Assembly (NCBI GenBank): GCA_963665295.1
Contig: OY762209.1
Coordinates: 1,760,001 to 1,824,000 of the forward strand
Origin: Syntrophorhabdaceae bacterium
GTDB taxonomy: Bacteria; Desulfobacterota; Syntrophorhabdia; Syntrophorhabdales; Syntrophorhabdaceae
Length of the DNA: 64,000 nt
Direction: 5' to 3'
Shown: piece by piece, positions 1 through 64,000 of the stretch
How positions within the stretch are numbered: position 1 is the stretch's first letter
Layout: every line of letters begins with the position of its first letter
Program-made: the position numbers and the translations under genes
Notes under the pieces: model-generated
Seen by the model: only the letters and a program-made list of their open reading frames with translations
What the model was told of the DNA's origin: nothing
The model's database searches: none

Positions 1-2
1 CA

Positions 3-749
3 TTCTATTCCCTGAAAGGGGTGAGCCCCGATGCTTCCGGATACGCCACATACTGCAATCCGGGGGCCAATCCCTCGGTTCTTGCAAAGCTACGGGGACG
101 GACTATCGCCCTGGGCGCGTGGGTAAAATCGTCGGTAGCCGCCTCGGAGAGATTATCATTTTATGACGACGTCTCCGGGGAAACTGCGTCCCCGTACCAT
201 TCCGGAGGAGGGGGATGGGAATGGCTGGAGGTTACAAAGACCGTGTCTGTCGCTGCAACGCTTATCTATGGTCGGCTTAACCAGATGAAGGCAGGCACGG
301 CCCATTTTTCCCAGCCCATGCTCATCGTCGGCAAGGTGATCGGGGCAGGCAACTATGGCCCCCGTCCGGGAGAAATCATATGGCTCGATGCGCCGGTGGC
401 GCTTTCGACCCTCCATGACAAGGCGGGGTTAAGCACCGCAGCCGCCGCAGCCCTCAGTCTGGAACCGGATTCAGAAGGGTTGATCGGGAAGGGCGTGAAG
501 GCGGTCTACTTGAGCATGGAGGCAAATGACAGCGCGAGCGCGGGCGGCGATTGCAATGTGAGCCTCGGCCCGGTGAGCGGCAATCAACCCTTTTGTTGTT
601 CACCCGCAGGCCTCGCCAACAGCAGGGCTGCGCGGGCTCAAGGATGGGTGCCGCCGGCAGCAGACGGCACGTTGAGCTATGCCCTCACCGCCACGGGAAG
701 CGCCACCATGGCTATCACGAAGGCAAAGGTAATAGCGGTACAGTACTAA
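3..749 (+). CDS. Carbohydrate-binding/tail-fibre-like protein, 5'-partial
   Basis: Frame is open from the window edge; CBM-like pattern (TIALGAWVKS...WEWLEVT); Ala/Gly/Ser-rich beta-type C-terminus. Confidence 0.45.
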   Translation, partial: FYSLKGVSPDASGYATYCNPGANPSVLAKLRGRTIALGAWVKSSVAASERLSFYDDVSGETASPYHSGGGGWEWLEVTKTVSVAATLIYGRLNQMKAGTAHFSQPMLIVGKVIGAGNYGPRPGEIIWLDAPVALSTLHDKAGLSTAAAAALSLEPDSEGLIGKGVKAVYLSMEANDSASAGGDCNVSLGPVSGNQPFCCSPAGLANSRAARAQGWVPPAADGTLSYALTATGSATMAITKAKVIAVQY

Positions 750-760
750 GAGGAGGATAC

Positions 761-1159
761 ATGGATATCACGATCAGCCCGAACGGCTATAGACCCATAG
801 ACGATGCAAATCAGGTCACCTATTTTACGCTTACGGCGGCCGGCACAGCCTATAAATGGCACGGGAATACACCCGTTCTCACCGGTCAGGACCTTTCGGA
901 TTATCTTGCTGCCCATGCGGGGCAGTACCTGTGCGGCATCTATCGGAAGATGTACGTGGAGGCCATAGTCGTGCCACAGCCCGGCGAGACCGAATTAACC
1001 GCGTGGACCCGATGGGTTTCGGAAGGATGCAAGAATACCCGGGAGATCGAGGCTATGGTGGATGGCGAGGTGACGAGCCGGGTCGTTGAAGAGCCGGTCC
1101 CATTGAAACCCTGGAAGGACACCCACCCGATGAGTGAAAACCCGATTATATGGGAGTGA
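761..1159 (+). CDS. Hypothetical protein (possible tail-fibre accessory)
   Basis: AGGAGG at 751-756 before ATG 761, directly after the preceding stop; MDITISPNGY... Confidence 0.55.
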   Translation: MDITISPNGYRPIDDANQVTYFTLTAAGTAYKWHGNTPVLTGQDLSDYLAAHAGQYLCGIYRKMYVEAIVVPQPGETELTAWTRWVSEGCKNTREIEAMVDGEVTSRVVEEPVPLKPWKDTHPMSENPIIWE

Positions 1160-1339
1160 AAAGCTCGGGAGGACCGCACTTCCGGTCCGCGCCCACTCAA
1201 ACCATGGGTGACCGTCGAGACCGGGCCTTGCCGCGGGCCGTGAATCCGTGCTAAAAGAGATCAAGGCAACGGAAAACGGCGTCACGATTCGGCCCCGGGA
1301 CGGGGGCGACTCACAGCCGGGAGCCACATAACAGGGAGG

Positions 1340-3187
1340 ATGGACATGAAATCATGGGAAAACGGCATAATGGGGCGTTGCGCGGTGGGCTTGGTCGTCA
1401 TAGCAGCGATGCTGTGCATGGGTGCAGCACTTCAAGCCGCTTATGGCGCCCCGGTCGTCACGGCAGACTTAGTCACAACCGGCCCCTGGGTCGATTCGAG
1501 GGCCTATGCCACGATCAACGCCGCCGAAGCAGCGGCATACGCGGCGGGAAAGACCTTGAAAGTGTTCGTGCCCCAAGTGCTTGCGGCGAGCCTCACGGTG
1601 AGGTGCGCCCTCGACATCGAGCCCGGGGGGAAGATCATCAAGGCGTCGGGCCACACCCTTACCGTCAACGGCCCCTTCAGGGCCCCGGATCAACAGGTCT
1701 TCCAGGGTTTCGGCACTAGGGACATCAAATTCGGGAGTGCGGCAATCAGCGAAGCCGTGCGGGTCAACTGGTTTGCCGCCAACACGACGCCGGGCACGAC
1801 GGACATGGCGGACGCCGCCCACACGGCGATCAATGCCGCGGCGGGGCGTCTGGTCCTCTTCGGGATAGGCGAATACCGTATGACCTCTTCCCTCGATCAC
1901 AACGTGACGGCCACGGAGATCAGAGTCAGGGGCGCGGTGCCCGCCTATATCACCCATGGCGTGCTGAAACCTGCCTATACTTATTCAGCGGACTACACCC
2001 CTCAGAGCATCGATATCCCGTCAGACCGGTTCACCGTCATTCAGATGGACGGCGCGAACCTCATAGGGGCGGACGACGCCGCGTCCGTCGGGTCATCGGG
2101 TAAACTCAGATATTTGGCGAATATCCTCGCTTACGGGAAGAACAACGCGAAGATAGGCATTTATGCACAAACCTATGACACGGTGATCGAGGACTCCCAC
2201 TTTGCGTTGTTCAGGAATTTCGGCATACTGTTTCGAGGTGGAATGACGGGAACGGTCCGGAGGGTCGCTTATACGGATAACGGTTGGGGACTGACAGAGT
2301 CGGGGACTACGGCATACCCGTATACCTATTACTCGGGATGCCAGTACAAGGTAGTGTCGAACTATGTCCCGGGGGATTACGCGTCCATAGACCCCGCCAA
2401 GAGGGCTACTACCATAAATACGGATACCACGTTCTTCACCGTGCGGGGCCATATGGTCCGGAATATGAGCGGCTACCGGGGAGCCCAGGTATCAGGACTG
2501 TACAACAGCTCGATGAGGGCTATGCAGGGTTATATAGGGTCTCTCTTTGTTGTTTCAACGGTTAGCCTTGACGGACTCTATGTCGAGAACTACGCCATGC
2601 ATGGCCTGAGCCGGTCGGACTCTCTGCCACACTGCATTTACAGCGTGTTTTCCAATCTTGCCATAACCACGCCGTTTATGGCCAACAATGGGGTTCCGTC
2701 TATGCCCGTGGTTTTTCAGAACTCGAATGGCACGGGAGGGGGCGTGAGCAACGCGATTACGCAGATGGACGCTCTCGGGCTGAAAGGAGCCATCATACGC
2801 TCCGAAAAACAGGCGGTAATCACGGTAGGGACTCCCGGGGGCGCACCCGCATACAGGCTGTTCAGCGAACTGTTCAGCGACTTGGAGGGGTTCACAGGCC
2901 TCATATTCGTGACCATCGTGCAGAGGAACAATAGCGCAAATTACGCCACCGCAATCTACGCGGCCCATCGGCATACCGTTGCGGGAGTGCTGAAGGCGCC
3001 CGCGTCCCTTCGACTACAGGAATATCACAGCAGCGCCGCGGGCTACCTCGCCCGGATTGCCGGTGTAGCCCCGAACGCGACCCGGGGTCTCGACATTACG
3101 ATCGACTGGGGCGCTTCATGGGACGCAAAGACGGAATTTCACGTAACGGCAGGCGTAATCGGAAGCACCTCGTTGAGCAGCCCATGA
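1340..3187 (+). CDS. Secreted beta-helix (pectate-lyase/tailspike-like) protein
   Basis: 615 aa; signal peptide; PWVDSRAY and TTDMADAAHTAINAA motifs resemble beta-helix N-caps. Confidence 0.5.
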   Translation: MDMKSWENGIMGRCAVGLVVIAAMLCMGAALQAAYGAPVVTADLVTTGPWVDSRAYATINAAEAAAYAAGKTLKVFVPQVLAASLTVRCALDIEPGGKIIKASGHTLTVNGPFRAPDQQVFQGFGTRDIKFGSAAISEAVRVNWFAANTTPGTTDMADAAHTAINAAAGRLVLFGIGEYRMTSSLDHNVTATEIRVRGAVPAYITHGVLKPAYTYSADYTPQSIDIPSDRFTVIQMDGANLIGADDAASVGSSGKLRYLANILAYGKNNAKIGIYAQTYDTVIEDSHFALFRNFGILFRGGMTGTVRRVAYTDNGWGLTESGTTAYPYTYYSGCQYKVVSNYVPGDYASIDPAKRATTINTDTTFFTVRGHMVRNMSGYRGAQVSGLYNSSMRAMQGYIGSLFVVSTVSLDGLYVENYAMHGLSRSDSLPHCIYSVFSNLAITTPFMANNGVPSMPVVFQNSNGTGGGVSNAITQMDALGLKGAIIRSEKQAVITVGTPGGAPAYRLFSELFSDLEGFTGLIFVTIVQRNNSANYATAIYAAHRHTVAGVLKAPASLRLQEYHSSAAGYLARIAGVAPNATRGLDITIDWGASWDAKTEFHVTAGVIGSTSLSSP

Positions 3188-3221
3188 AACGGGCAAAGGG
3201 GGGAAGGGCTGTCGCTTCCAA

Positions 3222-4181
3222 TCAGCAGGCGCCCACGATTTCCGTGCCTGCCTTTCCTGCCAGGGCGTCGGCGATGTGCTCTATGGAGGTGATGATTGCC
3301 CTCTTGCCGCCGCTTTGGATGAATTCTATGGCCGCCTCGACCTTGGGACCCATGGTGCCGGGTGGAAATTGACCTTCCATGAGGTATCGGGCTGCGTCCC
3401 CGGTGGTGAGGCGGCGAAGGAAATTTTCGCCGGGTTTACCGTACTCCACGGCAACCCCCGGGACGTCGGTGGCAATCATGAATATATCCACCCCTGTCTC
3501 CTTTGCGAGAACGGCGCTTGCGAGGTCTTTGTCGATAACTGCATCTACGCCGCAAAAGGTCCTTCCCTCCCGGATCACGGGAATGCCCCCTCCTCCGCAG
3601 CATATGACGATGAAATCCATCCCGATGAGGGTCCTGATTTCCTTCTTTTCCACGATGGTAACCGGCCTCGGGGACGCGACTACCCGGCGATAGCCCTTGG
3701 GGGTGCTCCGGACGGGAAAAGGGAGAGACGCGACCTTTTCCTCGGTGTAAACCGGACCTATCGGTTTAGAAGGGTCGCGAAAAGACGGGTCCTTTTCGTC
3801 AACCACCACGTAACTTATGAGGCTCACGATACACTTCTTGTTATCCATTCCGTCGGTCATCAACTCGCTGTCAAGGGTTGATTCGATCATGTAACCGATC
3901 TCTCCCTGGGTTTGGGCCACGAGGATTTCGAGGGGCATGGGAGGGACTGCATGGCAGCACTCCTGTTGGAGGAGCAGGTTGCCCACCTGAGGGCCGTTTC
4001 CGTGGGTAATGATCACCCTATAGTCCCGGGAAAGGCGCGCAATCTGACGGATCGGTGTTCTGAGGTTTTGGAGTTGTTCTTCCATGGTCCCCCTCTCACC
4101 CTCGCGGATGAGGGCATTACCGCCCAGGGCCACAAGGAGAACCTCCTTCTTCTTATTCCCGCCCGTCTTCATCGTGACCAT
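3222..4181 (-). CDS. arcC: Carbamate kinase
   Basis: VALGGNAL, THGNGPQVG, AQTQGEIGY, PSKPIGP, GGGGIPV, AVIDKD, GTMGPKVEAA motifs. Confidence 0.95.
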   Translation of the reverse strand: MVTMKTGGNKKKEVLLVALGGNALIREGERGTMEEQLQNLRTPIRQIARLSRDYRVIITHGNGPQVGNLLLQQECCHAVPPMPLEILVAQTQGEIGYMIESTLDSELMTDGMDNKKCIVSLISYVVVDEKDPSFRDPSKPIGPVYTEEKVASLPFPVRSTPKGYRRVVASPRPVTIVEKKEIRTLIGMDFIVICCGGGGIPVIREGRTFCGVDAVIDKDLASAVLAKETGVDIFMIATDVPGVAVEYGKPGENFLRRLTTGDAARYLMEGQFPPGTMGPKVEAAIEFIQSGGKRAIITSIEHIADALAGKAGTEIVGAC

Positions 4182-4350
4182 ATACTACCATGCATCGCGC
4201 CGGTGTCAAAGGTCGATTCGCGAATAGATGCAGCACCCCGCTACGGGGAAAGAAGGCTTCCCGCCTTCACGGCGCGCCGTCCGGACGGGTCCGGTCGATG
4301 ATGCTGGAAAACCGGCGGCGCGGCGTGTATAATTACCTTGAGGAAAGAGA

Positions 4351-4881
4351 ATGAAAACGGTTGAAGGGACACTGAAGGAAATCTACAAGCACTCCCTGGA
4401 AATGCTGAAGCATGCGGAAACGAAGAACGCCGCCCTCATTTCCTTTAACGGGGTGATAATCATCGTCCTCATCAAGATGGCCGTGGATTTCAAGGATTAC
4501 ACCTTCTTTTTCTACTATTTCTGCTTTACCATCGCCGTCTGTTGCGTGTCCACATTCCTCAGCCTCACTTCCCTTGTGGCCCAGCTTAAGGACAAGGAGA
4601 ATGAACTGGAACTGCCTGAAGACGCGAACCTTATGTTTTTCGGCAATATCGCCCATTTTTCCCCGGAAGAACTCCTCAAGACCCTCAAGTCCAGATATAA
4701 CCTCCGGAGTAAAGACGACAACTACGAGAGAGACCTCGCCCGGGCGGTCATTGTTACTGCCCAGATCGCCAAAAGGAAACACAAGACCTTCAATACGGCC
4801 ATGGCCTGGACCTTCTCGGGGGTAGCCACCCCGCTGAGTGTTTTGATCTATAAGCTATTCTTCGATCCGAACCGGAAATAA
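4351..4881 (+). CDS. Pycsar-effector-like (PycTM/DUF5706) membrane protein
   Basis: AETKNAALISFNG, two TM helices, NLMFFGNIA, DLARAVIVTAQIAKRK, C-terminal TM. Confidence 0.7.
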   Translation: MKTVEGTLKEIYKHSLEMLKHAETKNAALISFNGVIIIVLIKMAVDFKDYTFFFYYFCFTIAVCCVSTFLSLTSLVAQLKDKENELELPEDANLMFFGNIAHFSPEELLKTLKSRYNLRSKDDNYERDLARAVIVTAQIAKRKHKTFNTAMAWTFSGVATPLSVLIYKLFFDPNRK

Positions 4882-5215
4882 AGAAGACCTGTCACGCAGG
4901 GAGGAAGATACCCAGCCTGTCCCGGAGGGTGAAAAAGTGCCCCGGCCCAGGCGTGAAGCCTTCTTGCTTTTTGGGGGGACAAGATTTGCCGGGGCAGCAC
5001 CATATTCACGTTGTTGTCTTCGCAAGGCCGACAATCGACCGGTATATACATAATTAGTCGGAAGAACTCGCCCATAGGTTACAGCCCCGAAAAAGTGTTT
5101 TCCCACGGGGCCGCCCTGCGCCGGTGGTTGCCGTTCTCACCCCATGAAGAGGGCCCGCCACACACGGCCCCCCATGTTTCCCATATAACCTGAAGAGGTC
5201 CCCTTACCCGTCCTG

Positions 5216-6406
5216 TTACGATGCGTAGACATGCTCCCTGGTGAGGGGGAATCCGTTATTGAGCCCCTTGGTGAAAAGTATCTGATATACACGTATATCT
5301 CCACTCCGGAAAGCCGCGGCGCTGCCGTTCAGGTACATGCGCCACATGCGGACAAATTTGTCTCCGAATTTCCCCTTGATCTCTTCCACATGGGCCTCGA
5401 ACCGTCTTGCCCATTCGTCGAGGGTAAGGGCATAGTGGACCCGCAGGTTTTCCACGTCCTGGGGGACAAGCCCGATCTCCCCCATGGCGTTAAGCATATT
5501 GCCAAGGACGGGGAGGTAGGTGCCGGGGAAGATATATTTCAGAGTCCACGGGTCGCCCTGGGTCTCCCGTTCCTTGCCTATGGTGTGAAGGAGTCCCGCG
5601 CCTCCCGGCTTCAGCATGGTACGCATCCTGTCCATGAATACGGGGATAAAGCCCTTACCCACGTGCTCGAACATGCCTATGGAGACGAGCTTGTCAAAGG
5701 GGGTATTTATGTCGCGGTAGTCTTTGAGAAGTATCTCCACTTTGTTTTCCAGCCCCGCGTCCTTCACCCTCTGCTTCGCGAGATTGACCTGTTCCACGGA
5801 AAGGCTGCATCCCACCCCTTTCACCCCATAATGACTTGCTGCATAAATGAGCATCCCACCCCAGCCGCAGCCGATATCGATGAGAGTTTCCCCTTCCGCA
5901 AGTTGGAGCTTCCTGCAGATATGCTCGTATTTATTAGCCTGGGCCTCTTCTAGGGAATCGTCGGGATTGCGGAAATAGGCACACGAGTATGTCATGCTTC
6001 TGTCCAGAAAGAGACGGTAGAGATCGTTGCCCCTGTCGTAATGGTGCTCTATGTTCCTTGCCGAACCCCTGGTTGTGTTCAATGACTTCAGGTGTTGGGC
6101 CAGAACAGCGGCCCGCGTCAAGGGGGATAGTTTCATGTTCTGGAAATGGGGGTCCATTCCCAAACGCATCAGTTCCCGGAAATCTCCTTCCACGGCGATG
6201 TTCCCGTCCACGTACTCCTCGCCGAACCCGAGGGTGCCCTTTTTAAAGACACGGCGTGCCGTCTCCTCGTTCTTGAGCTTGAGAGTGAAGGCAGGTTCAC
6301 CGTCTCCTGCGTAAAACAGGTCTCCATCCCAAAACTGGACTGCGAAGGGGATATCCGGAACATTGTTGCTGAGTGTATCGAGCAGACGCTGAAGTGTTTT
6401 TTTCAC
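5216..6406 (-). CDS. cfa: Cyclopropane-fatty-acyl-phospholipid synthase
   Basis: HHYDRGN, MTYSCAYF, DIGCGWGG, SIGMFEHVG, KYIFPG. Confidence 0.92.
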   Translation of the reverse strand: MKKTLQRLLDTLSNNVPDIPFAVQFWDGDLFYAGDGEPAFTLKLKNEETARRVFKKGTLGFGEEYVDGNIAVEGDFRELMRLGMDPHFQNMKLSPLTRAAVLAQHLKSLNTTRGSARNIEHHYDRGNDLYRLFLDRSMTYSCAYFRNPDDSLEEAQANKYEHICRKLQLAEGETLIDIGCGWGGMLIYAASHYGVKGVGCSLSVEQVNLAKQRVKDAGLENKVEILLKDYRDINTPFDKLVSIGMFEHVGKGFIPVFMDRMRTMLKPGGAGLLHTIGKERETQGDPWTLKYIFPGTYLPVLGNMLNAMGEIGLVPQDVENLRVHYALTLDEWARRFEAHVEEIKGKFGDKFVRMWRMYLNGSAAAFRSGDIRVYQILFTKGLNNGFPLTREHVYAS

Positions 6407-6548
6407 GACCTCACCTCCGGCGTGTACATAAAATGATGCGGCCTCACTACAAGCTACACAACGGGGAATGGTTTGTCAACCGTGAGGGAGGATAATTTTT
6501 ACCCTTCCCCGCATTGACCGGAGGACGGGTAATGCCCATATTGCAAAT

Positions 6549-7004
6549 ATGTCGTCGAGCTTCATTATTCGTTGCCCCCGCTGTGGGGCGAAGAACCGGA
6601 TACCCGGAGAGCGGCGGGGAGAACGGGCCCGTTGCGGGAAATGCGGGAACCCCCTTTCCCTGAAAGGCGCTTTCCCGGAGAGGGCCATCACGGTGACGGA
6701 CTGGAGCTTCCGGGAGGAAGTGATCGATTTCCCCGGGCCCGTAATGATGGAATTCTATTCTCCCGGTTGAGGCTACAGCCAGAGACTGGCCCCGGTTCTG
6801 GAGGAACTGGTACCGCGCTACGCAGGAAGGATAAAGTTCGTGAAGATGGACATAACGTCAAACCGCCTCGTCCCTTCCGAGTACGAGGTCCAGGGCACGC
6901 CCACGCTCATTTTCTTCAAGGGGGGAAGGGTCATCAACAGGGTAACGGGTCTGCTCCCCCGGCAGGACATCGAGAGGGACCTCAATTATCTTGCAAGTCT
7001 ATAG
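6549..7004 (+). CDS. trxC: TrxC-type thioredoxin with N-terminal Zn ribbon; probable selenoprotein (in-frame UGA 6768-6770)
   Basis: CPRC...CGKC; EFYSPG-UGA-GYSQRLAPVLEEL...YEVQGTPTLIFFKGG continues in frame to TAG 7002-7004. Confidence 0.82.
6779..6801 (+). promoter_or_regulatory. Candidate bacterial SECIS hairpin
   Basis: CCAGAGACUG-GCCC-CGGUUCUGG stem-loop; loop begins with G about 18 nt after the UGA. Confidence 0.6.
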
Positions 7005-7091
7005 ACACGGGCGGGTTGCCGGCCCCCGTACGGACGGATGCACATAACATAAAACATCATTGTCCTGCAACGGATCTGTCTTATTGCGGGA

Positions 7092-8057
7092 TCAGTGCTT
7101 CTTCTTCAGGATCAGCTCGGGCCTTTTGAGAAAAACGTTCATATCGGGAGGCACGGATTCCGTGAGCCACACGTTTCCCCCGATGACCGAGCGCGCGCCG
7201 ATCACCGTGTCGCCGCCGAGGATGGTGGCATTCGCGTAGATGATCACGTCGTCCTCGATGGTGGGGTGGCGCTTCTTGTCCCGGAGCACTTCGCACTCTT
7301 CCTTGGACAGGGACAGGGCCCCGAGGGTGACGCCCTGGTATATCCTCACCCGGTTGCCTATATCCGTGGTTTCTCCGATTACCACGCCCGTGCCGTGGTC
7401 GATGAAGAAGCTTTCCCCCACATGAACGCCGGGGTGGATGTCGATCCCCGTAAGACCGTGGGCATATTCCGTCATCATCCTGGGAATAAGGGGCACCCCC
7501 TGCTCGTGAAGTTGATGGGCCATGCGGTAGACGGTAACGGCAAAGAGGCCGGGGTAGCTGAAGATGATCTCGTCATAGTATTTCGATGCGGGGTCGCCCT
7601 CGTAGGCGGCCTGGATGTCCTTTGCAAGCATTGCCTGCAGGCGGGGTATGTCGTCGAGAAAGTTTATTGCCGCCCTCATGCCCCGTTCTTCGCATTTCGT
7701 GCAGTCGAGGTCGAACCTCAGGCAGTCGTGCCGTACGGCGAAGGTGATCTGGTCCGAGAGTATCTGGTAAAGTTCTACGATATGCTGCCCGAAATAGTAG
7801 GGGAGGTTGACCTCGTCGAGGCATGTCTGTGAAAAATATCCCGGGTAGATGATCCTGAGGGCCCGCCCGATGACATCGATGACCGTTATCCTTGAGGGAA
7901 CAGGCTCAAGCCCCAGGTGGCTGAACCTGCCTTCCTTGTTGTGGACATCAACGATTCTTTGGACTATGGAGGGGATTTCGCTGCGAAAGTCATGGGCGGC
8001 GGACATGTCGATCTTACATTGTCCCTTGTCTTTCTCCTCGTTTCTTCCAGTGCTCAT
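7092..8057 (-). CDS. cysE: Serine O-acetyltransferase (EpsC/CysE type)
   Basis: AAYEGDPA, SYPG, TGIDIHPG, FIDHGTGVVIGET, YQGVTLG, KRHPTIED; GGAG RBS before ATG 8057. Confidence 0.92.
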   Translation of the reverse strand: MSTGRNEEKDKGQCKIDMSAAHDFRSEIPSIVQRIVDVHNKEGRFSHLGLEPVPSRITVIDVIGRALRIIYPGYFSQTCLDEVNLPYYFGQHIVELYQILSDQITFAVRHDCLRFDLDCTKCEERGMRAAINFLDDIPRLQAMLAKDIQAAYEGDPASKYYDEIIFSYPGLFAVTVYRMAHQLHEQGVPLIPRMMTEYAHGLTGIDIHPGVHVGESFFIDHGTGVVIGETTDIGNRVRIYQGVTLGALSLSKEECEVLRDKKRHPTIEDDVIIYANATILGGDTVIGARSVIGGNVWLTESVPPDMNVFLKRPELILKKKH

Positions 8058-8154
8058 AGCTCCTCCCCGCGCAATATGGTATCTGTGCCAAGTAATAGCA
8101 CAGATCATGCCCGTCTTCAAGCCCCATGAGCGCGGGCGACTTGCCCCTCAAGAG

Positions 8155-8185
8155 AAAAAAGGCAGGGTCTTTCGGCCCTGCCTTT
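8155..8185 (-). terminator. Intrinsic terminator
   Basis: GGCAGGGTC-TTTC-GGCCCTGCC hairpin (plus-strand reading) with a U6 run on the minus strand, after the 8209 stop. Confidence 0.7.
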
Positions 8186-8208
8186 CGTTGCAGCGGAATC
8201 GTGAAGGC

Positions 8209-10182
8209 TTACTTTGTTTTCCCTTTGCCCTTGATGGCCGTTACCACGGGGTTTCTCTTCGGTTCCGGATCGTTTGTGGTGATTTCGAGAGAGGCGTTGA
8301 TTTGCTGCGTGTTGCCAGGGGCAAACTGGATTGATACATCGCAGTAACCGTTCTTCGGCAGCGAGGTGCATGTGCTCGAGTCGACGATCTGAAGGGTCCC
8401 GCTCGTGTCCTTCAGGACTATGGCGGTAAAGGTGAGGTTGGAGACCCCCGTGTTCTTTATACGGATCGACTTGGAAGGCGTGGTGCCCACCTTCACGGCG
8501 CCGAAGTTGAGGCTCGCAGGCGCCGATACCTTGGGTGCGATAAAGCTGACCGCAAGTTTCACCGAGGCGGGGGATTTCGGGTCGTTGGACTCGATTTTGA
8601 GGGACGCGGCTTTTGTGCCCCAGGAATTGGGAGAGGCGGGAAGAGGGGCAACGGCTATCGTGCATGACTCGTTCTTTGCAAGAATGGTCCCTGAGACGCA
8701 CGGGTTTGTCTCGGGGACGATCAACTCGAACTCCGCATCGGAAGGGGCCAGATAGGGAGGTGTGGTGATGGTGAGATGGGATTTTCCCGTGTTTTTCACC
8801 GCAACCGTCTTCGAGGTGAAAGGACCGGCGATATTGAGGTTTCCGAAGCTGAGCGACTGAGGGGCGGCCGCGGCCTTGGGCGGGGTATCGAAGGTGGCGG
8901 TGACGGTCACGTCCGAGGTTATGGTCATGTGGCATGTTGCGCCGTCAGGGGAGGTACAGTTGGTCCACCCGTCAAAGAAAGAGCCTGACGCGACCGTGGC
9001 CGTTATATCCACAACAGCCCCCGTGGAGTAGGTTCCTGTGCAGACCTTCGTTTTTGTGGAGCACGTGAGGCCGTCGGCGCTCACGGTTCCCTTCTTGCTG
9101 CCCCCGAGGATCACGGTGAGCGTGGCTGTTGCCCCAGGCGAACTGACGGGCCAGACAAAAGCGGAGCTACTCTTGTTGTTTCGCCGGGGGGTTCCATGGT
9201 ACATGTCCAACTGCCATGCCCAATTGGTATCCGCCATGCTCGTGGTGGACGACCAGTAGGCGCTCGACTGCACGTTGGTGAAGGGGTGGCCTTCGGGGAG
9301 GCCCGGTTCGTACCGTGACAGATCGCCGAGACTCACCAACTCCTCCCGGTTCGGAAGCCGCCAGTCCGAGGACCCGCAAAGGGTAAGGTCCTTTGCGTAA
9401 CCAAGGGCCTCCTCCCACGTCTTCGAGGCATTGAGGAGGTTTGCATTCTGGGGCCACATAAGGCCCGTAAGGTTATCGGTGACGCACTGGCCGCTCACGA
9501 CGAAGCGTGGGGAAGGCCAGGCAACGCCTTGTTTAAGCGCCCCGTCATCGCCGGTTCCATAAGTAGTCGTCTGACCCGTCCTCCAGAGCTGCGCAGGCAA
9601 CGCCGTATCGCCATGGACAGGCCACACGAAGGCTGTTTCGTTTTCTTTCTCCTTGGTGCTGACGCCTCCCCACCACATCGGCACGACCCATGCGGCGGTG
9701 GAGTCGTAGCATTTTGTGGTGGACGACCAGTAGTAGGGGTAGTCACTCAGACCGGTGAAACCCTGGTTCGTGAGCCAGCCCATGATATCGGCCTCGCCTG
9801 CGTTAAAGAGACTCTCCATCTCGACGATGTTGGGAAGACGCCACCCCGTGGAATAGCCGCAGGCGCTGAAGCTGTTTGCAAAGGCGAGGGCCGCACTCCA
9901 TTTCTTCTCCCCCGAGGGTTTCGCGTTCTTTGTCCACGTGAGCCCGGTGAGGTTGTCGGTGATGCAATCGCCGTTTACCGTGAACCTCGGCTCCGGCCAC
10001 TCGACCCCTGAGCGTACATCCCCGTCCTGCCCTGTGCCCGCGCAAGCGATCTCACTGCCCGCCTCGTTGTAGCACTTCTGTTGTCCTGTCTGAGGAAGCT
10101 GGATTGTGCCTGCCCCGGCAATACCTGCCCATAGACATAGAAAGATGACCGCGGTAACAAAAGATATGATCTTACGTGCCAT
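8209..10182 (-). CDS. Secreted protein: two DUF1566 (Lcl/C-type-lectin-like) domains, a divergent InlB-B-type repeat and two Ig-like (ASH/choice-of-anchor D) domains
   Basis: Signal peptide; duplicated WPxPRF...TDNLTGLxW...WRLPN..E...YWSSTT; SLxFG...KNTG...SNDP/TNDP modules. Confidence 0.82.
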   Translation of the reverse strand: MARKIISFVTAVIFLCLWAGIAGAGTIQLPQTGQQKCYNEAGSEIACAGTGQDGDVRSGVEWPEPRFTVNGDCITDNLTGLTWTKNAKPSGEKKWSAALAFANSFSACGYSTGWRLPNIVEMESLFNAGEADIMGWLTNQGFTGLSDYPYYWSSTTKCYDSTAAWVVPMWWGGVSTKEKENETAFVWPVHGDTALPAQLWRTGQTTTYGTGDDGALKQGVAWPSPRFVVSGQCVTDNLTGLMWPQNANLLNASKTWEEALGYAKDLTLCGSSDWRLPNREELVSLGDLSRYEPGLPEGHPFTNVQSSAYWSSTTSMADTNWAWQLDMYHGTPRRNNKSSSAFVWPVSSPGATATLTVILGGSKKGTVSADGLTCSTKTKVCTGTYSTGAVVDITATVASGSFFDGWTNCTSPDGATCHMTITSDVTVTATFDTPPKAAAAPQSLSFGNLNIAGPFTSKTVAVKNTGKSHLTITTPPYLAPSDAEFELIVPETNPCVSGTILAKNESCTIAVAPLPASPNSWGTKAASLKIESNDPKSPASVKLAVSFIAPKVSAPASLNFGAVKVGTTPSKSIRIKNTGVSNLTFTAIVLKDTSGTLQIVDSSTCTSLPKNGYCDVSIQFAPGNTQQINASLEITTNDPEPKRNPVVTAIKGKGKTK

Positions 10183-10449
10183 ATCGTCCCCCCCCTGTTC
10201 GATATTTTGTGAATATGGACCGTCCCGCAGTTAGACTGCGAAGGACTGTCCGAAAACTCAAATGGGATAACAGCGCGTTGTTTTCTCTCGGGAGCCCCCA
10301 CTCCACGTTCCTGATTTATAAGGTATATTTTACACCCCTCGCCTCCCCGTTTCAAGAATTAAAAATTCTGCTCCCGCCAAAACCAAGGCAGCGCAAGGTG
10401 CCACAGATTTTTGTTTCATGGGCCGGTAGTCTTGCCTTATACTATGACC

Positions 10450-11439
10450 ATGAAAAATATTCTTGAGTATCTTCAAACCATAGGTCTTTACGACAGGCTT
10501 TTTGATTCCGCTCTGGCTGTCGTGTTCTTTATCTTCCTTCACCGGTTGCTTGTAAAGGTTTTTCTCCAGTTCTCCCACGACAAGCAGAGAGAGTTCCTGT
10601 GGCGGAAAGGGGCCATGTACTGCTCCGTATTCGTCCTCGGTTTCCTTCTGTCATTTATCTGGCTTCGCGGTTTCCATGCCTTGAGTACCTACTTCGGCCT
10701 CCTGTCGGCAGGCCTGGCCGTTGCCCTCAAGGACCCCCTCACGAACCTTGCGGGATGGCTGTTTATCATTGCCCGAAAGCCCTTCGAGACGGGGGACAGG
10801 GTGCAGGTCGGGGATTACGCGGGGGACGTGATCGACATCGACATTTTTCAGTTTACCCTGATGGAATCGGGTACCTCCGGGATTGACAAGGACATGCGGA
10901 CGGGAAGGCTCGTAAAGATTTCCAACAGTGCCGTATTTACGGAACCCCAGGTCAATTTCACCAAGGGCTGGTTTGAATACATCTGGAGTATCATTGAGGT
11001 ACATATTACCTTGGAGAGTAACTGGAAGAAGGCCAAAGCCATAGTCGAGGAGATAATCAACGCCGAGGGCATGGATGCGTGCGCAAAGGCCAGGGTGACC
11101 ATGAGCGAGGCATCGGAGACATGCATGGTCCTCGAAATGTCCGTGGAACCCCGGGTCCTCATGGAGGTGGATGAGAAGGGCGTGAAGCTCACGGCCCTTT
11201 ATCTTTGCGACCCCCGCGTCCAGAGGTCATCGACCAGCGAGGTCTGGGAGCGCCTGCTGGACAGGTTTTTGACGGAAGACGACATATCTTTCGCCTATGT
11301 AACGCAGAGAAGCTTCAACAATCTCACTGAAGGAAAACAGGCGACCGGGGCCGGGGCTGCCCGGACTCCCAAGAAGAAGATGGGCGAAAAACCTCCTCAG
11401 CAATCCGGTGGCCCTCTTTTTGAGAACAAGACGACCTGA
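10450..11439 (+). CDS. MscS-family mechanosensitive channel
   Basis: GLLSAGLAVALKD, PFETGDRVQVG, TGRLVKISNS; start uncertain (10444/10450). Confidence 0.85.
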   Translation: MKNILEYLQTIGLYDRLFDSALAVVFFIFLHRLLVKVFLQFSHDKQREFLWRKGAMYCSVFVLGFLLSFIWLRGFHALSTYFGLLSAGLAVALKDPLTNLAGWLFIIARKPFETGDRVQVGDYAGDVIDIDIFQFTLMESGTSGIDKDMRTGRLVKISNSAVFTEPQVNFTKGWFEYIWSIIEVHITLESNWKKAKAIVEEIINAEGMDACAKARVTMSEASETCMVLEMSVEPRVLMEVDEKGVKLTALYLCDPRVQRSSTSEVWERLLDRFLTEDDISFAYVTQRSFNNLTEGKQATGAGAARTPKKKMGEKPPQQSGGPLFENKTT

Positions 11440-11442
11440 TCC

Positions 11443-11910
11443 ATGGGATATTTTGCCGTCATAGGAAAAGTGAAGGGCCTCCCCGTTCTTTGCGCCCTGC
11501 TCGGCGCGTCGCTGCTCATTCCCTGCCCTTTGTGCGCGTTCAAGGCAGCGGATGTGGATAAGCTGATGAAAACAAAGAAATGCCAGTGGTGCGATCTCGG
11601 TAACGCGGACCTTTCGGGGGCAAAGCTCTCCGGCGCGGACCTCTCGGGCTCCAATTTGGCCGGAGCCGTGCTCGCCGGAGCGGACCTCTCGCAAGCCGAC
11701 CTGTCAAGCGCGTACCTGCGTAAGGCAAACCTCTCGGGCGCAAATCTTACGGATGCCTATCTGAACGACGCGAATCTGACAGGGGCCGATATGACGGACG
11801 CCAACCTGTCCGATGCGGAACTTACGGGCGCCATCTGGACGAACGGGGCAAAGTGCGACACGGGTTCGGTGGAAAAGTGCAAGATCCCCAATCTCCTCGG
11901 CTGGGAATGA
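11443..11910 (+). CDS. Secreted pentapeptide-repeat protein
   Basis: Signal peptide, CQWCDL, A(D/N)L(S/T)x repeats. Confidence 0.9.
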
Positions 11911-11929
11911 CTCCGGGTTCCGGTGGGCC

Positions 11930-12223
11930 TTACTTTACGGGTATCACGTCACGGCATTCGGTAAGGCAGCGGGAGTACTCCCCTATCTCCAGTTCAACCT
12001 CGTCCTGATATTTCGTTTTGTTCAGCGTTCCGGCGTATTCTTCAGAGAGTTTTGCCATCTTCTCCGAATGACGGGCAAGGCACTGCTGCTGGCATTGAGG
12101 TGCGTCACCCCTCTTTACCTTCCCGCGAGCCGCCGAGGGTGAAAGGGTGAGAAAAAAGAAGGCCGATACGAGGAGAATAATCATTATTGCGACACAACGT
12201 GATGTTTTCATTGAATACCCCAT
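11930..12223 (-). CDS. Small secreted Cys-containing hypothetical protein
   Basis: Signal peptide; CQQQC...CLTEC. Confidence 0.55.
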   Translation of the reverse strand: MGYSMKTSRCVAIMIILLVSAFFFLTLSPSAARGKVKRGDAPQCQQQCLARHSEKMAKLSEEYAGTLNKTKYQDEVELEIGEYSRCLTECRDVIPVK

Positions 12224-12380
12224 CCTTTCTCCAATTTTAGAAGAACCTGCGTAAAGATGGTATCAAAATATTTGTGGGCCCCATAAAGATAATATAAGGA
12301 CGGACCGGGGGATTTTCTCGTGCGGCGGACGCCGGGACGGACGTTTTCCCGCCGCCGTGGGGCGCGACCTGCAAAAACGA

Positions 12381-12409
12381 TTGACAGCCCTGGAACTTTT
12401 GATTAGATT
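12381..12409 (+). promoter_or_regulatory. Sigma70 promoter of the gap operon
   Basis: TTGACA-17 nt-TAGATT. Confidence 0.6.
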
Positions 12410-12459
12410 AGTACTATCACAAAAAATTCAGTGCTACAAAAATCAAGGAGGAGGTTTCC

Positions 12460-13455
12460 ATGTCTATCAGAGTCGGCATCAACGGATTTGGCAGAATAGG
12501 GCGGCTGGTCTTCAGGGCGGGCTTCAGGAACAAAGATGTGGAATTCGTTGCAGCGAACGACCTCACGGACGCAAAGACACTTGGACACCTCTTGAAATAC
12601 GATTCGGTCCACGGGATTCTCGACGCGGAGGTCAAGACGACGGAGAATTCGATCATCGTGGACGGGAAAGAGATGAAAACGCTGTCGGTGAGAGACCCGG
12701 CCACGTTGCCCTGGAAAGACCTGGACATAGATGTGGCCCTTGACTCAACCGGGCGGTTTACGGACAGGGAAGGGGCTGAGAAGCACATCACGGCGGGAGC
12801 GAAGAAGGTTGTTATCTCCGCGCCGGCCAAGAATCCTGATGTGACTTTTGTCCTTGGTGTGAACCAGGAGGTTTACGACAAGACGAAGCATCACATTATC
12901 TCCATGGGCTCCTGCACCACGAACGGTCTCGCCCCCATCGTGAAGATCCTTCATAACGAATTCGGCATCGATTATGGTCTCATGACCACGATTCACGCAT
13001 ATACCAACGATCAGGTGATCCAGGACGAGCCCCACAAGGACTTGAGAAGGGCCAGGGCGGCAGGCCTGTCCATGATCCCCACTACGACGGGCGCGGCCAA
13101 GGCCATCGGAGAGATAATCCCCGAGTTGAAAGGAAGACTGGACGGTTTTTCTGTCCGGGTGCCTCTCCCCAACGTATCTCTCGTCGATTTTGTCGCCACC
13201 TTGCAGAGACATGTGACCAAGGAGGAAGTGAACGCAAAACTGGTGCAGTACGCGGAAGGCCCCATGAAGGGCTATCTCTTCTGCAGCAACGAGCCCCTCG
13301 TTTCGAGGGACTACAACCACAACCCCGCCTCCAGCACCGTGGACCTGCCCAATACCATGGCCATCGGCAACACGGTGAAGGTAGTCTCCTGGTATGACAA
13401 TGAGTGGGGTTTTTCGAGCAGAATGGCTGAGCTTCTTACTTTCATCATGAAATGA
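12460..13455 (+). CDS. gap: Glyceraldehyde-3-phosphate dehydrogenase, type I
   Basis: GINGFGRIGR, SCTTN, WYDNEWG. Confidence 0.97.
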   Translation: MSIRVGINGFGRIGRLVFRAGFRNKDVEFVAANDLTDAKTLGHLLKYDSVHGILDAEVKTTENSIIVDGKEMKTLSVRDPATLPWKDLDIDVALDSTGRFTDREGAEKHITAGAKKVVISAPAKNPDVTFVLGVNQEVYDKTKHHIISMGSCTTNGLAPIVKILHNEFGIDYGLMTTIHAYTNDQVIQDEPHKDLRRARAAGLSMIPTTTGAAKAIGEIIPELKGRLDGFSVRVPLPNVSLVDFVATLQRHVTKEEVNAKLVQYAEGPMKGYLFCSNEPLVSRDYNHNPASSTVDLPNTMAIGNTVKVVSWYDNEWGFSSRMAELLTFIMK

Positions 13456-13508
13456 GGGTTTGCAGTCTGAGGCTCCGCTTGTCTTCAATAAATCGATAGG
13501 AGCGAAGC

Positions 13509-14687
13509 ATGAAAAGTATAGACCAGATAGACCTTGGCGGTAAAAAGGTTCTCATCCGTGTTGATTTCAATGTGCCGACGGATGATCAGGGCAACATTAC
13601 GGATGACACGAGAGTAAAGGCACATTTACGGACCATCGATTACGCGGTGGGCAAGGGCGCAAAAGTGATCCTTGCATCCCACATGGGGAGACCCAAGGGG
13701 AAGAAGAACGATAAATACAGCCTGAAACAGGTGGCAGTGCGGTTGGCGGAGCTTTCGGGAAAGAAAGTAACCTTCATCGACGATTGCGTCGGCGAGAAGG
13801 TGGAGAGTGCCGTGGCGGCAATGAAGGACGGCGACGTGATACTCCTCGAGAACCTCAGGTTCTACATCGGCGAGGAAAAGAACGACCCCGAGTTTGCGAA
13901 ACAGCTTGCGGGGCTTTGCGATGTGTATATCGACGATGCCTTTGCCGTTTCCCACAGAGCAGCCGCATCGAACACGGCAATCACGGGCTTTGTGAAGACC
14001 TGCGCTGCAGGCTTCCTGCTCAAAGACGAAATCGAATATTTCAACAAGGCCATGGGTAATCCCGTGAGACCTCTCGCCGCCATCATCGGCGGGGCAAAGG
14101 TCTCGGACAAGATAGGGGTCCTCGAAAAGGTGATCGAGAAGGTTGACACCCTCATTGTCGGCGGGGCAATGGCTTTCACCTTCCTGAAGGCAAAAGGTTA
14201 CGAGATAGGAAAGTCCCGGTGCGAAGAGGACATGCTCGACCTCGCGCGGGGCATCATGGAGAAGGCGAAAGGCCGCAACGTGAAGCTCTGTCTTCCCGTG
14301 GACACGGTAATTGCCGAGCAGCCGGCGGCCGACGCGGTGGTGAAGGTCTGCACCGTGGAAGAGATGCCGAAAGACTGGATGGGCCTCGACATCGGGCCGA
14401 AGACAATCGAGATGTTTTCCGAGGCAGTCAAGGAAGCAAAGACCATCGTCTGGAACGGACCTCTCGGCATGTTCGAGCTCGCGCCCTTCAGCAAGGGCAC
14501 CTTCAGCCTGGTGCACGCGGTAGCGAACTCCGGCGCACTCACCATAGTGGGCGGAGGGGATACGGATACGGCGGTCCATCAGGCCGGTGAAAGCGCGAAG
14601 ATATCTTATATCTCCACCGGCGGCGGCGCATTCCTTGAACTGCTTGAAGGCAAGACCCTGCCCGGAGTAGCCGCTCTGGAAGGATGA
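13509..14687 (+). CDS. pgk: Phosphoglycerate kinase
   Basis: RVDFNVP, SHMGRP, LLENLRF, GGAKVSDK, STGGGA. Confidence 0.97.
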   Translation: MKSIDQIDLGGKKVLIRVDFNVPTDDQGNITDDTRVKAHLRTIDYAVGKGAKVILASHMGRPKGKKNDKYSLKQVAVRLAELSGKKVTFIDDCVGEKVESAVAAMKDGDVILLENLRFYIGEEKNDPEFAKQLAGLCDVYIDDAFAVSHRAAASNTAITGFVKTCAAGFLLKDEIEYFNKAMGNPVRPLAAIIGGAKVSDKIGVLEKVIEKVDTLIVGGAMAFTFLKAKGYEIGKSRCEEDMLDLARGIMEKAKGRNVKLCLPVDTVIAEQPAADAVVKVCTVEEMPKDWMGLDIGPKTIEMFSEAVKEAKTIVWNGPLGMFELAPFSKGTFSLVHAVANSGALTIVGGGDTDTAVHQAGESAKISYISTGGGAFLELLEGKTLPGVAALEG

Positions 14688-14698
14688 GGAGGTAACCC

Positions 14699-15478
14699 GT
14701 GGTAAACTGGAAACCCGTGAGAACGTGGATGGTTGCAGGGAACTGGAAGATGCACAATACGATCCCTGAAGCAGTGGCCCTGGCCGGAGAGCTTAAGAGA
14801 GAGACCATGGCGGTCGAGAGAGGCGAGGTGGTGATCGCGCCTGCTTTTACCGCGCTACGGGCCGTGTACGATGTGATCAAGGTCTCCCGTGTAACCCTCG
14901 CGGCGCAGAATATGTTTTACGAGGAAAAAGGGGCGTACACAGGAGAAATCTCCCCCCTTATGCTCAAAGACGCGGGCTGCACCTATGCGATCATAGGTCA
15001 TTCGGAACGAAGGAAGTATTTCCATGAAACGGATGAGACGGTGAATCTCAAGATAAAGAAGTGCCTGGCCCTCGGCCTCAAGCCGATCCTTTGCGTAGGG
15101 GAAACCCTCGAGGAACGCGAACAGGGAGTGACCGAATTCGTAGTGGGCAATCAGGTGAAGAGAGGGCTTTACGGCGTGAAGGACCTTGGCGACGTGGTCG
15201 TTGCCTACGAGCCCGTATGGGCCATCGGAACAGGCAAGAATGCGCTCCCCATAGAGGCCGAGGAAGTCCACAGGTTCATACGGCAGGTGGTGGGCGTGAC
15301 CTTCGGCGACGCATGCAAAGAATTAAGAATATTATATGGAGGGAGTGTAACTCCTGAGAATATCGCCGATTTAATCGATATGGAAGACATAGACGGCGCA
15401 TTGGTAGGCGGAGCATCCTTGAAAGCCGAGAACTTTCTTGGTATAATAAGAAAAGTCGTGGAGAGAAGAGAATGTTGA
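14699..15478 (+). CDS. tpiA: Triosephosphate isomerase
   Basis: GNWKM, IGHSERR, AYEPVWAIGTG, LVGGASL. Confidence 0.97.
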   Translation: MVNWKPVRTWMVAGNWKMHNTIPEAVALAGELKRETMAVERGEVVIAPAFTALRAVYDVIKVSRVTLAAQNMFYEEKGAYTGEISPLMLKDAGCTYAIIGHSERRKYFHETDETVNLKIKKCLALGLKPILCVGETLEEREQGVTEFVVGNQVKRGLYGVKDLGDVVVAYEPVWAIGTGKNALPIEAEEVHRFIRQVVGVTFGDACKELRILYGGSVTPENIADLIDMEDIDGALVGGASLKAENFLGIIRKVVERREC

Positions 15479-15705
15479 CAGCAATAGGCATAGTTCATGT
15501 GTTGGTTTCGATAGCCCTTATATTCATAGTGCTCCTGCAGACAGGGAGAGGCTCGGAGATCGGGGCGGCTTTTGGCAGCGGTTCGAGCCAGACCCTTTTC
15601 GGAAGTTCGGGCTCGTCGGTCTTCATGACCAAGATGACCACCGCGGCGGTAGTAATTTTTATGGTTACAAGCATGTTGCTTGCATATTTTTATAGCCATA
15701 GGTAG
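15472..15705 (+). CDS. secG: Preprotein translocase SecG
   Basis: VLLQxGRGxxxGAAFG, two TMs, canonical position after tpiA. Confidence 0.93.
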   Translation: MLTAIGIVHVLVSIALIFIVLLQTGRGSEIGAAFGSGSSQTLFGSSGSSVFMTKMTTAAVVIFMVTSMLLAYFYSHR

Positions 15706-15769
15706 TCGTTTTGTGGTAAAAGTTTTCGTCGGACGTTTCCGGCGAGAAGTGATAGAGAAAACGTTTGAT

Positions 15770-15854
15770 GCCGAAGTGGTGGAATTGGCAGACACACCAT
15801 CTTGAGGGGGTGGCGGGGAGACTCGTGCGGGTTCAAATCCCGCCTTCGGCACCA
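15770..15854 (+). tRNA. tRNA-Leu(GAG)
   Basis: GCCGAAG acceptor stem, anticodon loop TTGAGGG, long variable arm, GGTTCAAATC, encoded CCA. Confidence 0.95.
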
Positions 15855-15872
15855 TTAACATTTACGCAGTGC

Positions 15873-15902
15873 AAGGGCTACCGGTAAGGTGGCCCTTTTT
15901 TT
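15873..15902 (+). terminator. Intrinsic terminator after the tRNA
   Basis: AAGGGCTACC-GGTAA-GGTGGCCCTT followed by a T run. Confidence 0.8.
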
Positions 15903-16159
15903 ATGCCTTACCCTTACCCGGGTTGTCGGCAATATTCAATCCCTCCGTGGCCGGTAATTCGATTTGCGTCCGTCAATATGCGTGACTGGCCGCCCCTGCC
16001 CGCTTCACTCCACCTTTGTGAGGGTTGCGGTGATGCTTCCCGGGTGTTTTTCTTCGCGTCGCGGTAAGGCTGGTCCCCACCTTCTTCCGAGGGTAAAACC
16101 TGGGTCCTATTCCCTGTTCGGGGAAACTTCGGGCTGAAAGGGCTCTTTTCTATTTACAC

Positions 16160-18937
16160 ATGTTTTCATTTGACAATAAACTACTGTCAAGGTTGATGAC
16201 CGCCTGGACGACACGGCATCGGGATTGGGAATTACGCGGAGGAGAGGACGGGGTGTTGACGACTTTGGAAGACAATAATCGTCTTGATACGAAGAGGGAA
16301 CTGGTCGCCCTTATTCACGGGGAGGGCTTTGACCTCGACTGGCAGGAAACAGAGGAAGAACCGGATGGGAGTCGGTTTCATGCACAGAAGGATCTGTATG
16401 ACAGATTCCGGGAGCATCCATATAGGGCTGTTTTCCGTCTCGGCTTTACCGGTCTGCCCGTGCCCGTGTCCCCTTCGGTGGGTTTTCTCTCTACCGTGGC
16501 TTCCGCTTTTGTGAAGGCCCTCTCAAAGATACCGGATATAGAGTTTTTGAGGGAAAGGGCCGTTGTTGAGCCGCAAGAAGAGGATATCGAGCATGTCTTG
16601 CGCAGCGCGCCCTATATGAACGGACAGGAGCACCTCGACCGGGAATGGGTCGAAAGGACATGGGACAGGCTGCATGCGGTTTTCAAGGATGAAATAGGGC
16701 ATCACAAAGGGAGCGTGACGGAGTATTTTGCTTCTCTGAACCCCCTTGTGCATGCCGTGGGACGCATATTCTTCCATCTCGTGGAAAGCAGGAAGGAAGA
16801 GTATCCCTTTGCCTTTCTTGCGACCTATTCGTCCGTTGTCTCCGGCAAAGGAAAATCAAAACATCTGCCCCTCAAGAATGCGCTGGTCGAATATAAGGGC
16901 AATAACAAGAAGCTGTTGGAGTTGTTATCCACCGTCAACAAGGCTTCACAGAAAAGCGTCTTTATTGCGGAGCTTATTGAATCCGGGGAGATATTCCATC
17001 CCATAGGCCTTTCAAGTAATGAAGCGTACACCCTTCTCAGGGAAATACCGCTCTATGAAGAAGCGGGCATCCTCTGCCGCATTCCGAACTGGTGGAAAGC
17101 CAAATCAAATTCCCTGAGGCTATCCGTAAAGATCGGCACAAAACCGCCTTCACAACTGGGGTTTGACGCGCTTGTCGATTTTGACGCCCAACTGTCCATC
17201 GGCGATGACAGGGTGACGGTCGCCGAGTTGCAGAAACTCCTGGGGGAAACGGAAGGGCTTGCGTTCATAAAGGGCAAGTGGGTCGAGGTGGACCACGAAA
17301 AGCTGAAAGAAACCCTTAAGGCCTATGAACGGGCAGAGAAGCTTATGGGCAAAACGGACATGACCATGCTCGAAGCCATGCGGTTTCAACTAAACCCGTC
17401 GGAAATGCTGAAAATATCCGGGGATGCGGATGAACTTGAAGTGACAAACGGCGAATGGCTGAATACGGTCGTTTCCAGGCTGACGCACCCTGAGGGGATA
17501 GAGGCGGTTTCAAAGGGGGACGATTTTACGGCCACCCTGAGGACATACCAGGAAAAGGGATTGTCCTGGCTTCATTTTATGAAGACCCTCGGCCTGGGGG
17601 CCTGCCTTGCGGACGATATGGGACTTGGAAAAACGGTTCAGGTTGTCGCCCTCCTCAATTACATAAGGACTCAAAGACGGGAAAAGACGCTTCTCGTTAT
17701 CCCCGCGTCGCTCATAGGAAACTGGGTGAAGGAAATAGCAGGGTTCGCGCCGTCCCTCACGTATTGCGTGTTGCACCCTTCCGAACGCAATGGGGCAGGA
17801 GCGGAAGGGAAAGATCCGACCGGGCGGTACGATGTGTTCATCACGACCTACGGCATGGTTTCGCGATACGGTTGGCTCAAGGAAGTGACCTGGGATACGC
17901 TGGTGCTGGACGAAGCCCAGGCAATAAAAAACCCCGGGACAAAACAGACAAAAGCCGTAAAGCAGTTAAAGGCGGTCTATAAGATTGCAATGACCGGCAC
18001 ACCGATTGAAAACAGGCTTTCGGACCTGTGGTCACTCTTTGATTTCCTGAACAGGGGGCTTCTGGGAAGCCCGAAGGAGTTTACGAAGTTTACCGGGAGG
18101 TTAAAAGAAGACCAGGAGGGTTATTCCCGGCTGAAGAGGGTGGTAAGTCCCTTTGTATTGAGAAGGCTCAAGACGGACAAAGCCGTAATCGCAGACCTGC
18201 CCGAAAAGATAGAAATGAAGACGTTTTCAACACTGACCAAAAAACAGGCGGCCCTCTACAGCGCCCACGTAAAAGAGCTTCAGGTAAAACTGGAGTCCGC
18301 GGAAGACGATATCGGAAGGAAAGGGTTGGTCCTTTCCTCCATTATGAAGTTCAAACAGATATGCAATCATCCTGATCAATATCTCGGACAGTCTCTTTAT
18401 GCAGGCGATGAGAGCGGCAAGTATATAAGGCTTCGCGAGATCTGTGAGACTATCTACGAGAAAAGGGAGAGGGTCCTTGTCTTCACGCAGTTCAAAGAGA
18501 TTACGGAGCCCCTGAAAGAGTTCCTCGAAACCGTCTTTCACCACAAGGGACTCGTGTTGCATGGAGGGACGGCGGTGGCGAAAAGGCGTGAAATCGTCGA
18601 GAAGTTTCAAGGGCAGGAATACGTGCCGTTCCTCGTGCTTTCCATTAAGGCCGGAGGCGTCGGTCTAAATCTTACCTCCGCGAACCATGTGGTCCACTTC
18701 GACCGGTGGTGGAATCCCGCAGTGGAGAATCAGGCGACGGACAGGGCGTTCAGAATCGGTCAGCAGAAGAACGTCGTGGTTCACAAGTTCATTACAAGGG
18801 GCACAATAGAAGAGAAGATAGACCTGATGATCGAGGAAAAGACCAGACTGGCAAAAGACATAATCCCGGACATGCAGGAAAACTGGATTACCGAAATGGA
18901 CAACAGGCAACTCATGGATTTGTTCAGGCTCGAATAA
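16160..18937 (+). CDS. SNF2/SWI2-family ATPase
   Basis: LADDMGLGKT, LDEAQ, TGTPIEN, LVFTQF, GGVGLNLT, WWNPAVENQATDRAFRIGQ; start uncertain. Confidence 0.93.
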   Translation: MFSFDNKLLSRLMTAWTTRHRDWELRGGEDGVLTTLEDNNRLDTKRELVALIHGEGFDLDWQETEEEPDGSRFHAQKDLYDRFREHPYRAVFRLGFTGLPVPVSPSVGFLSTVASAFVKALSKIPDIEFLRERAVVEPQEEDIEHVLRSAPYMNGQEHLDREWVERTWDRLHAVFKDEIGHHKGSVTEYFASLNPLVHAVGRIFFHLVESRKEEYPFAFLATYSSVVSGKGKSKHLPLKNALVEYKGNNKKLLELLSTVNKASQKSVFIAELIESGEIFHPIGLSSNEAYTLLREIPLYEEAGILCRIPNWWKAKSNSLRLSVKIGTKPPSQLGFDALVDFDAQLSIGDDRVTVAELQKLLGETEGLAFIKGKWVEVDHEKLKETLKAYERAEKLMGKTDMTMLEAMRFQLNPSEMLKISGDADELEVTNGEWLNTVVSRLTHPEGIEAVSKGDDFTATLRTYQEKGLSWLHFMKTLGLGACLADDMGLGKTVQVVALLNYIRTQRREKTLLVIPASLIGNWVKEIAGFAPSLTYCVLHPSERNGAGAEGKDPTGRYDVFITTYGMVSRYGWLKEVTWDTLVLDEAQAIKNPGTKQTKAVKQLKAVYKIAMTGTPIENRLSDLWSLFDFLNRGLLGSPKEFTKFTGRLKEDQEGYSRLKRVVSPFVLRRLKTDKAVIADLPEKIEMKTFSTLTKKQAALYSAHVKELQVKLESAEDDIGRKGLVLSSIMKFKQICNHPDQYLGQSLYAGDESGKYIRLREICETIYEKRERVLVFTQFKEITEPLKEFLETVFHHKGLVLHGGTAVAKRREIVEKFQGQEYVPFLVLSIKAGGVGLNLTSANHVVHFDRWWNPAVENQATDRAFRIGQQKNVVVHKFITRGTIEEKIDLMIEEKTRLAKDIIPDMQENWITEMDNRQLMDLFRLE

Positions 18938-19009
18938 AGGTGCATGCCGGAAAAACGAAGGCCGGGTGTCGGGAACAGGATGCCGAAGGCGGAATGTGAG
19001 GCAATAAGG

Positions 19010-19819
19010 ATGTCGCACCACTACGGATTTTTTGAATACGTTACGGTGGCGGAAAAGCAGGCTCGCAACCGGAAAGCGATTGAAAAACTGAGGAAAAAGA
19101 ATCCCCATATTGCGCCTGTAGTAATAAGCGGGAAACGGCTTGCCGCCACATGGTGGGGCAAAGCATGGGGCGATAATCTGGAGAGCTACTCCGATTACGC
19201 AAACCGCATGGGCAGGGGGCGCAGTTATGTCCGGCACGGCGCGATCCTGGACCTTCAGATCACCCCGGCAAAAATAACCGCTCTTGTGCAGGGGAGCGAG
19301 AATAAACCATACGAAATTAACATTGCCATCAAACCGCTCAACAAGGATGCATGGAAGAAGATTGCCGAAGCCTGCGAAGGTAAGATCGAGTCGTTGCAGG
19401 AATTGATGGAAGGCGGGTTCCCGAAGGCCCTCAATGAGTTGTTTACCGCCAAAGGGAAAGGACTTTTCCCGGCGCCCGGGGAAATCACCCTGCAGTGCAG
19501 TTGCCCCGATTACGCAACCATGTGCAAGCATGTGGCGGCAACCCTCTACGGCGTCGGCGCCAGGCTGGACGAGGACCCCGGGCTGTTCTTCGTGCTCCGT
19601 GACGTAAATATGGACGACCTCGTTTCAAAGGCGATTGCGCAAAAGTCGGAGACCCTTCTCAAGAAATCCGGCAGGAGAAGCAGCAGGATCATCGACAGTG
19701 ACGACATCCTGGGTATGTTCGGTATCGAGATGGAGGTTGAAAAACCCGAAATGAAAGAAGGGATAGCAAAGAAAAAGGTTGCGGGCAAAAGGGGGAGGAA
19801 ACCAAAAGACAATACATGA
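19010..19819 (+). CDS. SWIM zinc-finger protein (SNF2 partner)
   Basis: TWWGKAW, RGRSY, CSCPD...CKH. Confidence 0.9.
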   Translation: MSHHYGFFEYVTVAEKQARNRKAIEKLRKKNPHIAPVVISGKRLAATWWGKAWGDNLESYSDYANRMGRGRSYVRHGAILDLQITPAKITALVQGSENKPYEINIAIKPLNKDAWKKIAEACEGKIESLQELMEGGFPKALNELFTAKGKGLFPAPGEITLQCSCPDYATMCKHVAATLYGVGARLDEDPGLFFVLRDVNMDDLVSKAIAQKSETLLKKSGRRSSRIIDSDDILGMFGIEMEVEKPEMKEGIAKKKVAGKRGRKPKDNT

Positions 19820-19954
19820 AGCAGTAGAACACTGCCGGTGAACGATGACGAGGATGACAGGAAATAGAGTTGCTGATTACACACGCCTGTGCGTGAGGTG
19901 TGCGCTTACAGATACAAGAAGAATTACCAAAGGTGCTTCGGAAAACCATATCCG

Positions 19955-19986
19955 GGCACTACCATAGGGGACGTAGTTGACTATCT
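19955..19986 (+). repeat. 32-bp dispersed repeat, copy 1
   Basis: GGCACTACCATAGGGGACGTAGTTGACTATCT; 31/32 identical to 23994-24025. Confidence 0.9.
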
Positions 19987-20193
19987 GATCCCCGAGAACC
20001 AACCGCCCTTTTTGGAGCCAATCCTCAACAACCATTGTTCTCCGTCCCTATTGTTCTCCAGTTTCTTTGCCTACTGCTTCCCAGTATTCACTTTGAATTG
20101 TCTCGCATCTATGCCATAGTGTAATGGTAACCCTGTAACCATGGAATTAAATGGTGTAAATACAATTTTGATGATGTCACCGGAAGGAACCCG

Positions 20194-20865
20194 ATGAACA
20201 AATACAGCATAATCAGGCTTTATCTCAAACGTTCAGAATCGTTCACCGCTAGAGCAATATCTCTTCTCAAACAGGTGCAGCTTGAGGAGGGCTTCGATAA
20301 AGAGGTTGACGATTTTCGGGAGGGGATGTCAGGCGCTGGAGTCCCAGACGAAGTAGTCTCGGATCAGATAATCGACTTTAGTTCTTCCCTTGCTGATGAG
20401 TATCTGGTCCTAACCAACGGCATATACTCCGCCGTTCTTACAAGTATGTACCACCTTTGGGAGCACGATGCCAAGGAGTTGTGTAAATGGATTCCGCGGC
20501 TCCGGGATATCGAAGTGTCGGACGGGGACAGGCCCATCACAGAGCAAGCAATTCAAAGCTACAGATACGAAAAAACAAAGGACTTACTTGTCTTCTTGGG
20601 AGCGCAAGAGTCCATTTTTGATCAGGTCAATCTTCTGAGGCTTGTTGCGAACACCGCCAAGCATGGCGCAGGGCCTTCGGCGACTGAACTGATGAGGGTT
20701 GGTAGGGAGTACTACTGCAAATTGGCTTATTTCAAAGGTTTGGAGATCACCGAAGCTGGGTTAACCTATGGTGACATAGGGGCTCTTGAGGTTGGCGATA
20801 TAGAGTACTTCGCCGGGATTTTAAATGCATTTTGGACCGAACTGGGCGAGCAAATAAGGCTCTGA
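20194..20865 (+). CDS. Hypothetical protein, possible HEPN-like
   Basis: Helical 223 aa; YHLWE...LRLVANTAKHG. Confidence 0.5.
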   Translation: MNKYSIIRLYLKRSESFTARAISLLKQVQLEEGFDKEVDDFREGMSGAGVPDEVVSDQIIDFSSSLADEYLVLTNGIYSAVLTSMYHLWEHDAKELCKWIPRLRDIEVSDGDRPITEQAIQSYRYEKTKDLLVFLGAQESIFDQVNLLRLVANTAKHGAGPSATELMRVGREYYCKLAYFKGLEITEAGLTYGDIGALEVGDIEYFAGILNAFWTELGEQIRL

Positions 20866-20886
20866 AGGCACGGGACGAGAAAAACT

Positions 20887-21444
20887 ATGGCAACCATCAT
20901 CCAAGAAGACAAAGGTCGAAGAAAAAATAGTCGAGAGTTTCTCCAACTCCTGTGCGATCGAACTGCCTCTCCCGCCAGTTTCACGGCAGACTATCGTTAT
21001 TACATGAATATTGACGACGTTTCTGATCCGGACCGGCTGGCGACGATCTTGGGTATCGACGATGGTTTCCTTTCGGACCGTGAAAGGAAAGTACTTTCGT
21101 TTCTCGAGGGCAATAAAAGACGTAGACCCGATACCAGCTATTCGGAATTCAAATGGAAAGTCGTTGCCTTTCTATCCGTGCAGGACATTTTCGACGCACC
21201 TCTTGTATTAGGATCAGACCTTCGGTCCCTCTTCCGCCAGTGGTACTTCTACTACGAAGCCAAATTCCTCTTGGTTGAAACCATCCTTTGCGGCCTGAAT
21301 GGCTCATGGGGACGGCCCTATTGTTCTCCATTTGCGGGATACTCGGCCGCCGTCTATCATTATCAGGCAAAGTGGCTGAATGCTTTTTGGCCAGCGACGG
21401 TCCGCTCAGGGTCCGAATGCATAGGCTATTCCAACAAAGAATAG
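20887..21444 (+). CDS. Hypothetical protein (possibly truncated)
   Basis: 185-aa ORF co-oriented with its neighbours. Confidence 0.45.
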   Translation: MATIIQEDKGRRKNSREFLQLLCDRTASPASFTADYRYYMNIDDVSDPDRLATILGIDDGFLSDRERKVLSFLEGNKRRRPDTSYSEFKWKVVAFLSVQDIFDAPLVLGSDLRSLFRQWYFYYEAKFLLVETILCGLNGSWGRPYCSPFAGYSAAVYHYQAKWLNAFWPATVRSGSECIGYSNKE

Positions 21445-21522
21445 GAATAGTGCCGGGAAAAGGCGGTGCAGGAAGTGACAATTGGGGGGTTAAGGACGCA
21501 TCCCGAAGAAGGCAGGCGACAT

Positions 21523-21825
21523 ATGGTCAATCATGATACGGTCTACACAGCTTTATTAGCTGTACACGGCTTGGGGTCTTTGGGTACCGGACTTTACGGA
21601 TTTTACTACCTGGAGCGATCACAAGGCAGCAACACTGCGTTCCTTCTTTTGATACTTCAGTTCTTGATGGCGCTTTTCATCCTCATTCTCCGGTTAGGGA
21701 AGTCTAAATATGCGCGGATAGCAACACGAGTCGTGAACATACTTTTTTTGCCGTTCGTATTCCCTGGAACTGCTTTAGGTATTTACGGCCTTTTGAAAGT
21801 TGATCGAAAACGAAGCAGCAAGTAA
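21523..21825 (+). CDS. Small membrane protein
   Basis: 3-4 hydrophobic segments, PGTALGIYGL. Confidence 0.55.
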   Translation: MVNHDTVYTALLAVHGLGSLGTGLYGFYYLERSQGSNTAFLLLILQFLMALFILILRLGKSKYARIATRVVNILFLPFVFPGTALGIYGLLKVDRKRSSK

Positions 21826-21945
21826 AGACCATTAGGGGCTTATTACGAGTGGAAGACGAAGAGATGATATGCCTGGACCGGGTTTAGCGGACAGATATGA
21901 GAAGATTGAGTATCCATTTCCGAGACTGGTGAGGGAGGAACAGAC

Positions 21946-22527
21946 ATGTATTTGAAGAGATTTGCGAAGATATTGTTTGCGGTAGTGATGGTGATATTTG
22001 CGGTGAGCGGTCCATGCGGAGCGGAAGCTATAGTAGAGAAAGTCCCTGTCCCGGGTCATGGCTACCTGTTGCTGGAGGTGCCATCCGGCTGGGTCATGAC
22101 GGTAAATCAACCGCAAAACGAAGTGCCGCCCACGATTGTCTTTCAGCCGGGTGACGGCAAGCGGTTCAAACTTTCAGTAACTGCACTGTGGAACCCCAAG
22201 AACGAAAAGGGATTTGCCGAGGACGACCTCAGACGTCTCATCGAGACCGACAAAAACAGGATGTCCGCCGGCGCCAAGGAAACGCAGATAGAAATAAAAA
22301 GGATGGATGGCAAGGGAGCAAAAGGTTTTTACTATTCCGCGACGGACAAAGCTCCGAAACCGGGTGATTATGAGCACCTGACGCGAGCCGCGGTTAGCGT
22401 TGGTAACCTTCTCTTGAGTGCCACATTGTTGAGTCACCCCGAGAACACAAAAGATGCGGATTTGACAATTGAGATGCTTCGTAGTGCGAGTCAGGCCGAT
22501 CCGATCGCAACTGGTAGGGGACATTAG
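21946..22527 (+). CDS. Secreted hypothetical protein (PsbP/DcrB-like fold possible)
   Basis: GGAGG RBS, signal peptide, LEVPSGW; stop codon lies inside the GGGGACATTAG motif. Confidence 0.65.
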   Translation: MYLKRFAKILFAVVMVIFAVSGPCGAEAIVEKVPVPGHGYLLLEVPSGWVMTVNQPQNEVPPTIVFQPGDGKRFKLSVTALWNPKNEKGFAEDDLRRLIETDKNRMSAGAKETQIEIKRMDGKGAKGFYYSATDKAPKPGDYEHLTRAAVSVGNLLLSATLLSHPENTKDADLTIEMLRSASQADPIATGRGH

Positions 22528-22705
22528 GGGAGGCGGTGCGGACCAGTTAGGTGGCAATTTGGAGCAACGGGCTGAGATCTTTAAGGCGATCGGCATATTT
22601 GGGTTCGAGCGTATAATGGACTGCTTTATGCCACGCGGTCCTCGGGTTCCATCGTTTCCCTGGCAGGTCCCCAACCAACGTTTACACAAGACTTAGGGGT
22701 GGTTC

Positions 22706-23404
22706 ATGAAAAGCGCATTGATTGCGGGATCGATTCAAGTCGCCTTGTTGCTGTTGCTATTGGTTAGAGACAGAAACGATGGCGGTAGAGAGCTTTTTCG
22801 GAAACAGCATTGGGGCAACTCCGATGTGGTAACCGTGGTCTTAAGTTTGATACTGCTTCGTTTTGCATGGGAATTGGCAGGCCAAGCGCATATCTTCGGA
22901 TCACACCCGGAAGAACGGATTGGGCGTTATACCCCGCATCTCCTTATGTTAGTCGTTGTATTGATTATATTCCGCCTGAAAATCAAGCAACCGATTAAGG
23001 ACCTCGGCTTCCCTTATGGCAAATTCCTTAAGATTTTCTTTCTTTGTGCTCTTCCGGTCTTTTTCCTTGTCCGCTTGTTTGTATGCGTCAAGTTCCATGG
23101 CTATTTCTTCATTTGGATGGAATATATCCTCAACTCCCTGGTGGTCGCTCCGGTCGCTGAAGAAATTGCTTTTCGAGGCATTCTATACACTCCCTTTCGA
23201 AGGAAATATGGACCTGCCGGCGCTATTCTCATCACTGCGCTCTTTTTCATGGTATGCCACGAGGAAACTACTTTACGCGGCAATTTCGGCCTATTTCTTT
23301 ACGGGGTGTTATTTGCGTGGTCCTACGAAAGAAAACAGTCAATGCTCTACCCTATCATTCTGCATAGCCTCGTGGGCATTCCCTATTTGTTCCGTGGCAG
23401 GTAA
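22706..23404 (+). CDS. CPBP/Abi (CAAX protease-like) intramembrane metalloprotease
   Basis: PVAEEIAFRG, FxxxH, C-terminal H; multi-TM. Confidence 0.85.
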   Translation: MKSALIAGSIQVALLLLLLVRDRNDGGRELFRKQHWGNSDVVTVVLSLILLRFAWELAGQAHIFGSHPEERIGRYTPHLLMLVVVLIIFRLKIKQPIKDLGFPYGKFLKIFFLCALPVFFLVRLFVCVKFHGYFFIWMEYILNSLVVAPVAEEIAFRGILYTPFRRKYGPAGAILITALFFMVCHEETTLRGNFGLFLYGVLFAWSYERKQSMLYPIILHSLVGIPYLFRGR

Positions 23405-23475
23405 CAGTTTATGGGGGTAATAGGGGAGGCGGATGTTTGTCGCCAGGAAAATATGCGGTGACACCGAGGGTTATC

Positions 23476-23943
23476 ATGTCAAAGGTTGCGATGAAATCAG
23501 GAAATTTAGCTTTATTTGCTATTTTCGTCCTTGTTGTGCCAAATATCGTCAGTACTGTAGCTTTGATCAGGAGTATAACACTACATTTGCCCGTGGATTC
23601 GGGATTAGTAGCCTTTGCGGGTCATTGTTTTGTTATCGTCGTCGGCCTGCTGATGATCGACGAGAGACATTGGAGGTATGCCTTCTACTGTTTAATTGTG
23701 AGCATTGTGATTAAGTACGTTTCTAAGATCCTTTATCAGATGGCGAGTGAAGGGGCCATATACCTGGCCTTGGTATCGGCCCTTCCTTTGCTTCCAGCGC
23801 TCTTCTTCTTCTGGAAATTCAGGACGACTCAAAACGTTGAAATAAGGGGGTTACACGGACATGGCCTTCCCGGCAGGATTATAAAAATACTGATCGGTTT
23901 GGGCATTGTGTTTTTGATTTTTTATGGACTCCGTGCGAGATAG
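23476..23943 (+). CDS. Membrane hypothetical protein
   Basis: About five hydrophobic segments; start uncertain. Confidence 0.55.
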   Translation: MSKVAMKSGNLALFAIFVLVVPNIVSTVALIRSITLHLPVDSGLVAFAGHCFVIVVGLLMIDERHWRYAFYCLIVSIVIKYVSKILYQMASEGAIYLALVSALPLLPALFFFWKFRTTQNVEIRGLHGHGLPGRIIKILIGLGIVFLIFYGLRAR

Positions 23944-23993
23944 TTGGAGTTGCCGTCGTTAAACCAGACTTTTTCCAACTTACCATCCCCCCT

Positions 23994-24025
23994 GGCACTA
24001 CCATAGCGGACGTAGTTGACTATCT
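23994..24025 (+). repeat. 32-bp dispersed repeat, copy 2
   Basis: GGCACTACCATAGCGGACGTAGTTGACTATCT. Confidence 0.9.
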
Positions 24026-24098
24026 TGATAAGACGCAGTAGATATGTTTTCTTGTCCATGTACCCTAAAACTGTCCTTCTAGGGTGAGGAGCGTAGCA

Positions 24099-24638
24099 AT
24101 GTCCGTGAATGTTTTACGAATGGTTTTGTGTTTAATTGTAGCCTTATCGGCAGGTTGCGTGACAAAAGCACCAGAGTGGCCTCCGTATGTAGTCGATAAC
24201 ATGTGGATCCCCAAGAATGCCTTAGTCGGTACTCGCGACAGTCGCAGTTCCTATAAAGTATTCTATACAGTAAACATGTGCTACCCGGCAAAGGATCTAA
24301 TAAGTGAAATGGCGAAAACCATGACGGCTAAAGGTTGGAGGAGGCTATCTTTAGATCCCGTCAACCCATCCATCGAACTGAAGCTAAATCACGCACTGGG
24401 GCCTGACGGCAACTGGAGTCACGGCGTTGATCCCAACATGGTTGCAGGGTATGATTGGAGAGAGTTTTGGGAAGATGGCGATAAGAATGTCATTCACTAT
24501 GTTTTCAAATATAAACTGGGGGAAAATGAACATATTGAGAATGCCTGCACGCTTTCAGGGTATACATCATACATGTCGGCAGAACAGGTTCATGCATTAC
24601 TAAAGGCTTTCCAAGAGATGCCCATTACGCCGCCATGA
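24099..24638 (+). CDS. Lipoprotein of unknown function
   Basis: GAGGAG RBS; lipobox LSAG-C. Confidence 0.7.
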   Translation: MSVNVLRMVLCLIVALSAGCVTKAPEWPPYVVDNMWIPKNALVGTRDSRSSYKVFYTVNMCYPAKDLISEMAKTMTAKGWRRLSLDPVNPSIELKLNHALGPDGNWSHGVDPNMVAGYDWREFWEDGDKNVIHYVFKYKLGENEHIENACTLSGYTSYMSAEQVHALLKAFQEMPITPP

Positions 24639-24982
24639 GCAGAACAAAGGCAGGATGGAACGCTTTATGGCGGACAATATCTCTGGATTGTGCAGATGGG
24701 TGGCACTATCAGCGGTGGAGCGGCAGGCGGAGCAATGGCCGGTTGAATTCGCCTCCTCTCACCTTTCATTTCAAGTTCACCTGGTCGGACTTCGGCTTTG
24801 GCGGCCGAGAAGAGTAGATGGCGGAGGGGGAGGAGGCGATTAAAGAGTTCAATTTCGACTTTCGCCGGGACGACAAGAGCTTTTTGTGGGACTCTTGCCG
24901 AAGGGCGCTACCGGGCGCCGAATGTTGCGCGGCACCCGGATAAAGAACCGACGCAGACGTTTGTTTTTGAGGAGGAACGGGA

Positions 24983-25369
24983 TTGAGACTGCTCACCATT
25001 GACGAATTTACGGTCATTTTGCCGAAATTGATAGTCGTCGCTTTTCTCCTCATCTTTGTGGTGATGGCCTATGCTGCGGCGAAGAAGACCATCAGCTTCG
25101 CCTATAGGGACCTTTCAAAAACCTTACAGTTTGTTGTTATGAGGGCAGCCATCATATCGACGCTTTTCGTCAACATTCTCTTTTGGCTGACTGACTTTCC
25201 GCTTAAGGGAAAGATCGGTTGCACCATTGGGGGGCTTCTCTTTTGCGCCTTTGTCCAAGGGGTCCTTAAATTGCGAATGAAACTGGACGAGGCCACCGAT
25301 CGGATGATCAAGGCGAAAAAGGAGAGTGAAGAGAAATCCGGTAAAAGCACGGGAGACCGAGGGGCTTAG
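24983..25369 (+). CDS. Membrane hypothetical protein
   Basis: GAGGAGG RBS, TTG start, three TMs. Confidence 0.6.
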   Translation: MRLLTIDEFTVILPKLIVVAFLLIFVVMAYAAAKKTISFAYRDLSKTLQFVVMRAAIISTLFVNILFWLTDFPLKGKIGCTIGGLLFCAFVQGVLKLRMKLDEATDRMIKAKKESEEKSGKSTGDRGA

Positions 25370-25438
25370 CCCATCTTCCGCAGTTACCCATTGTTTTTCA
25401 TGAGCGTACAGATGGCATTCCGCGCCGCGACGAAGAGG

Positions 25439-28400
25439 TTACATTTCCTCTTTTCCTTCTTCAAACCATTTGTAGAAGGTGGGAAGCACGAAGATGGTGA
25501 GCAGGGTCGAGGTGATAAGACCGCCCACTACCACCACGGCAAGGGGTTTTTGTATTTCCGAGCCTATTCCGGAAGAGAGGAGGAGCGGCACAAGGCCCAG
25601 CAGGGTGACGGAAGCGGTCATGAGGACCGGCCTCAGCCGGAGTTCAGTGCCTTTTCGCACTGCTTCATCAAGGGGCATGCCCTCCCTTCTGAGCTGGTTG
25701 AGACATGAAACCAGGACGATCCCATTGAGCGCGGCTATACCGAAGAGGGCGATGAAACCCACCGACGCGGGGACGCTCAGGTACTGGCCGGACAGGAAGA
25801 GGGCCATGATTCCACCTATGAGGGAAAAAGGAATATTCAGGATAATGAGAAGCGCATTCCTTATGGAATTGAAAGTGAAATAGAGAAGGGCAAATATGAG
25901 AACCAGGGTGATGGGCACAATAATGACAAGCCGGTTCATGGCGCGCTGCTGGTTTTCGAATTGTCCTCCCCATTTCATGGTGTACCCGGGGGGAAAGGTG
26001 ACCCGGGCGGCTATCTTCTCCTGGGCCTCTTTGACGAAGCTCCCCATGTCGCGGCCCTTCAGGTTACACTCGATGACGATCCTTCTCTGACCGTTCTCCC
26101 TGCTTATCTGATTCGGCCCTTCGAGAAGTTCGAGGCGTGCAAGCTGATTGAGGGGTATGCCCCTCCCTTCCTGGACCGGCGCGAGAAGCATGCCTATAGA
26201 CTCGGCGCTGTCCCGTTTCCCTTCGGGAAAGCGGAGCCTCACGGCAAACCTCTTGTCTCCTTCAAATATTTCGGTAGGCAGGCCTCCTCGCATGGCCGTC
26301 TCTATCATGTCCTGAACATCGGAGATATTGATCCCGTAACGGGCTGTCACCTTCCGGTTGAAGTCGATATGGAGATAGGGCTGACCCGACACCTGCTCGA
26401 CCCGGAGGTCCATGGTCCCTTTTATGGTGGACATGATCCGGGCGACTTCTTCAGCCTTTTTCTTGAGCACGTCGAGGTCGTCGCCGAAGATCTTTATGGC
26501 AAGCTGGGATTTCACGCCCGAGATCAACTCGTCCACTCTAAGCGCGATGGGCTGGGTAAAATTGAAGGTCATGCCCGGCATGGAGGCCTCCAGTCTCTCT
26601 CTCATCTTCGCGATAAGCGCTTCCTGCGTCTTTGCCGTCTTCCACTGAGAGCGTGCCTTGAGTGTGATGATAGGGTCCGATATCTCGGGACCCTGGGGAT
26701 CGGTGGCGATGCCGCCTGCCCCTATCCGGGAGACGATGGTTTCCACCTCAGGAAAGGTAAACAGCACCTTCTGAAATCGTTTCTCTATCTCCACGGATTC
26801 TTCCAGGGAGACACTGGGAAACCTTATGGGCTGAATAACCAGGGAGCCTTCCTGCATGGTGGGCATGAACTCCCTGCCTATAAATGGAAGGATAGCGAGG
26901 CTCACGCCAAGAAGCGCGCAGGAAGCCACCACCACCTTTTTCCTGTTTTGGAGCGTCCAGTCGAGGGCAGGCCTGAACCGGCGCTTGATCATGGAAAGGA
27001 GCTTCGTGTCCTCTTCCTTCCCCGGCTTGAGTATGTAGAGTGAAAAAACAGGGATAAAGACAAAGGAGACAATGAGCGAGCTTACGAGGGCCATCACTAC
27101 GGTCATGGCCAGGGGAGTAAACATTTTCCCTTCCACATCGGTGAGAGTGAAAAGAGGCAGGAAGACGATGGTAATAATGAGAATCCCGAAGAATACGGGC
27201 CGGACCACCTCTTTCGATGCCTCCGCCACAATATGGACCCGTGACCCGCCTTTGTTTTCCGACAACTGGCGAAACACGTTTTCCACGATCACCACCGCGC
27301 CGTCCACGATCATGCCTATGGCTATGGTAAGCCCTCCCAGGGACATGAGGTTTGCAGTGAGGCCCCATTGTTTCATGAAGACAAAGGTCAGGAGTACGGT
27401 GAGGGGCAGGGAAAGGGTGACGACGAGGGCCGTCCTCACGCTCCCCAGAAAGATGAAGAGTACGATGACCACGAGGATGGACCCTTCCGCCAGGGCCTTT
27501 GTGATGGTGGAAAGGACCCGTTTCACAAGGTCCGCGCGATCGTAGTATGGTATGGCGCGGACTCCGTCGGGAAGCGTCTTGTTAATCTCCTTGATCTTTT
27601 GTTTTACTTTGTCGACCACGACCATGGAGTTGCCGCCCTTTACCAGGAGGACGATCCCCGTTACCGCCTCCTCCCCGTTCTTTACCGCGGCACCCAGGGT
27701 TAGCGCGGGCCCGAGTTTAAGGTCTGCAATATCCTTTATAAAAACCGGTGTTCCCCGGGAAGAGGCAACCACGACGTCGCCGATATCCTCCAGGGTCTTG
27801 AGGAGTCCCAATCCCCGGATTATGTATCTTTCACCGCCTATGTTCATATAGCTGCCGCTTGCGTTCGCATTGTTGCGCGCCACGGACTCGAAGACCTGCC
27901 GGAGGGAAAGGCCGTATTTTATGAGTTTTTCCGGGCTTACGATAATCTGGTACTCTTTTACGTCACCGCCGTGGGAATTTACATCAATGACGCCGGGCAC
28001 GGTTTTGAGGGCCTTTTTTACCGCCCAGTCCTGCAGGGTCCTCAGGTCCATGAGGCTCTTCCCCTTTCCCTCAAGGGTATACTGGTAGACCTCGCCGAGA
28101 CCCGTGGAGATCGGCCCGAAGGTAGGTTCCACCCCCTTGGGAAGTCTGTCTTTCACCTCTATGAGGCGCTCCAGCACGAGTTGACGCGCAAAATAGATAT
28201 CTACCTTGTCTTCAAACACGAGGGTCACGAGGGAAAGGCCGTATTTGGATATGGACCGGGTCTCTTTAAGCCCCGTCAGGCCGCTCATCTGAAGTTCAAT
28301 AGGCGCGGTCACGAATTTCTCGGTTTCGAGGGGGGACATGCCGGGAGTCTGAGATATGATCTGGACCTGCACGTTCGTTACATCGGGGAACGCGTCGATA

Positions 28401-28501
28401 GAGATTGTTTTATAACAGAAGAGGCCGGCCCCCACGAGAACCACCACCCCGAGCATGACGAGCAGACGCTGTTTCAACACATAATCGACAATTCTTTGCA
28501 T
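25439..28501 (-). CDS. czcA: Heavy-metal RND permease (CzcA/CusA family)
   Basis: IDAFPDVTNVQVQI, GLGEVYQY, IGMIVDGAVVIVEN, RLRPVLMTA. Confidence 0.93.
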   Translation of the reverse strand: MQRIVDYVLKQRLLVMLGVVVLVGAGLFCYKTISIDAFPDVTNVQVQIISQTPGMSPLETEKFVTAPIELQMSGLTGLKETRSISKYGLSLVTLVFEDKVDIYFARQLVLERLIEVKDRLPKGVEPTFGPISTGLGEVYQYTLEGKGKSLMDLRTLQDWAVKKALKTVPGVIDVNSHGGDVKEYQIIVSPEKLIKYGLSLRQVFESVARNNANASGSYMNIGGERYIIRGLGLLKTLEDIGDVVVASSRGTPVFIKDIADLKLGPALTLGAAVKNGEEAVTGIVLLVKGGNSMVVVDKVKQKIKEINKTLPDGVRAIPYYDRADLVKRVLSTITKALAEGSILVVIVLFIFLGSVRTALVVTLSLPLTVLLTFVFMKQWGLTANLMSLGGLTIAIGMIVDGAVVIVENVFRQLSENKGGSRVHIVAEASKEVVRPVFFGILIITIVFLPLFTLTDVEGKMFTPLAMTVVMALVSSLIVSFVFIPVFSLYILKPGKEEDTKLLSMIKRRFRPALDWTLQNRKKVVVASCALLGVSLAILPFIGREFMPTMQEGSLVIQPIRFPSVSLEESVEIEKRFQKVLFTFPEVETIVSRIGAGGIATDPQGPEISDPIITLKARSQWKTAKTQEALIAKMRERLEASMPGMTFNFTQPIALRVDELISGVKSQLAIKIFGDDLDVLKKKAEEVARIMSTIKGTMDLRVEQVSGQPYLHIDFNRKVTARYGINISDVQDMIETAMRGGLPTEIFEGDKRFAVRLRFPEGKRDSAESIGMLLAPVQEGRGIPLNQLARLELLEGPNQISRENGQRRIVIECNLKGRDMGSFVKEAQEKIAARVTFPPGYTMKWGGQFENQQRAMNRLVIIVPITLVLIFALLYFTFNSIRNALLIILNIPFSLIGGIMALFLSGQYLSVPASVGFIALFGIAALNGIVLVSCLNQLRREGMPLDEAVRKGTELRLRPVLMTASVTLLGLVPLLLSSGIGSEIQKPLAVVVVGGLITSTLLTIFVLPTFYKWFEEGKEEM

Positions 28502-28509
28502 GGCTTCCC

Positions 28510-29733
28510 TTATTCGGCCTTAAGCGACATCTTCTTGAGCTCGGACTTGATGGGGAATGTGCCTTTCACTACCAGCATGTCCCCTTCCTTCAGGCCCTGG
28601 GTCACTTCGACTTTCTTGCCCAGGGAGCGTCCCAGTACCACGTCCGTTTGTGCGAACTTCCCCTCGCCCACCCGGAGGAACACGTACCGGTCCGAGCCGT
28701 CTACGAGCACGGCCTCACGGGGAACTGCAATTACTGAATCCGACCCGGCATTTTTTTGGGCGTGTATGGAAACGGCGGCAAACATGCCCGGTTTCAGTAA
28801 GCCCTCCGGATTATCTATAGTGACCCGCACCTTGACCGTCCTCGTCCGTTCACTCACCACGTCCCCCATGTACGAAACCTTGCCCTGGAAGGTCTTGTAG
28901 GGAAAGGCGTTTACGGAAACGTTGACCATGGCGCCCTGTCGGAGCCTCGGCAGGTCCTTTTCGTAAACATCCACGAGGACCCACAAGGTTGCGAGGTCGG
29001 CGACGACAAAGAGCAGCTTTTCGGGATTTACCACTTCCCCCTGTGTAACCGACTTCTCTATGACAACCCCTCCCACGGACGAAACGATGGGTATGCGGGG
29101 CCTGAGAGCGGCATCGCCGTTCTTCCGGTTCTCTATGGCGTCTACATCGACCCCCAGAAGGCGGAAGCGCTCCCTGGAGTATACGAGGTCCGCCTCGGCC
29201 TCGCTCAGTTCCTGGCGCGCCTTGAAGACATCCTTCTCGGGGGCCACGTCCTTTTCGAAGAGCGATTGTTCCCGTTTGAGGCTTCTCCTCGCCAGCTCGC
29301 ACCTGCCTTTGCTTTTTCTGTATTCGGCCCATATCTGATCGAGCTCGACCGTGTCTATGAACGCCAGAGGCTGTCCGGCCTTCACCCTGTCCCCCTGGGA
29401 TACGGGGACCTGCACAATGCGACCCGTGACCCTCGAGCTCACTCTGGAGGCCCGGTCGGCGTTGAGTTCTATGGCCGCAGTGGCCGCAAGGGGCACGTCA
29501 ACCTCTTCCCGGGAGACCCGCACAATTTCCACCCCTGATGCAGTGAGTTTTTCAGGCGAAAGGGAGACGCTCACGGGCTCTCTGTCCGCTACACCGGCTG
29601 CCGCGCTCCCCGGCTTTGCTCCACCATCGGTCGTCCCCTTCCGGGCGAGTACCGTTATTGCGGAGGCGGACCCGAGAAACAGGCACACCAGAACGATCAC
29701 TACCTGCTTCTTGTGCCGCGCCAAGTACTCCAT
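28510..29733 (-). CDS. czcB: RND membrane-fusion protein (CzcB family)
   Basis: N-terminal TM, lipoyl/beta-barrel motifs, LKPGMF; GAGGA RBS before ATG 29733. Confidence 0.88.
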   Translation of the reverse strand: MEYLARHKKQVVIVLVCLFLGSASAITVLARKGTTDGGAKPGSAAAGVADREPVSVSLSPEKLTASGVEIVRVSREEVDVPLAATAAIELNADRASRVSSRVTGRIVQVPVSQGDRVKAGQPLAFIDTVELDQIWAEYRKSKGRCELARRSLKREQSLFEKDVAPEKDVFKARQELSEAEADLVYSRERFRLLGVDVDAIENRKNGDAALRPRIPIVSSVGGVVIEKSVTQGEVVNPEKLLFVVADLATLWVLVDVYEKDLPRLRQGAMVNVSVNAFPYKTFQGKVSYMGDVVSERTRTVKVRVTIDNPEGLLKPGMFAAVSIHAQKNAGSDSVIAVPREAVLVDGSDRYVFLRVGEGKFAQTDVVLGRSLGKKVEVTQGLKEGDMLVVKGTFPIKSELKKMSLKAE

Positions 29734-29881
29734 CACTCTATACTTCCTCCCCTGTAATCCCTTTGAACGGCAAATCCATTGTGGCGCCTGGAATCCCGCC
29801 ATTTTTTCGCCGCAACGGGGTGTACCGGCACAGCGCCCCGAATGCGTCGCCCACAAGTGTACCAGAGGAGACGTTACCGTA

Positions 29882-29910
29882 TGATTACAATTTGATTACA
29901 ATTGTTTAAT
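29882..29910. promoter_or_regulatory. Candidate CzcR/OmpR-family operator upstream of czcB
   Basis: Tandem TGATTACAATT x2, plus ATTAC-N6-TTAAT (29895-29910). Confidence 0.55.
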
Positions 29911-29918
29911 GAAATGAA

Positions 29919-31382
29919 CTAGGAATGAGGGAATACGAGGGTAACCGTGGTGCCTTTATCCACCTCGCTCCGCACAGTCACTGTCCCTCCGTGGAGGTCC
30001 ATGATGGACTTGACGATAGAGAAACCGAGGCCGGTTCCCTGCGGATGCTCCGTCCGCGCACGGTCGGTCCTGAAAAAACGGTCAAATATCCGGCCCAGAC
30101 TTTCCGGCTCGATGCCTATGCCCGTATCTTCAACGCTTATCCGGACGGATTGGTCGTCAAGTTCCTCCGCGGTTACCGTGACTTTCCCTCCTTTCGGCGT
30201 GTACTGAAAGGCGTTTGAGAGGATGTTGCTCAGGGTGTGGCGGAACGAGGTGAGGTCCGCCTTAAGCGTCGCATGGCCCTTGCACGCGACCTCTATCTCC
30301 TTTTCCTCCGCAACGGCATTGAAGAATTCCAGGAGGGCCTCCGTTTCTTTACGCACGTCAATGCGCGAGGGCTTGAAAACTACATTGGCGTTTTCCGTAC
30401 CGGCCAGAAAAAGAAGGTTTTCAATCATGCGGGAGAGCCGTTCGTATTCTTCCAGGCTTGACTCGAGGACTTGCCGGTATTCTTGCGTTGACCGGGCTTT
30501 ATACAGAGCCACTTCCGCTTCTCCCCGGAGGTTATTGATGGGCGTTCTCAGTTCGTGGGTAAGGTTGGCCGAGAACTGGGACAGGGCCACGAAGGAATTC
30601 TGGAGTCTCTCAAGCATCTTGTCAAAGGCCCGGGCAAGCACCGCGATTTCATCGGGCCATTGTCTCGGGCCTAACCGGTCATCGAGCCTCTTTGCGCCGA
30701 TGCGCGTGAAGGCTCTCCCCATCTCCTTCAAGGGGCGCAACCCTTCCCGGGCCACGGAAAATCCTATGAAAGTCGACAGGACCATGCCTGCAAAGAGAAC
30801 GAGCACCATCTTTTCCCTGTAATCGGCGACAATAGCCTCATCGTGGGAAATGTCCAGCGCTATCTGGATAAGCTTTCTTCCGGTTATGGAGGGGCGCGGC
30901 TCGACCCACGCCGCTATCAGGAGAAGTGGACTATCATCCATTCCCACGGCTCTGACACCCTTTTCCAAAGCCTCACCCGGCGAGGAGGGAACCGGAAAGG
31001 ATGGATTTGTGATAATCCGGTCCATACCCGGACTCTCGGCTTCCGTTTTGTTGTCCTTATCGAGAACCCTCACATAGTACTTCGTGTAGGCCATTGCCGG
31101 GGCCTGGGTTTCTCTTTCCATCTCTTCCTTCCAGACGCCCACATTATCCGGATACCTCTCCAAAAGCATACGAATGTGATAGACTTCACCAAAGAGGAAT
31201 TGGTTGTTTTCCCGGGACATATCGGCCACCAGGATCTGGTCGAGAAAAGCGGCGGAAGCGGCAAGCAGGAAGAGGCTGCACAGGGTATAAAGGATGGTGA
31301 GCCTTCTCGTGATGGATAAGGTTCTTAAGTAAGATAAGCGTTCTCTAAAGGTCAATTTCTTCCGACCGCTCTTCGAGGACAT
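29919..31382 (-). CDS. Heavy-metal sensor histidine kinase (CzcS/CusS type)
   Basis: Two TMs, [16 protein letters not shown], HATPase boxes. Confidence 0.92.
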
Positions 31383-32034
31383 ACCCTACGCCTCGCACCG
31401 TATGAATCAGTTTTACGGGGAAGGGATCGTCGGCTTTTCTGCGCAACCTCAGAACAGCGACATCCACGACGTTGGTGTCGCTATCGAAATTTATATCCCA
31501 AACCTGTTCGGAAATAAAGGTTCTGGTCAATACCTCGCCCGAATGCCGGGCGAAAAGCCATAAGGTGAGGAACTCTTTCGGCGACAGGTCCAGGCGTTTT
31601 CCTCCCCGGGTCGCCTTGCGTTTCACGGGATCGATCTCGAGGTCCGCAATACGGATGGCGTCGGCTTGTCTGTCCGGACCACGGCGAAGAATTGTCCGAA
31701 CCCGGGCGAGCAGTTCCGAAAACGCAAAGGGCTTCACAAGGTAGTCGTCCCCGCCCAGTTCGAGTCCGGTAATCCTGTCCTGTACGGAATCCCTTGCCGT
31801 GAGGAAGAGAACCGGGGTCTGCTTTCCCTTCCTGCGAAGCTCACCTATGACCGACCAGCCATCCCGTCCGGGAAGCATGACGTCAAGGATAATTATCGCG
31901 TAATTGCCTGTTACCGCCAAATGGAGGCCGTCTTCGCCGTTCTCCGCCACGTCCACCACAAACCCGTGCTCCGACAACCCTTTCTTGAGATACCGGTGAG
32001 TCTTTCTCTCGTCCTCTACGACTAATACCCGCAC
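31345..32034 (-). CDS. Heavy-metal response regulator (CzcR/CusR type)
   Basis: [41 protein letters not shown] start inferred. Confidence 0.92.
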
Positions 32035-32209
32035 AATAACATCGATCTCCTGTCCACAGGGCAGTATTACATAATACCGGGCCAAGACGCAATAGCCGCG
32101 GCGCGGGGTCAACCCCCGGGTTTGCCCGCAAAGATTGCCCACGGCGACCATGCCGCGAACAATCACGAATACTTCCTTATGCCGGCCCTCCTCCGGGGCC
32201 TCCCGGATC

Positions 32210-32225
32210 ATTACAATAATGTAAT
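32210..32225. promoter_or_regulatory. Perfect ATTAC-N6-GTAAT CzcR-type box
   Basis: ATTACAATAATGTAAT upstream of the regulator gene. Confidence 0.6.
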
Positions 32226-32354
32226 CCTCTTGTCATTATAGTGAAACCCCCGGTCATGTAGAATGTCATCATCAGGTTTTCAAGGGCAGGAAAGAGACGG
32301 ACAGGAGCGATTATACGACCATGAACCCGTTGGCGCGCAAAAGGAAGGCAACCC

Positions 32355-33089
32355 ATGTCTAAGATTATATCGGAGAGCATGTCAGGGGGCCTGAGGGCTC
32401 AGATGACGAGGATGGATGTTCTGACAAACAACCTTGCAAACGCCCTGACTCCGGGATACAAGGCGATGAGACCTGTGTTCCATGAGGTTCTGGCCGAAAA
32501 AACATCCGATGCAAAAGACGCGGAGGACCTGCCCGACTCTTCCACGGTGTCCACCTCCACCGATTATTCTCAGGCCCCCCTGGCGAATACGGGTGAAATG
32601 CTGAATCTGGCTATTGAAGGCCCGGGATTTTTTGTCATATCAGCGCCCGGGGGCCCCAGGTACACAAGGAACGGTCAATTTGCCCTCGACAAAGACAAGG
32701 GGCTCGTTACGAACAGCGGCTATCCCGTGTCGGGTGAAGCCGCCGGAAAGATATTCATCAACGGTCGTATGGTGCGAATCGACACGGATGGCTCGGTCTT
32801 TGTCGACGGGATTCGGGTCAATAGAATAAAGGTGGTGGATTTCACGGACAGGGAATCCCTGCAAAGGACAGGTGCGGGTCTTTTCACAAATATTCGTGAG
32901 GAAAACCCCGAAATAACGCCCAAGGGCTACTCGGTCAGGCAGGGATTCATCGAGATGTCGAACGTGAGCGTCACCCGGGAGATGATCGACCTTATCAATT
33001 GTACCCGCGCCTATGAAGCATACAAAAAGGCAACCAGATCCGTGGAAGATGCCGAAGACAGGCTGTTCACCATAAGTCGAACGAAATAA
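32355..33089 (+). CDS. Flagellar basal-body rod protein (FlgF/FlgG family)
   Basis: NNLANxxTPGYK, LAIEGPGFF, YTRNGQF, QGFIEMSNV. Confidence 0.88.
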   Translation: MSKIISESMSGGLRAQMTRMDVLTNNLANALTPGYKAMRPVFHEVLAEKTSDAKDAEDLPDSSTVSTSTDYSQAPLANTGEMLNLAIEGPGFFVISAPGGPRYTRNGQFALDKDKGLVTNSGYPVSGEAAGKIFINGRMVRIDTDGSVFVDGIRVNRIKVVDFTDRESLQRTGAGLFTNIREENPEITPKGYSVRQGFIEMSNVSVTREMIDLINCTRAYEAYKKATRSVEDAEDRLFTISRTK

Positions 33090-33149
33090 TTGTCGATCAA
33101 ATCAGGAAACGGGGACTGCGGCCCTGTCGATTGACGCCGCCCGGGAACG

Positions 33150-34253
33150 TCATGCCTGCCGTCTTCTCAGGCCCCGCTCCACGGTTACTATGAAGTCCTG
33201 GACGTTGGTGAGGATGGAGCGGGCGGTGAGGGTGCCCCGGTTGGCAAGCTTGGCGGCGGCGAATTCGGACATGTCAACAGAATAGAAATAGACGGGCCGC
33301 ACCTGGCCCGCGGCCGTGACCCGGTAGGAAGGCGTCATGTTTCCCGTGGCAATGGCGTGGAGTTCCGTGGCGAGGGTGATTACGGTGGTAGCAGACCTCA
33401 CAAGGGCGCGCATGCCGTCCTGGGCCTCGTATGCGTTGGCGATTACCTCCGGCAGGGGGCCGTCGTCGCGGATGGACCCCGCGAGCACGTAGGGCACGCC
33501 CTTTCGTATCAGCTCCTCCATGACCCCGTCCTTTATGAGCCCCTTCTTCATGGCGGCAGCGATGGAGCCCATGCCCCTTACCGTGTTGATGGCGTCAAGG
33601 TGTTTGTAATGACTCAGCTCCACGGTCTGTTTCGAGTATATCTCCTGCCCCAGGGCGGTTCCGAAGAGGGCCGCTTCCACATCGTGGGTGGCGAGGGCGT
33701 TTCCCGCAAGGACCCCGTGGACATAGCCGTTGTCGATGAGGGCCCGGAAGGCGTCCCGGGCGTCCCTGTCGAATACGGTGGCCGGACCGAGCACCCAGAG
33801 GATGAAGCCATGGCCGCGTTCATATTCCAGGAGGCTGTAAAGCTCGTCGTAATCAATGGAAAAGGACGTTTCACGGGTGATGCGCGTGCGGAAGGCGAAC
33901 TTTTCCGTCCCTTGCCGGGGGTGATCAAAGGCCCCTGTGTGGACGAGGATGCCTTCTTCGCCGTTTTCCTTTCTCCCGAGGGCTACCATGTCGCCTGCCC
34001 CGACATGACGGAACTCCCGGACTGTGAGAGAGCCGTCCCTGTCCCGCACCACGACGCAGTCCATGCGCGATTCTTCGAGTATCTTCCATCCCCGTTCCTT
34101 AAGGTTCAGGTATTCGGGGAAGATGGACGTGGCATGGTAGTATTCCGGGGCCACGCCCGTCTTTTCCGCCCTTTCGAAGACCACCGGGGGTGCATCCCGG
34201 AGAGAGGGGCTCGTAAAGTCGGGGGCGTGGTAAGGGGGCAGAGTAAAGGCCAT
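33150..34253 (-). CDS. TIGR00300/ArgZ-C-terminal-like ornithine cyclodeaminase family protein
   Basis: YHATSIFPEY, SRMDC, AGNALATHD, LAGSIRDDGPLP, LHAIATGNM; AGGAG RBS before ATG 34253. Confidence 0.75.
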   Translation of the reverse strand: MAFTLPPYHAPDFTSPSLRDAPPVVFERAEKTGVAPEYYHATSIFPEYLNLKERGWKILEESRMDCVVVRDRDGSLTVREFRHVGAGDMVALGRKENGEEGILVHTGAFDHPRQGTEKFAFRTRITRETSFSIDYDELYSLLEYERGHGFILWVLGPATVFDRDARDAFRALIDNGYVHGVLAGNALATHDVEAALFGTALGQEIYSKQTVELSHYKHLDAINTVRGMGSIAAAMKKGLIKDGVMEELIRKGVPYVLAGSIRDDGPLPEVIANAYEAQDGMRALVRSATTVITLATELHAIATGNMTPSYRVTAAGQVRPVYFYSVDMSEFAAAKLANRGTLTARSILTNVQDFIVTVERGLRRRQA

Positions 34254-34267
34254 GGGCGACGCTCCTT

Positions 34268-35599
34268 TTATCCCAGGGATTGCCGGACCACCTCTTCGAA
34301 GATGGTGAGGCATGTATCGATTTCCTCCGCGCTTACCGTGAGGGCAGGGCAGAAACGGAGGGTATTCTCTCCGCACCCGAGAAGGAGGAGGCCTTTCCTG
34401 AACGCATTCTGGACGATGGCGTTTCTCAGTTCCCCAGCCCGCTCCCTGGTGTCGCGGTTTTTTACCAGTTCTACGCCCACCATGAGGCCCAGACCGCGCA
34501 CATCGCCCATGCATTCATAGGACTTCTGAAGACTTTTGAGGCCTTCCATGAGGCGCGCGCCCTCGATTGCCGCGTTTTCCATAAGCTCTTCTTCGAGGAG
34601 GCTGATCGTGGCAAGGGCAGCCTCGCACGAGACAGGGTTGCCGCCGAAGGTGGAGGCGTGGGAACCCGCTTCCCAATCCATGATCTCCGCCCGGGCGATC
34701 ATGGCCCCGAGGGGCAGGCCCGAGGCGATGCCCTTGGCAAGGGCTACGATGTCGGGGACCACGCCGAAGTGTTCCACAGCGAGCATCCTGCCTGTCCGTC
34801 CCATGCCCGACTGGACCTCGTCGGCCACGAAAAGGATGCCGTTCTTCTGTGCCACCCGATAAAGTTCCTTCAAAAATTCAGAGGGCGGCACGATGTAGCC
34901 CCCTTCGCCCTGGATGGGCTCCACAAAGATGGCGGCCACCTCCTCGGCGGGCATTACGGTCCTGAACAGGGTGTCTTCAATCCAGCGGACGCACTCCAGG
35001 CCGCAGTCCGGATAACAAAGCCCATAGGCGCAGCGGTAGCAGTATGCGTAGGGTACGTGGGTGATGCCGGGCACCAGGGGGTTGTAATGTTTTTTTTGGA
35101 TCGACTTGCTCGCCGTGAGCGAGAGGGCGCCCATGGTTCGTCCGTGGAATGCGCCGAAGAAGGCGATATTCAGTTCGCGCCGCGTATGCCAGCGGGCGAG
35201 TTTGAAGGCAGCCTCCACGGCCTCCGCCCCCGAGTTTCCGAAGAAGGTCTTTTTGTCCCCCGCCCCCGGGACGATGGAAGAGAGCTTTTCGGCGAGGACG
35301 ATCTGGGGGGTGTAATAGAAGTCCGTCCCCGACATATGGAGAAGGCGCTCGGCCTGTGCCTTGATGGCGGCCACCACTCGCGGGTGGCAATGGCCCGTGG
35401 CGGTGACGGCGATGCCCGCGGTGAAATCGAGGAACAGATTGCCGTCTGCGTCCTCGACCCAGAGCCCCGAAGCCTTTTCAACGACCAGGGGATAGGCCCT
35501 TGTATAGGATGGCGAAACATACCTTGCGTCGGTTTGGATTCTCCGGGACGCCTCGGGGCCCGGAAGGGTCGTCTTTATGATGGGGTATTTCATTTTCAC
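34268..35599 (-). CDS. Class-III PLP aminotransferase (ornithine/GABA type)
   Basis: NSGAEAVE, FHGRT, EPIQGEGG, DEVQSGMGRTG, AKG, STFGGNP. Confidence 0.9.
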   Translation of the reverse strand: MKMKYPIIKTTLPGPEASRRIQTDARYVSPSYTRAYPLVVEKASGLWVEDADGNLFLDFTAGIAVTATGHCHPRVVAAIKAQAERLLHMSGTDFYYTPQIVLAEKLSSIVPGAGDKKTFFGNSGAEAVEAAFKLARWHTRRELNIAFFGAFHGRTMGALSLTASKSIQKKHYNPLVPGITHVPYAYCYRCAYGLCYPDCGLECVRWIEDTLFRTVMPAEEVAAIFVEPIQGEGGYIVPPSEFLKELYRVAQKNGILFVADEVQSGMGRTGRMLAVEHFGVVPDIVALAKGIASGLPLGAMIARAEIMDWEAGSHASTFGGNPVSCEAALATISLLEEELMENAAIEGARLMEGLKSLQKSYECMGDVRGLGLMVGVELVKNRDTRERAGELRNAIVQNAFRKGLLLLGCGENTLRFCPALTVSAEEIDTCLTIFEEVVRQSLG

Positions 35600-35842
35600 C
35601 TCTCCAAAATGCCTGACCGGGGATGTGGGACGCCGCGGGTTTGCCCTCTGTCGCTCACACCGGTCGGGGCGGTTCCGCGCCCTTTCTTATAAGTTATAGC
35701 ACGGGGCATGAATGTTAAACGTGTTTTGCCGTAAAAAGAGGTCGAAAAAGCGCGTCCGGAGATATACAATAGAATGAAGGGCAAAGGGCGGGAACCGTGC
35801 CGACCGGAGCGCCTTGCACGACTCTCTGAGGTGAAGGGTGAT

Positions 35843-37183
35843 ATGGCGGAGAAGGTAATTATCATGGGGGCGGCGGGCAGGGATTTTCATAACTTCAATA
35901 TCTACTTCAGGGATAACCCCCGTTACCGGGTCATAGCGTTTACCGCCGCCCAGATCCCCACCATCGCAGGGAGGACTTACCCGCCCGAGCTTTCAGGGGG
36001 GCTTTACCCTGCGGGCATCCCGATCTATCCCGAGAGCGAGCTTACCCGGCTCATCCGGCTTTACCGGGTGGATCTGGTGGCCTTTTCCTACAGCGACCTT
36101 CCCCACGTGGAGGTCATGCACAAGGCTTCCCTCGTAATGGCGGAGGGGGCGGATTTCATTCTTATCGGGGCCACGTATACCATGCTCCGGTCGAAAAGGA
36201 AGGTCGTGGCCGTGTCCGCGGTCCGCACGGGTGCGGGAAAATCGCAGACAACCCGGAAGGTCTGCGAGATCATGGGGGACCTCGGAAAGAGGGTTGTGGC
36301 GGTCCGTCACCCCATGCCCTACGGGGACCTGAAAACCCAGGTGGTTCAGCGCTTCGCGCGGTATGAGGATTTTGATCTTCACCATTGCACCCTGGAGGAA
36401 AGGGAAGAATACGAACCCCTCGTGGACCGGGGGATCGTGGTCTACGCGGGGGTCGATTACCGCATGATCCTTGAAGCAGCGGAAAAGGAAGCCGATGTAA
36501 TCGTCTGGGACGGGGGAAACAACGACACGCCCTTTTACTTCCCCGACATCCACATCGTACTCTTCGACCCGCACCGGCCGGGCCACGAACTGCTCTACTA
36601 CCCGGGAGAGACCAACATGCTCATGGCGGACATCGCGGTAATCAACAAGGTGGATACGGCCCTTCCTGAAAACGTCGCCAAGGTCCGGGCCAATATCGAA
36701 GAATATGCCCCGTCGGCCTCGATCGTCTTGGCCGAGTCTCCCATTATCGTCAGCCGTCCCGACCTTATCCGCGGGCAACGGGTGCTCGTGGTGGAGGACG
36801 GACCCACCCTCACCCACGGAGGGATGTCCGTGGGGGCCGGCTACATCGCGGCGACCCAGTTCGGGGCGCGGGAAGTCGTGGACCCCCGGCCCTACGCAGC
36901 GGGAACGATCAGAGAGGTTTACACGAAGTACCCCCACATAGGACCCCTGCTCCCTGCCATGGGCTACAGCGCCGGGCAGATTTTCGATCTCGAGGAGACC
37001 ATCAACCGGACGGAGTGCGACCTCGTTCTCTTCGCCACCCCCATTCAGCTTACCCGGGTGCTGAGCATAAACAAGCCGACCCTTCGCGTGCGCTATGAGT
37101 ACAGGGACCGCGGGGAACCGCGCCTTGAAGACTGCCTCCTGTCCCGCCTCGGAGCCCTCCCGGAATCCCGGACGGACGGGTGA
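35843..37183 (+). CDS. cDPGS-like P-loop protein; probable arginine synthetase (ArcE-like)
   Basis: MGAAGRDFHNFN, AVRTGAGKSQT, RHPMPYG, WDGGNND, EDGPTLTHG; beside ornithine enzymes. Confidence 0.7.
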   Translation: MAEKVIIMGAAGRDFHNFNIYFRDNPRYRVIAFTAAQIPTIAGRTYPPELSGGLYPAGIPIYPESELTRLIRLYRVDLVAFSYSDLPHVEVMHKASLVMAEGADFILIGATYTMLRSKRKVVAVSAVRTGAGKSQTTRKVCEIMGDLGKRVVAVRHPMPYGDLKTQVVQRFARYEDFDLHHCTLEEREEYEPLVDRGIVVYAGVDYRMILEAAEKEADVIVWDGGNNDTPFYFPDIHIVLFDPHRPGHELLYYPGETNMLMADIAVINKVDTALPENVAKVRANIEEYAPSASIVLAESPIIVSRPDLIRGQRVLVVEDGPTLTHGGMSVGAGYIAATQFGAREVVDPRPYAAGTIREVYTKYPHIGPLLPAMGYSAGQIFDLEETINRTECDLVLFATPIQLTRVLSINKPTLRVRYEYRDRGEPRLEDCLLSRLGALPESRTDG

Positions 37184-37187
37184 GGTC

Positions 37188-38168
37188 CTAAACCTCGATC
37201 ACGAGGCCGTCGTAGGCAAGGTCTATCACGAGAGACGATGATTCCTCGTAGATCCTGAGGTACCTCCGTGTATCGTCCAGGAACTTGTCAAGGGTCTCGT
37301 CATCGAAGGTAGGCTCGTTGTGAAAGATGCAAAGCCGTTTCACCTTCGCTTCCACGCTGAACTCCACGGCCATGATATTGCTGGAATGGCCCCAGTTTTC
37401 CTTGGAGGAGATGGCGTCCAGCAAGGGATACTGGGCCTCGAATATGAGGAGGTCCGCGTCCTTGAAGAAGGGGAAAAAGGATCGGTCGTCCCGGCCCAGT
37501 TCGCCCTTGTGCTCGGAATCGGTGGAATAGACGATTGCCTTGCCGTCCTTCTCGAACCGGTAACCCCAGGACGTGCCCGGGTGGCTCTGCCTTTTCGCTC
37601 TTACCCGGAAACCCGCGATATCATATTCCCTTTCCGCTTCGAGGACGGTGAAGGTAATGCGGGCGTTCATGGCGCTTAAAGGCACGGGGAAGAAAGGATA
37701 CTCCTGCTGGCTTACGAAGGCCCTTTCCAGTTCTTCATGAAGGCCGAAGATATTGATCCTGTTCCCCTCCTGGTATGCAGGGACAAAAAACGGAAACCCC
37801 TGGATGTGGTCCCAGTGGAGGTGGGACATGAAGATATTGTAGACGGACGTGTTGCTTTTCGGGTCCCCGGGCCCCCGGGAGAGAAGGTGGTTGCCGAGGT
37901 CCCTTATCCCTGTCCCCGCATCGCAGATGACATATTCATTCCCGCCTTCCACTTCGATGCAGGATGTGTTGACGCCATAGGTCCCCACGGCTGAAAAGGG
38001 GATATCCCCGCGGGCGAGGGCTTCGTTCAGAAATGTCTCTATGCCTTCATCGTCGGAGAATATGAGACCCTTTGAAGCGCCCAAGGCTCTGATGATCTTT
38101 TTTCTTATGGCCTCTGATGAAATGGAAGCAGGCAGAGATCCCCTCGTGCCCCAGAAACGGACTTTCAT
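37188..38168 (-). CDS. MBL-fold metallohydrolase (cNMP phosphodiesterase-like)
   Basis: FWGTRGS, DAGTG, SHLHWDHIQG, WGHS. Confidence 0.88.
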   Translation of the reverse strand: MKVRFWGTRGSLPASISSEAIRKKIIRALGASKGLIFSDDEGIETFLNEALARGDIPFSAVGTYGVNTSCIEVEGGNEYVICDAGTGIRDLGNHLLSRGPGDPKSNTSVYNIFMSHLHWDHIQGFPFFVPAYQEGNRINIFGLHEELERAFVSQQEYPFFPVPLSAMNARITFTVLEAEREYDIAGFRVRAKRQSHPGTSWGYRFEKDGKAIVYSTDSEHKGELGRDDRSFFPFFKDADLLIFEAQYPLLDAISSKENWGHSSNIMAVEFSVEAKVKRLCIFHNEPTFDDETLDKFLDDTRRYLRIYEESSSLVIDLAYDGLVIEV

Positions 38169-38375
38169 TACAAACCTCCCGGCAAAATAGGATACTCTCC
38201 CGCATTTCTTCTTTAATACTATCATACCCCGCTATCCAGTGAAATAATGAACCGCTCAGCTACGGTTAATTTTCGTCAATCTTCTTGTATTCTCTTTTTG
38301 AGCCGTGATACTCTTCCTCATGGATGAGCCGATTCCGGTCAAGGATTGCATCTTCGTGAAAAGGCGGCGGCAGGG

Positions 38376-40334
38376 GTGAAAAGGACCCTTGTACCGGTCA
38401 TTTTCGGCATTACCATCACCCTTATCTTTGCCTTTCTGGCGGCGACCAGGTTCCTTCCCTTTCAACGGCTTGAATTTCTCCTTTACGACATGGCATATCA
38501 GGTCCGGGGCAAGGCGGCCCCTCCCGGCGAAGTCATTATCCTTGGGGTTGACGACAGGGATATCGAAAAGATGGGAAGGTGGCCATGGGGCAGGGACACC
38601 CTCGCATCGGTAATACGCGCGGTGGCGGCCATGGGACCCAGGGTCATCGTATCGGACATCATACTGAGCGAACCGTCCCGGGGCGATGACGCCGTAGCGG
38701 ATGCCATTAAAGAAACGGGGAACCTTGTCCTCCCCATCGTCTTCCGGTTTAAAGGCGAGAAGAGGCGGGTGGAGGACGACACGTTCCTCAATAATGCCTT
38801 TACCACGGTGAGAAACCCGGACAGGCTCAAACTCTTTACCCCCATAACCGCAGGCAACGTGCTCCTTCCCCTGGAGAAATTATCGTCGGGTGCGAGCGCT
38901 CTCGGCCACATAAACATGTTTCCTGATAAAGACGGGGTCTTGAGGTGGGAGGTCATGGCAGTGGAGTATGACGGTGAAATCTACCCGTCCATAGACCTCC
39001 AGGCCGCAAGGCTCTTTCTCGGCCTTCCCCCCCAGGCGATGAAGCTTCTCGCCACGGAAGGCATAGATCTCGGTGGAAAGACCATACCCACGGACCCGTG
39101 GGGCAGGTCGTTGATACGCTACTACGGGCCGGAGAGGACCTTCCCTTACATTACCGTATCGGACATCATGGAAGGGAAGGTGAAGCCGGGGGCCGTCAAA
39201 GACAAAATAGTCATTCTCGGGGTGACCGCCGTGGGCGTATACGACCTGAGGGTGACACCTGCGTCCCCCGCCATGCCCGGTGTCGAAAAACACGCCAACG
39301 TGATAGCCTCGATTCTCCACAATAATTTTGCCGTCAAGGCGGACAACCTCATAAACCTCCTGGTGGTCCTCATATCCGGCGTTGCCTTCTCTCTCTTTAT
39401 CGCGAGACTCAGGGCCCTGCCGGGGGCGCTCCTGTCGCTCGCCTTCCTCGCCGTGCTGTTCCTCACAAGTTATTTCCTCTTTTTCCAGAAAGGCGTATGG
39501 ATTGCGTTGAGCTTTCCCGGGAACAACATACTCGTAATCTACCTGGTAGTTACCGCGTACAGGTATGCCACGGAAGAACGGTTCGCGAAGAGGATCCGGA
39601 ATATGTTTTCAAGTTATGTCACGGAGAAGATAGTGAACGAGTTGATCAGGAACCCGGACCTTGCGAAGCTCGGCGGAGAGAGGAGGGAGATAACCGTCCT
39701 CTTTTCGGACATCAAGGACTTCACTACCTTTTGCGAGCAGAACGCCCCCGAGGAGGTGGTGACCCGCCTGAACGAGTACCTCGGCGAGATGACCCAGGTG
39801 GTGTTGTCCTGGGACGGAACAGTGGACAAGTTTGTGGGCGACATGATCGTGGCCTTCTGGGGTGCTCCCCTTCCGCAGGAAGACCACGCCGTCCTTGCGG
39901 TGAAGTGCGCCCTCAACATGGTGAAAAGGCTGGGGGAACTTCAGGAAAAGTGGGCGAGGGAAGGCGAGGCGGTCCTCGACGCGGGCATCGGCCTCAACAC
40001 GGGCGACATGATCGTGGGGAACATCGGCGCGGAAGGAAAGAAGATGGAGTACACGGTGATAGGCGACAACGTAAACCTGGGATCGAGGGTGGAAGGGCTG
40101 ACGCGCAAGTATAACGCCCGCATCATCATCACGGAGTCTACCCTTGACCACATAAGACCGGCCCTGGAAGCAGGGAGGATATGGGGGCTCAAGGTGAAGG
40201 GCCTCGAAGAAGTCGTGGTGAAGGGGAGAACCAGGCCCGCAGCAGTGTACGAACTTGTGAGCCTGAAAAAAGGCGAAGAGTCGGTCATCATAGAATGTGA
40301 AAAGCGCGATGCCGTCTACTTGACGGAGAAGTGA
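38376..40334 (+). CDS. CHASE2-domain class III adenylate cyclase
   Basis: GRWPW, D-DGVLR, PGVExHA, three TMs, FSDI, DKFVGD, YTVIGDNVNLGSR. Confidence 0.92.
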   Translation: MKRTLVPVIFGITITLIFAFLAATRFLPFQRLEFLLYDMAYQVRGKAAPPGEVIILGVDDRDIEKMGRWPWGRDTLASVIRAVAAMGPRVIVSDIILSEPSRGDDAVADAIKETGNLVLPIVFRFKGEKRRVEDDTFLNNAFTTVRNPDRLKLFTPITAGNVLLPLEKLSSGASALGHINMFPDKDGVLRWEVMAVEYDGEIYPSIDLQAARLFLGLPPQAMKLLATEGIDLGGKTIPTDPWGRSLIRYYGPERTFPYITVSDIMEGKVKPGAVKDKIVILGVTAVGVYDLRVTPASPAMPGVEKHANVIASILHNNFAVKADNLINLLVVLISGVAFSLFIARLRALPGALLSLAFLAVLFLTSYFLFFQKGVWIALSFPGNNILVIYLVVTAYRYATEERFAKRIRNMFSSYVTEKIVNELIRNPDLAKLGGERREITVLFSDIKDFTTFCEQNAPEEVVTRLNEYLGEMTQVVLSWDGTVDKFVGDMIVAFWGAPLPQEDHAVLAVKCALNMVKRLGELQEKWAREGEAVLDAGIGLNTGDMIVGNIGAEGKKMEYTVIGDNVNLGSRVEGLTRKYNARIIITESTLDHIRPALEAGRIWGLKVKGLEEVVVKGRTRPAAVYELVSLKKGEESVIIECEKRDAVYLTEK

Positions 40335-40380
40335 CGGCAGGAGCGGGAAAGGACCTGGAAGCGTCGGATAATGCCTTACC

Positions 40381-40412
40381 GGGGGGGCGATGGAGACCCA
40401 TCCGCCCCCCCC
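40381..40412. terminator. GC-rich hairpin between convergent genes
   Basis: GGGGGGCG-ATGG...CCAT-C-CGCCCCCC; no clear U run. Confidence 0.4.
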
Positions 40413-40462
40413 GTTGTTGAAACCCCGAACCGCAAGGCCGGGGTTGATAGACTTGTTCCCGA

Positions 40463-41302
40463 CTAGCGTGGCATGGGCTGGCTGTGGCCATGGGTGGCCG
40501 CCACTCCGCTGCCGCCGCCTCCACCGCCGGTAGCCGCTGCCGTGCCCGCGATCACTGCCGCCGCACCTGCAACAACGCCTGCGATCGTTCCCGCCGATAT
40601 CCCGGCGGCTGCCGCGTGGCCCGCCAATCCTCCTGCCGTGCCGGCTCCCGCGGGAGCCGGCACGCCGAGGTTGATGAGGATACCGATTATGGCCATCATG
40701 CTGAAGGCTGCGGGGATTGTGGGCGGACGCCCCTTGACGACCTCACTGTACTGACCCGCGTTCACCGTAACGTCCTGGGCGGGGAATTCCGGATTGGAGA
40801 CAGTTATCGATTTGTCGAGGGTGTAGAAAACCGACTTGGAGGGCGCCCCTTCGCTGGGCTCCTCAAGCACGGTCAGCCATTCCGTCCCTCTCGCGCCTGC
40901 CACGGCGTCCGGGGTCCGCACCTGAATCTTCGCCTCGGGAGTGAGCATCTTCAGTATCTTGGTGTGCACCGCGCCCGAGGTGACGGACAGTACACTGCTT
41001 TCTTTGCCGTCCTTCAGAAGAAAAGCGGTTATTTCGAGGCTTGACCGGGACGCGACGCTGCACTGGACATTATTGGCGAGCAACAATTTCGCCCTCGATT
41101 TTTCTTTTGTGGTGATAAGGTCTTTGACAAACACGGGGTCGTCGACGGCCGGCGTAAGGCTTCCGGAAGCCCGTTTCAGGGAGACCGTTCCCTTCACGTC
41201 GATAAATTTGCCCACCCCTTCCGCAAAAAGAGGAAAGGGAAGAAAAAGTTGAAATACGAGTAACCATAGGATCATTTTGCTGAGCGGGCCTGATAGGTTC
41301 AT
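40463..41302 (-). CDS. FecR-domain secreted protein
   Basis: Signal peptide, TPDAVAGARGT, Gly/Ala-rich hydrophobic tail. Confidence 0.85.
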   Translation of the reverse strand: MNLSGPLSKMILWLLVFQLFLPFPLFAEGVGKFIDVKGTVSLKRASGSLTPAVDDPVFVKDLITTKEKSRAKLLLANNVQCSVASRSSLEITAFLLKDGKESSVLSVTSGAVHTKILKMLTPEAKIQVRTPDAVAGARGTEWLTVLEEPSEGAPSKSVFYTLDKSITVSNPEFPAQDVTVNAGQYSEVVKGRPPTIPAAFSMMAIIGILINLGVPAPAGAGTAGGLAGHAAAAGISAGTIAGVVAGAAAVIAGTAAATGGGGGGSGVAATHGHSQPMPR

Positions 41303-41461
41303 TACGTCTCTCCTCTCTTGATTGGGGCAAGGAAATTCCTCAACATACGCTTTACCGGCGTCGGTTTCGTCATTCCCATTTTGCTTTGAAATCCCCCATA
41401 GAGAAAATACCACAGGCCTCCACTTAAAATCCAGCGTAAAGGCAACCGGGCCGGCAGGTCA

Positions 41462-42322
41462 TCATTTCGATAACTGCAGGATTCTGTATGCGCCTCTTCC
41501 CACGAGCATGAAAATGATGGTTCCCACGATAAGGTCGGGCAGCTTGGATGTGGTCAGATATACGGCCACGCCCGCAACGATGACGCCCAGGTTGACGATG
41601 ACGTCGGTGGATGTGAAGATCACGCTCGCCTGCATATGGGCCTCCCGGCTCCTTGATTTCTGAAGCAGGTACAGGCAGATTGCGTTCCCGGCAAGGGCGA
41701 GAAAGGAGATAATGATCATGAGGTGAAAATCGGGTGTCTCTTCGTATCCCACAAAACGCCTGATTACCTCGGCAAGCCCCAAAACGGCCAATCCGAACTG
41801 GAAATAGCCCGCTACTCCGGCGACACGTTTTTTCCGGGAGATGGTCCCACCCACGGCGAAGAGGGAGAGGGCATACACGATGCTGTCCGCCAGCATGTCG
41901 AGGCTGTCGGCGACGAGCCCCATGGAGCCCGCAATGAAGCCGGTGAGCATTTCCAGGGCGAAAAAGAAGAAGTTGATACCGAGAACCTGCCACAATACCC
42001 GTCGTTCCTCCCGGTGGGTGCTGACCACGTCCACCGCGTCCGTCGGCTCCGAGGAGAGAAGCTTCGTGTCCAGGTGGAGGCTATCCAGGGCCGCGAGGAG
42101 GTTGTGGTAGTCTTCCGTATGGTGCACCACGAGGCTGCGTCCCGGTATGTCGAACAGGAGGGAGCGGACATTGCTCAACCCCTCCAGTTTCATCCGTATC
42201 ATGCGTTCCTCTGAAGGGCAATCCATCTTTGAGATACTGAACGTCGTCTTTGTCCGGCTTTCGTTTCCGTCGCCCGTCTCGCAAACCCGGTTGCCGCCCG
42301 GTTGTGGCGGCATTGCGGTCAT
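41462..42322 (-). CDS. HMA-domain cation transporter (CDF-related)
   Basis: KMDCPSEE HMA, SMGLVADSLDMLAD, D...N.GVI; start uncertain. Confidence 0.8.
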   Translation of the reverse strand: MTAMPPQPGGNRVCETGDGNESRTKTTFSISKMDCPSEERMIRMKLEGLSNVRSLLFDIPGRSLVVHHTEDYHNLLAALDSLHLDTKLLSSEPTDAVDVVSTHREERRVLWQVLGINFFFFALEMLTGFIAGSMGLVADSLDMLADSIVYALSLFAVGGTISRKKRVAGVAGYFQFGLAVLGLAEVIRRFVGYEETPDFHLMIIISFLALAGNAICLYLLQKSRSREAHMQASVIFTSTDVIVNLGVIVAGVAVYLTTSKLPDLIVGTIIFMLVGRGAYRILQLSK

Positions 42323-42731
42323 TATCTGAACGAGTTGAGGCTGGGTGCTCTCCACGTCCACCGAGTCCTTCATCCGTATCATGCGCTCCTCTGAAGAGCA
42401 GTCCATCTTCGAGATGTGAACGTCGTCTTCGCCATTTGTCTTCCCGGTACATATTGTAGCAGTGTGATGAAGGGTAAAGCAAGGGGCACAGTCGATGATC
42501 ACGGATGTTTCGGGCATGAAGGTCGGGATTGTGCTTGTGAGTCTTGCGTACACTTGGACGGATCGCCGCACGGGACGAAAACGCTATATAGGCCGCTCTG
42601 CAAAGGGAGGCGTGCTCTGGCGTATGAATATACGCCGACGCCCAGCCTCCCTTCACAGCCCAACCTATCTAGTGTCTCCGCCCCGTGCGACGATCCACTC
42701 GACCCGGCAGCAATTAATCAAAAGAGCTAAT

Positions 42732-42889
42732 GATGCCGGGAGATTTGCACCAGGGGGGCGCAGGCCTACCGGCGTAGGAACATGTGTATGGCATCCGGGC
42801 CACAGATTGGAAACCCCGGGGGCACCACTATGGGGCCCCGGCTTGGGTGCAAGCCTTCGCTGATTCAACTGGTCGTTATTTCCGGCATC
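42732..42889 (+). ncRNA. Unidentified structured RNA candidate
   Basis: Closing stem GATGCCGGGA/TTCCGGCATC, inner TTTGCACC/GGTGCAAG, two internal hairpins. Confidence 0.3.
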
Positions 42890-43127
42890 CACTGATTGAG
42901 ATAAATAAGATATGCCGGGTGGAGTAGGCGGGGGCATGGAGGGGAAGTTTCAGATGGGCTGCTCTGTGAAGGGGTGTGGCCTGGAGCCGTACTTAATGTA
43001 CGGAGGAAGGCTCGCCCCTTTGCAGAGGGGTCCATATGGAGCTTTCCCTTTATGCCCACTCCTATCCACTAAAACAAGCCCTAAAACACACGACTTTAGA
43101 ACGCAAACCGTCGTGCCCCCTCGTCCG

Positions 43128-44336
43128 TTATTCGCCTTTTCTCGCGGTGCGATGGATTGCTTCTTCCAGGAGCGCGAGGCCTTCTTCCATTTCTTCCTGC
43201 GCGATATTGAGAGCGGGGAATATCCTGATCATCGTTCCCTGCGTCTGCCTGACAAAGAGTCGCCTGTCGAAGCACTCCGCAGTAACGTCACCGGCGGTTT
43301 CCTCATCCCGGAATTCGAGGGCGAGAAGCAGGCCCTTGCCCCGGACGTCAATTATCATCTCGGGGTACGCCTCCATCCACTTGTGCATGCGGTCGAGGGC
43401 GACACCGCCCATTTTGACGACATTGCCGGCTATATCATGGTCGAGAAGGTAGCGGATGACCGCGTAGGATACGGCACATCCCAGGGGATTGCCGCAGTAG
43501 GTCCCGCCATGATCGCCGGGTTCGAGCATCATCGCGACGGCCTCAGACATGGCGAAAGCGCCGAAAGGAAAGCCCCCGGCTATCCCCTTGGCCATGGTCA
43601 TAAAGTCTGCCTCCACGTTCAGGGGACCTATGGCGAACATGGAGCCGGTCCGGCAAAACCCCGTTTGTATCTCGTCGATGATAAGCATACTGCCGTTTGT
43701 CCGGCACAGTCGGCTTACCTCCTGAAGGTAGCCCTCCTGAGGACATATTACCCCGCCCTCACCTTGAACGGGCTCCAGTATCAGGGCCGCCACGTTTTCG
43801 TCAAGGGCCTTTTTAAGGGCGTCCAGGTCATCATAGGGGACAAACCGGTAATTGGGCATGAGGGGGTTGAACTTTTCCCGGTGCTTGGCCTGCCCCGTGG
43901 CCGATGCCGTGCTGATCGTCCTGCCGTGGAAGCCCTGGTCCATTGCGATGACGTCCAGCCTGCCTGTCGCCTTCCGGGCGAGTTTGATCGCCGCATCGTT
44001 CGCTTCGGCCCCGCTGTTGGAGAAGAACACCCGGGTGAGCGGCGGGGGAAGGATCTCGCTCATCAACGACAGGAGACGGGCCCGCGCCGGAGAGTAGGTG
44101 AGCCCGGAGTTCGGGTTCTGGATAATCTTCCTGCTCTGTTCCAGGAGGGCATCGGTAATCACCGGATGGGCGTGACCGAGGCACGTGACTCCCCAGCCCG
44201 AGGTGAAGTCGAGAAACCGGTTTCCCTCTTCATCCCAGACCTGAACGCCCGCGCCCCTCTCGATCGAGACAGGAATTTTCTTGAAAAAAGGCGGTGTCCG
44301 CTTATCTTCTATCTCCATGGTTATTGACGTTGTCAT
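43128..44336 (-). CDS. argD: Acetylornithine aminotransferase-like class-III enzyme
   Basis: NSGAEAND, FHGRT, EPVQGEGG, DEIQTG, AKG, HGGTYCGNP. Confidence 0.82.
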   Translation of the reverse strand: MTTSITMEIEDKRTPPFFKKIPVSIERGAGVQVWDEEGNRFLDFTSGWGVTCLGHAHPVITDALLEQSRKIIQNPNSGLTYSPARARLLSLMSEILPPPLTRVFFSNSGAEANDAAIKLARKATGRLDVIAMDQGFHGRTISTASATGQAKHREKFNPLMPNYRFVPYDDLDALKKALDENVAALILEPVQGEGGVICPQEGYLQEVSRLCRTNGSMLIIDEIQTGFCRTGSMFAIGPLNVEADFMTMAKGIAGGFPFGAFAMSEAVAMMLEPGDHGGTYCGNPLGCAVSYAVIRYLLDHDIAGNVVKMGGVALDRMHKWMEAYPEMIIDVRGKGLLLALEFRDEETAGDVTAECFDRRLFVRQTQGTMIRIFPALNIAQEEMEEGLALLEEAIHRTARKGE

Positions 44337-44514
44337 TCTTTCCTCTCCACCGGATTATATTAGTGCCGCGGAAATCCGCGGGTCTGAAATCCTATCGCCC
44401 CTCACATCTTTTGTCAAACGGAATAAACGGTCCCGGCGGCCACGGGAGGGTTTCTCCTTCCCTTTTCTTACCCCGGAAGGTTACAATGTCTTTGGATTTG
44501 AGGAGGAAGACATC

Positions 44515-44973
44515 ATGGATTATCGGCAAATGACTTCACCATGCGGCCTTGACTGCTTTAATTGCCCCGCGTACCTGGCGAAGGGGGATGCGGAACTGAG
44601 GGCGGACATCGCCCGGAAACTCAACATATCTCCCGCGGAGGCCACATGCAAGGGGTGCAGGGACGCACGGGGCATCATATCCTTTTTGGGTGACAGCAAG
44701 GCATGCGCAATATTCGATTGCACGAGCAGGCAAGGCATTGAGTACTGCTATGAATGCGGCGATTTTCCCTGCGACCATCTCCACCCCTATGCGGACCAGG
44801 CATCGGTGAGACCGCATAACACCAAGCTTTTCAACTTGTGTCTGATCAAGAAGATGGGGATTGAACGATGGGCTGAAGACAAGGCGGCGAAGGTCAAGGA
44901 AACTTACTTCAAGGGCAAGCTTAGAGTACATCACGCAGATAACGGCGAAGCGGCCCCTAAAACGGAGAGCTGA
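44515..44973 (+). CDS. DUF3795 Cys-rich protein
   Basis: PCGLDCFNC, CKGC, CYECGDFPC; GAGGAGG RBS. Confidence 0.85.
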   Translation: MDYRQMTSPCGLDCFNCPAYLAKGDAELRADIARKLNISPAEATCKGCRDARGIISFLGDSKACAIFDCTSRQGIEYCYECGDFPCDHLHPYADQASVRPHNTKLFNLCLIKKMGIERWAEDKAAKVKETYFKGKLRVHHADNGEAAPKTES

Positions 44974-45022
44974 GACGGGCAGACTCAGCCGGCAAGAAAG
45001 ATCCCCGCGTCCCGTCCGTCGC

Positions 45023-45778
45023 TTACTCCGCGCACATCCTGTCTATGAGACTGACCCCGTCATCTCTGATACAAGTGTACCAGATTCCGTTGGTCCAACT
45101 CGTCCGCCCGGCCCTGATGTTTTCAAAGACCGCGGCGATAAAGTAAGGAAGCTCTTTTGCGGGACTCATTGAGCCGCTCCACCCAAGGAGCCCGCCCCTG
45201 AAAGGCCCCGTCCTCGTCGTCACGTGGTTTATTTTGATGGCGCCAATCGTTTTTCCGCTCTTTGTATCGATTATTCTGACTTCCATCTCGCAGAGGCCGC
45301 ACTTGAGCCCTGCGGCAACTACTGTTTTGGCCAACTGTTTGCCGGTGATCTCCTGATACTTTGCGATGGAACCGAGCAACGCTATGTCGGCGCCTGGACC
45401 ATCGGTTCGGTCCACTCTGGTGAATAGCTCCTTCTGCAGCAGCACTGTCTTCACCTCGTCTGCCGCGCCCCTCGTGACGTCTTCCCCTGCCCGCGGGTCA
45501 GACGACTTGAAATCCGGTATATAGACCGACTTGACTCCGGTGAAGTCATAGTCTTTATGGACGTAGTACACCAGAGTCGGTTCGCAGGTCGATCCAATGG
45601 AGTTGCTCACCTTCGCCTGAGACAGGTTGGCTGCAGCCTCCAACTGTGCGTAATCCTCCTGCTCCAGTGCGCCCAGGGGACGAACCTTCATACTTACCGG
45701 CGCGTGACAACCTGTACAGATTGCGAGGACAATCGCCATAGCCGCCATCATCGATCCAAGCCGCTTTTCTCCCGTCAT
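45023..45778 (-). CDS. Lipoprotein, DUF4410-like
   Basis: Lipobox ICTG-C; GGAGG RBS. Confidence 0.6.
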   Translation of the reverse strand: MTGEKRLGSMMAAMAIVLAICTGCHAPVSMKVRPLGALEQEDYAQLEAAANLSQAKVSNSIGSTCEPTLVYYVHKDYDFTGVKSVYIPDFKSSDPRAGEDVTRGAADEVKTVLLQKELFTRVDRTDGPGADIALLGSIAKYQEITGKQLAKTVVAAGLKCGLCEMEVRIIDTKSGKTIGAIKINHVTTRTGPFRGGLLGWSGSMSPAKELPYFIAAVFENIRAGRTSWTNGIWYTCIRDDGVSLIDRMCAE

Positions 45779-45888
45779 TTCAACCTCCCATGCTGATCAG
45801 ACATTATATCGGTTCCCCTCGATAGAACACGTGTATTTTACCCGGCGTCGAATGAACCCCGTGTTCCGGAGCAACATGGAGCAGCGTA

Positions 45889-47016
45889 TTACAGGCTTCC
45901 CACCTTTTCATTGAAGGCTTTTTCCAACTCGGCAAGGGCCGCCTTGAGGTCGGCTTCCTCGATAGTCGGGCCGCACCAGAAACGATAGCCGGGGGGCGCA
46001 TCCTTGTAAGCGTTGATGTCGTGCACCGTGCCCGCCTTGCTCAGGTCCGACGCGACGCTCTTGAGGAAGGTGCGCTTTTCATCGGCGCTCAGCGCATTGA
46101 CTTTGGGGTGGGTCACGCTCAGGCACACGGATGTATTGGAGCGGACCTCGGGATCACGGGCCAGAAATTCAATCCAGTCGATTTTGGCGACCCAGTCGGC
46201 CACTGCTTTCAGGTTGGCCTGACTCTTCCTGATCAGGCCGGGAACGCCGATCTTGCCCGCCCAATCCAGCGCGTCGAGATAGTCTTCCACGCAGAGCATG
46301 GAAGGGGTGTTAATGACGTCGCCTTCGAAGATCGCTTTGTTTACCTTGCCGCCCTTCTTGAGACGGAATATCTTGGGCATGGGCCAGGGCGGATCGTATG
46401 ATTCGAGACGCGCCACCGCACGGGGACCCAAAACCATCATACCATGGGCAGCTTCGCCGCCCAGACATTTCTGCCAGGAGAAGGTCAAAACATCAACCTT
46501 GCTCCAGTCTATTTCCATGGCGTACGCGGCGCTGGTGGCATCACACAGAGACAGGCCTTCGCGGTCGGCGGGAATCCAATCATAGTCGGGAATTTTCACA
46601 CCGCTGGTCGTCCCGTTGGCCACAAACACCACGTCATTTGTCCAGTCAACAGATTTTAAATCGGGGAGCTTTCCGTAATCGGCCTTGATGATTTTGGGGT
46701 CGAGTTTAAGTTGTGTGGCAACATCTGTTGCCCAGCCTTCGGAAAAGCTTTCCCAGACCAATACGGTAACCGGCCTGGGGCCCAACAGGCTCCACATGGC
46801 GCATTCAAACGCTCCCGTATCGGATGCAGGCATAATGCCCACCAGGTAATCCGGCGGAATACTTAATAGTTGTCGTGTATCATTAATGGCTTTGACGATT
46901 CTTCCCTTGCCCGCCGGGGATCGGTGAGACCGTCCGACCGGCGCGTTCTTCAACGCATCGATACTCCACGACGGCCTCTTGCTGCAGGGTCCGGAACTGA
47001 AATTAGAGTTTCCCAT
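45889..47016 (-). CDS. serC: Phosphoserine aminotransferase (Methanosarcina/alphaproteobacterial type)
   Basis: [38 protein letters not shown]. Confidence 0.92.
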
Positions 47017-47127
47017 AGATAAGGTTCCTTAAAATGAATTTTTCAAAACTATCTTTTTCTTACCAATATTGAAGCTTTTACGCAATGAATTTTAATCACC
47101 TGAGCCTCCCCAGGCATGAGGCTCACC

Positions 47128-48352
47128 TCACCGGCGCACCGCACCAAAGCGCCTCCACGCCATGAGAACCACGGGCGCCGCCGCCATTGCCGCCGATGCC
47201 ACACCCATGACCGCGAAGCCGCCCGCAGCATACACCACCCCGCTTCCCACCTGACTCGCCGCCGATGCCAGATTCAGGAGCAGATCGTTGAACCCCTGTG
47301 TCTTGGCCCGTTCTCCCGGTGACAGGTGATCGGCCAGGAGTGTTGACCCGGCCACATAGGCGAAGTTCCAACCCAACCCGAGGAGGAATAGGGCAATCGA
47401 GAGGGACAGGAAACCCACGGAAGGCGCTGCGAGCAGGCACGATACAATGAGCACTGCCGATCCCAGAGTAATCACGGGCTTTCGCCCCCATCGGTCGGTC
47501 AGTCTCCCGGAAATCACCGAAAAAGCGTACATCCCCAGGGTGTGCGCGGAGATTACGAAGGACACGGCGGTCAGGGGGTGCTGATGGGCCCGCATGTGCA
47601 CTGATGTTATCGACATGGGCACCATCATCACCACCTGGGCAAAAACCATTGCCGTCATGGCAATGATGACCTCCGGCTGTTTCACAATCTCTGCAAGAGA
47701 GCGTGTTGTCTGTCGGCGGGCCGATTCGGGGTGGATAAGGGCAAGCTCACGGCCGACTTCGCGCGGGTCGGGTCTCAGTCGTGCGAAGATCAGCAGAGCC
47801 GCGAGAGCAAGGACCACAGAACCGAGTACGTAAGGCCCGGCAAGCTCCGGGAGTCCCGTCCATGTCGCCAGTTGCCCTGTAGGTCCCACCAGAAGCGGCC
47901 CCAGGATTGCGCCCACCGTGCTTCCCAGCACGACATTGGCGATGGCATGCCCCCGTTTCTCCGGCAGGTGGACCTCCGCTGCCGCGAAGCGTCCGAGATC
48001 GACGGCCGACCTCGCCATCCCCATCAGGACCAGGCCGATCAAAAAGAGTGGGAACGAGCGGCGGGCCACGGCAGCCACGGCAATTACCGAGCCTGCCACC
48101 CCTATTATCTGGCCGAGGACGATAGTGCGACGGCGGCCGATCCTTTATACTCAAACCCCAGACCATGGAGCCGCCTGCCTGCCCCAGCACATAGAGGGCC
48201 CCGGGCACTCCTGCCATGGCTGTTCGGCCGCTCAGTTCAATGCCCACTATGGCATTGACGGTGAAGGCGGCGATGAAGGCAGCGGAACTGAGGCCCTGGG
48301 ACATAAAGAGGGCCGCCGTAATTTTCTTTGCGAGTGAATCGTAATCTTTCAT
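47128..48352 (-). pseudogene. MFS transporter, frameshifted
   Basis: N-terminal TMs and the RIGRRRT motif lie in different frames; one-base shift near 48146. Confidence 0.75.
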
Positions 48353-48362
48353 ATTTCCATCG

Positions 48363-48797
48363 TCATTCAGCAGAAAGGGCATCACCTTCGATATTCCGGT
48401 CATTGCTCTGCGACGGTTGGCCTGCCAGAGTTATCCTGATGACGGAATTTGCCTTCAGCGTGTGGTGCACCGGGCAGTTCTCCACATGCTTCAGAAGTTC
48501 TTCGCTTTGGCGTGCGTCGAGTGCGGTGTCTTTCATGTCAATGACCATGTTGATGTCCGACAGCCGTTCTCTCCCGTTTGTAAGCCCGGCTTCGGCTTTT
48601 ATGGCAAAGCCCTTCGTGTCGATGTGCTCTCCCCGGATAAAGTCTCCCACCCAGTGCCCTGCGCCTCGTCATAGGCCTGCAAGAACGGTTTCGATGGGGT
48701 TTGCCCCCGTGCCTGCCGTGTCGATCACGAAACTGTAATCTTTTGTGGCTGCGAAATGCCGTGAATCTCCAATGTTCTCGATCGATGCACTATACAT
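48363..48797 (-). pseudogene. OsmC-family protein with in-frame TGA (48669-48671)
   Basis: GANPIETVLAGL*RGAGHW...CPVHHTL in one frame; AGGAGG RBS. Confidence 0.7.
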
Positions 48798-49016
48798 AAC
48801 TCCTCCTTTTGCCATTGTTCCGTTGCGGGACCTTTGCGTCGGCAATGGTCGCGCCCCCTTTTCTGCCTTATTTAAGCACAAGCGCCGAAAAGGTAACAGA
48901 CGCAGAATTCCAGTTTTTTCGTCTGACAGTTGCATCCTGAACGCAACTGTGCCCGTGGAATATGGGCCAAAGTGTATTTGTATTCACTCCTTAAGACGCG
49001 GTATAATGGGGCTGTC

Positions 49017-49100
49017 ATGATGGAGAATTCCGGGGTGGAATCGAAAAATCCGTTGCTTTATGAAGATGTCGCCCTCAGAGTGACCGCGATGATCGACAAG
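49017..49100 (+). pseudogene. Remnant N-terminus of a GntR/MocR regulator
   Basis: PLLYEDVALRVTAMI resembles the first helix of GntR; the similarity then stops. Confidence 0.4.
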
Positions 49101-49199
49101 TCAATTAGGTTAGACCGGTCGGCTCATGGTTGGTGTTTCAACTTGAAAACCAGCAGGGATTTGAGCATAATAGACTCAAATGGAGCAGGAGGGAGAGGC

Positions 49200-50693
49200 A
49201 TGATACGCGGAACTTCGAGTCTTACAGTCACGAGTGAACTATCATATTTGCCTGCAATACAGGCTTTCGCACGAGAGTTTGCAAGGGAAACAGGATTCGG
49301 CGGCAATGATCAGGAAATGATCGTTCTGGCCCTTGAGGAGGCTGTTACAAATGTAATCGAGCACGCCTTCGAGTCCGGGGAGCAGCCATTTCAGATTATC
49401 TTCAAGCCCTCGACAGGGGGTATCGAGATCATAGTTAAAGACATGGGCTTGCCTTACGATCTTAGCCTCCTCCCCAAATACGAAGCGCCTACGGACATTG
49501 AGGGGATGCCTTCCAGAGGCCTCGGATCTCTTATCATGGGGAAATGTGTTGACGAGGTGTTTCTCTGTAACCTGGGAAAGGGAGGGAAAGAACTGCATCT
49601 CGTTAAACGCCTACCGGTCAGGAGCGTCGTGGAACTGGTTGAGTGTCCGGAACCTGGCCCGTCTCGGAAACCCGTCGCCGACAAGGATGTGCCCGACTCG
49701 TCCTCTTCAGTTGAGTTGAGGTTGATGAAGTCCTCCGAAGCACTGGAAGTATCCAAGCTCTTCTATCGGGCATACGGGTATTCATACCTGTCGGACGTGA
49801 TGTACTACCCGGAAAGGCTTGCCGAGTACAATCGGGAAGGTCTCATCACTTCGATTGTCGCAGTATCTGAAGAAGGGGAAATTGTCGGACACCTGGCCAT
49901 GACCAGGGAAAAGCGTGACGATACGGTGGCTGAAGCGGGAAAAGGCGCGGTGAAACCAAGCTTCAGGGGCAAAGATATCTTCACGGGGATGCAAAGACTT
50001 CTTAACGACACAGCCAAAGCCATGGGAATCAGGGCCCTTTACGGGAGGGCGGTCACGGTTCATAGCGCTACACAGAAGATGGTGGAGAAGACGGGCTACA
50101 AATTGTGCGGGGTGGTTCTCGGTTACGCTCCGGCTGATATGGCGTTCAAGGGGATCCAGGAGCAACTCTCCCAGCGGGAAAGCCTGATATATTGTTTTCA
50201 GCCCGTCGTTGAGCTGCCGGTCACATCGGTGTTCCTCCCTTCCCATCACGAGGCCATCTTACGCCGGATATACTCGCATCTCGGCCTGACCAGGAATTTC
50301 CACACACCATTCGAAATAGTTCCGGTGGCGGACCTGTCGGTAATGGAAGTGAAGGTGTATTCCGAAATAAACAGTGCGGAGATCGTGGTTCGCCAATATG
50401 GCAAGGATGTTATAAGAGTCCTTCGGGACCACCTGAGAGACCTTTGCGCCAAAAGAATTGATCATTTTACTCTCTTCCTGGATTTGGGGGACCAGGCAAC
50501 GGCCCTCATGTGTGAAGAGATAGAAAGACTGGGATTCTTCATGGGCGGGATCATCCCTTGCCTTCACTTTGAAGACACGCTGATACTCCAATACCTGAAT
50601 AACCTGATTGTCGATCCTTCCAAGATAAAACTGCATTCCCCTATGGTAAAGGAAATTGTCGCCTACGTTAATGACCACATCGGCGGGAAATAG
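49200..50693 (+). CDS. Anti-sigma-type HATPase plus GNAT-fold protein
   Basis: LALEEAVTNVIEHA, DxG, GLG; V.PSFRGK; GGAGAGG RBS. Confidence 0.8.
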   Translation: MIRGTSSLTVTSELSYLPAIQAFAREFARETGFGGNDQEMIVLALEEAVTNVIEHAFESGEQPFQIIFKPSTGGIEIIVKDMGLPYDLSLLPKYEAPTDIEGMPSRGLGSLIMGKCVDEVFLCNLGKGGKELHLVKRLPVRSVVELVECPEPGPSRKPVADKDVPDSSSSVELRLMKSSEALEVSKLFYRAYGYSYLSDVMYYPERLAEYNREGLITSIVAVSEEGEIVGHLAMTREKRDDTVAEAGKGAVKPSFRGKDIFTGMQRLLNDTAKAMGIRALYGRAVTVHSATQKMVEKTGYKLCGVVLGYAPADMAFKGIQEQLSQRESLIYCFQPVVELPVTSVFLPSHHEAILRRIYSHLGLTRNFHTPFEIVPVADLSVMEVKVYSEINSAEIVVRQYGKDVIRVLRDHLRDLCAKRIDHFTLFLDLGDQATALMCEEIERLGFFMGGIIPCLHFEDTLILQYLNNLIVDPSKIKLHSPMVKEIVAYVNDHIGGK

Positions 50694-50857
50694 GGGACAG
50701 GGATGTCCATTAAACTATCAAATAAGCCATACTATAGCCTTTCTGTACCCCTAAGATGATGCACCGCCCCTGCGGCACCAATGCGAGCTTTTCTCGGCAT
50801 GAAGATATCAGGGGGAGCACGGATGTCAAATGAATGTGATTATTTAATGGCCGTCCC
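50691..50857 (-). mobile_element. Internally deleted RAYT derivative 1 (MITE-like)
   Basis: Promoter + MPRKARIGAAGAVHHL joined to KGYSMAYLIV*; end IRs GGGATGTCCATTAAA / TTTAATGGCCGTCCC. Confidence 0.8.
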
Positions 50858-50887
50858 TAATGTACCCTAATGTACCCTAATGTACCC
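50858..50887 (+). repeat. TAATGTACCC x3 tandem repeat
   Basis: Three perfect 10-bp copies abutting the RAYT-type end. Confidence 0.9.
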
Positions 50888-51413
50888 TTTTAATGGACGT
50901 TATATATTCCCATGCATTCACACCAGACTCCGGAGCATAGCAGAAAAAAAGGTTTTTTATCAGACTACCAAAAAATGAGACCCCCTGTTAAGATTGAAGT
51001 TCCACCAACAAACTCAACCAGGAGGTCTCAGATGAAACAAAAAGATGATAGCAGGTTGAAGGAATTTCGTCAATTGAAGCGCGAGATTCGCGGCTCCAGG
51101 GAGTATCTGGTGATCGGCATAGACATCGCGAAGGAGCGCCACCATGCCTTCTTCGGCATGCCCACAGGAAAGACCCTTTTGCGAAGGCTTGTATTCGATA
51201 ATACGAGAGAAGGCTTTGAAAGCCTCTGTCTCCATGCGGATACCCTTGCAAAACAGTACGATCTTAAGAAGGTCGTCTTCGGCATGGAGCCTACGGCAGA
51301 CTATCATAAACCTCTCGCTGAGTATCTCATAGGGCAGGGACATATGGTGAGTTAGGATGGATATAGTGGACACCATATGCGGTACAATATGGATACATAA
51401 CGGAGGTGTCCGA

Positions 51414-51722
51414 GTGGCAAAGATTCCCAGAGGAGTGTTTACAAAAGAGTTCAAAGAGGAAGCGGTAAGAATGGTGACGGAGGGCGGTCTCGGCATACCT
51501 GAGGTAGGCAGAAGACTGTCACTTGCGAAGTCAACCCTCGCTCGGTGGGTAGCCCAGGCAAAAAGGGGCGGCCTTGTGGTAACGCGAGGTCAGGCGACGG
51601 ACCAGGACATGGAAGTGGCCCGCCTGAAGCGTGAGATAGCTGAGCTCAAGATGGAGCGCGATATTTTAAAAAACGCGACCGCGTACTTTGCCAGAGAGTC
51701 GCTCAAAGGTACGCGATCGTGA
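51414..51722 (+). CDS. IS3 OrfA
   Basis: FTKEFKEEAV HTH, leucine zipper ERDILK. Confidence 0.9.
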   Translation: MAKIPRGVFTKEFKEEAVRMVTEGGLGIPEVGRRLSLAKSTLARWVAQAKRGGLVVTRGQATDQDMEVARLKREIAELKMERDILKNATAYFARESLKGTRS

Positions 51723-52579
51723 AAATCCTGCGACTCAAATATCCCCTTGCCCTTCTCTGTCAGGTACTCGAAGTATCTCGAAGCGGTTACTATGCATGGT
51801 TTAACCGCCCGCTTTCGCGACGCGCCCAGGAGGAAGAACGGCTGGAGATAGAGATAAAAGCTGCTCACAAAAGAACCCGGAAGACCTGCGGTCCCGAGAG
51901 ACTGCAAAAGGATCTTGCCGGGCATGGCGTAAAGGTGGGCATCTCAAGGATCAGACGGATAAGGAAGAGGCTCGGTATACGGTGTAAACAAGTGAAGAAG
52001 TACAAAACCACCACAGACTCGAATCATTCGCTCCCCGTGGCGGAGAACATCCTTGATCAGGATTTTACCGTGGAGGCTCCCGACGAGGTGTGGGTCAGCG
52101 ATATCACCTACATCCCTACCGATGAGGGCTGGCTCTACTGTGCCGCCCACAAGGACCTTTTTACCGGGGAGATCGTGGGCTACGCCCTGGGGGCGAGAAT
52201 GACCAGGGAGCTTGTGCTTAGGTCTCTCATAAGAGCAGTGGCAGTAAGAAAGCCACCGAAAGGCCTGATCCACCACTCGGATCGGGGAAGCCAGTACTGC
52301 TCTACTGAATATCAGAGACTACTCCTGCAGTTCGGCATGAAAGCTTCAATGAGCAGAAGGGGCAACTGCTACGACAACGCGCCCATGGAAAGCTTCTGGG
52401 GTACGTTGAAAAATGAGCTTATCCATCACCGTAATTACCATACGAGGGATGAGGCGACCGGGGAGATTACCGAGTATATAGAAGTCTTCTATAACCGGGA
52501 GAGGCGCCAGAAACGGCTCGACTATTTATCTCCTGCGGCATACGCAAGAAGATACTATGCCCAGAAAAGGGCGGCGTGA
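51719..52579 (+). CDS. IS3 OrfB DDE transposase
   Basis: WVSDITY, HHSDRGSQY, GNCYDNAPMESFW. Confidence 0.93.
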   Translation: MKILRLKYPLALLCQVLEVSRSGYYAWFNRPLSRRAQEEERLEIEIKAAHKRTRKTCGPERLQKDLAGHGVKVGISRIRRIRKRLGIRCKQVKKYKTTTDSNHSLPVAENILDQDFTVEAPDEVWVSDITYIPTDEGWLYCAAHKDLFTGEIVGYALGARMTRELVLRSLIRAVAVRKPPKGLIHHSDRGSQYCSTEYQRLLLQFGMKASMSRRGNCYDNAPMESFWGTLKNELIHHRNYHTRDEATGEITEYIEVFYNRERRQKRLDYLSPAAYARRYYAQKRAA

Positions 52580-53571
52580 GAGACATTATTGGTGTCCACT
52601 ATTGACATCGGGGGTCATGGTGGCGCTTGTAGGAGGCGCTGCGGTAAAGAAGAACCGGGAGCTCCTCGATGGACGATGGGATAAACACGATACCAAGGAT
52701 GCCGCGAATGTGGCCGATCTCATTACCCAGGGGAAGTGCCTCTACTATGATCTTCCTTCTCCCGATATAAGAAGCCTAAGAAACCTCCTCTCTTTGTTGA
52801 GACGTCTTAAGAAACAGGAGCAGGGGTATAAGGTAAGGATCAGGAATCACCTTATCGCCCGTTTCTTCCCCGAGATGGATGAGCATTTCCATCACAGTGA
52901 AGGACCGGCCATTGTGAAATGGTGCCTCGATCCGAAAGAGATTACCGCCCTTCCTTTTGAAGAATTCTTTCGTATGGTCTCCCAGGGAAGAGAGAAACAG
53001 CGGATGAGGATACAAGCGATCCATAACAAGGCGGCATCCTCCATAGGCTGTGAGGTGACCCCGAGCGTCCCCTTCGAAGCACGGATGCTCCTTAAGGGGC
53101 TGGAGGAGATCCGTGCCATGGTGCAGGCAACGGACGGGGCAATTGCCAAAGCATGCGCCGGGCTTCCCGAGTACGACTGTCTCCTGAGCATCCCCGGGTT
53201 CGGCCCCCGCATCTCTGCAATGGTACTCGGAGCAATAGGCAATCCCTATAGATTCGAAAATGAGCGCCAGGTGCTTAAGATGGCGGGACTCGATCTCTCT
53301 AAGAACCAGAGCGGGAAGAGCGAGGGTATCCCCGTCATCTCCAAGAAAGGCAAGGCCGATCTCCGATATGGTCTCTACCAGGCGGCGCTTGTCGCCTCTA
53401 CTGCGAATCATCGCCTCATGGCGTACTTTACGGGAAAGCTCCATGGCAGGGAACGGGAGAAAGGGATCGCCACCAAGATGAGGGTGAAGCTCTCCGCAAA
53501 GATGCTGGTCATTGCATGGACCTTGATGAAGAAGAAGGAGATGTTTGATCCGGACATAATGAAGTGAAAGA

Positions 53572-53754
53572 TTATTACCGGCGAGAGAGCCCGTGAATGG
53601 GCGTAGAGGCATATGACCTCGTGGGGGACAATAAAGGGCCTCTCACCAGAATCATGCAACCTGGATAAAGGATGATGGGTGGCCTTAGTGCACACCGGAT
53701 AATGATAACGCTGAGGTGCGGGTTCGCGGTACGGTGAGAATAACCGCCGGATAA
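53572..53754 (+). ncRNA. Putative IS110 bridge/seek RNA
   Basis: Enclosing stem CCGGCG/CGCCGG; loop with AATGGGCGT and GGGGAC matches the insertion target; second loop with AGGATG and ATAAC matches the donor junction. Confidence 0.7.
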
Positions 53755-53937
53755 GAAGGAAGAGAGGACGGGAGGGGTGTGTACTCGTGAAGGTCGTTAT
53801 GAATAAGGGGCTGATATTATTGGCAGTCTGTCGTATTGAAATTAGCTGTTGACAGGAGGATTATAGGATGTCCCTGATGTACCACGACCGGGATCATATC
53901 GAGAGTCGGCCGTAAGTTATGGAGGTCCCCTTCCCTC

Positions 53938-54321
53938 CTAGTAGTGGTCAGCTGAATTTTTCCCAAATTTCCCTTTGTTAGCCTCATAAAACAACTGGTA
54001 TTGAAATCTTCCTTTTGCATCGTAGACATTCATGTACACAAAAGAACTGTCGTCGCGCTTTTCATTATGTTGTTCGTCCCAAAAGAACGTCCTATAGATC
54101 TTAATTAGTTCATCTTCAGCGGGTATTGACCCTTTCTTGCATTGGACCGTGATATAAATCTCCGGTTCCAACGCAAAACTAAACCTATCCCCGTATTGTT
54201 TCTCCATATTATCCAATCGCCGGATATCTTCTGGAGTTGCACGGCTACAGGAAGTCGCAACGAGCAGTATCAACGTGAGCACCGCAATTCTTAGCATCAC
54301 CGGGAGATTCGTATAGAACAT
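53938..54321 (-). CDS. Lipoprotein, immunity-like
   Basis: Lipobox VATS-C; AT-richer than core genes; preceded by a short ORF tail. Confidence 0.65.
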   Translation of the reverse strand: MFYTNLPVMLRIAVLTLILLVATSCSRATPEDIRRLDNMEKQYGDRFSFALEPEIYITVQCKKGSIPAEDELIKIYRTFFWDEQHNEKRDDSSFVYMNVYDAKGRFQYQLFYEANKGKFGKNSADHY

Positions 54322-54410
54322 GATAGCCTCGTTAGTAACCCTGATAGGGTTTTCTTGCCGCTGCGATACCTGCTTCGTTTGCGGTCAAATCACTCCACTG
54401 AAATGCCCAA

Positions 54411-54630
54411 GGGGGCACAGGGACGCCCATCAAACCATCAAATCATCCATGCTATAGCCATTCTCTCTCACCAGGGCTTCGCCTCTTGCGACTGCAATGC
54501 TTACTGCGGGCTGACCCATACCTAGCCTCCCGGCCACTGCCGTTGCGGTCATGTGAAGCCGTCTTACGGTATCAGGGAGGGGTACGGATGTCAAGGAAAG
54601 TTCATTAGCTAATGCCCCCCTAATGTCCCC
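54411..54630 (-). mobile_element. Internally deleted RAYT derivative 2
   Basis: TTGACA-17-TACCGT joined to an HTH tail (VAGRLGMGQPAVSIAVARGEALVRENGY); end TTTGATGGGCGTCCC. Confidence 0.8.
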
Positions 54631-54646
54631 TCTATGGGTTTGTCGC

Positions 54647-55102
54647 CTATGGGTTCGCCGGTTCCATACGTTCCAACTTCAGTTCCTTTCTGCTTGGCAC
54701 TGGGGAAATTCTCTCTATATCTGTCAGACCGCCGGAGTATATGTCCGGGGCGCTCTTGGGTTTGGCCTTAAAGGTACCCTGCACCAATATATACTGTTCG
54801 TTGAATTTTCTTGCATCCGGAAATTTGCCAATATGGATTCTAACGGCATTCTTCATTAGAAGATATTCGAAATCTTCACGGTGAAAATACAAGGCATTGC
54901 TTTCGAAATCTAAGCAGAGATAACCAAAAGTAGTAACCTCTTTGCCGTGATAAACGTGAGGGTTCGCCATGAGATCAACCATTGATGCCAAATATCCAGT
55001 GGGAGGACTCTCGCCGTAAGGTAATGTGTTGAAGGACGCACAGGAAAAGAGAGACATTCCCACCCATGAAATGCAACCTACCAGAACCAGGAATCTTTTC
55101 AT
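54647..55102 (-). CDS. Lipoprotein of unknown function
   Basis: Lipobox LFS-C; GGAGAGG RBS. Confidence 0.65.
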   Translation of the reverse strand: MKRFLVLVGCISWVGMSLFSCASFNTLPYGESPPTGYLASMVDLMANPHVYHGKEVTTFGYLCLDFESNALYFHREDFEYLLMKNAVRIHIGKFPDARKFNEQYILVQGTFKAKPKSAPDIYSGGLTDIERISPVPSRKELKLERMEPANP

Positions 55103-55118
55103 CTTTAAACCTCTCCAG

Positions 55119-55136
55119 GGGGGACTAAACTATTAC
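55119..55136 (+). repeat. Solo IS66-type terminal inverted repeat
   Basis: GGGGGACTAAACTATTAC versus IS66 right end GGGGGACTAAACTGTTAC (17/18). Confidence 0.7.
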
Positions 55137-55159
55137 GTTACGCCCCCACGTACGTCTTC

Positions 55160-56107
55160 TCAGGAGATCCATGTTGGGAATAGACCGACTACCCGCCAAC
55201 CTTCTCCATCATACTTGAGGACATAGTCATACCCATAACCGCAGGTGTTTCCGCAAAAAAGACCAACCGAGCACATGGCCCGCTTCCCATCCTTTGTCAC
55301 GAAGACGTCGAACGAAATGAAATGGTGATATTTATCGTAATCGATGAGTGGTTCGTAGCGCCATGTGTCAGCGGTGCGTTTCCAGATACGCTTTGCCTTC
55401 AGCTCAACAAAGGCATCGCTCATGCTAATATTGGGAATTCCAAATCGGAATACTGTGAGAATTACCGCATCCGGGCCCTTTGCCGAAACCGCCTGAGGAG
55501 TGTGCCATTCCCTCCCATTAACTCGTTCAAGGGTAAATTTTACTTCTTCGCTTGGGACGGTGAGTTCCTTAGACCTATTCTTGAGAGCCGTCTTGGCGAT
55601 CTCTGGCTTCAGAACCGCGAGGGAATATGCTGCCGCCCTGGGCGCCAGGCCTTTCACCCCTCCCCAAGCCGATCCCGACAAGGAATCCATGAGAAAATTG
55701 ATATCTTCGCCCGAACCGGTACTTTGCATCGCTTTACAAAGGATGGCTCTCATGACGTCCCTATAAGTTTCATCTGCACTTTCATCATACATCTTGCGGA
55801 AGAATCGCACTACCTCAGGACCACCTATGCGCACAAGGCAGTTTACCGCTATATCGGCCTGGCCGACGTTCGAAGCGGTCACGTTTTTGACGGCTTCCGA
55901 CAAAATAGGTATAGCCTTGTCCCCCGCTTCCAGGCAGACTTTAGGCATAGACTCTTTCGCAGACACCAACTCTTCCGTTGGATGGGGGTTAGCTGAAAAG
56001 AAGTCCTTTAGGATTGTTCCCTCGCTGCGCGACTGGGCATCGCAGTCAACGAAGCGAAAGAACATGATAACGAACACCAGCACCATCACAAGGTTCCTGT
56101 TCTTCAT
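55160..56107 (-). CDS. Secreted HEAT-repeat-like hypothetical protein
   Basis: Signal peptide, helical repeats, C-terminal CGNTCG. Confidence 0.6.
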   Translation of the reverse strand: MKNRNLVMVLVFVIMFFRFVDCDAQSRSEGTILKDFFSANPHPTEELVSAKESMPKVCLEAGDKAIPILSEAVKNVTASNVGQADIAVNCLVRIGGPEVVRFFRKMYDESADETYRDVMRAILCKAMQSTGSGEDINFLMDSLSGSAWGGVKGLAPRAAAYSLAVLKPEIAKTALKNRSKELTVPSEEVKFTLERVNGREWHTPQAVSAKGPDAVILTVFRFGIPNISMSDAFVELKAKRIWKRTADTWRYEPLIDYDKYHHFISFDVFVTKDGKRAMCSVGLFCGNTCGYGYDYVLKYDGEGWRVVGLFPTWIS

Positions 56108-56240
56108 TTGTCCCCTTCTTCTATTTTCACCACTTGCGAGGTATCGTCCCACTCACTGCCCCAGGCACCCCGAAACCATAGGCGTGCTGCCAACCACATA
56201 GGCTTTGGGCTTTGGCAACGACCGTAAATAACTAAATAAC

Positions 56241-57212
56241 TCATAGTACATAGCCCTTCTCACGAGCAATCCTCTCCCCCCGTTCAACTGCGTATCCTAT
56301 CCCCGGCGGAGTCATGTTGAGAAATCGGGCGATCCGGGCCGCAGGAAATCGTCCGTGGAGATGAGCCCAGAAGCAGAAAAGACTTCGAGCTTCCACCACG
56401 GCAGACCTGCGGCTTCCACTGCCGAGACTCTCGAGGGTAATGCCATAGAGCTCGCGGACCCGTCCGGCGAGATAATCGAGGGTCGGACCTTCCGGGTCGG
56501 CCGTGATGCGGCGGGGTTCTCCGGTAAGCATCCTCTGAACAAAATCGCTGTCTCCCAGTATGCGTTCATCGCCTTTTACGCGTTGACCGGTCTTTTTCAC
56601 CGCTGCCCACGAACCATAACTTCTTATCAGTCCGCCGCCTACCAGGTCAGGCCTCTTCCCTCTGAGAAGTCGGTTCTCCATCGAGGAAAGGTATGCCTCT
56701 CGTGCAGTCTTCAGGCCGAAATAACGGAGCACGTAGTCCGTATCCTGCCATGGATGAAGGACCTCGCCCATGAGGACGGCATGACCGGAGTAAGGGTAGG
56801 TTGAAAGCCCCGCAAGGTCCTTGATGATTCCTGCCCTTATGGGATTGAGATGAATATATAAGACCAGTTCGGTGAGATAGGCGTCTTCCTGACAGAGAAT
56901 CGACTTGTATCGATTCTGAAAGAGTTGGCCATGGCGGTGATATTTTTTATTGAAGGTGACTGCATGACCCGTAAGAAGACGGGCCATGACTGTGTGGAGA
57001 GGAGTCTCGCCTGTTTTGAGCAAAAGGTGGGCGTGATTGCCGAGGAGCGCCCATGCGTAACAGGGAGTGTGGGTGTCGTCGAATATCTTCCCCATCCGCT
57101 CCGCAAAACGGTCTCTGTCACTATTATCACGGAAGATTAACCGTCGCTCGATGCCACGGACAATTATATGGTGGAGCACACCTTCGGCGTCCAGACGGGC
57201 ATGGCGCGGCAT
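56241..57212 (-). CDS. REP-associated-type tyrosine transposase (Y1 HUH) with C-terminal DnaA-like HTH
   Basis: MPRxAR, HHIIVRG, NHAHLL (HUH), FQNRYKS, YIHLNP, YPYSGH, C-terminal HTH. Confidence 0.9.
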   Translation of the reverse strand: MPRHARLDAEGVLHHIIVRGIERRLIFRDNSDRDRFAERMGKIFDDTHTPCYAWALLGNHAHLLLKTGETPLHTVMARLLTGHAVTFNKKYHRHGQLFQNRYKSILCQEDAYLTELVLYIHLNPIRAGIIKDLAGLSTYPYSGHAVLMGEVLHPWQDTDYVLRYFGLKTAREAYLSSMENRLLRGKRPDLVGGGLIRSYGSWAAVKKTGQRVKGDERILGDSDFVQRMLTGEPRRITADPEGPTLDYLAGRVRELYGITLESLGSGSRRSAVVEARSLFCFWAHLHGRFPAARIARFLNMTPPGIGYAVERGERIAREKGYVL

Positions 57213-57217
57213 AGGTG

Positions 57218-57246
57218 ATGGTATCAGGTGGAGAGGGGCATGTCAA
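57218..57246 (-). promoter_or_regulatory. Sigma70 promoter of the RAYT gene, probably leaderless
   Basis: TTGACA-17-TACCAT with extended TG; ATG follows after 5 nt with no RBS. Confidence 0.7.
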
Positions 57247-57422
57247 GGGTTATTTACTTATTTACGGTCGTCCCCCAATGTTCCGGTGGAGAGGGGGTAA
57301 CAGTTTAGTCCTCTCGGAACTTTTTCCAGCAAAATATTATGTCTAATTTCCACAAAACCTTTGATTTCCTTGTTCCATGATGGTATTATAATAGGAGTAC
57401 TACTACTCAGTCGGAGGGTTCA

Positions 57423-57701
57423 ATGGAACAAATCGATCTTCTTAAAAGGCAGCGGGAGAGACTTAAGGAGGACATTGTCGCACAGCTGGATTTCTTCCTT
57501 ATCGGGACGGTGGCCAAGTCCCCTTCCATGACGGGCCACTCCCTTACCACAAAAGTGAAGGGGAAGACCGTAACCGTGTATGTGAGAAAACAGATTGCCG
57601 AGAAGGCGAAGGAGATGACGAAGCGGTACAAGATGATGTGGCTTCTCATACAGAAGCTTTCTAAGATCAACTGGGAGATACTGAAACAGGAGAGCGAGTG
57701 A
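57423..57701 (+). CDS. IS66 accessory protein (DUF6788-like)
   Basis: GGAGG RBS; KVKGKTVTVYV; GTGA overlap with the transposase. Confidence 0.6.
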   Translation: MEQIDLLKRQRERLKEDIVAQLDFFLIGTVAKSPSMTGHSLTTKVKGKTVTVYVRKQIAEKAKEMTKRYKMMWLLIQKLSKINWEILKQESE

Positions 57702-59218
57702 AGAGGGTCTATCCTCCATACGGCTACGATTGTCTTTATAAGGACAATTGCCCCCATCTTAACTTTCTCTCCACCCTATGGGTCTTTGGAGAATATGAGC
57801 GGGCCCATGAGGTGTACGAAGAGCATCTTCGGATTATCGATGTGTTCCGGGACAGGCTGGATGACACCATGAAGCGTATCCGTCTTTTAGAGAAGGAGAA
57901 CGAGGAACTGAAGGCGAAGAATACCGCATTGCATCGAAGACAGTTCAAGGCGAACAAAAAACCGGAGCATGCGGTCTCTTTGGCAGGGAGGAAGCGCGGC
58001 GCTCCGGTCGGACACCCCGGGTGGTTCAGGCCCGAGCCTGCCCGCGTGGATGCGACGGTTCACGTGCCCGCTCCCGATCGATGCCCCCATTGCGGGTCAG
58101 GCCCTCTTGTCCCCGGGGAAGGGATCCGTGAGCATGTGCAGGAAGACATTGTCATAAGACCCCGCACGGTGGTGAGACGGTATGTGCATAAGGAAGCATA
58201 CTGTAGCCGTTGCGGGCGTTCTGTGGTGAAGGCGGCTCCCGACGAACTTCCGAATGCTCCTATCGGACCGGTTACGAAATCCGTTGCCTTATACTTGCGG
58301 TACAGGATAGGTATGAGCTATCGAAAGGTAGAGGAAGTTATGAGGGAGATCTTCGGCCTTGCCTTTGTCCCTGCTTCGGCAGTGGGGTTTGACAGGGCTG
58401 CGGCGAAAAGGGGGACACCTCTTTATGAAGACCTCCGGGAGAAGATACGCGCCTCGGAAATAGTTCATGCCGATGAGACATCATGGAGGAACGACGGGAC
58501 CGGTCATTACGCGTGGTATGCGGGAAACGCCGATCTTGCCCTCTTCCATATCGACCGGCACCGCTCGACAGACGTGGCTCAACATCTTCTCGGGGACAAC
58601 TTCGACGGGGTGCTCATCACCGACCGCTATGCCGCGTATAACGGAGTTCATGCGAGAGAAAGGCAGACATGCCTTGCCCACCTTATCACCAGGGCCAGGG
58701 AGTTGACCCGGGAGCTCGTCCTCATGGAGACAAGAGATACAAAAGCGGAGGCGTTCTGTGATGCGGTCGGGAGGCTCTTCTCGGATGCCTGCGCCGCGGG
58801 CGGGGATCTTCTTAAGGGAAAGAGAGAGTGGGGAGATGCTCCCCGCATCGAGAAGCAATTGAGAGCAACCCTCGGGAAGATATGTGCAAAGCCCCTCAAG
58901 TATAAGCCGGCGGAAGGGCTCCGTACCTTCCTTACCGGCAAAGACCGGAAGTTTCTCTTCACGTTCCTTCGCTATCCGGGAGTACCACCTACCAACAACC
59001 AGGCAGAACAGTCGATCCGCTTCCTGGTGATCATGAGGAAGCTCATGTTCGGTACGCGGTCGGCAACGGGACTGAAGACCCACAGTATCCTGCCGAGTCT
59101 CATCATTACTTCCATGAGGCAAGGGAACGATCCACGGAAGTTCCTGGAGACGCTCCTGGTGTCGGATACCGTGACGGCAAAGGCGGCACTCTATCGCAAT
59201 GGGGCGAGGGCTCCGTGA
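57698..59218 (+). CDS. IS66 transposase TnpC
   Basis: GAPVGHPG, CPHC..CSRC, HADET, TDRY, CLAH, TNNQAEQ. Confidence 0.92.
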   Translation: MKRVYPPYGYDCLYKDNCPHLNFLSTLWVFGEYERAHEVYEEHLRIIDVFRDRLDDTMKRIRLLEKENEELKAKNTALHRRQFKANKKPEHAVSLAGRKRGAPVGHPGWFRPEPARVDATVHVPAPDRCPHCGSGPLVPGEGIREHVQEDIVIRPRTVVRRYVHKEAYCSRCGRSVVKAAPDELPNAPIGPVTKSVALYLRYRIGMSYRKVEEVMREIFGLAFVPASAVGFDRAAAKRGTPLYEDLREKIRASEIVHADETSWRNDGTGHYAWYAGNADLALFHIDRHRSTDVAQHLLGDNFDGVLITDRYAAYNGVHARERQTCLAHLITRARELTRELVLMETRDTKAEAFCDAVGRLFSDACAAGGDLLKGKREWGDAPRIEKQLRATLGKICAKPLKYKPAEGLRTFLTGKDRKFLFTFLRYPGVPPTNNQAEQSIRFLVIMRKLMFGTRSATGLKTHSILPSLIITSMRQGNDPRKFLETLLVSDTVTAKAALYRNGARAP

Positions 59219-59967
59219 GGGGGACTAAACTGTTACACGTTTCCCTCCCTGGAATTATTGTTCGCAGCACGGCAACGCATCATGGAGCTTGTACCTTCGG
59301 GATAGATGATGAGAAGCGGGGAAGAGACTCTTTGTGGAACGAGACGGCGAAAGGAGGGGTGTGCCCAAATCTTACCCGTCACAGAGGCGTGTGCCATGTC
59401 TGGATAGACGAAACGGAACAAAAGTTCATATTTGATTCCGATTTAAAGGGTGGTGGGGAAAGACGGCTCGGATGGAGGGCAAAGCAGCGGTAAGGGCGAG
59501 AGGGGTGGTGGATTATGGTTCATCAAGCTGCTTGACTTTTGCGCATGGTCATAGGATCATATTAGGTAAAAAGTTTGTTTCAAGCGAAGATCGATTGCCA
59601 TACTGTGAGGTGAGCCGGGTTCCACAATTCTTGGATATGAGAGAGGAATGACGCAAAATGAGAGCTTATTTGTCGCAAGTTCCTATGAGGAGAACGGAGA
59701 TCATCCCTATTTCCAGATTACGAAGAAGAATAGTGCCCAGCCTTGTGGTAACGGTTGGTGGATTGGGTTTTTGATGGTTTAGGCATCGAGGGGGCTGGTT
59801 TGGTGGAAATCTGAATGGGAAAAATGGCAAAAGCGTTCGAACTTCGCAAAAGATGGAAAAGATTTAGGTGTCAGCCAGTCTTTCTGGAGATTTGCCCTGA
59901 CTACGGTAGGGTCTGGACAGAAGAAAAGGCTAGACCATCGAACCGCTTAGCGTTTTTCCTGGCAAAG

Positions 59968-60483
59968 ATGAATATTGGTCCGAGGGAGCGGCGTTTTTGT
60001 GTTGTAATTCTTTTAGTCTTTCTCGTTGGGCTCGCAATTTCAGCGAACGCCGAGGTTTTGATTCATGATGAGCATATAGCGGCTGCCAAGGCGGTGGAAT
60101 TTGGACGGGCAGCATTTGTGGAACAAGATTTTCAAGATGCTTACCGACTTCTCAGCGATGAAACAAAAGCAAATTGGTCATTCTCACAGATGACTGAAAT
60201 GATTAAGAAGATGCACCCATATGGATTTCCCTTGAAGATCATAGCTGTCGAATTTGAACCCATGCCTGGAGAACGATCCATGAATATCTTTCTTCGAGGT
60301 TCGAGGAAGAGCGAGGACTTTCATTACCGTTTGGTGATGCATGGAGATGCGGGTGCCGGTTACCACATATCAGGCTTCTTTCGTGGAACCGGCCCATATC
60401 CTCCGTCGCCGATGCGGATGCGTTTGAAAAATGGAGGCCAAAACTGCTCAATGGAGAAAATACTTTTCAAAGATTATTACTAA
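59968..60483 (+). CDS. Secreted hypothetical protein (DUF4019/DUF3887-like)
   Basis: Signal peptide, DFQDAYRLLS; start uncertain. Confidence 0.55.
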   Translation: MNIGPRERRFCVVILLVFLVGLAISANAEVLIHDEHIAAAKAVEFGRAAFVEQDFQDAYRLLSDETKANWSFSQMTEMIKKMHPYGFPLKIIAVEFEPMPGERSMNIFLRGSRKSEDFHYRLVMHGDAGAGYHISGFFRGTGPYPPSPMRMRLKNGGQNCSMEKILFKDYY

Positions 60484-60521
60484 TGTATTTCTGTTTTTGG
60501 CAAAACCCTCCCTTTCTTCTC

Positions 60522-60752
60522 TCAAAAGAACTTAACAATTCCAACAACTGTATATGCCAAACCTCCTATACAAGCCGCCAAAGCCATCAGTAAAGACAAT
60601 ATTTCATAGGTTTGTCTACTGAGCCCAAGCGATCTTTGTACCTCATAGAACTGGAATAGTTGCCAAGCCCTGCGCTTATAAGAGACTAGAGAGAACAGCC
60701 CTACAGCGAGAAACAATGTCCCCGCAAGGATGTCACTCAATCCGTCCGTCAT
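60522..60752 (-). CDS. Putative Rhs immunity membrane protein
   Basis: Two TMs; starts 25 nt downstream of the Rhs stop. Confidence 0.6.
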   Translation of the reverse strand: MTDGLSDILAGTLFLAVGLFSLVSYKRRAWQLFQFYEVQRSLGLSRQTYEILSLLMALAACIGGLAYTVVGIVKFF

Positions 60753-60777
60753 GAGGCCTTCGCTGAGATCATAACGG

Positions 60778-63700
60778 TCAAAAGAACTTTCGAAAATCTA
60801 CAATCGGATTCTTTTGGATGTAACACCTCTGCGCAGAATAACCAGGTGTTCCACCGCCAGTCTCGGTGAATGGCCCAGATTGGTCGCCCCTGCCCCATGA
60901 GGCTGCTGTCCCACCTTGCGAGCGTTGGTATTGCGTAAACCACTCGCCAGGAACAAAATCAGAACCACCGTAAGTAATCGACAGTCCTGCAATTGTGGGA
61001 CCTCCAGATACTCCGTAACAATTGTAAGGATATATGCCGTTAGAATTGATTAGGTATCCTCCTCCCACAATAATGAGCGAGCCACTAATATCTACATAAC
61101 CCGCGGGGGTGACCGTTCCGTAAGAGACATTCAGACTTGATGATATTTGTTCTTGTGCCTGTTGTGGCGAATTACTATTGTTAGTGGGCGACTGTTTCAT
61201 GATTTTAGTCATCCCTATGCTCGCAAAATATCCCGCCGCAGCTCCCACTGCGCCATTAACGAACCCTTGCCCAAAGTTTCCTCCCGCGAGTGCCGTGATT
61301 CCACCGCCTACCAGTCCGCCGGCCGCTATAGAAACCCCAGCCTGCACAAACGCGTCTTTGATACCCATCGCGCCAACGCCCATCCCGGTTAACCCGCCAG
61401 CCGCTGCCCCTATTGCGCCGTAAAGCGCGCCTTGTCCCATATCACCGCCCGTAATGGAGGCGTTAATCACTCCGGCCATTGCACCACCAACCATGCCTCC
61501 GGCATAGACCAAAGACCCCGAAATAGCCCCGGTAAGCATCCCTTGTCCAATGTTTGTGCCATTGACCGCCGCAACCGTGCCCCCGGCTACGGCACCAATA
61601 ATAGCCATTATGGCCATCCCTATAAGGAGCGACAACCCGAAGTCATTCCCACTGGGGTCCACATATGTTACCGGATTATTCACGCAATAGCTATACCTGT
61701 TGAACGCCTGGAGGTTCCCCGGTTCGGGCACTATGCTGTCGGGGGAGATGAATCTTCCCAATACGGGGTCATAGAGCCTTGCCTTGTAGTTGTAGAGACC
61801 CGATTCGTCATCATATTCCTGATCGGTGAAGGTGTAATTCACGAGCGGGAAGCTGTAGGTCTCGTGGACCCGGTATGTCCCGAAGGGGTCGTACTCGACC
61901 TTTTCTTTTCTTGCTCCGTTGTCATCGGTTACTATGGATGCGGAGTTCAGGTGGTTCCCGTGGATGGTCTGGTTCCCGTCCGACCGTAGGGACATGACGC
62001 GGGTAGAGCCCGCGAATATATGGAAGACAGGTATCGAGTTTCTCTCTTCATAAATTTCCCCGAAATAAAGGACCGTCCCTGAAGCCCCCATCTTTCTCAC
62101 CCTTGAGCCGTTGCCGTCATAAGTATAGGTTGTTGTCCCAATGGTAAGGGGTCTATTGTCCGTTGTCCATGTGATGTCCAGGGTCGGGCCGCCGGAGACG
62201 GCCCTCTGGGTCATATTACCGTTCGCGTCATAACCGAGACCGATGTTCAAAACTCCTACCGTGTTACGCACGGCATGAGGCTTATCGGCATAATTATAGT
62301 GATAAGTCCCCACATCAGATTTGGTAAGGATATTCCCCAACGTGTCATAGGTAAAGCTCTGGGTGTACGCGCCCGTGCCGGTCCCCACCGCCGAGGTAAG
62401 CCTGTCAAGGCTGTCGTATTCGTAATCATGGACGATGTTATTCACCGTATCGGTAACGATGTGCGCATTGCCGTTTGCATCGAACTGATAGGCAAGGGCC
62501 TGATAGGTTTCCACGGGGGATCCGCCGTTCAGCCTGGTGGTGGTGAGAGACGAGAGTCTCCCCATTGCCGGGTCGTAATTATAGTCCGTCTCCACGGAAT
62601 AGGGATACGCTTTGGGGGATGTCGCCTTCTTGTGTTTATTGAGGGCATTATAGTCGGAGTACATAACGAGGGTGCTCGATGCGGTAACATTGGTAATCGA
62701 TGCGATGTTCCCCGCTGTCAAGGTCGCGTTTGTCCCGGGGTCAAAGGTGGTGTCGTAGGCGTAAGCGATTTGCTTCCTTTTGATGGGGTCGTCCGGAAAA
62801 TAGGTAAGCGTCCTCATCCTCCCCGCCGTGTCGTACTCCCTGGCGATTACGGTGGAGACCGGATTCAACAGGGGGCCGATCGATTTCCGGCTCTTCGTGA
62901 TCCTCTGCATGATGTCGAGTTCAAGGACCGTGTCCTTCTTGTATTCCTTGGCTCCCGAATTGTTCTCTGCGGACACATCGGTGAGCTTGCCCGTGGCGTA
63001 TGAGCAAGATGGAACGCCGGTGACGCACGCGTCATAGGTGTAGGTAACGGTGTCGGTGGCGGTCGTCTTGGTATGCACGCGGTTAAGCTGGTCATAAAAA
63101 AAGTTGGTTTGTTGGTATTTGGCGTCTGTCTGAGACGTGAGGTTTCCCGATTTGTCGTAAATATAGGTCCAGTATCCCATATCGGGATCGTTCATGGACT
63201 TCTTTTTTGACATGCTGTCGTAGGTCATGGAAGTAGTGATGAAAAGAGAGGCGTTTTCCGGGTTCGGCCTTATCACGTGGGCCAGGTTCCCGAGGAGATC
63301 ATAATCATAGGTGGTGAGCGTACCGATGGCATCGGTAACTCCTCTCAGCTTCTCGAACACGTCATAGCATGACCTGGTCGAGAGGCCTCTTTGGTTCGTC
63401 ACTACTTTGCAACGCCCCTCGTAGGACGTGCTAATATGATTGTCGTCGGGCAGCTTCACGTCTACGACCCTGGAGAGGCCGTCATAGGTGTGCTCGGTCC
63501 AATAGTTCGGACGGCTCGTGTCGGAGAAGTAGGGGTTCCACTTCTTCCATACCCTTCCCACGTTGTCATAGTCCGTATCCAGCACGATGTTCCTGGGTGT
63601 GCCCGTGTCGTTGGAACCCGTGGTGGTGGCCCTGTAGGTGCGGCCCAGGCCGTCAAAGAGAGAATAGGTGTCGTGCTGGATCACGGACAACCCGGAGTGG

Positions 63701-63999
63701 ATTTCTTCGGTCTTCTGCACGTACTGCGTGGCGGGATCACCGAAAAGCATGTAGTCATAGGTGGTAACGCCCCCGTCCGGCCGGGTCTCGGTTGAAATCC
63801 GCCCCAATGGATCGTACGCGTAGGAGAAGCCGTATGAGGTACCCTGAAGATAAGGTGGAATCATGGTGACGACCTTCCCGATGCCCGGGTCATACATGGT
63901 CGTGGTGACGTGGCCGACGCAGTTGGCGGTCGTAGAGACATAGGTGCTCGTGGCGCTGTCGTAGGTCATGGTGGTGGTGCAGCCGGGATAGAGATCATT
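60778..63999 (-). CDS. Rhs/YD-repeat toxin, 5'-partial
   Basis: YD repeats; core FTDQEYDDESGLYNYKARLYDPVLGRFISPD...NNPVTYVDPSG; Gly-rich C-terminal domain. Confidence 0.93.
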   Translation of the reverse strand, partial: NDLYPGCTTTMTYDSATSTYVSTTANCVGHVTTTMYDPGIGKVVTMIPPYLQGTSYGFSYAYDPLGRISTETRPDGGVTTYDYMLFGDPATQYVQKTEEIHSGLSVIQHDTYSLFDGLGRTYRATTTGSNDTGTPRNIVLDTDYDNVGRVWKKWNPYFSDTSRPNYWTEHTYDGLSRVVDVKLPDDNHISTSYEGRCKVVTNQRGLSTRSCYDVFEKLRGVTDAIGTLTTYDYDLLGNLAHVIRPNPENASLFITTSMTYDSMSKKKSMNDPDMGYWTYIYDKSGNLTSQTDAKYQQTNFFYDQLNRVHTKTTATDTVTYTYDACVTGVPSCSYATGKLTDVSAENNSGAKEYKKDTVLELDIMQRITKSRKSIGPLLNPVSTVIAREYDTAGRMRTLTYFPDDPIKRKQIAYAYDTTFDPGTNATLTAGNIASITNVTASSTLVMYSDYNALNKHKKATSPKAYPYSVETDYNYDPAMGRLSSLTTTRLNGGSPVETYQALAYQFDANGNAHIVTDTVNNIVHDYEYDSLDRLTSAVGTGTGAYTQSFTYDTLGNILTKSDVGTYHYNYADKPHAVRNTVGVLNIGLGYDANGNMTQRAVSGGPTLDITWTTDNRPLTIGTTTYTYDGNGSRVRKMGASGTVLYFGEIYEERNSIPVFHIFAGSTRVMSLRSDGNQTIHGNHLNSASIVTDDNGARKEKVEYDPFGTYRVHETYSFPLVNYTFTDQEYDDESGLYNYKARLYDPVLGRFISPDSIVPEPGNLQAFNRYSYCVNNPVTYVDPSGNDFGLSLLIGMAIMAIIGAVAGGTVAAVNGTNIGQGMLTGAISGSLVYAGGMVGGAMAGVINASITGGDMGQGALYGAIGAAAGGLTGMGVGAMGIKDAFVQAGVSIAAGGLVGGGITALAGGNFGQGFVNGAVGAAAGYFASIGMTKIMKQSPTNNSNSPQQAQEQISSSLNVSYGTVTPAGYVDISGSLIIVGGGYLINSNGIYPYNCYGVSGGPTIAGLSITYGGSDFVPGEWFTQYQRSQGGTAASWGRGDQSGPFTETGGGTPGYSAQRCYIQKNPIVDFRKFF

Positions 64000-64000
64000 C

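Follow-up and report, generated by a model that had tools for sequence, protein, structure and literature searches.

The DNA that we analysed, a stretch of 64,000 nucleotides (the window), carries a probable hot spot of TIRtrons at 50691-57284, in which an IS110 and an IS3 occupy about 3 kb of the 6.6-kb interval. The island and its flanks contain the following features (window coordinates and strand):

48930..50693, + strand: HATPase_c_2-GNAT gene, the island's left flank; its ortholog in G001, a genome of the same genus, runs on without the island
50693..50700, + strand: target-like motif GGGGACAG, also present in the uninterrupted G001 ortholog; the B-type right TIR starts where the homology stops
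50694..50887, - strand: MITE M1, an internally deleted B-type TIRtron (right TIR core at 50700, left core at 50857) with three tandem 10-nt tails at 50858-50887
50885..50898, - strand: inner half of the IS110-split outer tandem left TIR
50899..53869, + strand: IS110-family element, inserted at the GT of the TIR core
51347-52617: IS3 interrupting the IS110
53870..53883, - strand: outer half (core tip and tail) of the IS110-split TIR
53938..54321, - strand: cargo 3, a 127-aa lipoprotein-like protein
54411..54631, - strand: MITE M2, an internally deleted B-type TIRtron (right core at 54420; degenerate left end with a tandem tail at 54610-54631)
54647..55102, - strand: cargo 2, a 151-aa lipoprotein-like protein
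55119..55136, - strand: IS66 inverted-repeat remnant of 18 nt, cut at its own G-run-AC motif
55160..56107, - strand: cargo 1, a 315-aa secreted-looking HEAT-like protein
56211..56240, + strand: right TIR of the A-type TIRtron, with a degenerate core
56241..57212, - strand: TIRYT gene, Y1 HUH transposase with a C-terminal HTH
57249..57284, - strand: left TIR of the A-type TIRtron (core at 57274, tail, inward -35-like hexamer at 57246)
57275..57296: 22-nt spacer from the TIR core to the IS66 left end
57297..59236, + strand: IS66-family element, 1940 bp (DUF6788 ORF at 57423-57701, TnpC at 57698-59218)
60522-60752: small membrane-protein gene, next after the 3' end of the Rhs/YD gene
60778..63969, - strand: 3' part of the Rhs/YD gene (2166 aa in the genome)

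The intact Y1-HUH gene with an HTH, recognized already in an earlier note on this DNA, was confirmed. The TIRYT protein matches PF01797 (Y1_Tnp, E 1.9e-8, 34.9 bits) and its catalytic residues are intact, H60 and H62 being invariant and Y119 nearly invariant among 50 homologs; the C-terminus matches Bac_DnaA_C weakly (E 0.0017, below the gathering score), and PF08299 is carried by many close homologs. The gene is flanked by 30-nt TIR arms, 87% complementary, and the longest 25 repeat pairs at the locus include this TIR pair and no local hairpin family (repeat search). The protein scores 55.7 bits against NF047646 (REP-associated RAYT), under the cut-off of 80. By its Y1, HTH and TIR features the element is classed as a TIRtron (TIRYT, TnpA-Y1 subclass 2.1). 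In the accessible parts of the two papers, the TIRYT/TIRtron of Di Nocera et al. 2013 (PMC3733652) corresponds to TnpA-Y1 subclass 2.1 of Quentin et al. 2018 (PMC6006769); this kind of element has been described. The same parts give GGGGWSAS in the majority of TIRs, not in all, and moderate families of TIRs that are dispersed or grouped (PMC3733652, PMC6006769). In the window one of seven ends matches GGGGWSAS exactly and six match GGG[AT]C[AG], the cores being mostly GGGACG. TIRYT homologs made up 7,960 of 8,000 scored candidates, and a search of genome contigs with a single TIRYT protein gave 10 loci, 8 of them from one MAG. The earlier note had overlooked both the IS66 at 57297-59236 and the TIR pair that encloses the gene.

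Deleted copies of a transposase gene, as reported previously, are present (M1 and M2), though not derived from the window's gene. They match the B-type TIRYT elements at genome positions 849001 and 860498 (81-91% over 46-158 nt, and one further match of 23 nt, 83%) and gave no blastn match to the window's A-type element, so the intact gene of the window is not their parent. M1 has two close copies (genome 1347843 and 1363444), and a second A-type copy, 98% identical, lies at genome 825725; flanks differ between the two A copies and among three near-identical B MITEs. All four motifs quoted earlier were found in place; the one at 53870 is no separate scar, since it pairs with 50885-50898 as halves of a single IS110-split TIR. 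The suggested motif enrichment holds for AATG[TC][AC]CC (5 on the + strand of 50691-57300 vs 0.34 expected) and fails for bare GTCCC (12 vs 8.6). Genome-wide, 21 TIR elements fall in 9 clusters vs a random mean of 19.2 (0/10,000 draws as low), counted from 29 of 32 regex matches after three without further TIR likeness were left out. With the replication origin near 1.09 Mb, the TIRs, judged by eye, face both ways relative to replication, and no weight was given to this.

The G001 ortholog, the one true empty site available, is 91.75% identical up to 50700 and lacks the island; its homology stops at a pre-existing GGGGACAG, directly joined to the TIR at the island's left border. Other genes and IS copies break off at TIR tails in this genome and in relatives, in line with the earlier proposal that breakpoints in related genomes would coincide with the motifs. 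By eye, two of four listed IS66a right-end fragments stop at TIR tails, one stops at another repeat and one continues as diverged IS66; GGGG[AT]C motifs likewise mark the points where the 55119 remnant and a fragment of a related IS66 break off. The IS66 sequence that adjoins the junction at genome 837276 is unlike GGGGACA, and the TIRYT target rule is therefore loose. Eight comparisons of island DNA with 5 relatives revealed no further empty site with its border at a TIR; at the 2372-kb island, about 690 nt separate the end of the G001 gap from the TIR. A candidate solo TIR at genome 845193 was rejected, the G002 ortholog aligning straight across it but for a gap of 3 nt. Left TIRs in tandem are found again in relatives. 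The idea that TIRYT genes generally head arrays was not borne out: at 13 of 19 related loci a scan for own-type TIRs, which mixed-type arrays would escape, found no more than 1-2 of them within about 10 kb. Assembled Logan contigs from four runs, covering 49500-62500, contain four joints: three correspond, where readable, to paralogous joins at other places in the genome, and the fourth skips 66 nt within IS3. These contigs, which cannot show absence, gave no sign of cargo excision.

The three cargo genes share the orientation of the TIRYT gene, and their N-termini are hydrophobic and signal-peptide-like or lipobox-like, judged by eye and with no predictor. The previously described run of co-oriented secreted or lipoprotein-like genes therefore stands, but not its heading by the Y1 gene, because the remnants are those of another TIRYT. 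Each cargo gene of the window has a TIR-derived or G-run-AC junction at a distance of 16-110 nt, and cargo GC is 0.42-0.51 vs 0.547 for the genome. Cargo 3 belongs to a family of 201 representatives with an invariant Cys and no Pfam family common to its members, and it is preceded by a 28-codon open remnant that looks like a toxin tip and matches no NCBIfam family. The 127-aa cargo 3 has no homologs in 95 class genomes or 400 phylum genomes, the search with the 151-aa cargo 2 returned only itself, and the 315-aa cargo 1 has a homolog (46%) in one of 95 genomes (G024), without TIRs. Elsewhere TIRs lie on both sides of a type I RM cluster, within 400 nt; its homolog in G003 has none. Both cargo homologs with readable context (G024 and G003) thus lack TIRs, which argues against cargo with a mobile site of its own and against the proposed cassettes with their own ends. 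The Rhs gene noted near by is present, ending at 60778; the suggestion of orphan immunity genes found no family match among the cargo. In G015 a MITE and the TIRtron from which it derives enclose an orphan Rhs tip with an immunity-like gene, a module that begins 13 nt away from a TIR; the other orphan Rhs arrays of that genome have no TIR at the orphan starts, and in G028 an Rhs fragment is cut at a TIR. The same cargo was not seen at two places with the same TIR borders.

The IS110 has DEDD_Tnp_IS110 and Transposase_20 domains and is inserted at a short core. Among its class relatives, 18 of 26 distinct right ends continue GT-CCC, and the three of these whose left flank is readable agree with TIR types of related TIRtrons (both by eye); six of the 26 use other targets. 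By this pattern the IS110 appears to insert into the TIR core itself; from its family we infer an RNA guide.

The IS66 TnpC exceeds the NF033517 cut-off (233.7 bits vs 180) and also matches PF03050. The element has GTAA-type ends with a 15-nt perfect inverted repeat and only the 92-aa DUF6788 ORF before TnpC, the classical TnpA/TnpB accessory genes being absent. This genome holds 13 full copies in 7 arrays, none without an adjoining TIR. In all seven the IS66 left end lies exactly 22 nt outside the TIR core, in a genome with 4128 GGGACG sites; the seven spacers all differ and the arrays adjoin A-, B- and a third type of TIR. The 8-bp target duplication is intact in 4/7 arrays (the window's own IS66 has none), and both at genome 2655037 and in G475 the IS66 has split an outer tandem TIR copy and left a duplication; together these identify IS66 as the inserter.

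In other genomes and metagenomes the strict core GGG[AT]C[AG] was found at 21-24 nt from 23 of 38 IS66 left ends and was missing from the other 15. This core was picked from this genome and the published consensus after the pattern here had been seen, so that only the held-out left ends are a clean test: 13/17 (dominated by two genomes, G475 with 7 and G034 with 4, so that Fisher values are inflated), compared with 10/21 in the discovery set, 0/54 for right ends and 0/15 for further right or unclassified ends; 57 of 132 IS66 ends could not be assigned left or right. At three targeted left ends the sequence runs directly on to the start codon of a TIRYT gene, two targeted ends adjoin a TIRYT 3' end, and in G034 copies of one IS66 strike two different TIR types. 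By the pattern of its insertions, this IS66 subgroup appears to home on TIRtron ends in many bacteria, landing about 22 nt away in a fixed direction. One group of metagenome matches to IS66 ends adjoins attC-like sequence; it was unclassified and left out of the counts.

As the guide of the IS66 we lean slightly towards a TIRYT-occupied TIR, by analogy with Tn5053 and its resolvase-occupied res sites; direct reading of the TIR sequence by TnpC or the small ORF is a serious, somewhat less favoured possibility. A role of the DUF6788 ORF in targeting is a guess. Its model (pLDDT 79.9) is a helix-hairpin-helix with no PDB match at E<=0.001, and the complex prediction with TIRYT scored 0.00 twice, which has no bearing on whether the two bind. 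Searches of plasmids and viral contigs did not turn up the ORF, and none of 9 viral matches to the IS66 repeat had an IS66 or TIRYT match.

Taken together, the island is probably a TIRtron hot spot exploited by two other insertion sequences, IS66 and IS110, with protein activities predicted from sequence alone. TIRYT would move TIR-bounded full elements and MITEs, a step whose anatomy is visible and whose chemistry we infer, and would join ends at G-run or GGGGACA-like sites, earlier TIRs included, giving tandem ends, clusters and breakpoints inside neighbouring genes. Cargo, which lacks its own recombination site, could then come to lie with a right end on one side and the following left end on the other, through repeated insertion with adjacent deletion or one-ended transfer. 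The IS66 subgroup (DUF6788 ORF and TnpC) would insert by presumably ordinary DDE chemistry with an 8-bp duplication, its left end facing the TIR 22 (21-24) nt outside the GGG[AT]C[AG] core. IS110 would enter the TIR core, and both elements would bring repeats and ends that rearrange the island further. More tentatively, TIRtron ends may be TIRYT-occupied landing pads with which TIRYT splices neighbouring or foreign DNA into growing arrays, the widespread two-gene IS66 subgroup docking on the TIRYT-TIR complex, perhaps via DUF6788, for its fixed distance and orientation.

The earlier note proposed integron-like gene capture by TIRYT, which remains unproven; insertion followed by adjacent deletion would leave the same junctions. 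A dedicated capture enzyme that cuts foreign ssDNA at GGGGAC-like motifs and stacks the fragments, orphan toxin tips and immunity genes for example, by its ends, as in integrons or ISCR, would fit the short distances from cargo to junctions, the G001 junction at a core-like motif, the Rhs fragments of G015 and G028 at TIRs, the RM cluster between TIRs and the low cargo GC. We regard it as unlikely in view of the TIR-free cargo homologs and G015 arrays, the 13 of 19 loci with so few TIRs, the descent of the remnants from another TIRYT and the failure of any cargo to recur with the same borders. Less likely again is that TIRtrons and IS merely accumulate where they are tolerated, cargo having come by ordinary Rhs orphan recombination or other transfer. 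The islands are of low GC and hold many IS families, G015 orphan arrays arise without TIRs and cargo homologs lie in TIR-free accessory patches, but tolerance cannot yield a constant 22-nt spacing in a single orientation, insertion at a core dinucleotide or a junction that coincides exactly with a core-like motif already present. Tolerance could still account for the arrival of cargo.

The IS66-TIR spacing might also have another cause: TIRtrons inserting by IS66 ends, spread of the pair as a composite, targeting by IS66 of the promoter inside left TIRs, or end mimicry, IS66 taking the TIR for its own end. The IS66a inverted repeat holds a G-run-AC motif at which two IS66 remnants are cut, and left TIRs bear the -35-like hexamer 49-50 nt from the IS end in 5/7 arrays here. 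Such causes are nevertheless very improbable. The hexamer lies 38 to 57 nt away and is missing in 19/30 targeted ends, with the core steady at 21-24; the spacers differ, the duplication is kept in four arrays, outer TIR copies are split by IS66, no array lacks a TIR, and the core points opposite to the direction that an end-to-end junction needs. On these grounds we rejected the targeting of promoters, the mimicry of ends and a reversed order of insertion.

For the favoured hot spot exploited by IS66 and IS110, TIR hunting by two IS families partly explains the cassette-array look of TIR islands. TIRYTs are common and are named in only two papers of the literature searched, the accessible portions of which describe no activity; the island supplies a target junction formed in nature, along with substrates that an initial TIRYT assay could use as they are. 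That the IS66 inserts in one orientation and at a set distance amounts to a targeting rule, open to direct testing, for an element of 1.9 kb. Should the rule depend on TIRYT, it would show that TIRs are occupied in vivo and add a compact protein-tethered integrase; if it is read from DNA, this is a sequence-specific IS66 that cuts away from its recognition site. Docking on a TIRYT-TIR complex, if true, would be minimal Tn7-like or res-hunter targeting, re-aimable via the adaptor's binding site; such targeting was not found reported for the IS66 family in the literature searched. IS66-TIR targeting appears to be undescribed: no report of IS66 or IS110 targeting TIRYT ends and no mention of DUF6788 was found in the literature searched (titles and abstracts, largely of openly accessible journals).

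Integrons carry arrays of co-oriented unrelated genes, and ISCR elements an HUH enzyme beside captured DNA. Unlike integrons, this island has no IntI (13 genome matches to TIGR02249, the best 73.9 bits, none over 265), no cassette-borne site and no attC, as the earlier note held: 50691-60800 contains no pair of RYYYAAC...GTTRRRY cores, which we take to be the attC consensus, 40-130 nt apart. Unlike ISCR/IS91, the enzyme is a Y1 with two inverted ends and not a rolling-circle Y2. Like published TIRYT/TIRtrons, it joins a Y1 HUH domain to a C-terminal DnaA_C-like HTH and has TIRs rather than REP hairpins; the target site, MITE-cargo arrays and TIR-targeting IS seen here are not described in the accessible parts of those accounts.

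In the sections available, ISPa11, ISKpn4 and IS4321/IS5075 target REP, attC or Tn21 TIRs (PMC11187229), and ISPsy8, ISPpu9/10 and ISRm19/22 are also repeat-targeting (PMC1525189); TIRtron TIRs are not named as targets in those sections. All use another element's repeat as a safe, repeated target, and our IS110 is a direct parallel; they insert within the repeat, whereas the IS66 inserts outside it at a fixed distance. It shares TnpC, GTAA-type ends and the 8-bp duplication with the IS66 family (NF033517) and differs in carrying DUF6788 in place of the usual accessory genes and in its oriented, fixed-distance targeting. IS66 elements have GTAA-type inverted ends and an 8-bp target duplication, with TnpA and TnpB in the classical subgroup; the TnpC-only grouping is presumably ISBst12. 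A paper by Minakhina (1999) is said to deal with res-site hunting by Tn5053/Tn402. These hunters, as far as the available text goes (PMC7765201), use TniABQ, whereas this IS66 has TnpC and the 92-aa DUF6788 ORF and targets an HUH-transposon TIR. The likeness comes from the insertion pattern: both are DDE elements that land in one orientation beside another element's recombinase site.

The island lies in G000:C1:1760001-1824000, within a 5.5-Mb single-contig genome, and on the minus-strand, starting from the Rhs gene, it is read in the following order:

Rhs 3' end and small membrane gene
57297-59236, IS66
left TIR (terminal inverted repeat)
56241-57212, Y1-HUH gene
right TIR
cargo 1 (315 aa)
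18-nt remnant of an IS66 end
cargo 2 (151 aa)
MITE M2
cargo 3 (127 aa)
TIR split by an IS110, the IS110 itself holding an IS3
MITE M1
stop codon of the HATPase-GNAT gene, convergent

The new and well-supported part is the oriented, fixed-distance insertion of IS66. The element (1940 bp, a 92-aa DUF6788 ORF and TnpC) was detected in 13 full copies in 7 arrays of this genome, and in 7/7 arrays the left end stands outside a GGGACG core at a distance of exactly 22 nt. No two of these seven spacers between IS66 and TIR are alike in sequence, and the targets belong to the A-type (the TIR of the window's intact gene), the B-type (that of a second transposase elsewhere in the genome) and a third TIR type. 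GGGACG occurs at 4128 genome sites, so the hexamer by itself is not the signal. An 8-bp duplication is kept in 4 of the 7 arrays, the window's copy being without it. At genome 2655037 and in genome G475, IS66 has split the outer TIR of a tandem and duplicated 8 bp of it, therefore IS66 arrived second.

At genome 819804-825640, 1356390-1362224, 2293559-2297445 and 2655037-2658924, IS66 copies stand in tandem, two or three in a row and 7-9 nt apart, and identical spacer sequences recur across different arrays. This suggests intermediates in the form of circles or dimers, or recombination among the copies. Ends of another IS66 type, which shares the 15-nt repeat, were located at genome 673319, 837201, 1119916 and 2659591, at least two of them inside TIR sequence and none (0/4) belonging to a full element.

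The same targeting was detected outside this genome. The scan of metagenome and phylum loci for the exact 15-nt IS66 end gave at least 169 matches; from the matches listed, removal of 20 that were too short and of 17 duplicates left 132 ends (21 left, 54 right, 57 unclassified). Among these listed matches, GGG[AT]C[AG] was present at offset 21-22 in 10/21 left ends vs 0/54 right ends, with a background of 2/1008 offsets, and three left ends run into a TIRYT (Y1 HUH transposase with HTH) start. The held-out set comprised 17 left ends (14 reached via the small ORF) after removal of four candidate loci with no end or no ORF match; the core was at 21-22 in 11/17 and at 21-24 in 13/17, in a sample where 11/17 ends come from just two genomes. 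Further right or unclassified ends had the core in 0/15. The motif-free profile of 38 left ends (matches listed plus held-out) peaked at offsets 21-23, with G in 61-76%, and that of the right ends was flat; the strict core is missing in 15 of these 38 left ends. Among the matches listed, a repeat with the same 15-mer and a common flank was observed at metagenome loci L033, L040, L041, L055, L079, L086, L093, L124, L125, L135 and L144, followed in many contigs by a CTAAC-like, attC-looking sequence; these were not classed as IS66, and the repeat may be another element targeting attC.

Regarding how IS66 aims, promoter targeting is unlikely, since a -35-like sequence is at a distance of 38-57 nt or absent and TIRYT 3'-end sites are hit too, and mimicry of the IS66 end was ruled out by the wrong orientation. 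Two modes are left: IS66 may be tethered to TIRs occupied by TIRYT, or it may read a longer, degenerate TIR sequence directly. The 14-nt TIR consensus occurs just 82 times in this genome, which makes direct reading possible. A single IS66 in genome G034 hits two TIR types and IS66 hits three here, a pattern that leans toward tethering.

The window transposase has Y1_Tnp and weak DnaA_C HTH domains with intact catalytic residues, its gene is flanked by a 30-nt TIR pair, its score is below the REP-RAYT cut-off, and close homologs carry names from Syntrophus and Syntrophorhabdaceae. This fits the TIRYT/TIRtron type, the TIRtron being the element bounded by TIRs, which is described in a section of PMC3733652 and equated with subclass 2.1 by Quentin et al. 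(PMC6006769); among true RAYT groups, group 1 has the highest duplication rate according to a passage of Bertels et al. (PMC5581495). The A-type TIRtron has two genome copies, 98% identical with different flanks, and the B-type has two, 44% identical to A. The internally deleted M1 and M2 match the B-type, not the A-type, so these remnants do not derive from the window's gene, and the earlier note's view that this gene heads the array is not supported. M1 has two close copies elsewhere in the genome with other flanks, indicating movement in trans.

The RAYT-driven gene-cassette capture proposed in the earlier note predicted breakpoints at the motifs, and one clean ortholog comparison was positive. 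The HATPase-GNAT ortholog in genome G001 is 91.75% identical to the window as far as 50700, then continues without the island; it already has GGGGACAG at this point, where its homology ends, and in the window the B-type TIR starts immediately after this motif. The ortholog in genome G007 has a similar motif at the same point. Eight further island comparisons yielded no other empty site with its end at a TIR. In the window, the HATPase-GNAT gene stops (50691-50693) immediately ahead of the TIR junction; the G001 ortholog encodes Ser at this codon and runs six codons further. IS66 elements (genome 837276 and 2659493), a HATPase gene (genome G003) and an Rhs fragment (genome G028) are cut at TIR tails, and an Rhs orphan module in genome G015 begins 13 nt from the right core of a MITE and extends to the left end of the parent TIRtron. 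Left TIRs recur in tandem, an arrangement suggesting that TIRs themselves are targets. The IS66 sequence at the 837276 junction is not core-like, so the TIRYT target rule is loose.

Integron-like capture was not demonstrated, and insertion plus adjacent deletion accounts for these junctions equally well. TIRs are absent from the cargo 1 homolog in genome G024, from the G003 ortholog of the TIR-bracketed type I RM cluster and from module starts in the other orphan Rhs arrays of G015. Among 26 TIRYT-region loci scanned, a TIR was definable in 19 (7 unscorable); own-type copies numbered only 1-2 at 13/19 and extras were found at 6/19, in a scan blind to mixed-type arrays like the window's. The homolog search for cargo 2 found no homolog, and the 201 members of the cargo 3 family have no Pfam match in common. 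The predicted absence of IntI and attC held, with no IntI over the cut-off in the genome and no attC-like core in the island region. The proposed system, partly supported, is best regarded as a TIRtron hot spot. In G015, a secreted-looking gene between two outward-pointing TIRs (L271:12464-13765) was observed ~8 kb downstream of the HATPase-GNAT ortholog.

The motifs quoted earlier are present at their positions, and enrichment was found for the long motif (5 observed vs 0.34 expected) but not for bare GTCCC (12 vs 8.6). Genome-wide, 21 TIR elements form 9 clusters vs 19.2 by chance (3/32 regex hits were removed beforehand), mostly within low-GC DNA. A type I restriction-modification cluster (genome 861848-872690) is located between a right TIR and a left TIR, and other TIR clusters adjoin defence-like or toxin-antitoxin-like genes, judged from N-terminal sequence. 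The window's order recurs at genome 2660050-2666601: behind a second Rhs gene, whose 3' part is 73% identical at the DNA level, come immunity-like genes, then IS66 copies and a TIR. Short stretches of open frame that separate right TIRs from the starts of cargo genes, at window 54335-54418 (-) and 56108-56216 (-), could be cut toxin tips; no family match was found for 54335-54418. The 280-bp repeat at window 59243-59522 (six further genome copies, 96-98%) presumably forms one terminus of an IS1380-like element; at genome 1354090 this element also lies directly against a TIR.

The window's IS110 was found in a TIR core. Homology of IS110 relatives to the window element stops at 50897 and 53874, and its two flanks together make up a single B-type TIR, the inner half on one side and the outer half on the other, with the split at a GT. 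Among 32 loci examined, 28 had a right end, and 26 of these were distinct; of the 26, 18 continue GT-CCC, 2 nearly, and 6 have other targets. Where the left flank of a GT-CCC locus could be read, it matched known TIR types by eye (3/3), establishing TIR identity for 3/18 only.

TIRtrons themselves are already described. The literature searched (ISfinder, subscription reviews and supplements were outside the scope) yielded no description of IS66 or IS110 aiming at their ends, and the IS66 passage of PMC8944449 has nothing on targets. For IS110, TIRs are a new target class of a known behaviour, paralleling IS4321/IS5075 at Tn21 TIRs, ISKpn4 at attC and ISPa11 at REP in the sections concerned of PMC11187229 and PMC1525189. 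For IS66 targeting, the closest working analogue is the res-site hunters Tn5053/Tn402, a family of which IS66 is not a member; according to a passage of PMC7765201, they insert at res sites in one orientation, and their transposition is rare without an external resolvase.

Follow-up and report, generated by a model that had tools for sequence, protein, structure and literature searches.

How does an IS110-family element come to lie in the end of another mobile element, and what selects this site? The question is raised by a locus in the window, i.e., the stretch of 64,000 nucleotides of the Syntrophorhabdaceae bacterium contig OY762209.1 that was analyzed. The answer that we favor, with a probability of roughly 0.88, is that the IS110-family element selects its insertion site via a bridge RNA encoded behind its recombinase gene. 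Both 3' bridge or seek RNAs and the targeting of inverted repeats of other elements are already published.

The element (50901-53871, + strand) has a GT on both sides, and its two core copies lie at 50899-50900 and 53870-53871 (both +). The left junction reads TTTAATGGAC|GT|TATATATT (50889-50908), and the left target (LT) TTTAATGGAC (50889-50898, +) represents the inner portion of a transposon end that is duplicated. The right junction, TATAGGAT|GT|CCCTGATGTACC, comprises the right-end tip TTGACAGGAGGATTATAGGAT (53849-53869, +) and the right target (RT) CCCTGATGTACC (53872-53883, +), whose CCCT forms the extreme tip of the transposon end. The two junctions have only GT in common, the preceding bases being C versus T and the following bases T versus C. 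As is typical for the IS110 family, there is no target duplication beyond this short core, and the same is true for the homologues, which end with ...TATAGGAT|GT on the right and start with GT|TATATA. The kept ends are ...TTGACAGGAGGAnTATAGGAT|GT and GT|TATATATT, and the right-end motif is present in 64 of the 79 loci whose match extends to the C-terminus.

The recombinase gene is split. Its N-terminal piece (51032-51347, +) encodes the first part of the DEDD/RuvC-like domain (PF01548, profile positions 1-70, 43.2 bits; NF033542), while the C-terminal piece, which extends to the stop codon (52621-53567, +), encodes the rest of this domain (PF01548, positions 75-150, 26 bits) and Transposase_20 (PF02371, 73.5 bits). 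According to Pfam, DEDD_Tnp_IS110 is present in both halves and Transposase_20 in the second half only, and the domain combination of the IS110 family (PF01548 plus PF02371) is recognizable despite the split. The top match of the recombinase is NF033542 ("IS110 family RNA-guided transposase"), with a score under the cut-off because the gene is split. The C-terminal piece matches the IS621 structure 8wt6 (E 1e-9), the similarity to IS621 being detectable only in a stretch of about 90 residues within the C-terminal domain. In a tblastn search against plasmids the best annotated relatives are only about 30% identical ("IS110 family", ISRel25 family), and the match to Klebsiella/Escherichia plasmid elements annotated as IS110 family is limited to residues 191-314 (E about 5e-4).

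The interruption is caused by an IS3-family insertion sequence of 1270 bp (51348-52617, +) with OrfA (51357-51722, +), OrfB (51719-52579, +), HTH_Tnp_1 and rve domains (Pfam), and a TGG target duplication (51345-51347 and 52618-52620). The genome contains it in four identical copies, all of them with a duplication of 3 bp. The IS110 copy in the window is inactive, its recombinase gene being split by this element. DNA and protein searches of its own genome yielded no second IS110 copy, and a search with the RNA model yielded no second RNA copy (next match 16.5 bits, E 0.275). Contigs from four sequencing runs (three samples, two studies), which are possibly the source samples, have the identical arrangement including the IS3 element; none of them connects the sequences on either side of the IS3 element or of the whole IS110 element, so that neither an empty site nor an intact form was found in these runs, and their contigs contain no circle junction. 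Among the sequencing runs listed as containing this stretch, none was of RNA.

A region that begins ten bases past the recombinase stop codon is supported, by comparison of homologous sequences, as a structured RNA with conserved, covarying helices, the predicted bridge RNA. It has a length of 173 nt (53578-53750, +; model match 162.6 bits) and lies within helix P1 (53578-53583 with 53745-53750), which occurs in all 57 sequences compared, in 37 different forms. The 5' side of the first, putative target loop contains the left target guide (LTG) TGAATGGGCGT (53594-53604, +), the last two bases of which are the core, and the 3' side contains the right target guide (RTG) GTGGGGGAC (53621-53629, +), the reverse complement of core and RT. 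Between them is a hairpin, GAGGC...GACCTC (53606-53620, +), with 100% of cells paired. The LTG has the top-strand sense and would therefore pair with the bottom strand. The donor-loop domain (53641-53739, +) consists of a closing helix, TCTCAC (53641-53646) with GTGAGA (53734-53739), an inner helix, ACCT (53659-53662) with AGGT (53714-53717), and a hairpin (53678-53683 with 53690-53696), and changes on both sides were found for 4/6, 3/4, and 5/6 pairs, respectively. [quoted passage not shown]

Several of these features had been named in an earlier note made from the sequence of this DNA. The motif AATGGGCGT (53596-53604), the GAGG/CCTC hairpin (53606-53620), and GGGGAC (53624-53629) were found at the places given there, as were AGGATG (53669-53674) and ATAAC (53705-53709) in the second loop. 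Of the proposed closing helix GAGCCC/GGGCCTC the GCCC/GGGC part held, but the CTCTC part did not, with 0/5 compensatory pairs; CTCTCAC pairs with a downstream GTGAGAG, and 4/6 pairs with GTGAGA are compensatory.

RNAalifold predicted 25 pairs from 54 sequences, 13 of them with compensatory changes. In the six-helix structure described here the proportion of paired cells is 90.2%, and both sides change in 19 of 30 pairs; none of 500 shuffles reached the observed value, and slid controls paired to 34-55%. A model-fitted alignment of 79 matches gave 96.8% paired cells and 28/30 compensatory pairs, values to be read with the leaning of such an alignment toward its model. When the single sequence was folded, the structure known from the comparison was not recovered and the result did not surpass that of shuffles (z -1.19 for the 173 nt, z -0.15 for the complete 3' region), and the fold is therefore derived entirely from the comparison. 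No Rfam family matched in a scan of 50600-54700 (E up to 1). A promoter and terminator scan of 50850-53950 revealed four promoter-like sites versus 2.7 expected and no terminator, and neither an outstanding promoter nor a terminator around the RNA.

Comparison of the guides with the flanks of about 90 homologous loci was used to evaluate the match between loop and target. In the window, the LTG is identical to LT plus core at 9 of 11 positions, with one additional G:T wobble and a mismatch at LT -8, and the RTG agrees with RT in the core, three identical bases, and one wobble, so that the imperfections in total are two wobble positions and one mismatch. Guide-target covariation across homologues, which the earlier note had proposed to examine, turned out to be far above that of shuffled pairings. 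For 37 unique LTG/LT pairs, with the element ends called blind to the guide, 254 of 333 positions match (shuffle mean 175.4, sd 7.9, maximum 208), and for 52 unique RTG/RT pairs the match is 211 of 260 (shuffle mean 163.3, sd 5.5); on neither side did any of 20,000 shuffles reach the observed value, with the restriction that the homologues are mutually related and the tests therefore overstate independence. The loop-flank match claimed for the window thus exceeds chance in the homologue comparison. Unrelated, non-palindromic targets are also matched, e.g., GGCTTAGT | GTTCTCCAC at locus L033 (9/9 on the right) and the targets of L007 (10/11) and L006 (9/11). The left-flank match is weak at L004, L027, and L064 (only 6/11 each), and L060 is unmatched and has AT at its motif-defined end. 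A search for tRNA or tmRNA targets of the re-aimed relatives (L033, L035, L037, L050, L006, L007, L084, L068) yielded none.

The GT core that had been postulated flanks the element and is in agreement with the homologue junctions, and in an alignment of 54 sequences the LTG ends with GT in at least 90% of the rows and the RTG with an invariant AC. The LDG matches AGGAT+G in all rows and the RDG matches GT+TAY, as expected from the claimed donor-junction match. LDG and tip change together at L078/L079 (GGAAT with AGAAT) and L031 (GGCAT with AGCAT); as the donor loop is almost invariant, its covariation is based on these two events. A loop matching both target strands and a second loop matching the joined ends are the characteristics of IS110-family RNAs. 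Covarying helices behind the gene and loop sides that match the flanks of each copy argue for the 3' bridge RNA that had been proposed, as judged from sequence comparison.

The target belongs to another mobile system, as had been suggested: it forms the inverted repeats at the termini of a Y1_Tnp transposon, and RAYT-like genes adjoin the IS110 lineage in other genomes. To the left of the insertion lies a miniature Y1/RAYT-like derivative of about 160 bp (50699-50858) with inverted 15-bp ends (50699-50713, -; 50844-50858, +) and a remnant of RAYT-like residues 1-23 at 50800-50738 (E 0.009). A tandem repeat CCCTAATGTA (x3.4; 50855-50888, +; 100% matches, score 68) separates its end from the additional end copy into which the IS110 element inserted. 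On the right, a second, decayed derivative (54419-54620, -; residues 255-315, 70% identity) retains a remnant of the C-terminal helix-turn-helix, and its end TTGATGGGCGTCCCT (54419-54433, -) fits the LTG even better. The end motif TTAATGGRCRTCCCT is present at the three sites claimed earlier, at coordinates that differ by one base from those given there (50699-50713, -; 50844-50858, +; 54419-54433, -), and a weak copy is found at 24614. With up to two mismatches the window contains four matches versus 0.49 expected, a number reached by none of 100 shuffles, and the whole genome contains six exact copies and 15 with at most one mismatch. An empty-site allele had been anticipated as well, and TTTAATGGACGTCCC occurs five times in the genome of this bacterium; an orthologous empty site was not obtained, the right flank 53872-54420 not being found in three other genomes of the genus.

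Full-length copies of the hit element, at genome positions 860435-861459 and near 849000, encode a Y1_Tnp protein of 316 aa between inverted 15-bp ends. The transposase contains a Y1 (HUH) domain (PF01797, 38.1 bits, cut-off 23), as does a paralogue in the window (56244-57212, -; 34.9 bits). The NCBIfam RAYT model NF047646 scores 57.8 bits versus a cut-off of 80, and the label RAYT therefore holds only loosely. The inverted 15-bp ends, which contain GGACGTCC, and the gene-less units of about 160 bp agree with the RAYT arrangement, in which a gene lies between inverted, palindromic repeats that are also found as doublets lacking the gene. A RAYT is typically a single-copy gene with high-copy REPs; here two near-identical and two about 44%-identical full-length genes are present, with only 15 ends.

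The direct evidence for a RAYT-like neighbor comprises seven loci and the window. The start codon of the RAYT-like gene lies 53-55 nt from the IS left end at L045, L059, L063, L066, L070, and L078, with the transposon interior on the left side at all loci with this spacing, and at L072 it is the 3' end of the gene that adjoins. An inverted end copy is found 179-199 bp leftward at L010/L024, L051, and in the window (190-192 bp). The genome of one relative (G013) contains at least 17 inverted AACGTCCCY pairs with distances of 98-309 bp, in most cases 140-230 bp; only this paired spacing is informative, because counts of AACGTCCCY in five relatives were similar to control numbers and the 9-mer is too short for counting targets.

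These data have to be weighed against alternative explanations. The element could simply recognize a generic motif of a few bases, a palindrome like GGACGTCC with ACGT at its center, so that transposon ends are hit merely as carriers. The site indeed contains this 8-bp palindrome, 29 of 39 unique sites are alike only in having GT+CCC on the right (10 lack the GTCCC right half), and RAYT-like neighbors were demonstrated only for the loci mentioned above. An exact Watson-Crick target of the window guide is absent from its own genome, which contains 61 sites that fit when wobble is allowed versus 37 expected from base composition. However, the LTG covers about 8 nt of subterminal sequence specific to the element and varies between lineages in accordance with the end variant (AATGGAC, AACAAC, AAGGGC, ATAGAC), and the constant distance to the RAYT-like start codon recurs at six loci in different records, with the interior always on the left. 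We thus regard a generic motif as quite unlikely. It is highly improbable that the resemblance of 3' region and flanks is due to chance, or to captured target DNA, and that no RNA guide exists. The single-sequence fold is not significant, and a partly palindromic target facilitates a short match to either half, but the shuffle results on both sides, the covarying helices, and the matched non-palindromic targets speak against chance, and two halves in opposite senses around a conserved hairpin are not expected of a captured copy.

It is also unlikely that the element is a canonical member of the IS1111 group with an IS1111-type seekRNA. Its short left end (131 nt, 50901-51031, +, beginning with TATATA), its long right end (304 nt), and the RNA behind the gene correspond to the layout of this group as described (PMC11208160, PMC11187229). 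However, the subterminal repeats of IS1111 members are near perfect and usually have 11-13 bp (PMC11187229), with terminal extensions of 7 and 3 nt, whereas those of the window element, TATATTCC/TATAATCC, agree at just 7/8 positions and are offset by 2 and 4 nt from the core; among 34 distinct end pairs the repeats have 5-9 nt. For four IS1111 members tested, the top-strand match was 5' of the bottom-strand match (PMC11187229), while here the LTG, which matches the bottom strand, is 5' of the RTG, the top-strand match, i.e., the IS110-type order. The long downstream non-coding region is thus the trait shared with the IS1111 group. From the narrow, IS621-like IS110 group the element has the guide order and the short donor repeat, and lacks the left-end RNA.

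For selection of the site by a bridge RNA, the anatomy of the element, the conservation of the RNA fold, the agreement of guides with flanks among homologues, and the nature of the target were observed in this analysis. From literature experiments with IS621, ISEc11, and ISEc21 we infer RNA-protein binding, strand exchange, a circular intermediate, promoter use, and RNA processing. [quoted passage not shown] The DEDD recombinase would exchange strands at the common GT, so that the circle would be inserted with GT on each side and without further duplication. The joined ends would place TTGACA (53849-53854) 17 nt from TATATA (50901-50906), which would then be the -10 of a promoter made at circle closure and reading into the recombinase gene and then the RNA; the RNA, being read from this promoter behind the gene, would therefore be excised from the 3' portion of the mRNA. 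The target loop appears to be directed at the 15-bp inverted repeat that terminates the Y1 (IS200/RAYT-like) transposon and its miniatures, four bases from the tip, and the asymmetry of the guides would fix the orientation with the transposon interior on the left.

The similarity to IS621, as described by Durrant et al. (2024, PMC11208160; 8wt6-8wt9), includes the DEDD and Tnp domains, a 2-nt core duplicated at the junctions, an RNA of about 175 nt in which the target loop precedes the donor loop, subterminal repeats restricted to short ones of the TATA type, and a repeated extragenic natural target. In that description 8-9 nt of the 5' side of the loop are paired with the bottom strand and 4-7 nt of the 3' side with the top strand, and there is a G:T wobble between the loop and the natural target; here, similarly, about 8-9 nt of the 5' side, core included, and about 4-6 nt of the 3' side would pair, with wobble tolerated. 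In contrast to IS621 as described, the RNA is located 3' of the gene and not at the left end, the core is GT instead of CT, and the outer helix P1 encloses both loops. A non-coding RNA region downstream of the transposase is shared with the IS1111 elements ISEc11, ISPa11, and ISKpn4 (Siddiquee et al., 2024, PMC11187229), and so are a promoter from joined ends and co-transcription of RNA and mRNA, both of which are predictions here, and the reading of both target strands. Compared to these elements the order of the target matches is reversed and the subterminal repeats are much shorter.

Tentatively, and with less than even odds, the element may represent an undescribed bridge-RNA clade in Desulfobacterota-/Nitrospirota-type MAGs that combines an IS110-type RNA with an IS1111-type position. 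It would be an RNA-guided parasite of the Y1/RAYT-like family, with a target loop that follows the end variants (AATGGAC, AACAAC, AAGGGC, ATAGAC before GT-CCCY) and is occasionally re-aimed at unrelated repeats. The known mechanism is unchanged by these results. They indicate that the two textbook layouts, RNA before the gene with IS110 order and RNA behind the gene with reversed order, miss some elements; in the present one an RNA downstream of the gene has its guides in the IS110 order. A natural bridge RNA can apparently be read straight from sequence outside of model organisms, including loop positions, GT core, and tolerated G:T wobbles. The effective guide length would be about 8+2+4 nt, and the reading as a whole is supported by about 75 distinct natural RNA variants, which are natural re-programmings. 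For a selfish element, RNA-guided insertion into the ends of another one would offer repeated, harmless landing sites.

A parallel is offered by elements of the IS110/IS1111 family whose position and orientation of insertion in terminal inverted repeats of other elements are fixed; the hosts described for them are DDE transposons, in contrast to the Y1 (HUH) transposon with miniatures found here. Insertion into repeats of RAYT/REP systems has been described for ISPpu9/ISPpu10 and ISPa11 (PMC12288879, PMC8450116). By that description those repeats are high-copy REPs, while the ends in this genome are the low-copy ends of a multi-copy Y1 element (15 with at most one mismatch). ISPpu9 also has a small RNA behind its transposase gene, Ssr9, and an ISPpu9-type leader structure is described to regulate translation (PMC12288879, PMC8450116). 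A comparable hairpin may form in the left end of the window element, where GAGACCCCCTG (50977-50987) is complementary to the ribosome-binding region (51018-51029).

The IS110-type element (50901-53871) is bounded by a GT core on each side, with TTTAATGGAC-GT-TATATATTCCC as the left junction (GT at 50899-50900) and GGATTATAGGAT-GT-CCCTGATGTACC as the right junction (GT at 53870-53871), and GT is all that the two junctions share. An earlier note had read it as an IS110 inserted in a RAYT-type transposon end, with a 3' bridge RNA whose guides match that end. Each of the motifs named there is present in the window where the note placed it, and the analysis confirmed the observation and supports its interpretation, after a correction to one helix and a more precise family label. 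The recombinase gene is in two pieces (51032-51347 and 52621-53567), both with a DEDD_Tnp_IS110 domain, which is broken at profile positions 70/75, and the second with Transposase_20; the window copy is dead. An IS3-family element of 1270 bp (51348-52617), with frames for HTH_Tnp_1 and rve domains and flanked by a TGG duplication (51345-51347 and 52618-52620), interrupts the gene. This IS3-family element has been recently active; the genome contains four copies, 100% identical, each with a different 3-bp duplication (TGG, AAG, GTA, AAC). Minus the insert and its duplication, the IS110-type element has a length of 1698 bp, with non-coding ends of 131 nt (left) and 304 nt (right). In the right end, GACGGGAGG/GACAGGAGG occurs twice between the RNA and the tip (53760-53785, 53851-53860), with GACAGGAGAGG in most homologues, and may be a candidate protein-binding site.

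DNA, protein and RNA-model searches found no second copy of the recombinase gene or the RNA in the own genome, and therefore the comparison was made with other genomes. A protein search yielded matches at E <=1e-20 in 16 of 61 related genomes, the own genome included, and a scan of a species-representative genome collection yielded 78 loci with 46-83% identity, most of them in MAGs of Desulfobacterota- and Nitrospirota-type bacteria. All alignable copies end with ...TTGACAGGAGGAnTATAGGAT-GT and start with GT-TATATATT, and the right-end motif is present in 64 of the 79 loci with a match reaching the C-terminus. Intact homologues with open frames include L004, L009 and L072. Because the sequences diverge outside these ends, the element boundaries are fixed, and so is the GT core that the earlier note had claimed. 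In four loci of a Desulfatiglandales group of relatives (L036, L026, L039, L041) the recombinase gene is separated from the bridge RNA by a DUF3991-Toprim gene, possibly a passenger inside the element (in L036 it encodes 323 aa, at 3580-4551, with the RNA at 4608-4790).

The conserved stretch behind the gene begins ten bases 3' of the stop codon and comprises 166-208 nt in all copies, 173 nt in the window (53578-53750). Single-sequence folding of the window RNA was uninformative (z -1.19). For an alignment of 54 sequences with a mean column identity of 66%, RNAalifold predicted 25 pairs, 13 with compensatory changes. A six-helix structure on the MAFFT alignment has 90.2% of its cells paired, with changes on both sides in 19 of its 30 pairs; none of 500 column shuffles reached the observed value, and slid controls paired at 34-55%. 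A covariance model built from the alignment gave 79 matches among the loci and scored the window RNA with 162.6 bits; in the model-fitted alignment, which is biased towards the model, 96.8% of the cells are paired, with compensatory changes in 28 of 30 pairs. The outer helix P1 (53578-53583 with 53745-53750), which is poorly aligned by MAFFT and was counted by direct search, is present in 57 of 57 sequences, with 5-11 bp and 37 different sequences. Changes on both sides were found in the donor-domain closure (TCTCAC 53641-53646 with GTGAGA 53734-53739; 4/6 pairs), the inner donor helix (ACCT with AGGT; 3/4) and the donor-loop hairpin (53678-53683 with 53690-53696; 5/6), while the target-loop hairpin (53606-53620) has 100% of its cells paired and the target-loop closure GCCC with GGGC is conserved.

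The helix that had to be redrawn is the closure of the target loop by GAGAG/CTCTC, as drawn in the earlier note. It is compatible with the alignment (97.5% paired), but none of its five pairs has a compensatory change, and seven sequences with a C-to-U change in CTCTC have a G:U in this pairing and a compensated U:A in the downstream pairing. CTCTCAC can pair with 5' GAGAGAG or with 3' GTGAGAG (53584-53589, 53640-53646, 53733-53739); covariation is found in the second pairing only, the first is conserved too, and the double pairing may represent two alternative folds.

The target loop reads like the site that was hit. In the window its 5' side (TGAATGGGCGT) is identical to the left flank plus core (TTAATGGACGT) at 9 of 11 positions, and at one further position a guide G faces a target A, equivalent to a G:T wobble with the bottom strand. 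On the 3' side, the reverse complement of the loop (GTCCCCCAC) agrees with the right flank (GTCCCTGAT) in the core and three further bases, followed by a wobble. In the homologues both sides of the loop track the flanks of the respective copy, including very different, non-palindromic sites, e.g., in L033 (GGCTTAGT on the left; GTTCTCCAC on the right, 9/9), L007 (10/11), L006 (9/11), and L044 and L070 (10/11); the matches are poor in L004, L027, L064 and L060. When the end motif alone was used to call the ends, and identity or wobble counted as agreement, left guide and left flank agree at 254 of 333 positions (n=37 unique pairs; shuffled pairings: mean 175.4, sd 7.9, max 208), right guide and right flank at 211 of 260 (n=52; mean 163.3, sd 5.5, max 185). 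None of 20,000 shuffles reached the observed value on either side, figures that overstate independence because the homologues are related to one another. Shared ancestry alone does not account for an element that repeats its flanking DNA internally and in two senses. The covariation of guide and target that the earlier note proposed to test in homologues was found. Position by position, agreement is higher than expected over about eight bases to the left of the core and four to its right, which fits the published geometry (PMC11208160), with a 5' loop side that pairs with 8-9 nt of the bottom strand and a 3' side that pairs with 4-7 nt of the top strand. In three loci of a Nitrospirota subclade (L020, L049, L069) the left guide ends in GAT instead of CGT (alignment columns 28-30), in L049 together with an altered right donor guide; the core or its register may be shifted in these copies.

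The second loop had been proposed to match the donor junction in part, and this holds for both of its sides. The left donor guide on the 5' side (AAAGGATGA, 53667-53675) matches the right-end tip AGGAT and the first core base; at the second core position it has A or C in nearly all rows, and therefore does not pair there. The right donor guide, on the 3' side, includes ATAAC (within 53703-53709), which reverse-complements to the GT+TAT of the left end. Loop sides and element ends are both nearly invariant across the family, and loop and tip have changed jointly in L078/L079 (GGAAT with AGAAT) and in L031 (GGCAT with AGCAT). Conservation behind the gene in all copies, covarying helices and guides that track the flanks support, at the sequence level, the 3' RNA of the earlier note.

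What is the sequence that was hit? The motif TTAATGGRCRTCCCT occurs four times in the window at <=2 mismatches (0.49 expected) and genome-wide six times exactly and 15 times with <=1 mismatch. The copies are arranged as inverted pairs, which are either about 160 bp apart (e.g., 50699-50858) and enclose two conserved subterminal stretches, or about 1 kb apart (genome 860435-861459) and enclose a gene for a 316-aa protein with a Y1_Tnp (IS200-like) domain. Therefore, the motif is the inverted repeat that forms the termini of a RAYT-like transposon and of its miniature derivatives. "RAYT-type end" is acceptable as a loose label, as the Y1_Tnp domain scores 38.1 bits (cut-off 23), but the score against the NCBIfam RAYT model, 57.8 bits, is under the cut-off of 80. 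A paralogue of this protein in the window has a weak C-terminal DnaA-type helix-turn-helix. The genome contains two near-identical full-length RAYT-like copies and two that are about 44% identical. One of the latter, on the minus strand at 56244-57212, has its own end variant TTTACGGTCGTCCCC, to which no left-side match of the resident bridge RNA would be expected; its inverted ends lie near 56205-56235 and 57262-57285 and read TTTACGGTCGT followed by CCCC or TGCC.

The IS110-type element was inserted four bases from the transposon tip, in an extra, solo copy of the end. This copy lies 3' of the own end of a miniature element, to which it is joined by a perfect 10-bp tandem repeat (CCCTAATGTA x3.4, 50855-50888); the miniature element's own end has a C where the guide needs A or G. 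Uninterrupted TTTAATGGACGTCCC is present in five copies in the genome, and thus empty-site sequences, which the earlier note had predicted, do exist. At least five occurrences of AATGGACGTCCTC lie beyond the window (genome 716477, 755600, 782963, 904351, 967151); this sequence may form the terminus of another repeat family that is related to the target.

The guides had also been claimed to be programmed against the termini of another mobile system, and the sites of the homologues support this. Both ends were called at 39 unique sites; 29 of these carry GT+CCC in the right half, and the left halves are mostly variants of xxAAC, xxGGAC or xxGGGC. Direct evidence of a transposon at the site is confined to loci with an adjoining RAYT-like gene or with inverted copies of the site. 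A RAYT-like gene adjoins the left end in seven loci, in six of them with its start codon 53-55 nt away (L045, L059, L063, L066, L070, L078) and in L072 with its 3' end. L010/L024, L051 and the window have an inverted copy of the site at a distance of 179-199 bp on the left. The genome of L010 contains AACGTCCCY in at least 17 inverted pairs, 98-309 bp and mostly 140-230 bp apart, a spacing that is the signature of miniature elements. The interior of the transposon is on the left-guide side in all of these examples. The element is aimed at other sequences in ten sites, among them four or five copies in a single Nitrospiraceae MAG; the repeated target ...CCGG(C/T)TTA-GT-(T/C)CT.., matched by the guides, is shared by L033, L035, L037, L038 and L050 (this MAG and one copy in another MAG). 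No tRNA genes were found at these other targets. In L010, a solo left-end-like stretch, GGGAC-GT-TATATTGAATG, is located 70 nt upstream of the real left end (about 1020-1045, oriented) and may be a remnant of a previous insertion into the terminus of a transposon.

Taking IS621, ISEc11 and ISEc21 as models, we infer that an excised circle would join the right and left ends at GT. This would set TTGACA (53849-53854) 17 nt from TATATA (50901-50906) and thereby create a promoter, and the transcript would carry the recombinase, with the RNA in its 3' part; a sequence scan revealed no evident separate promoter or terminator for the RNA. One loop of the RNA would hold the donor junction and the other the transposon end, and the recombinase would exchange strands at GT. 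A leader hairpin, in which GAGACCCCCTG (50977-50987) pairs with the ribosome-binding region of the recombinase gene (51018-51029; z -1.8), is partly conserved in the homologues and may limit translation of the recombinase.

The element fully fits neither textbook layout. Like in the IS1111 group, for which right-end bridge or seek RNAs are known (PMC11187229, PMC11208160), the RNA lies behind the gene; the subterminal repeats of the lineage are just 5-9 nt long. The guide for the bottom strand comes before that for the top strand, which is the IS110-type order and is reversed in the four IS1111 members tested (PMC11187229). Siddiquee et al. remark on a 3' non-coding region in some IS with short or absent subterminal repeats (PMC11187229), and the layout as such therefore has precedent. 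Judging by the titles of published papers, REP sequences and the inverted repeats of other transposons are already on record as insertion sites of IS. None of the titles and abstracts among the listed matches on RAYT and IS110 concerns an IS110-type element aimed at Y1 transposon ends. What makes the present case valuable is its clean comparative evidence and its mixed architecture; the mechanism itself is not new. The solved IS621 and ISCro4 proteins match the recombinase over about 90-120 residues only, and its best annotated plasmid relatives are about 30% identical. Three loci with recombinase homologues that are 26-29% identical (L015, L016, L017) have weak RNA-model matches of 23-37 bits, and thus the 3' RNA layout may extend well outside the clade.
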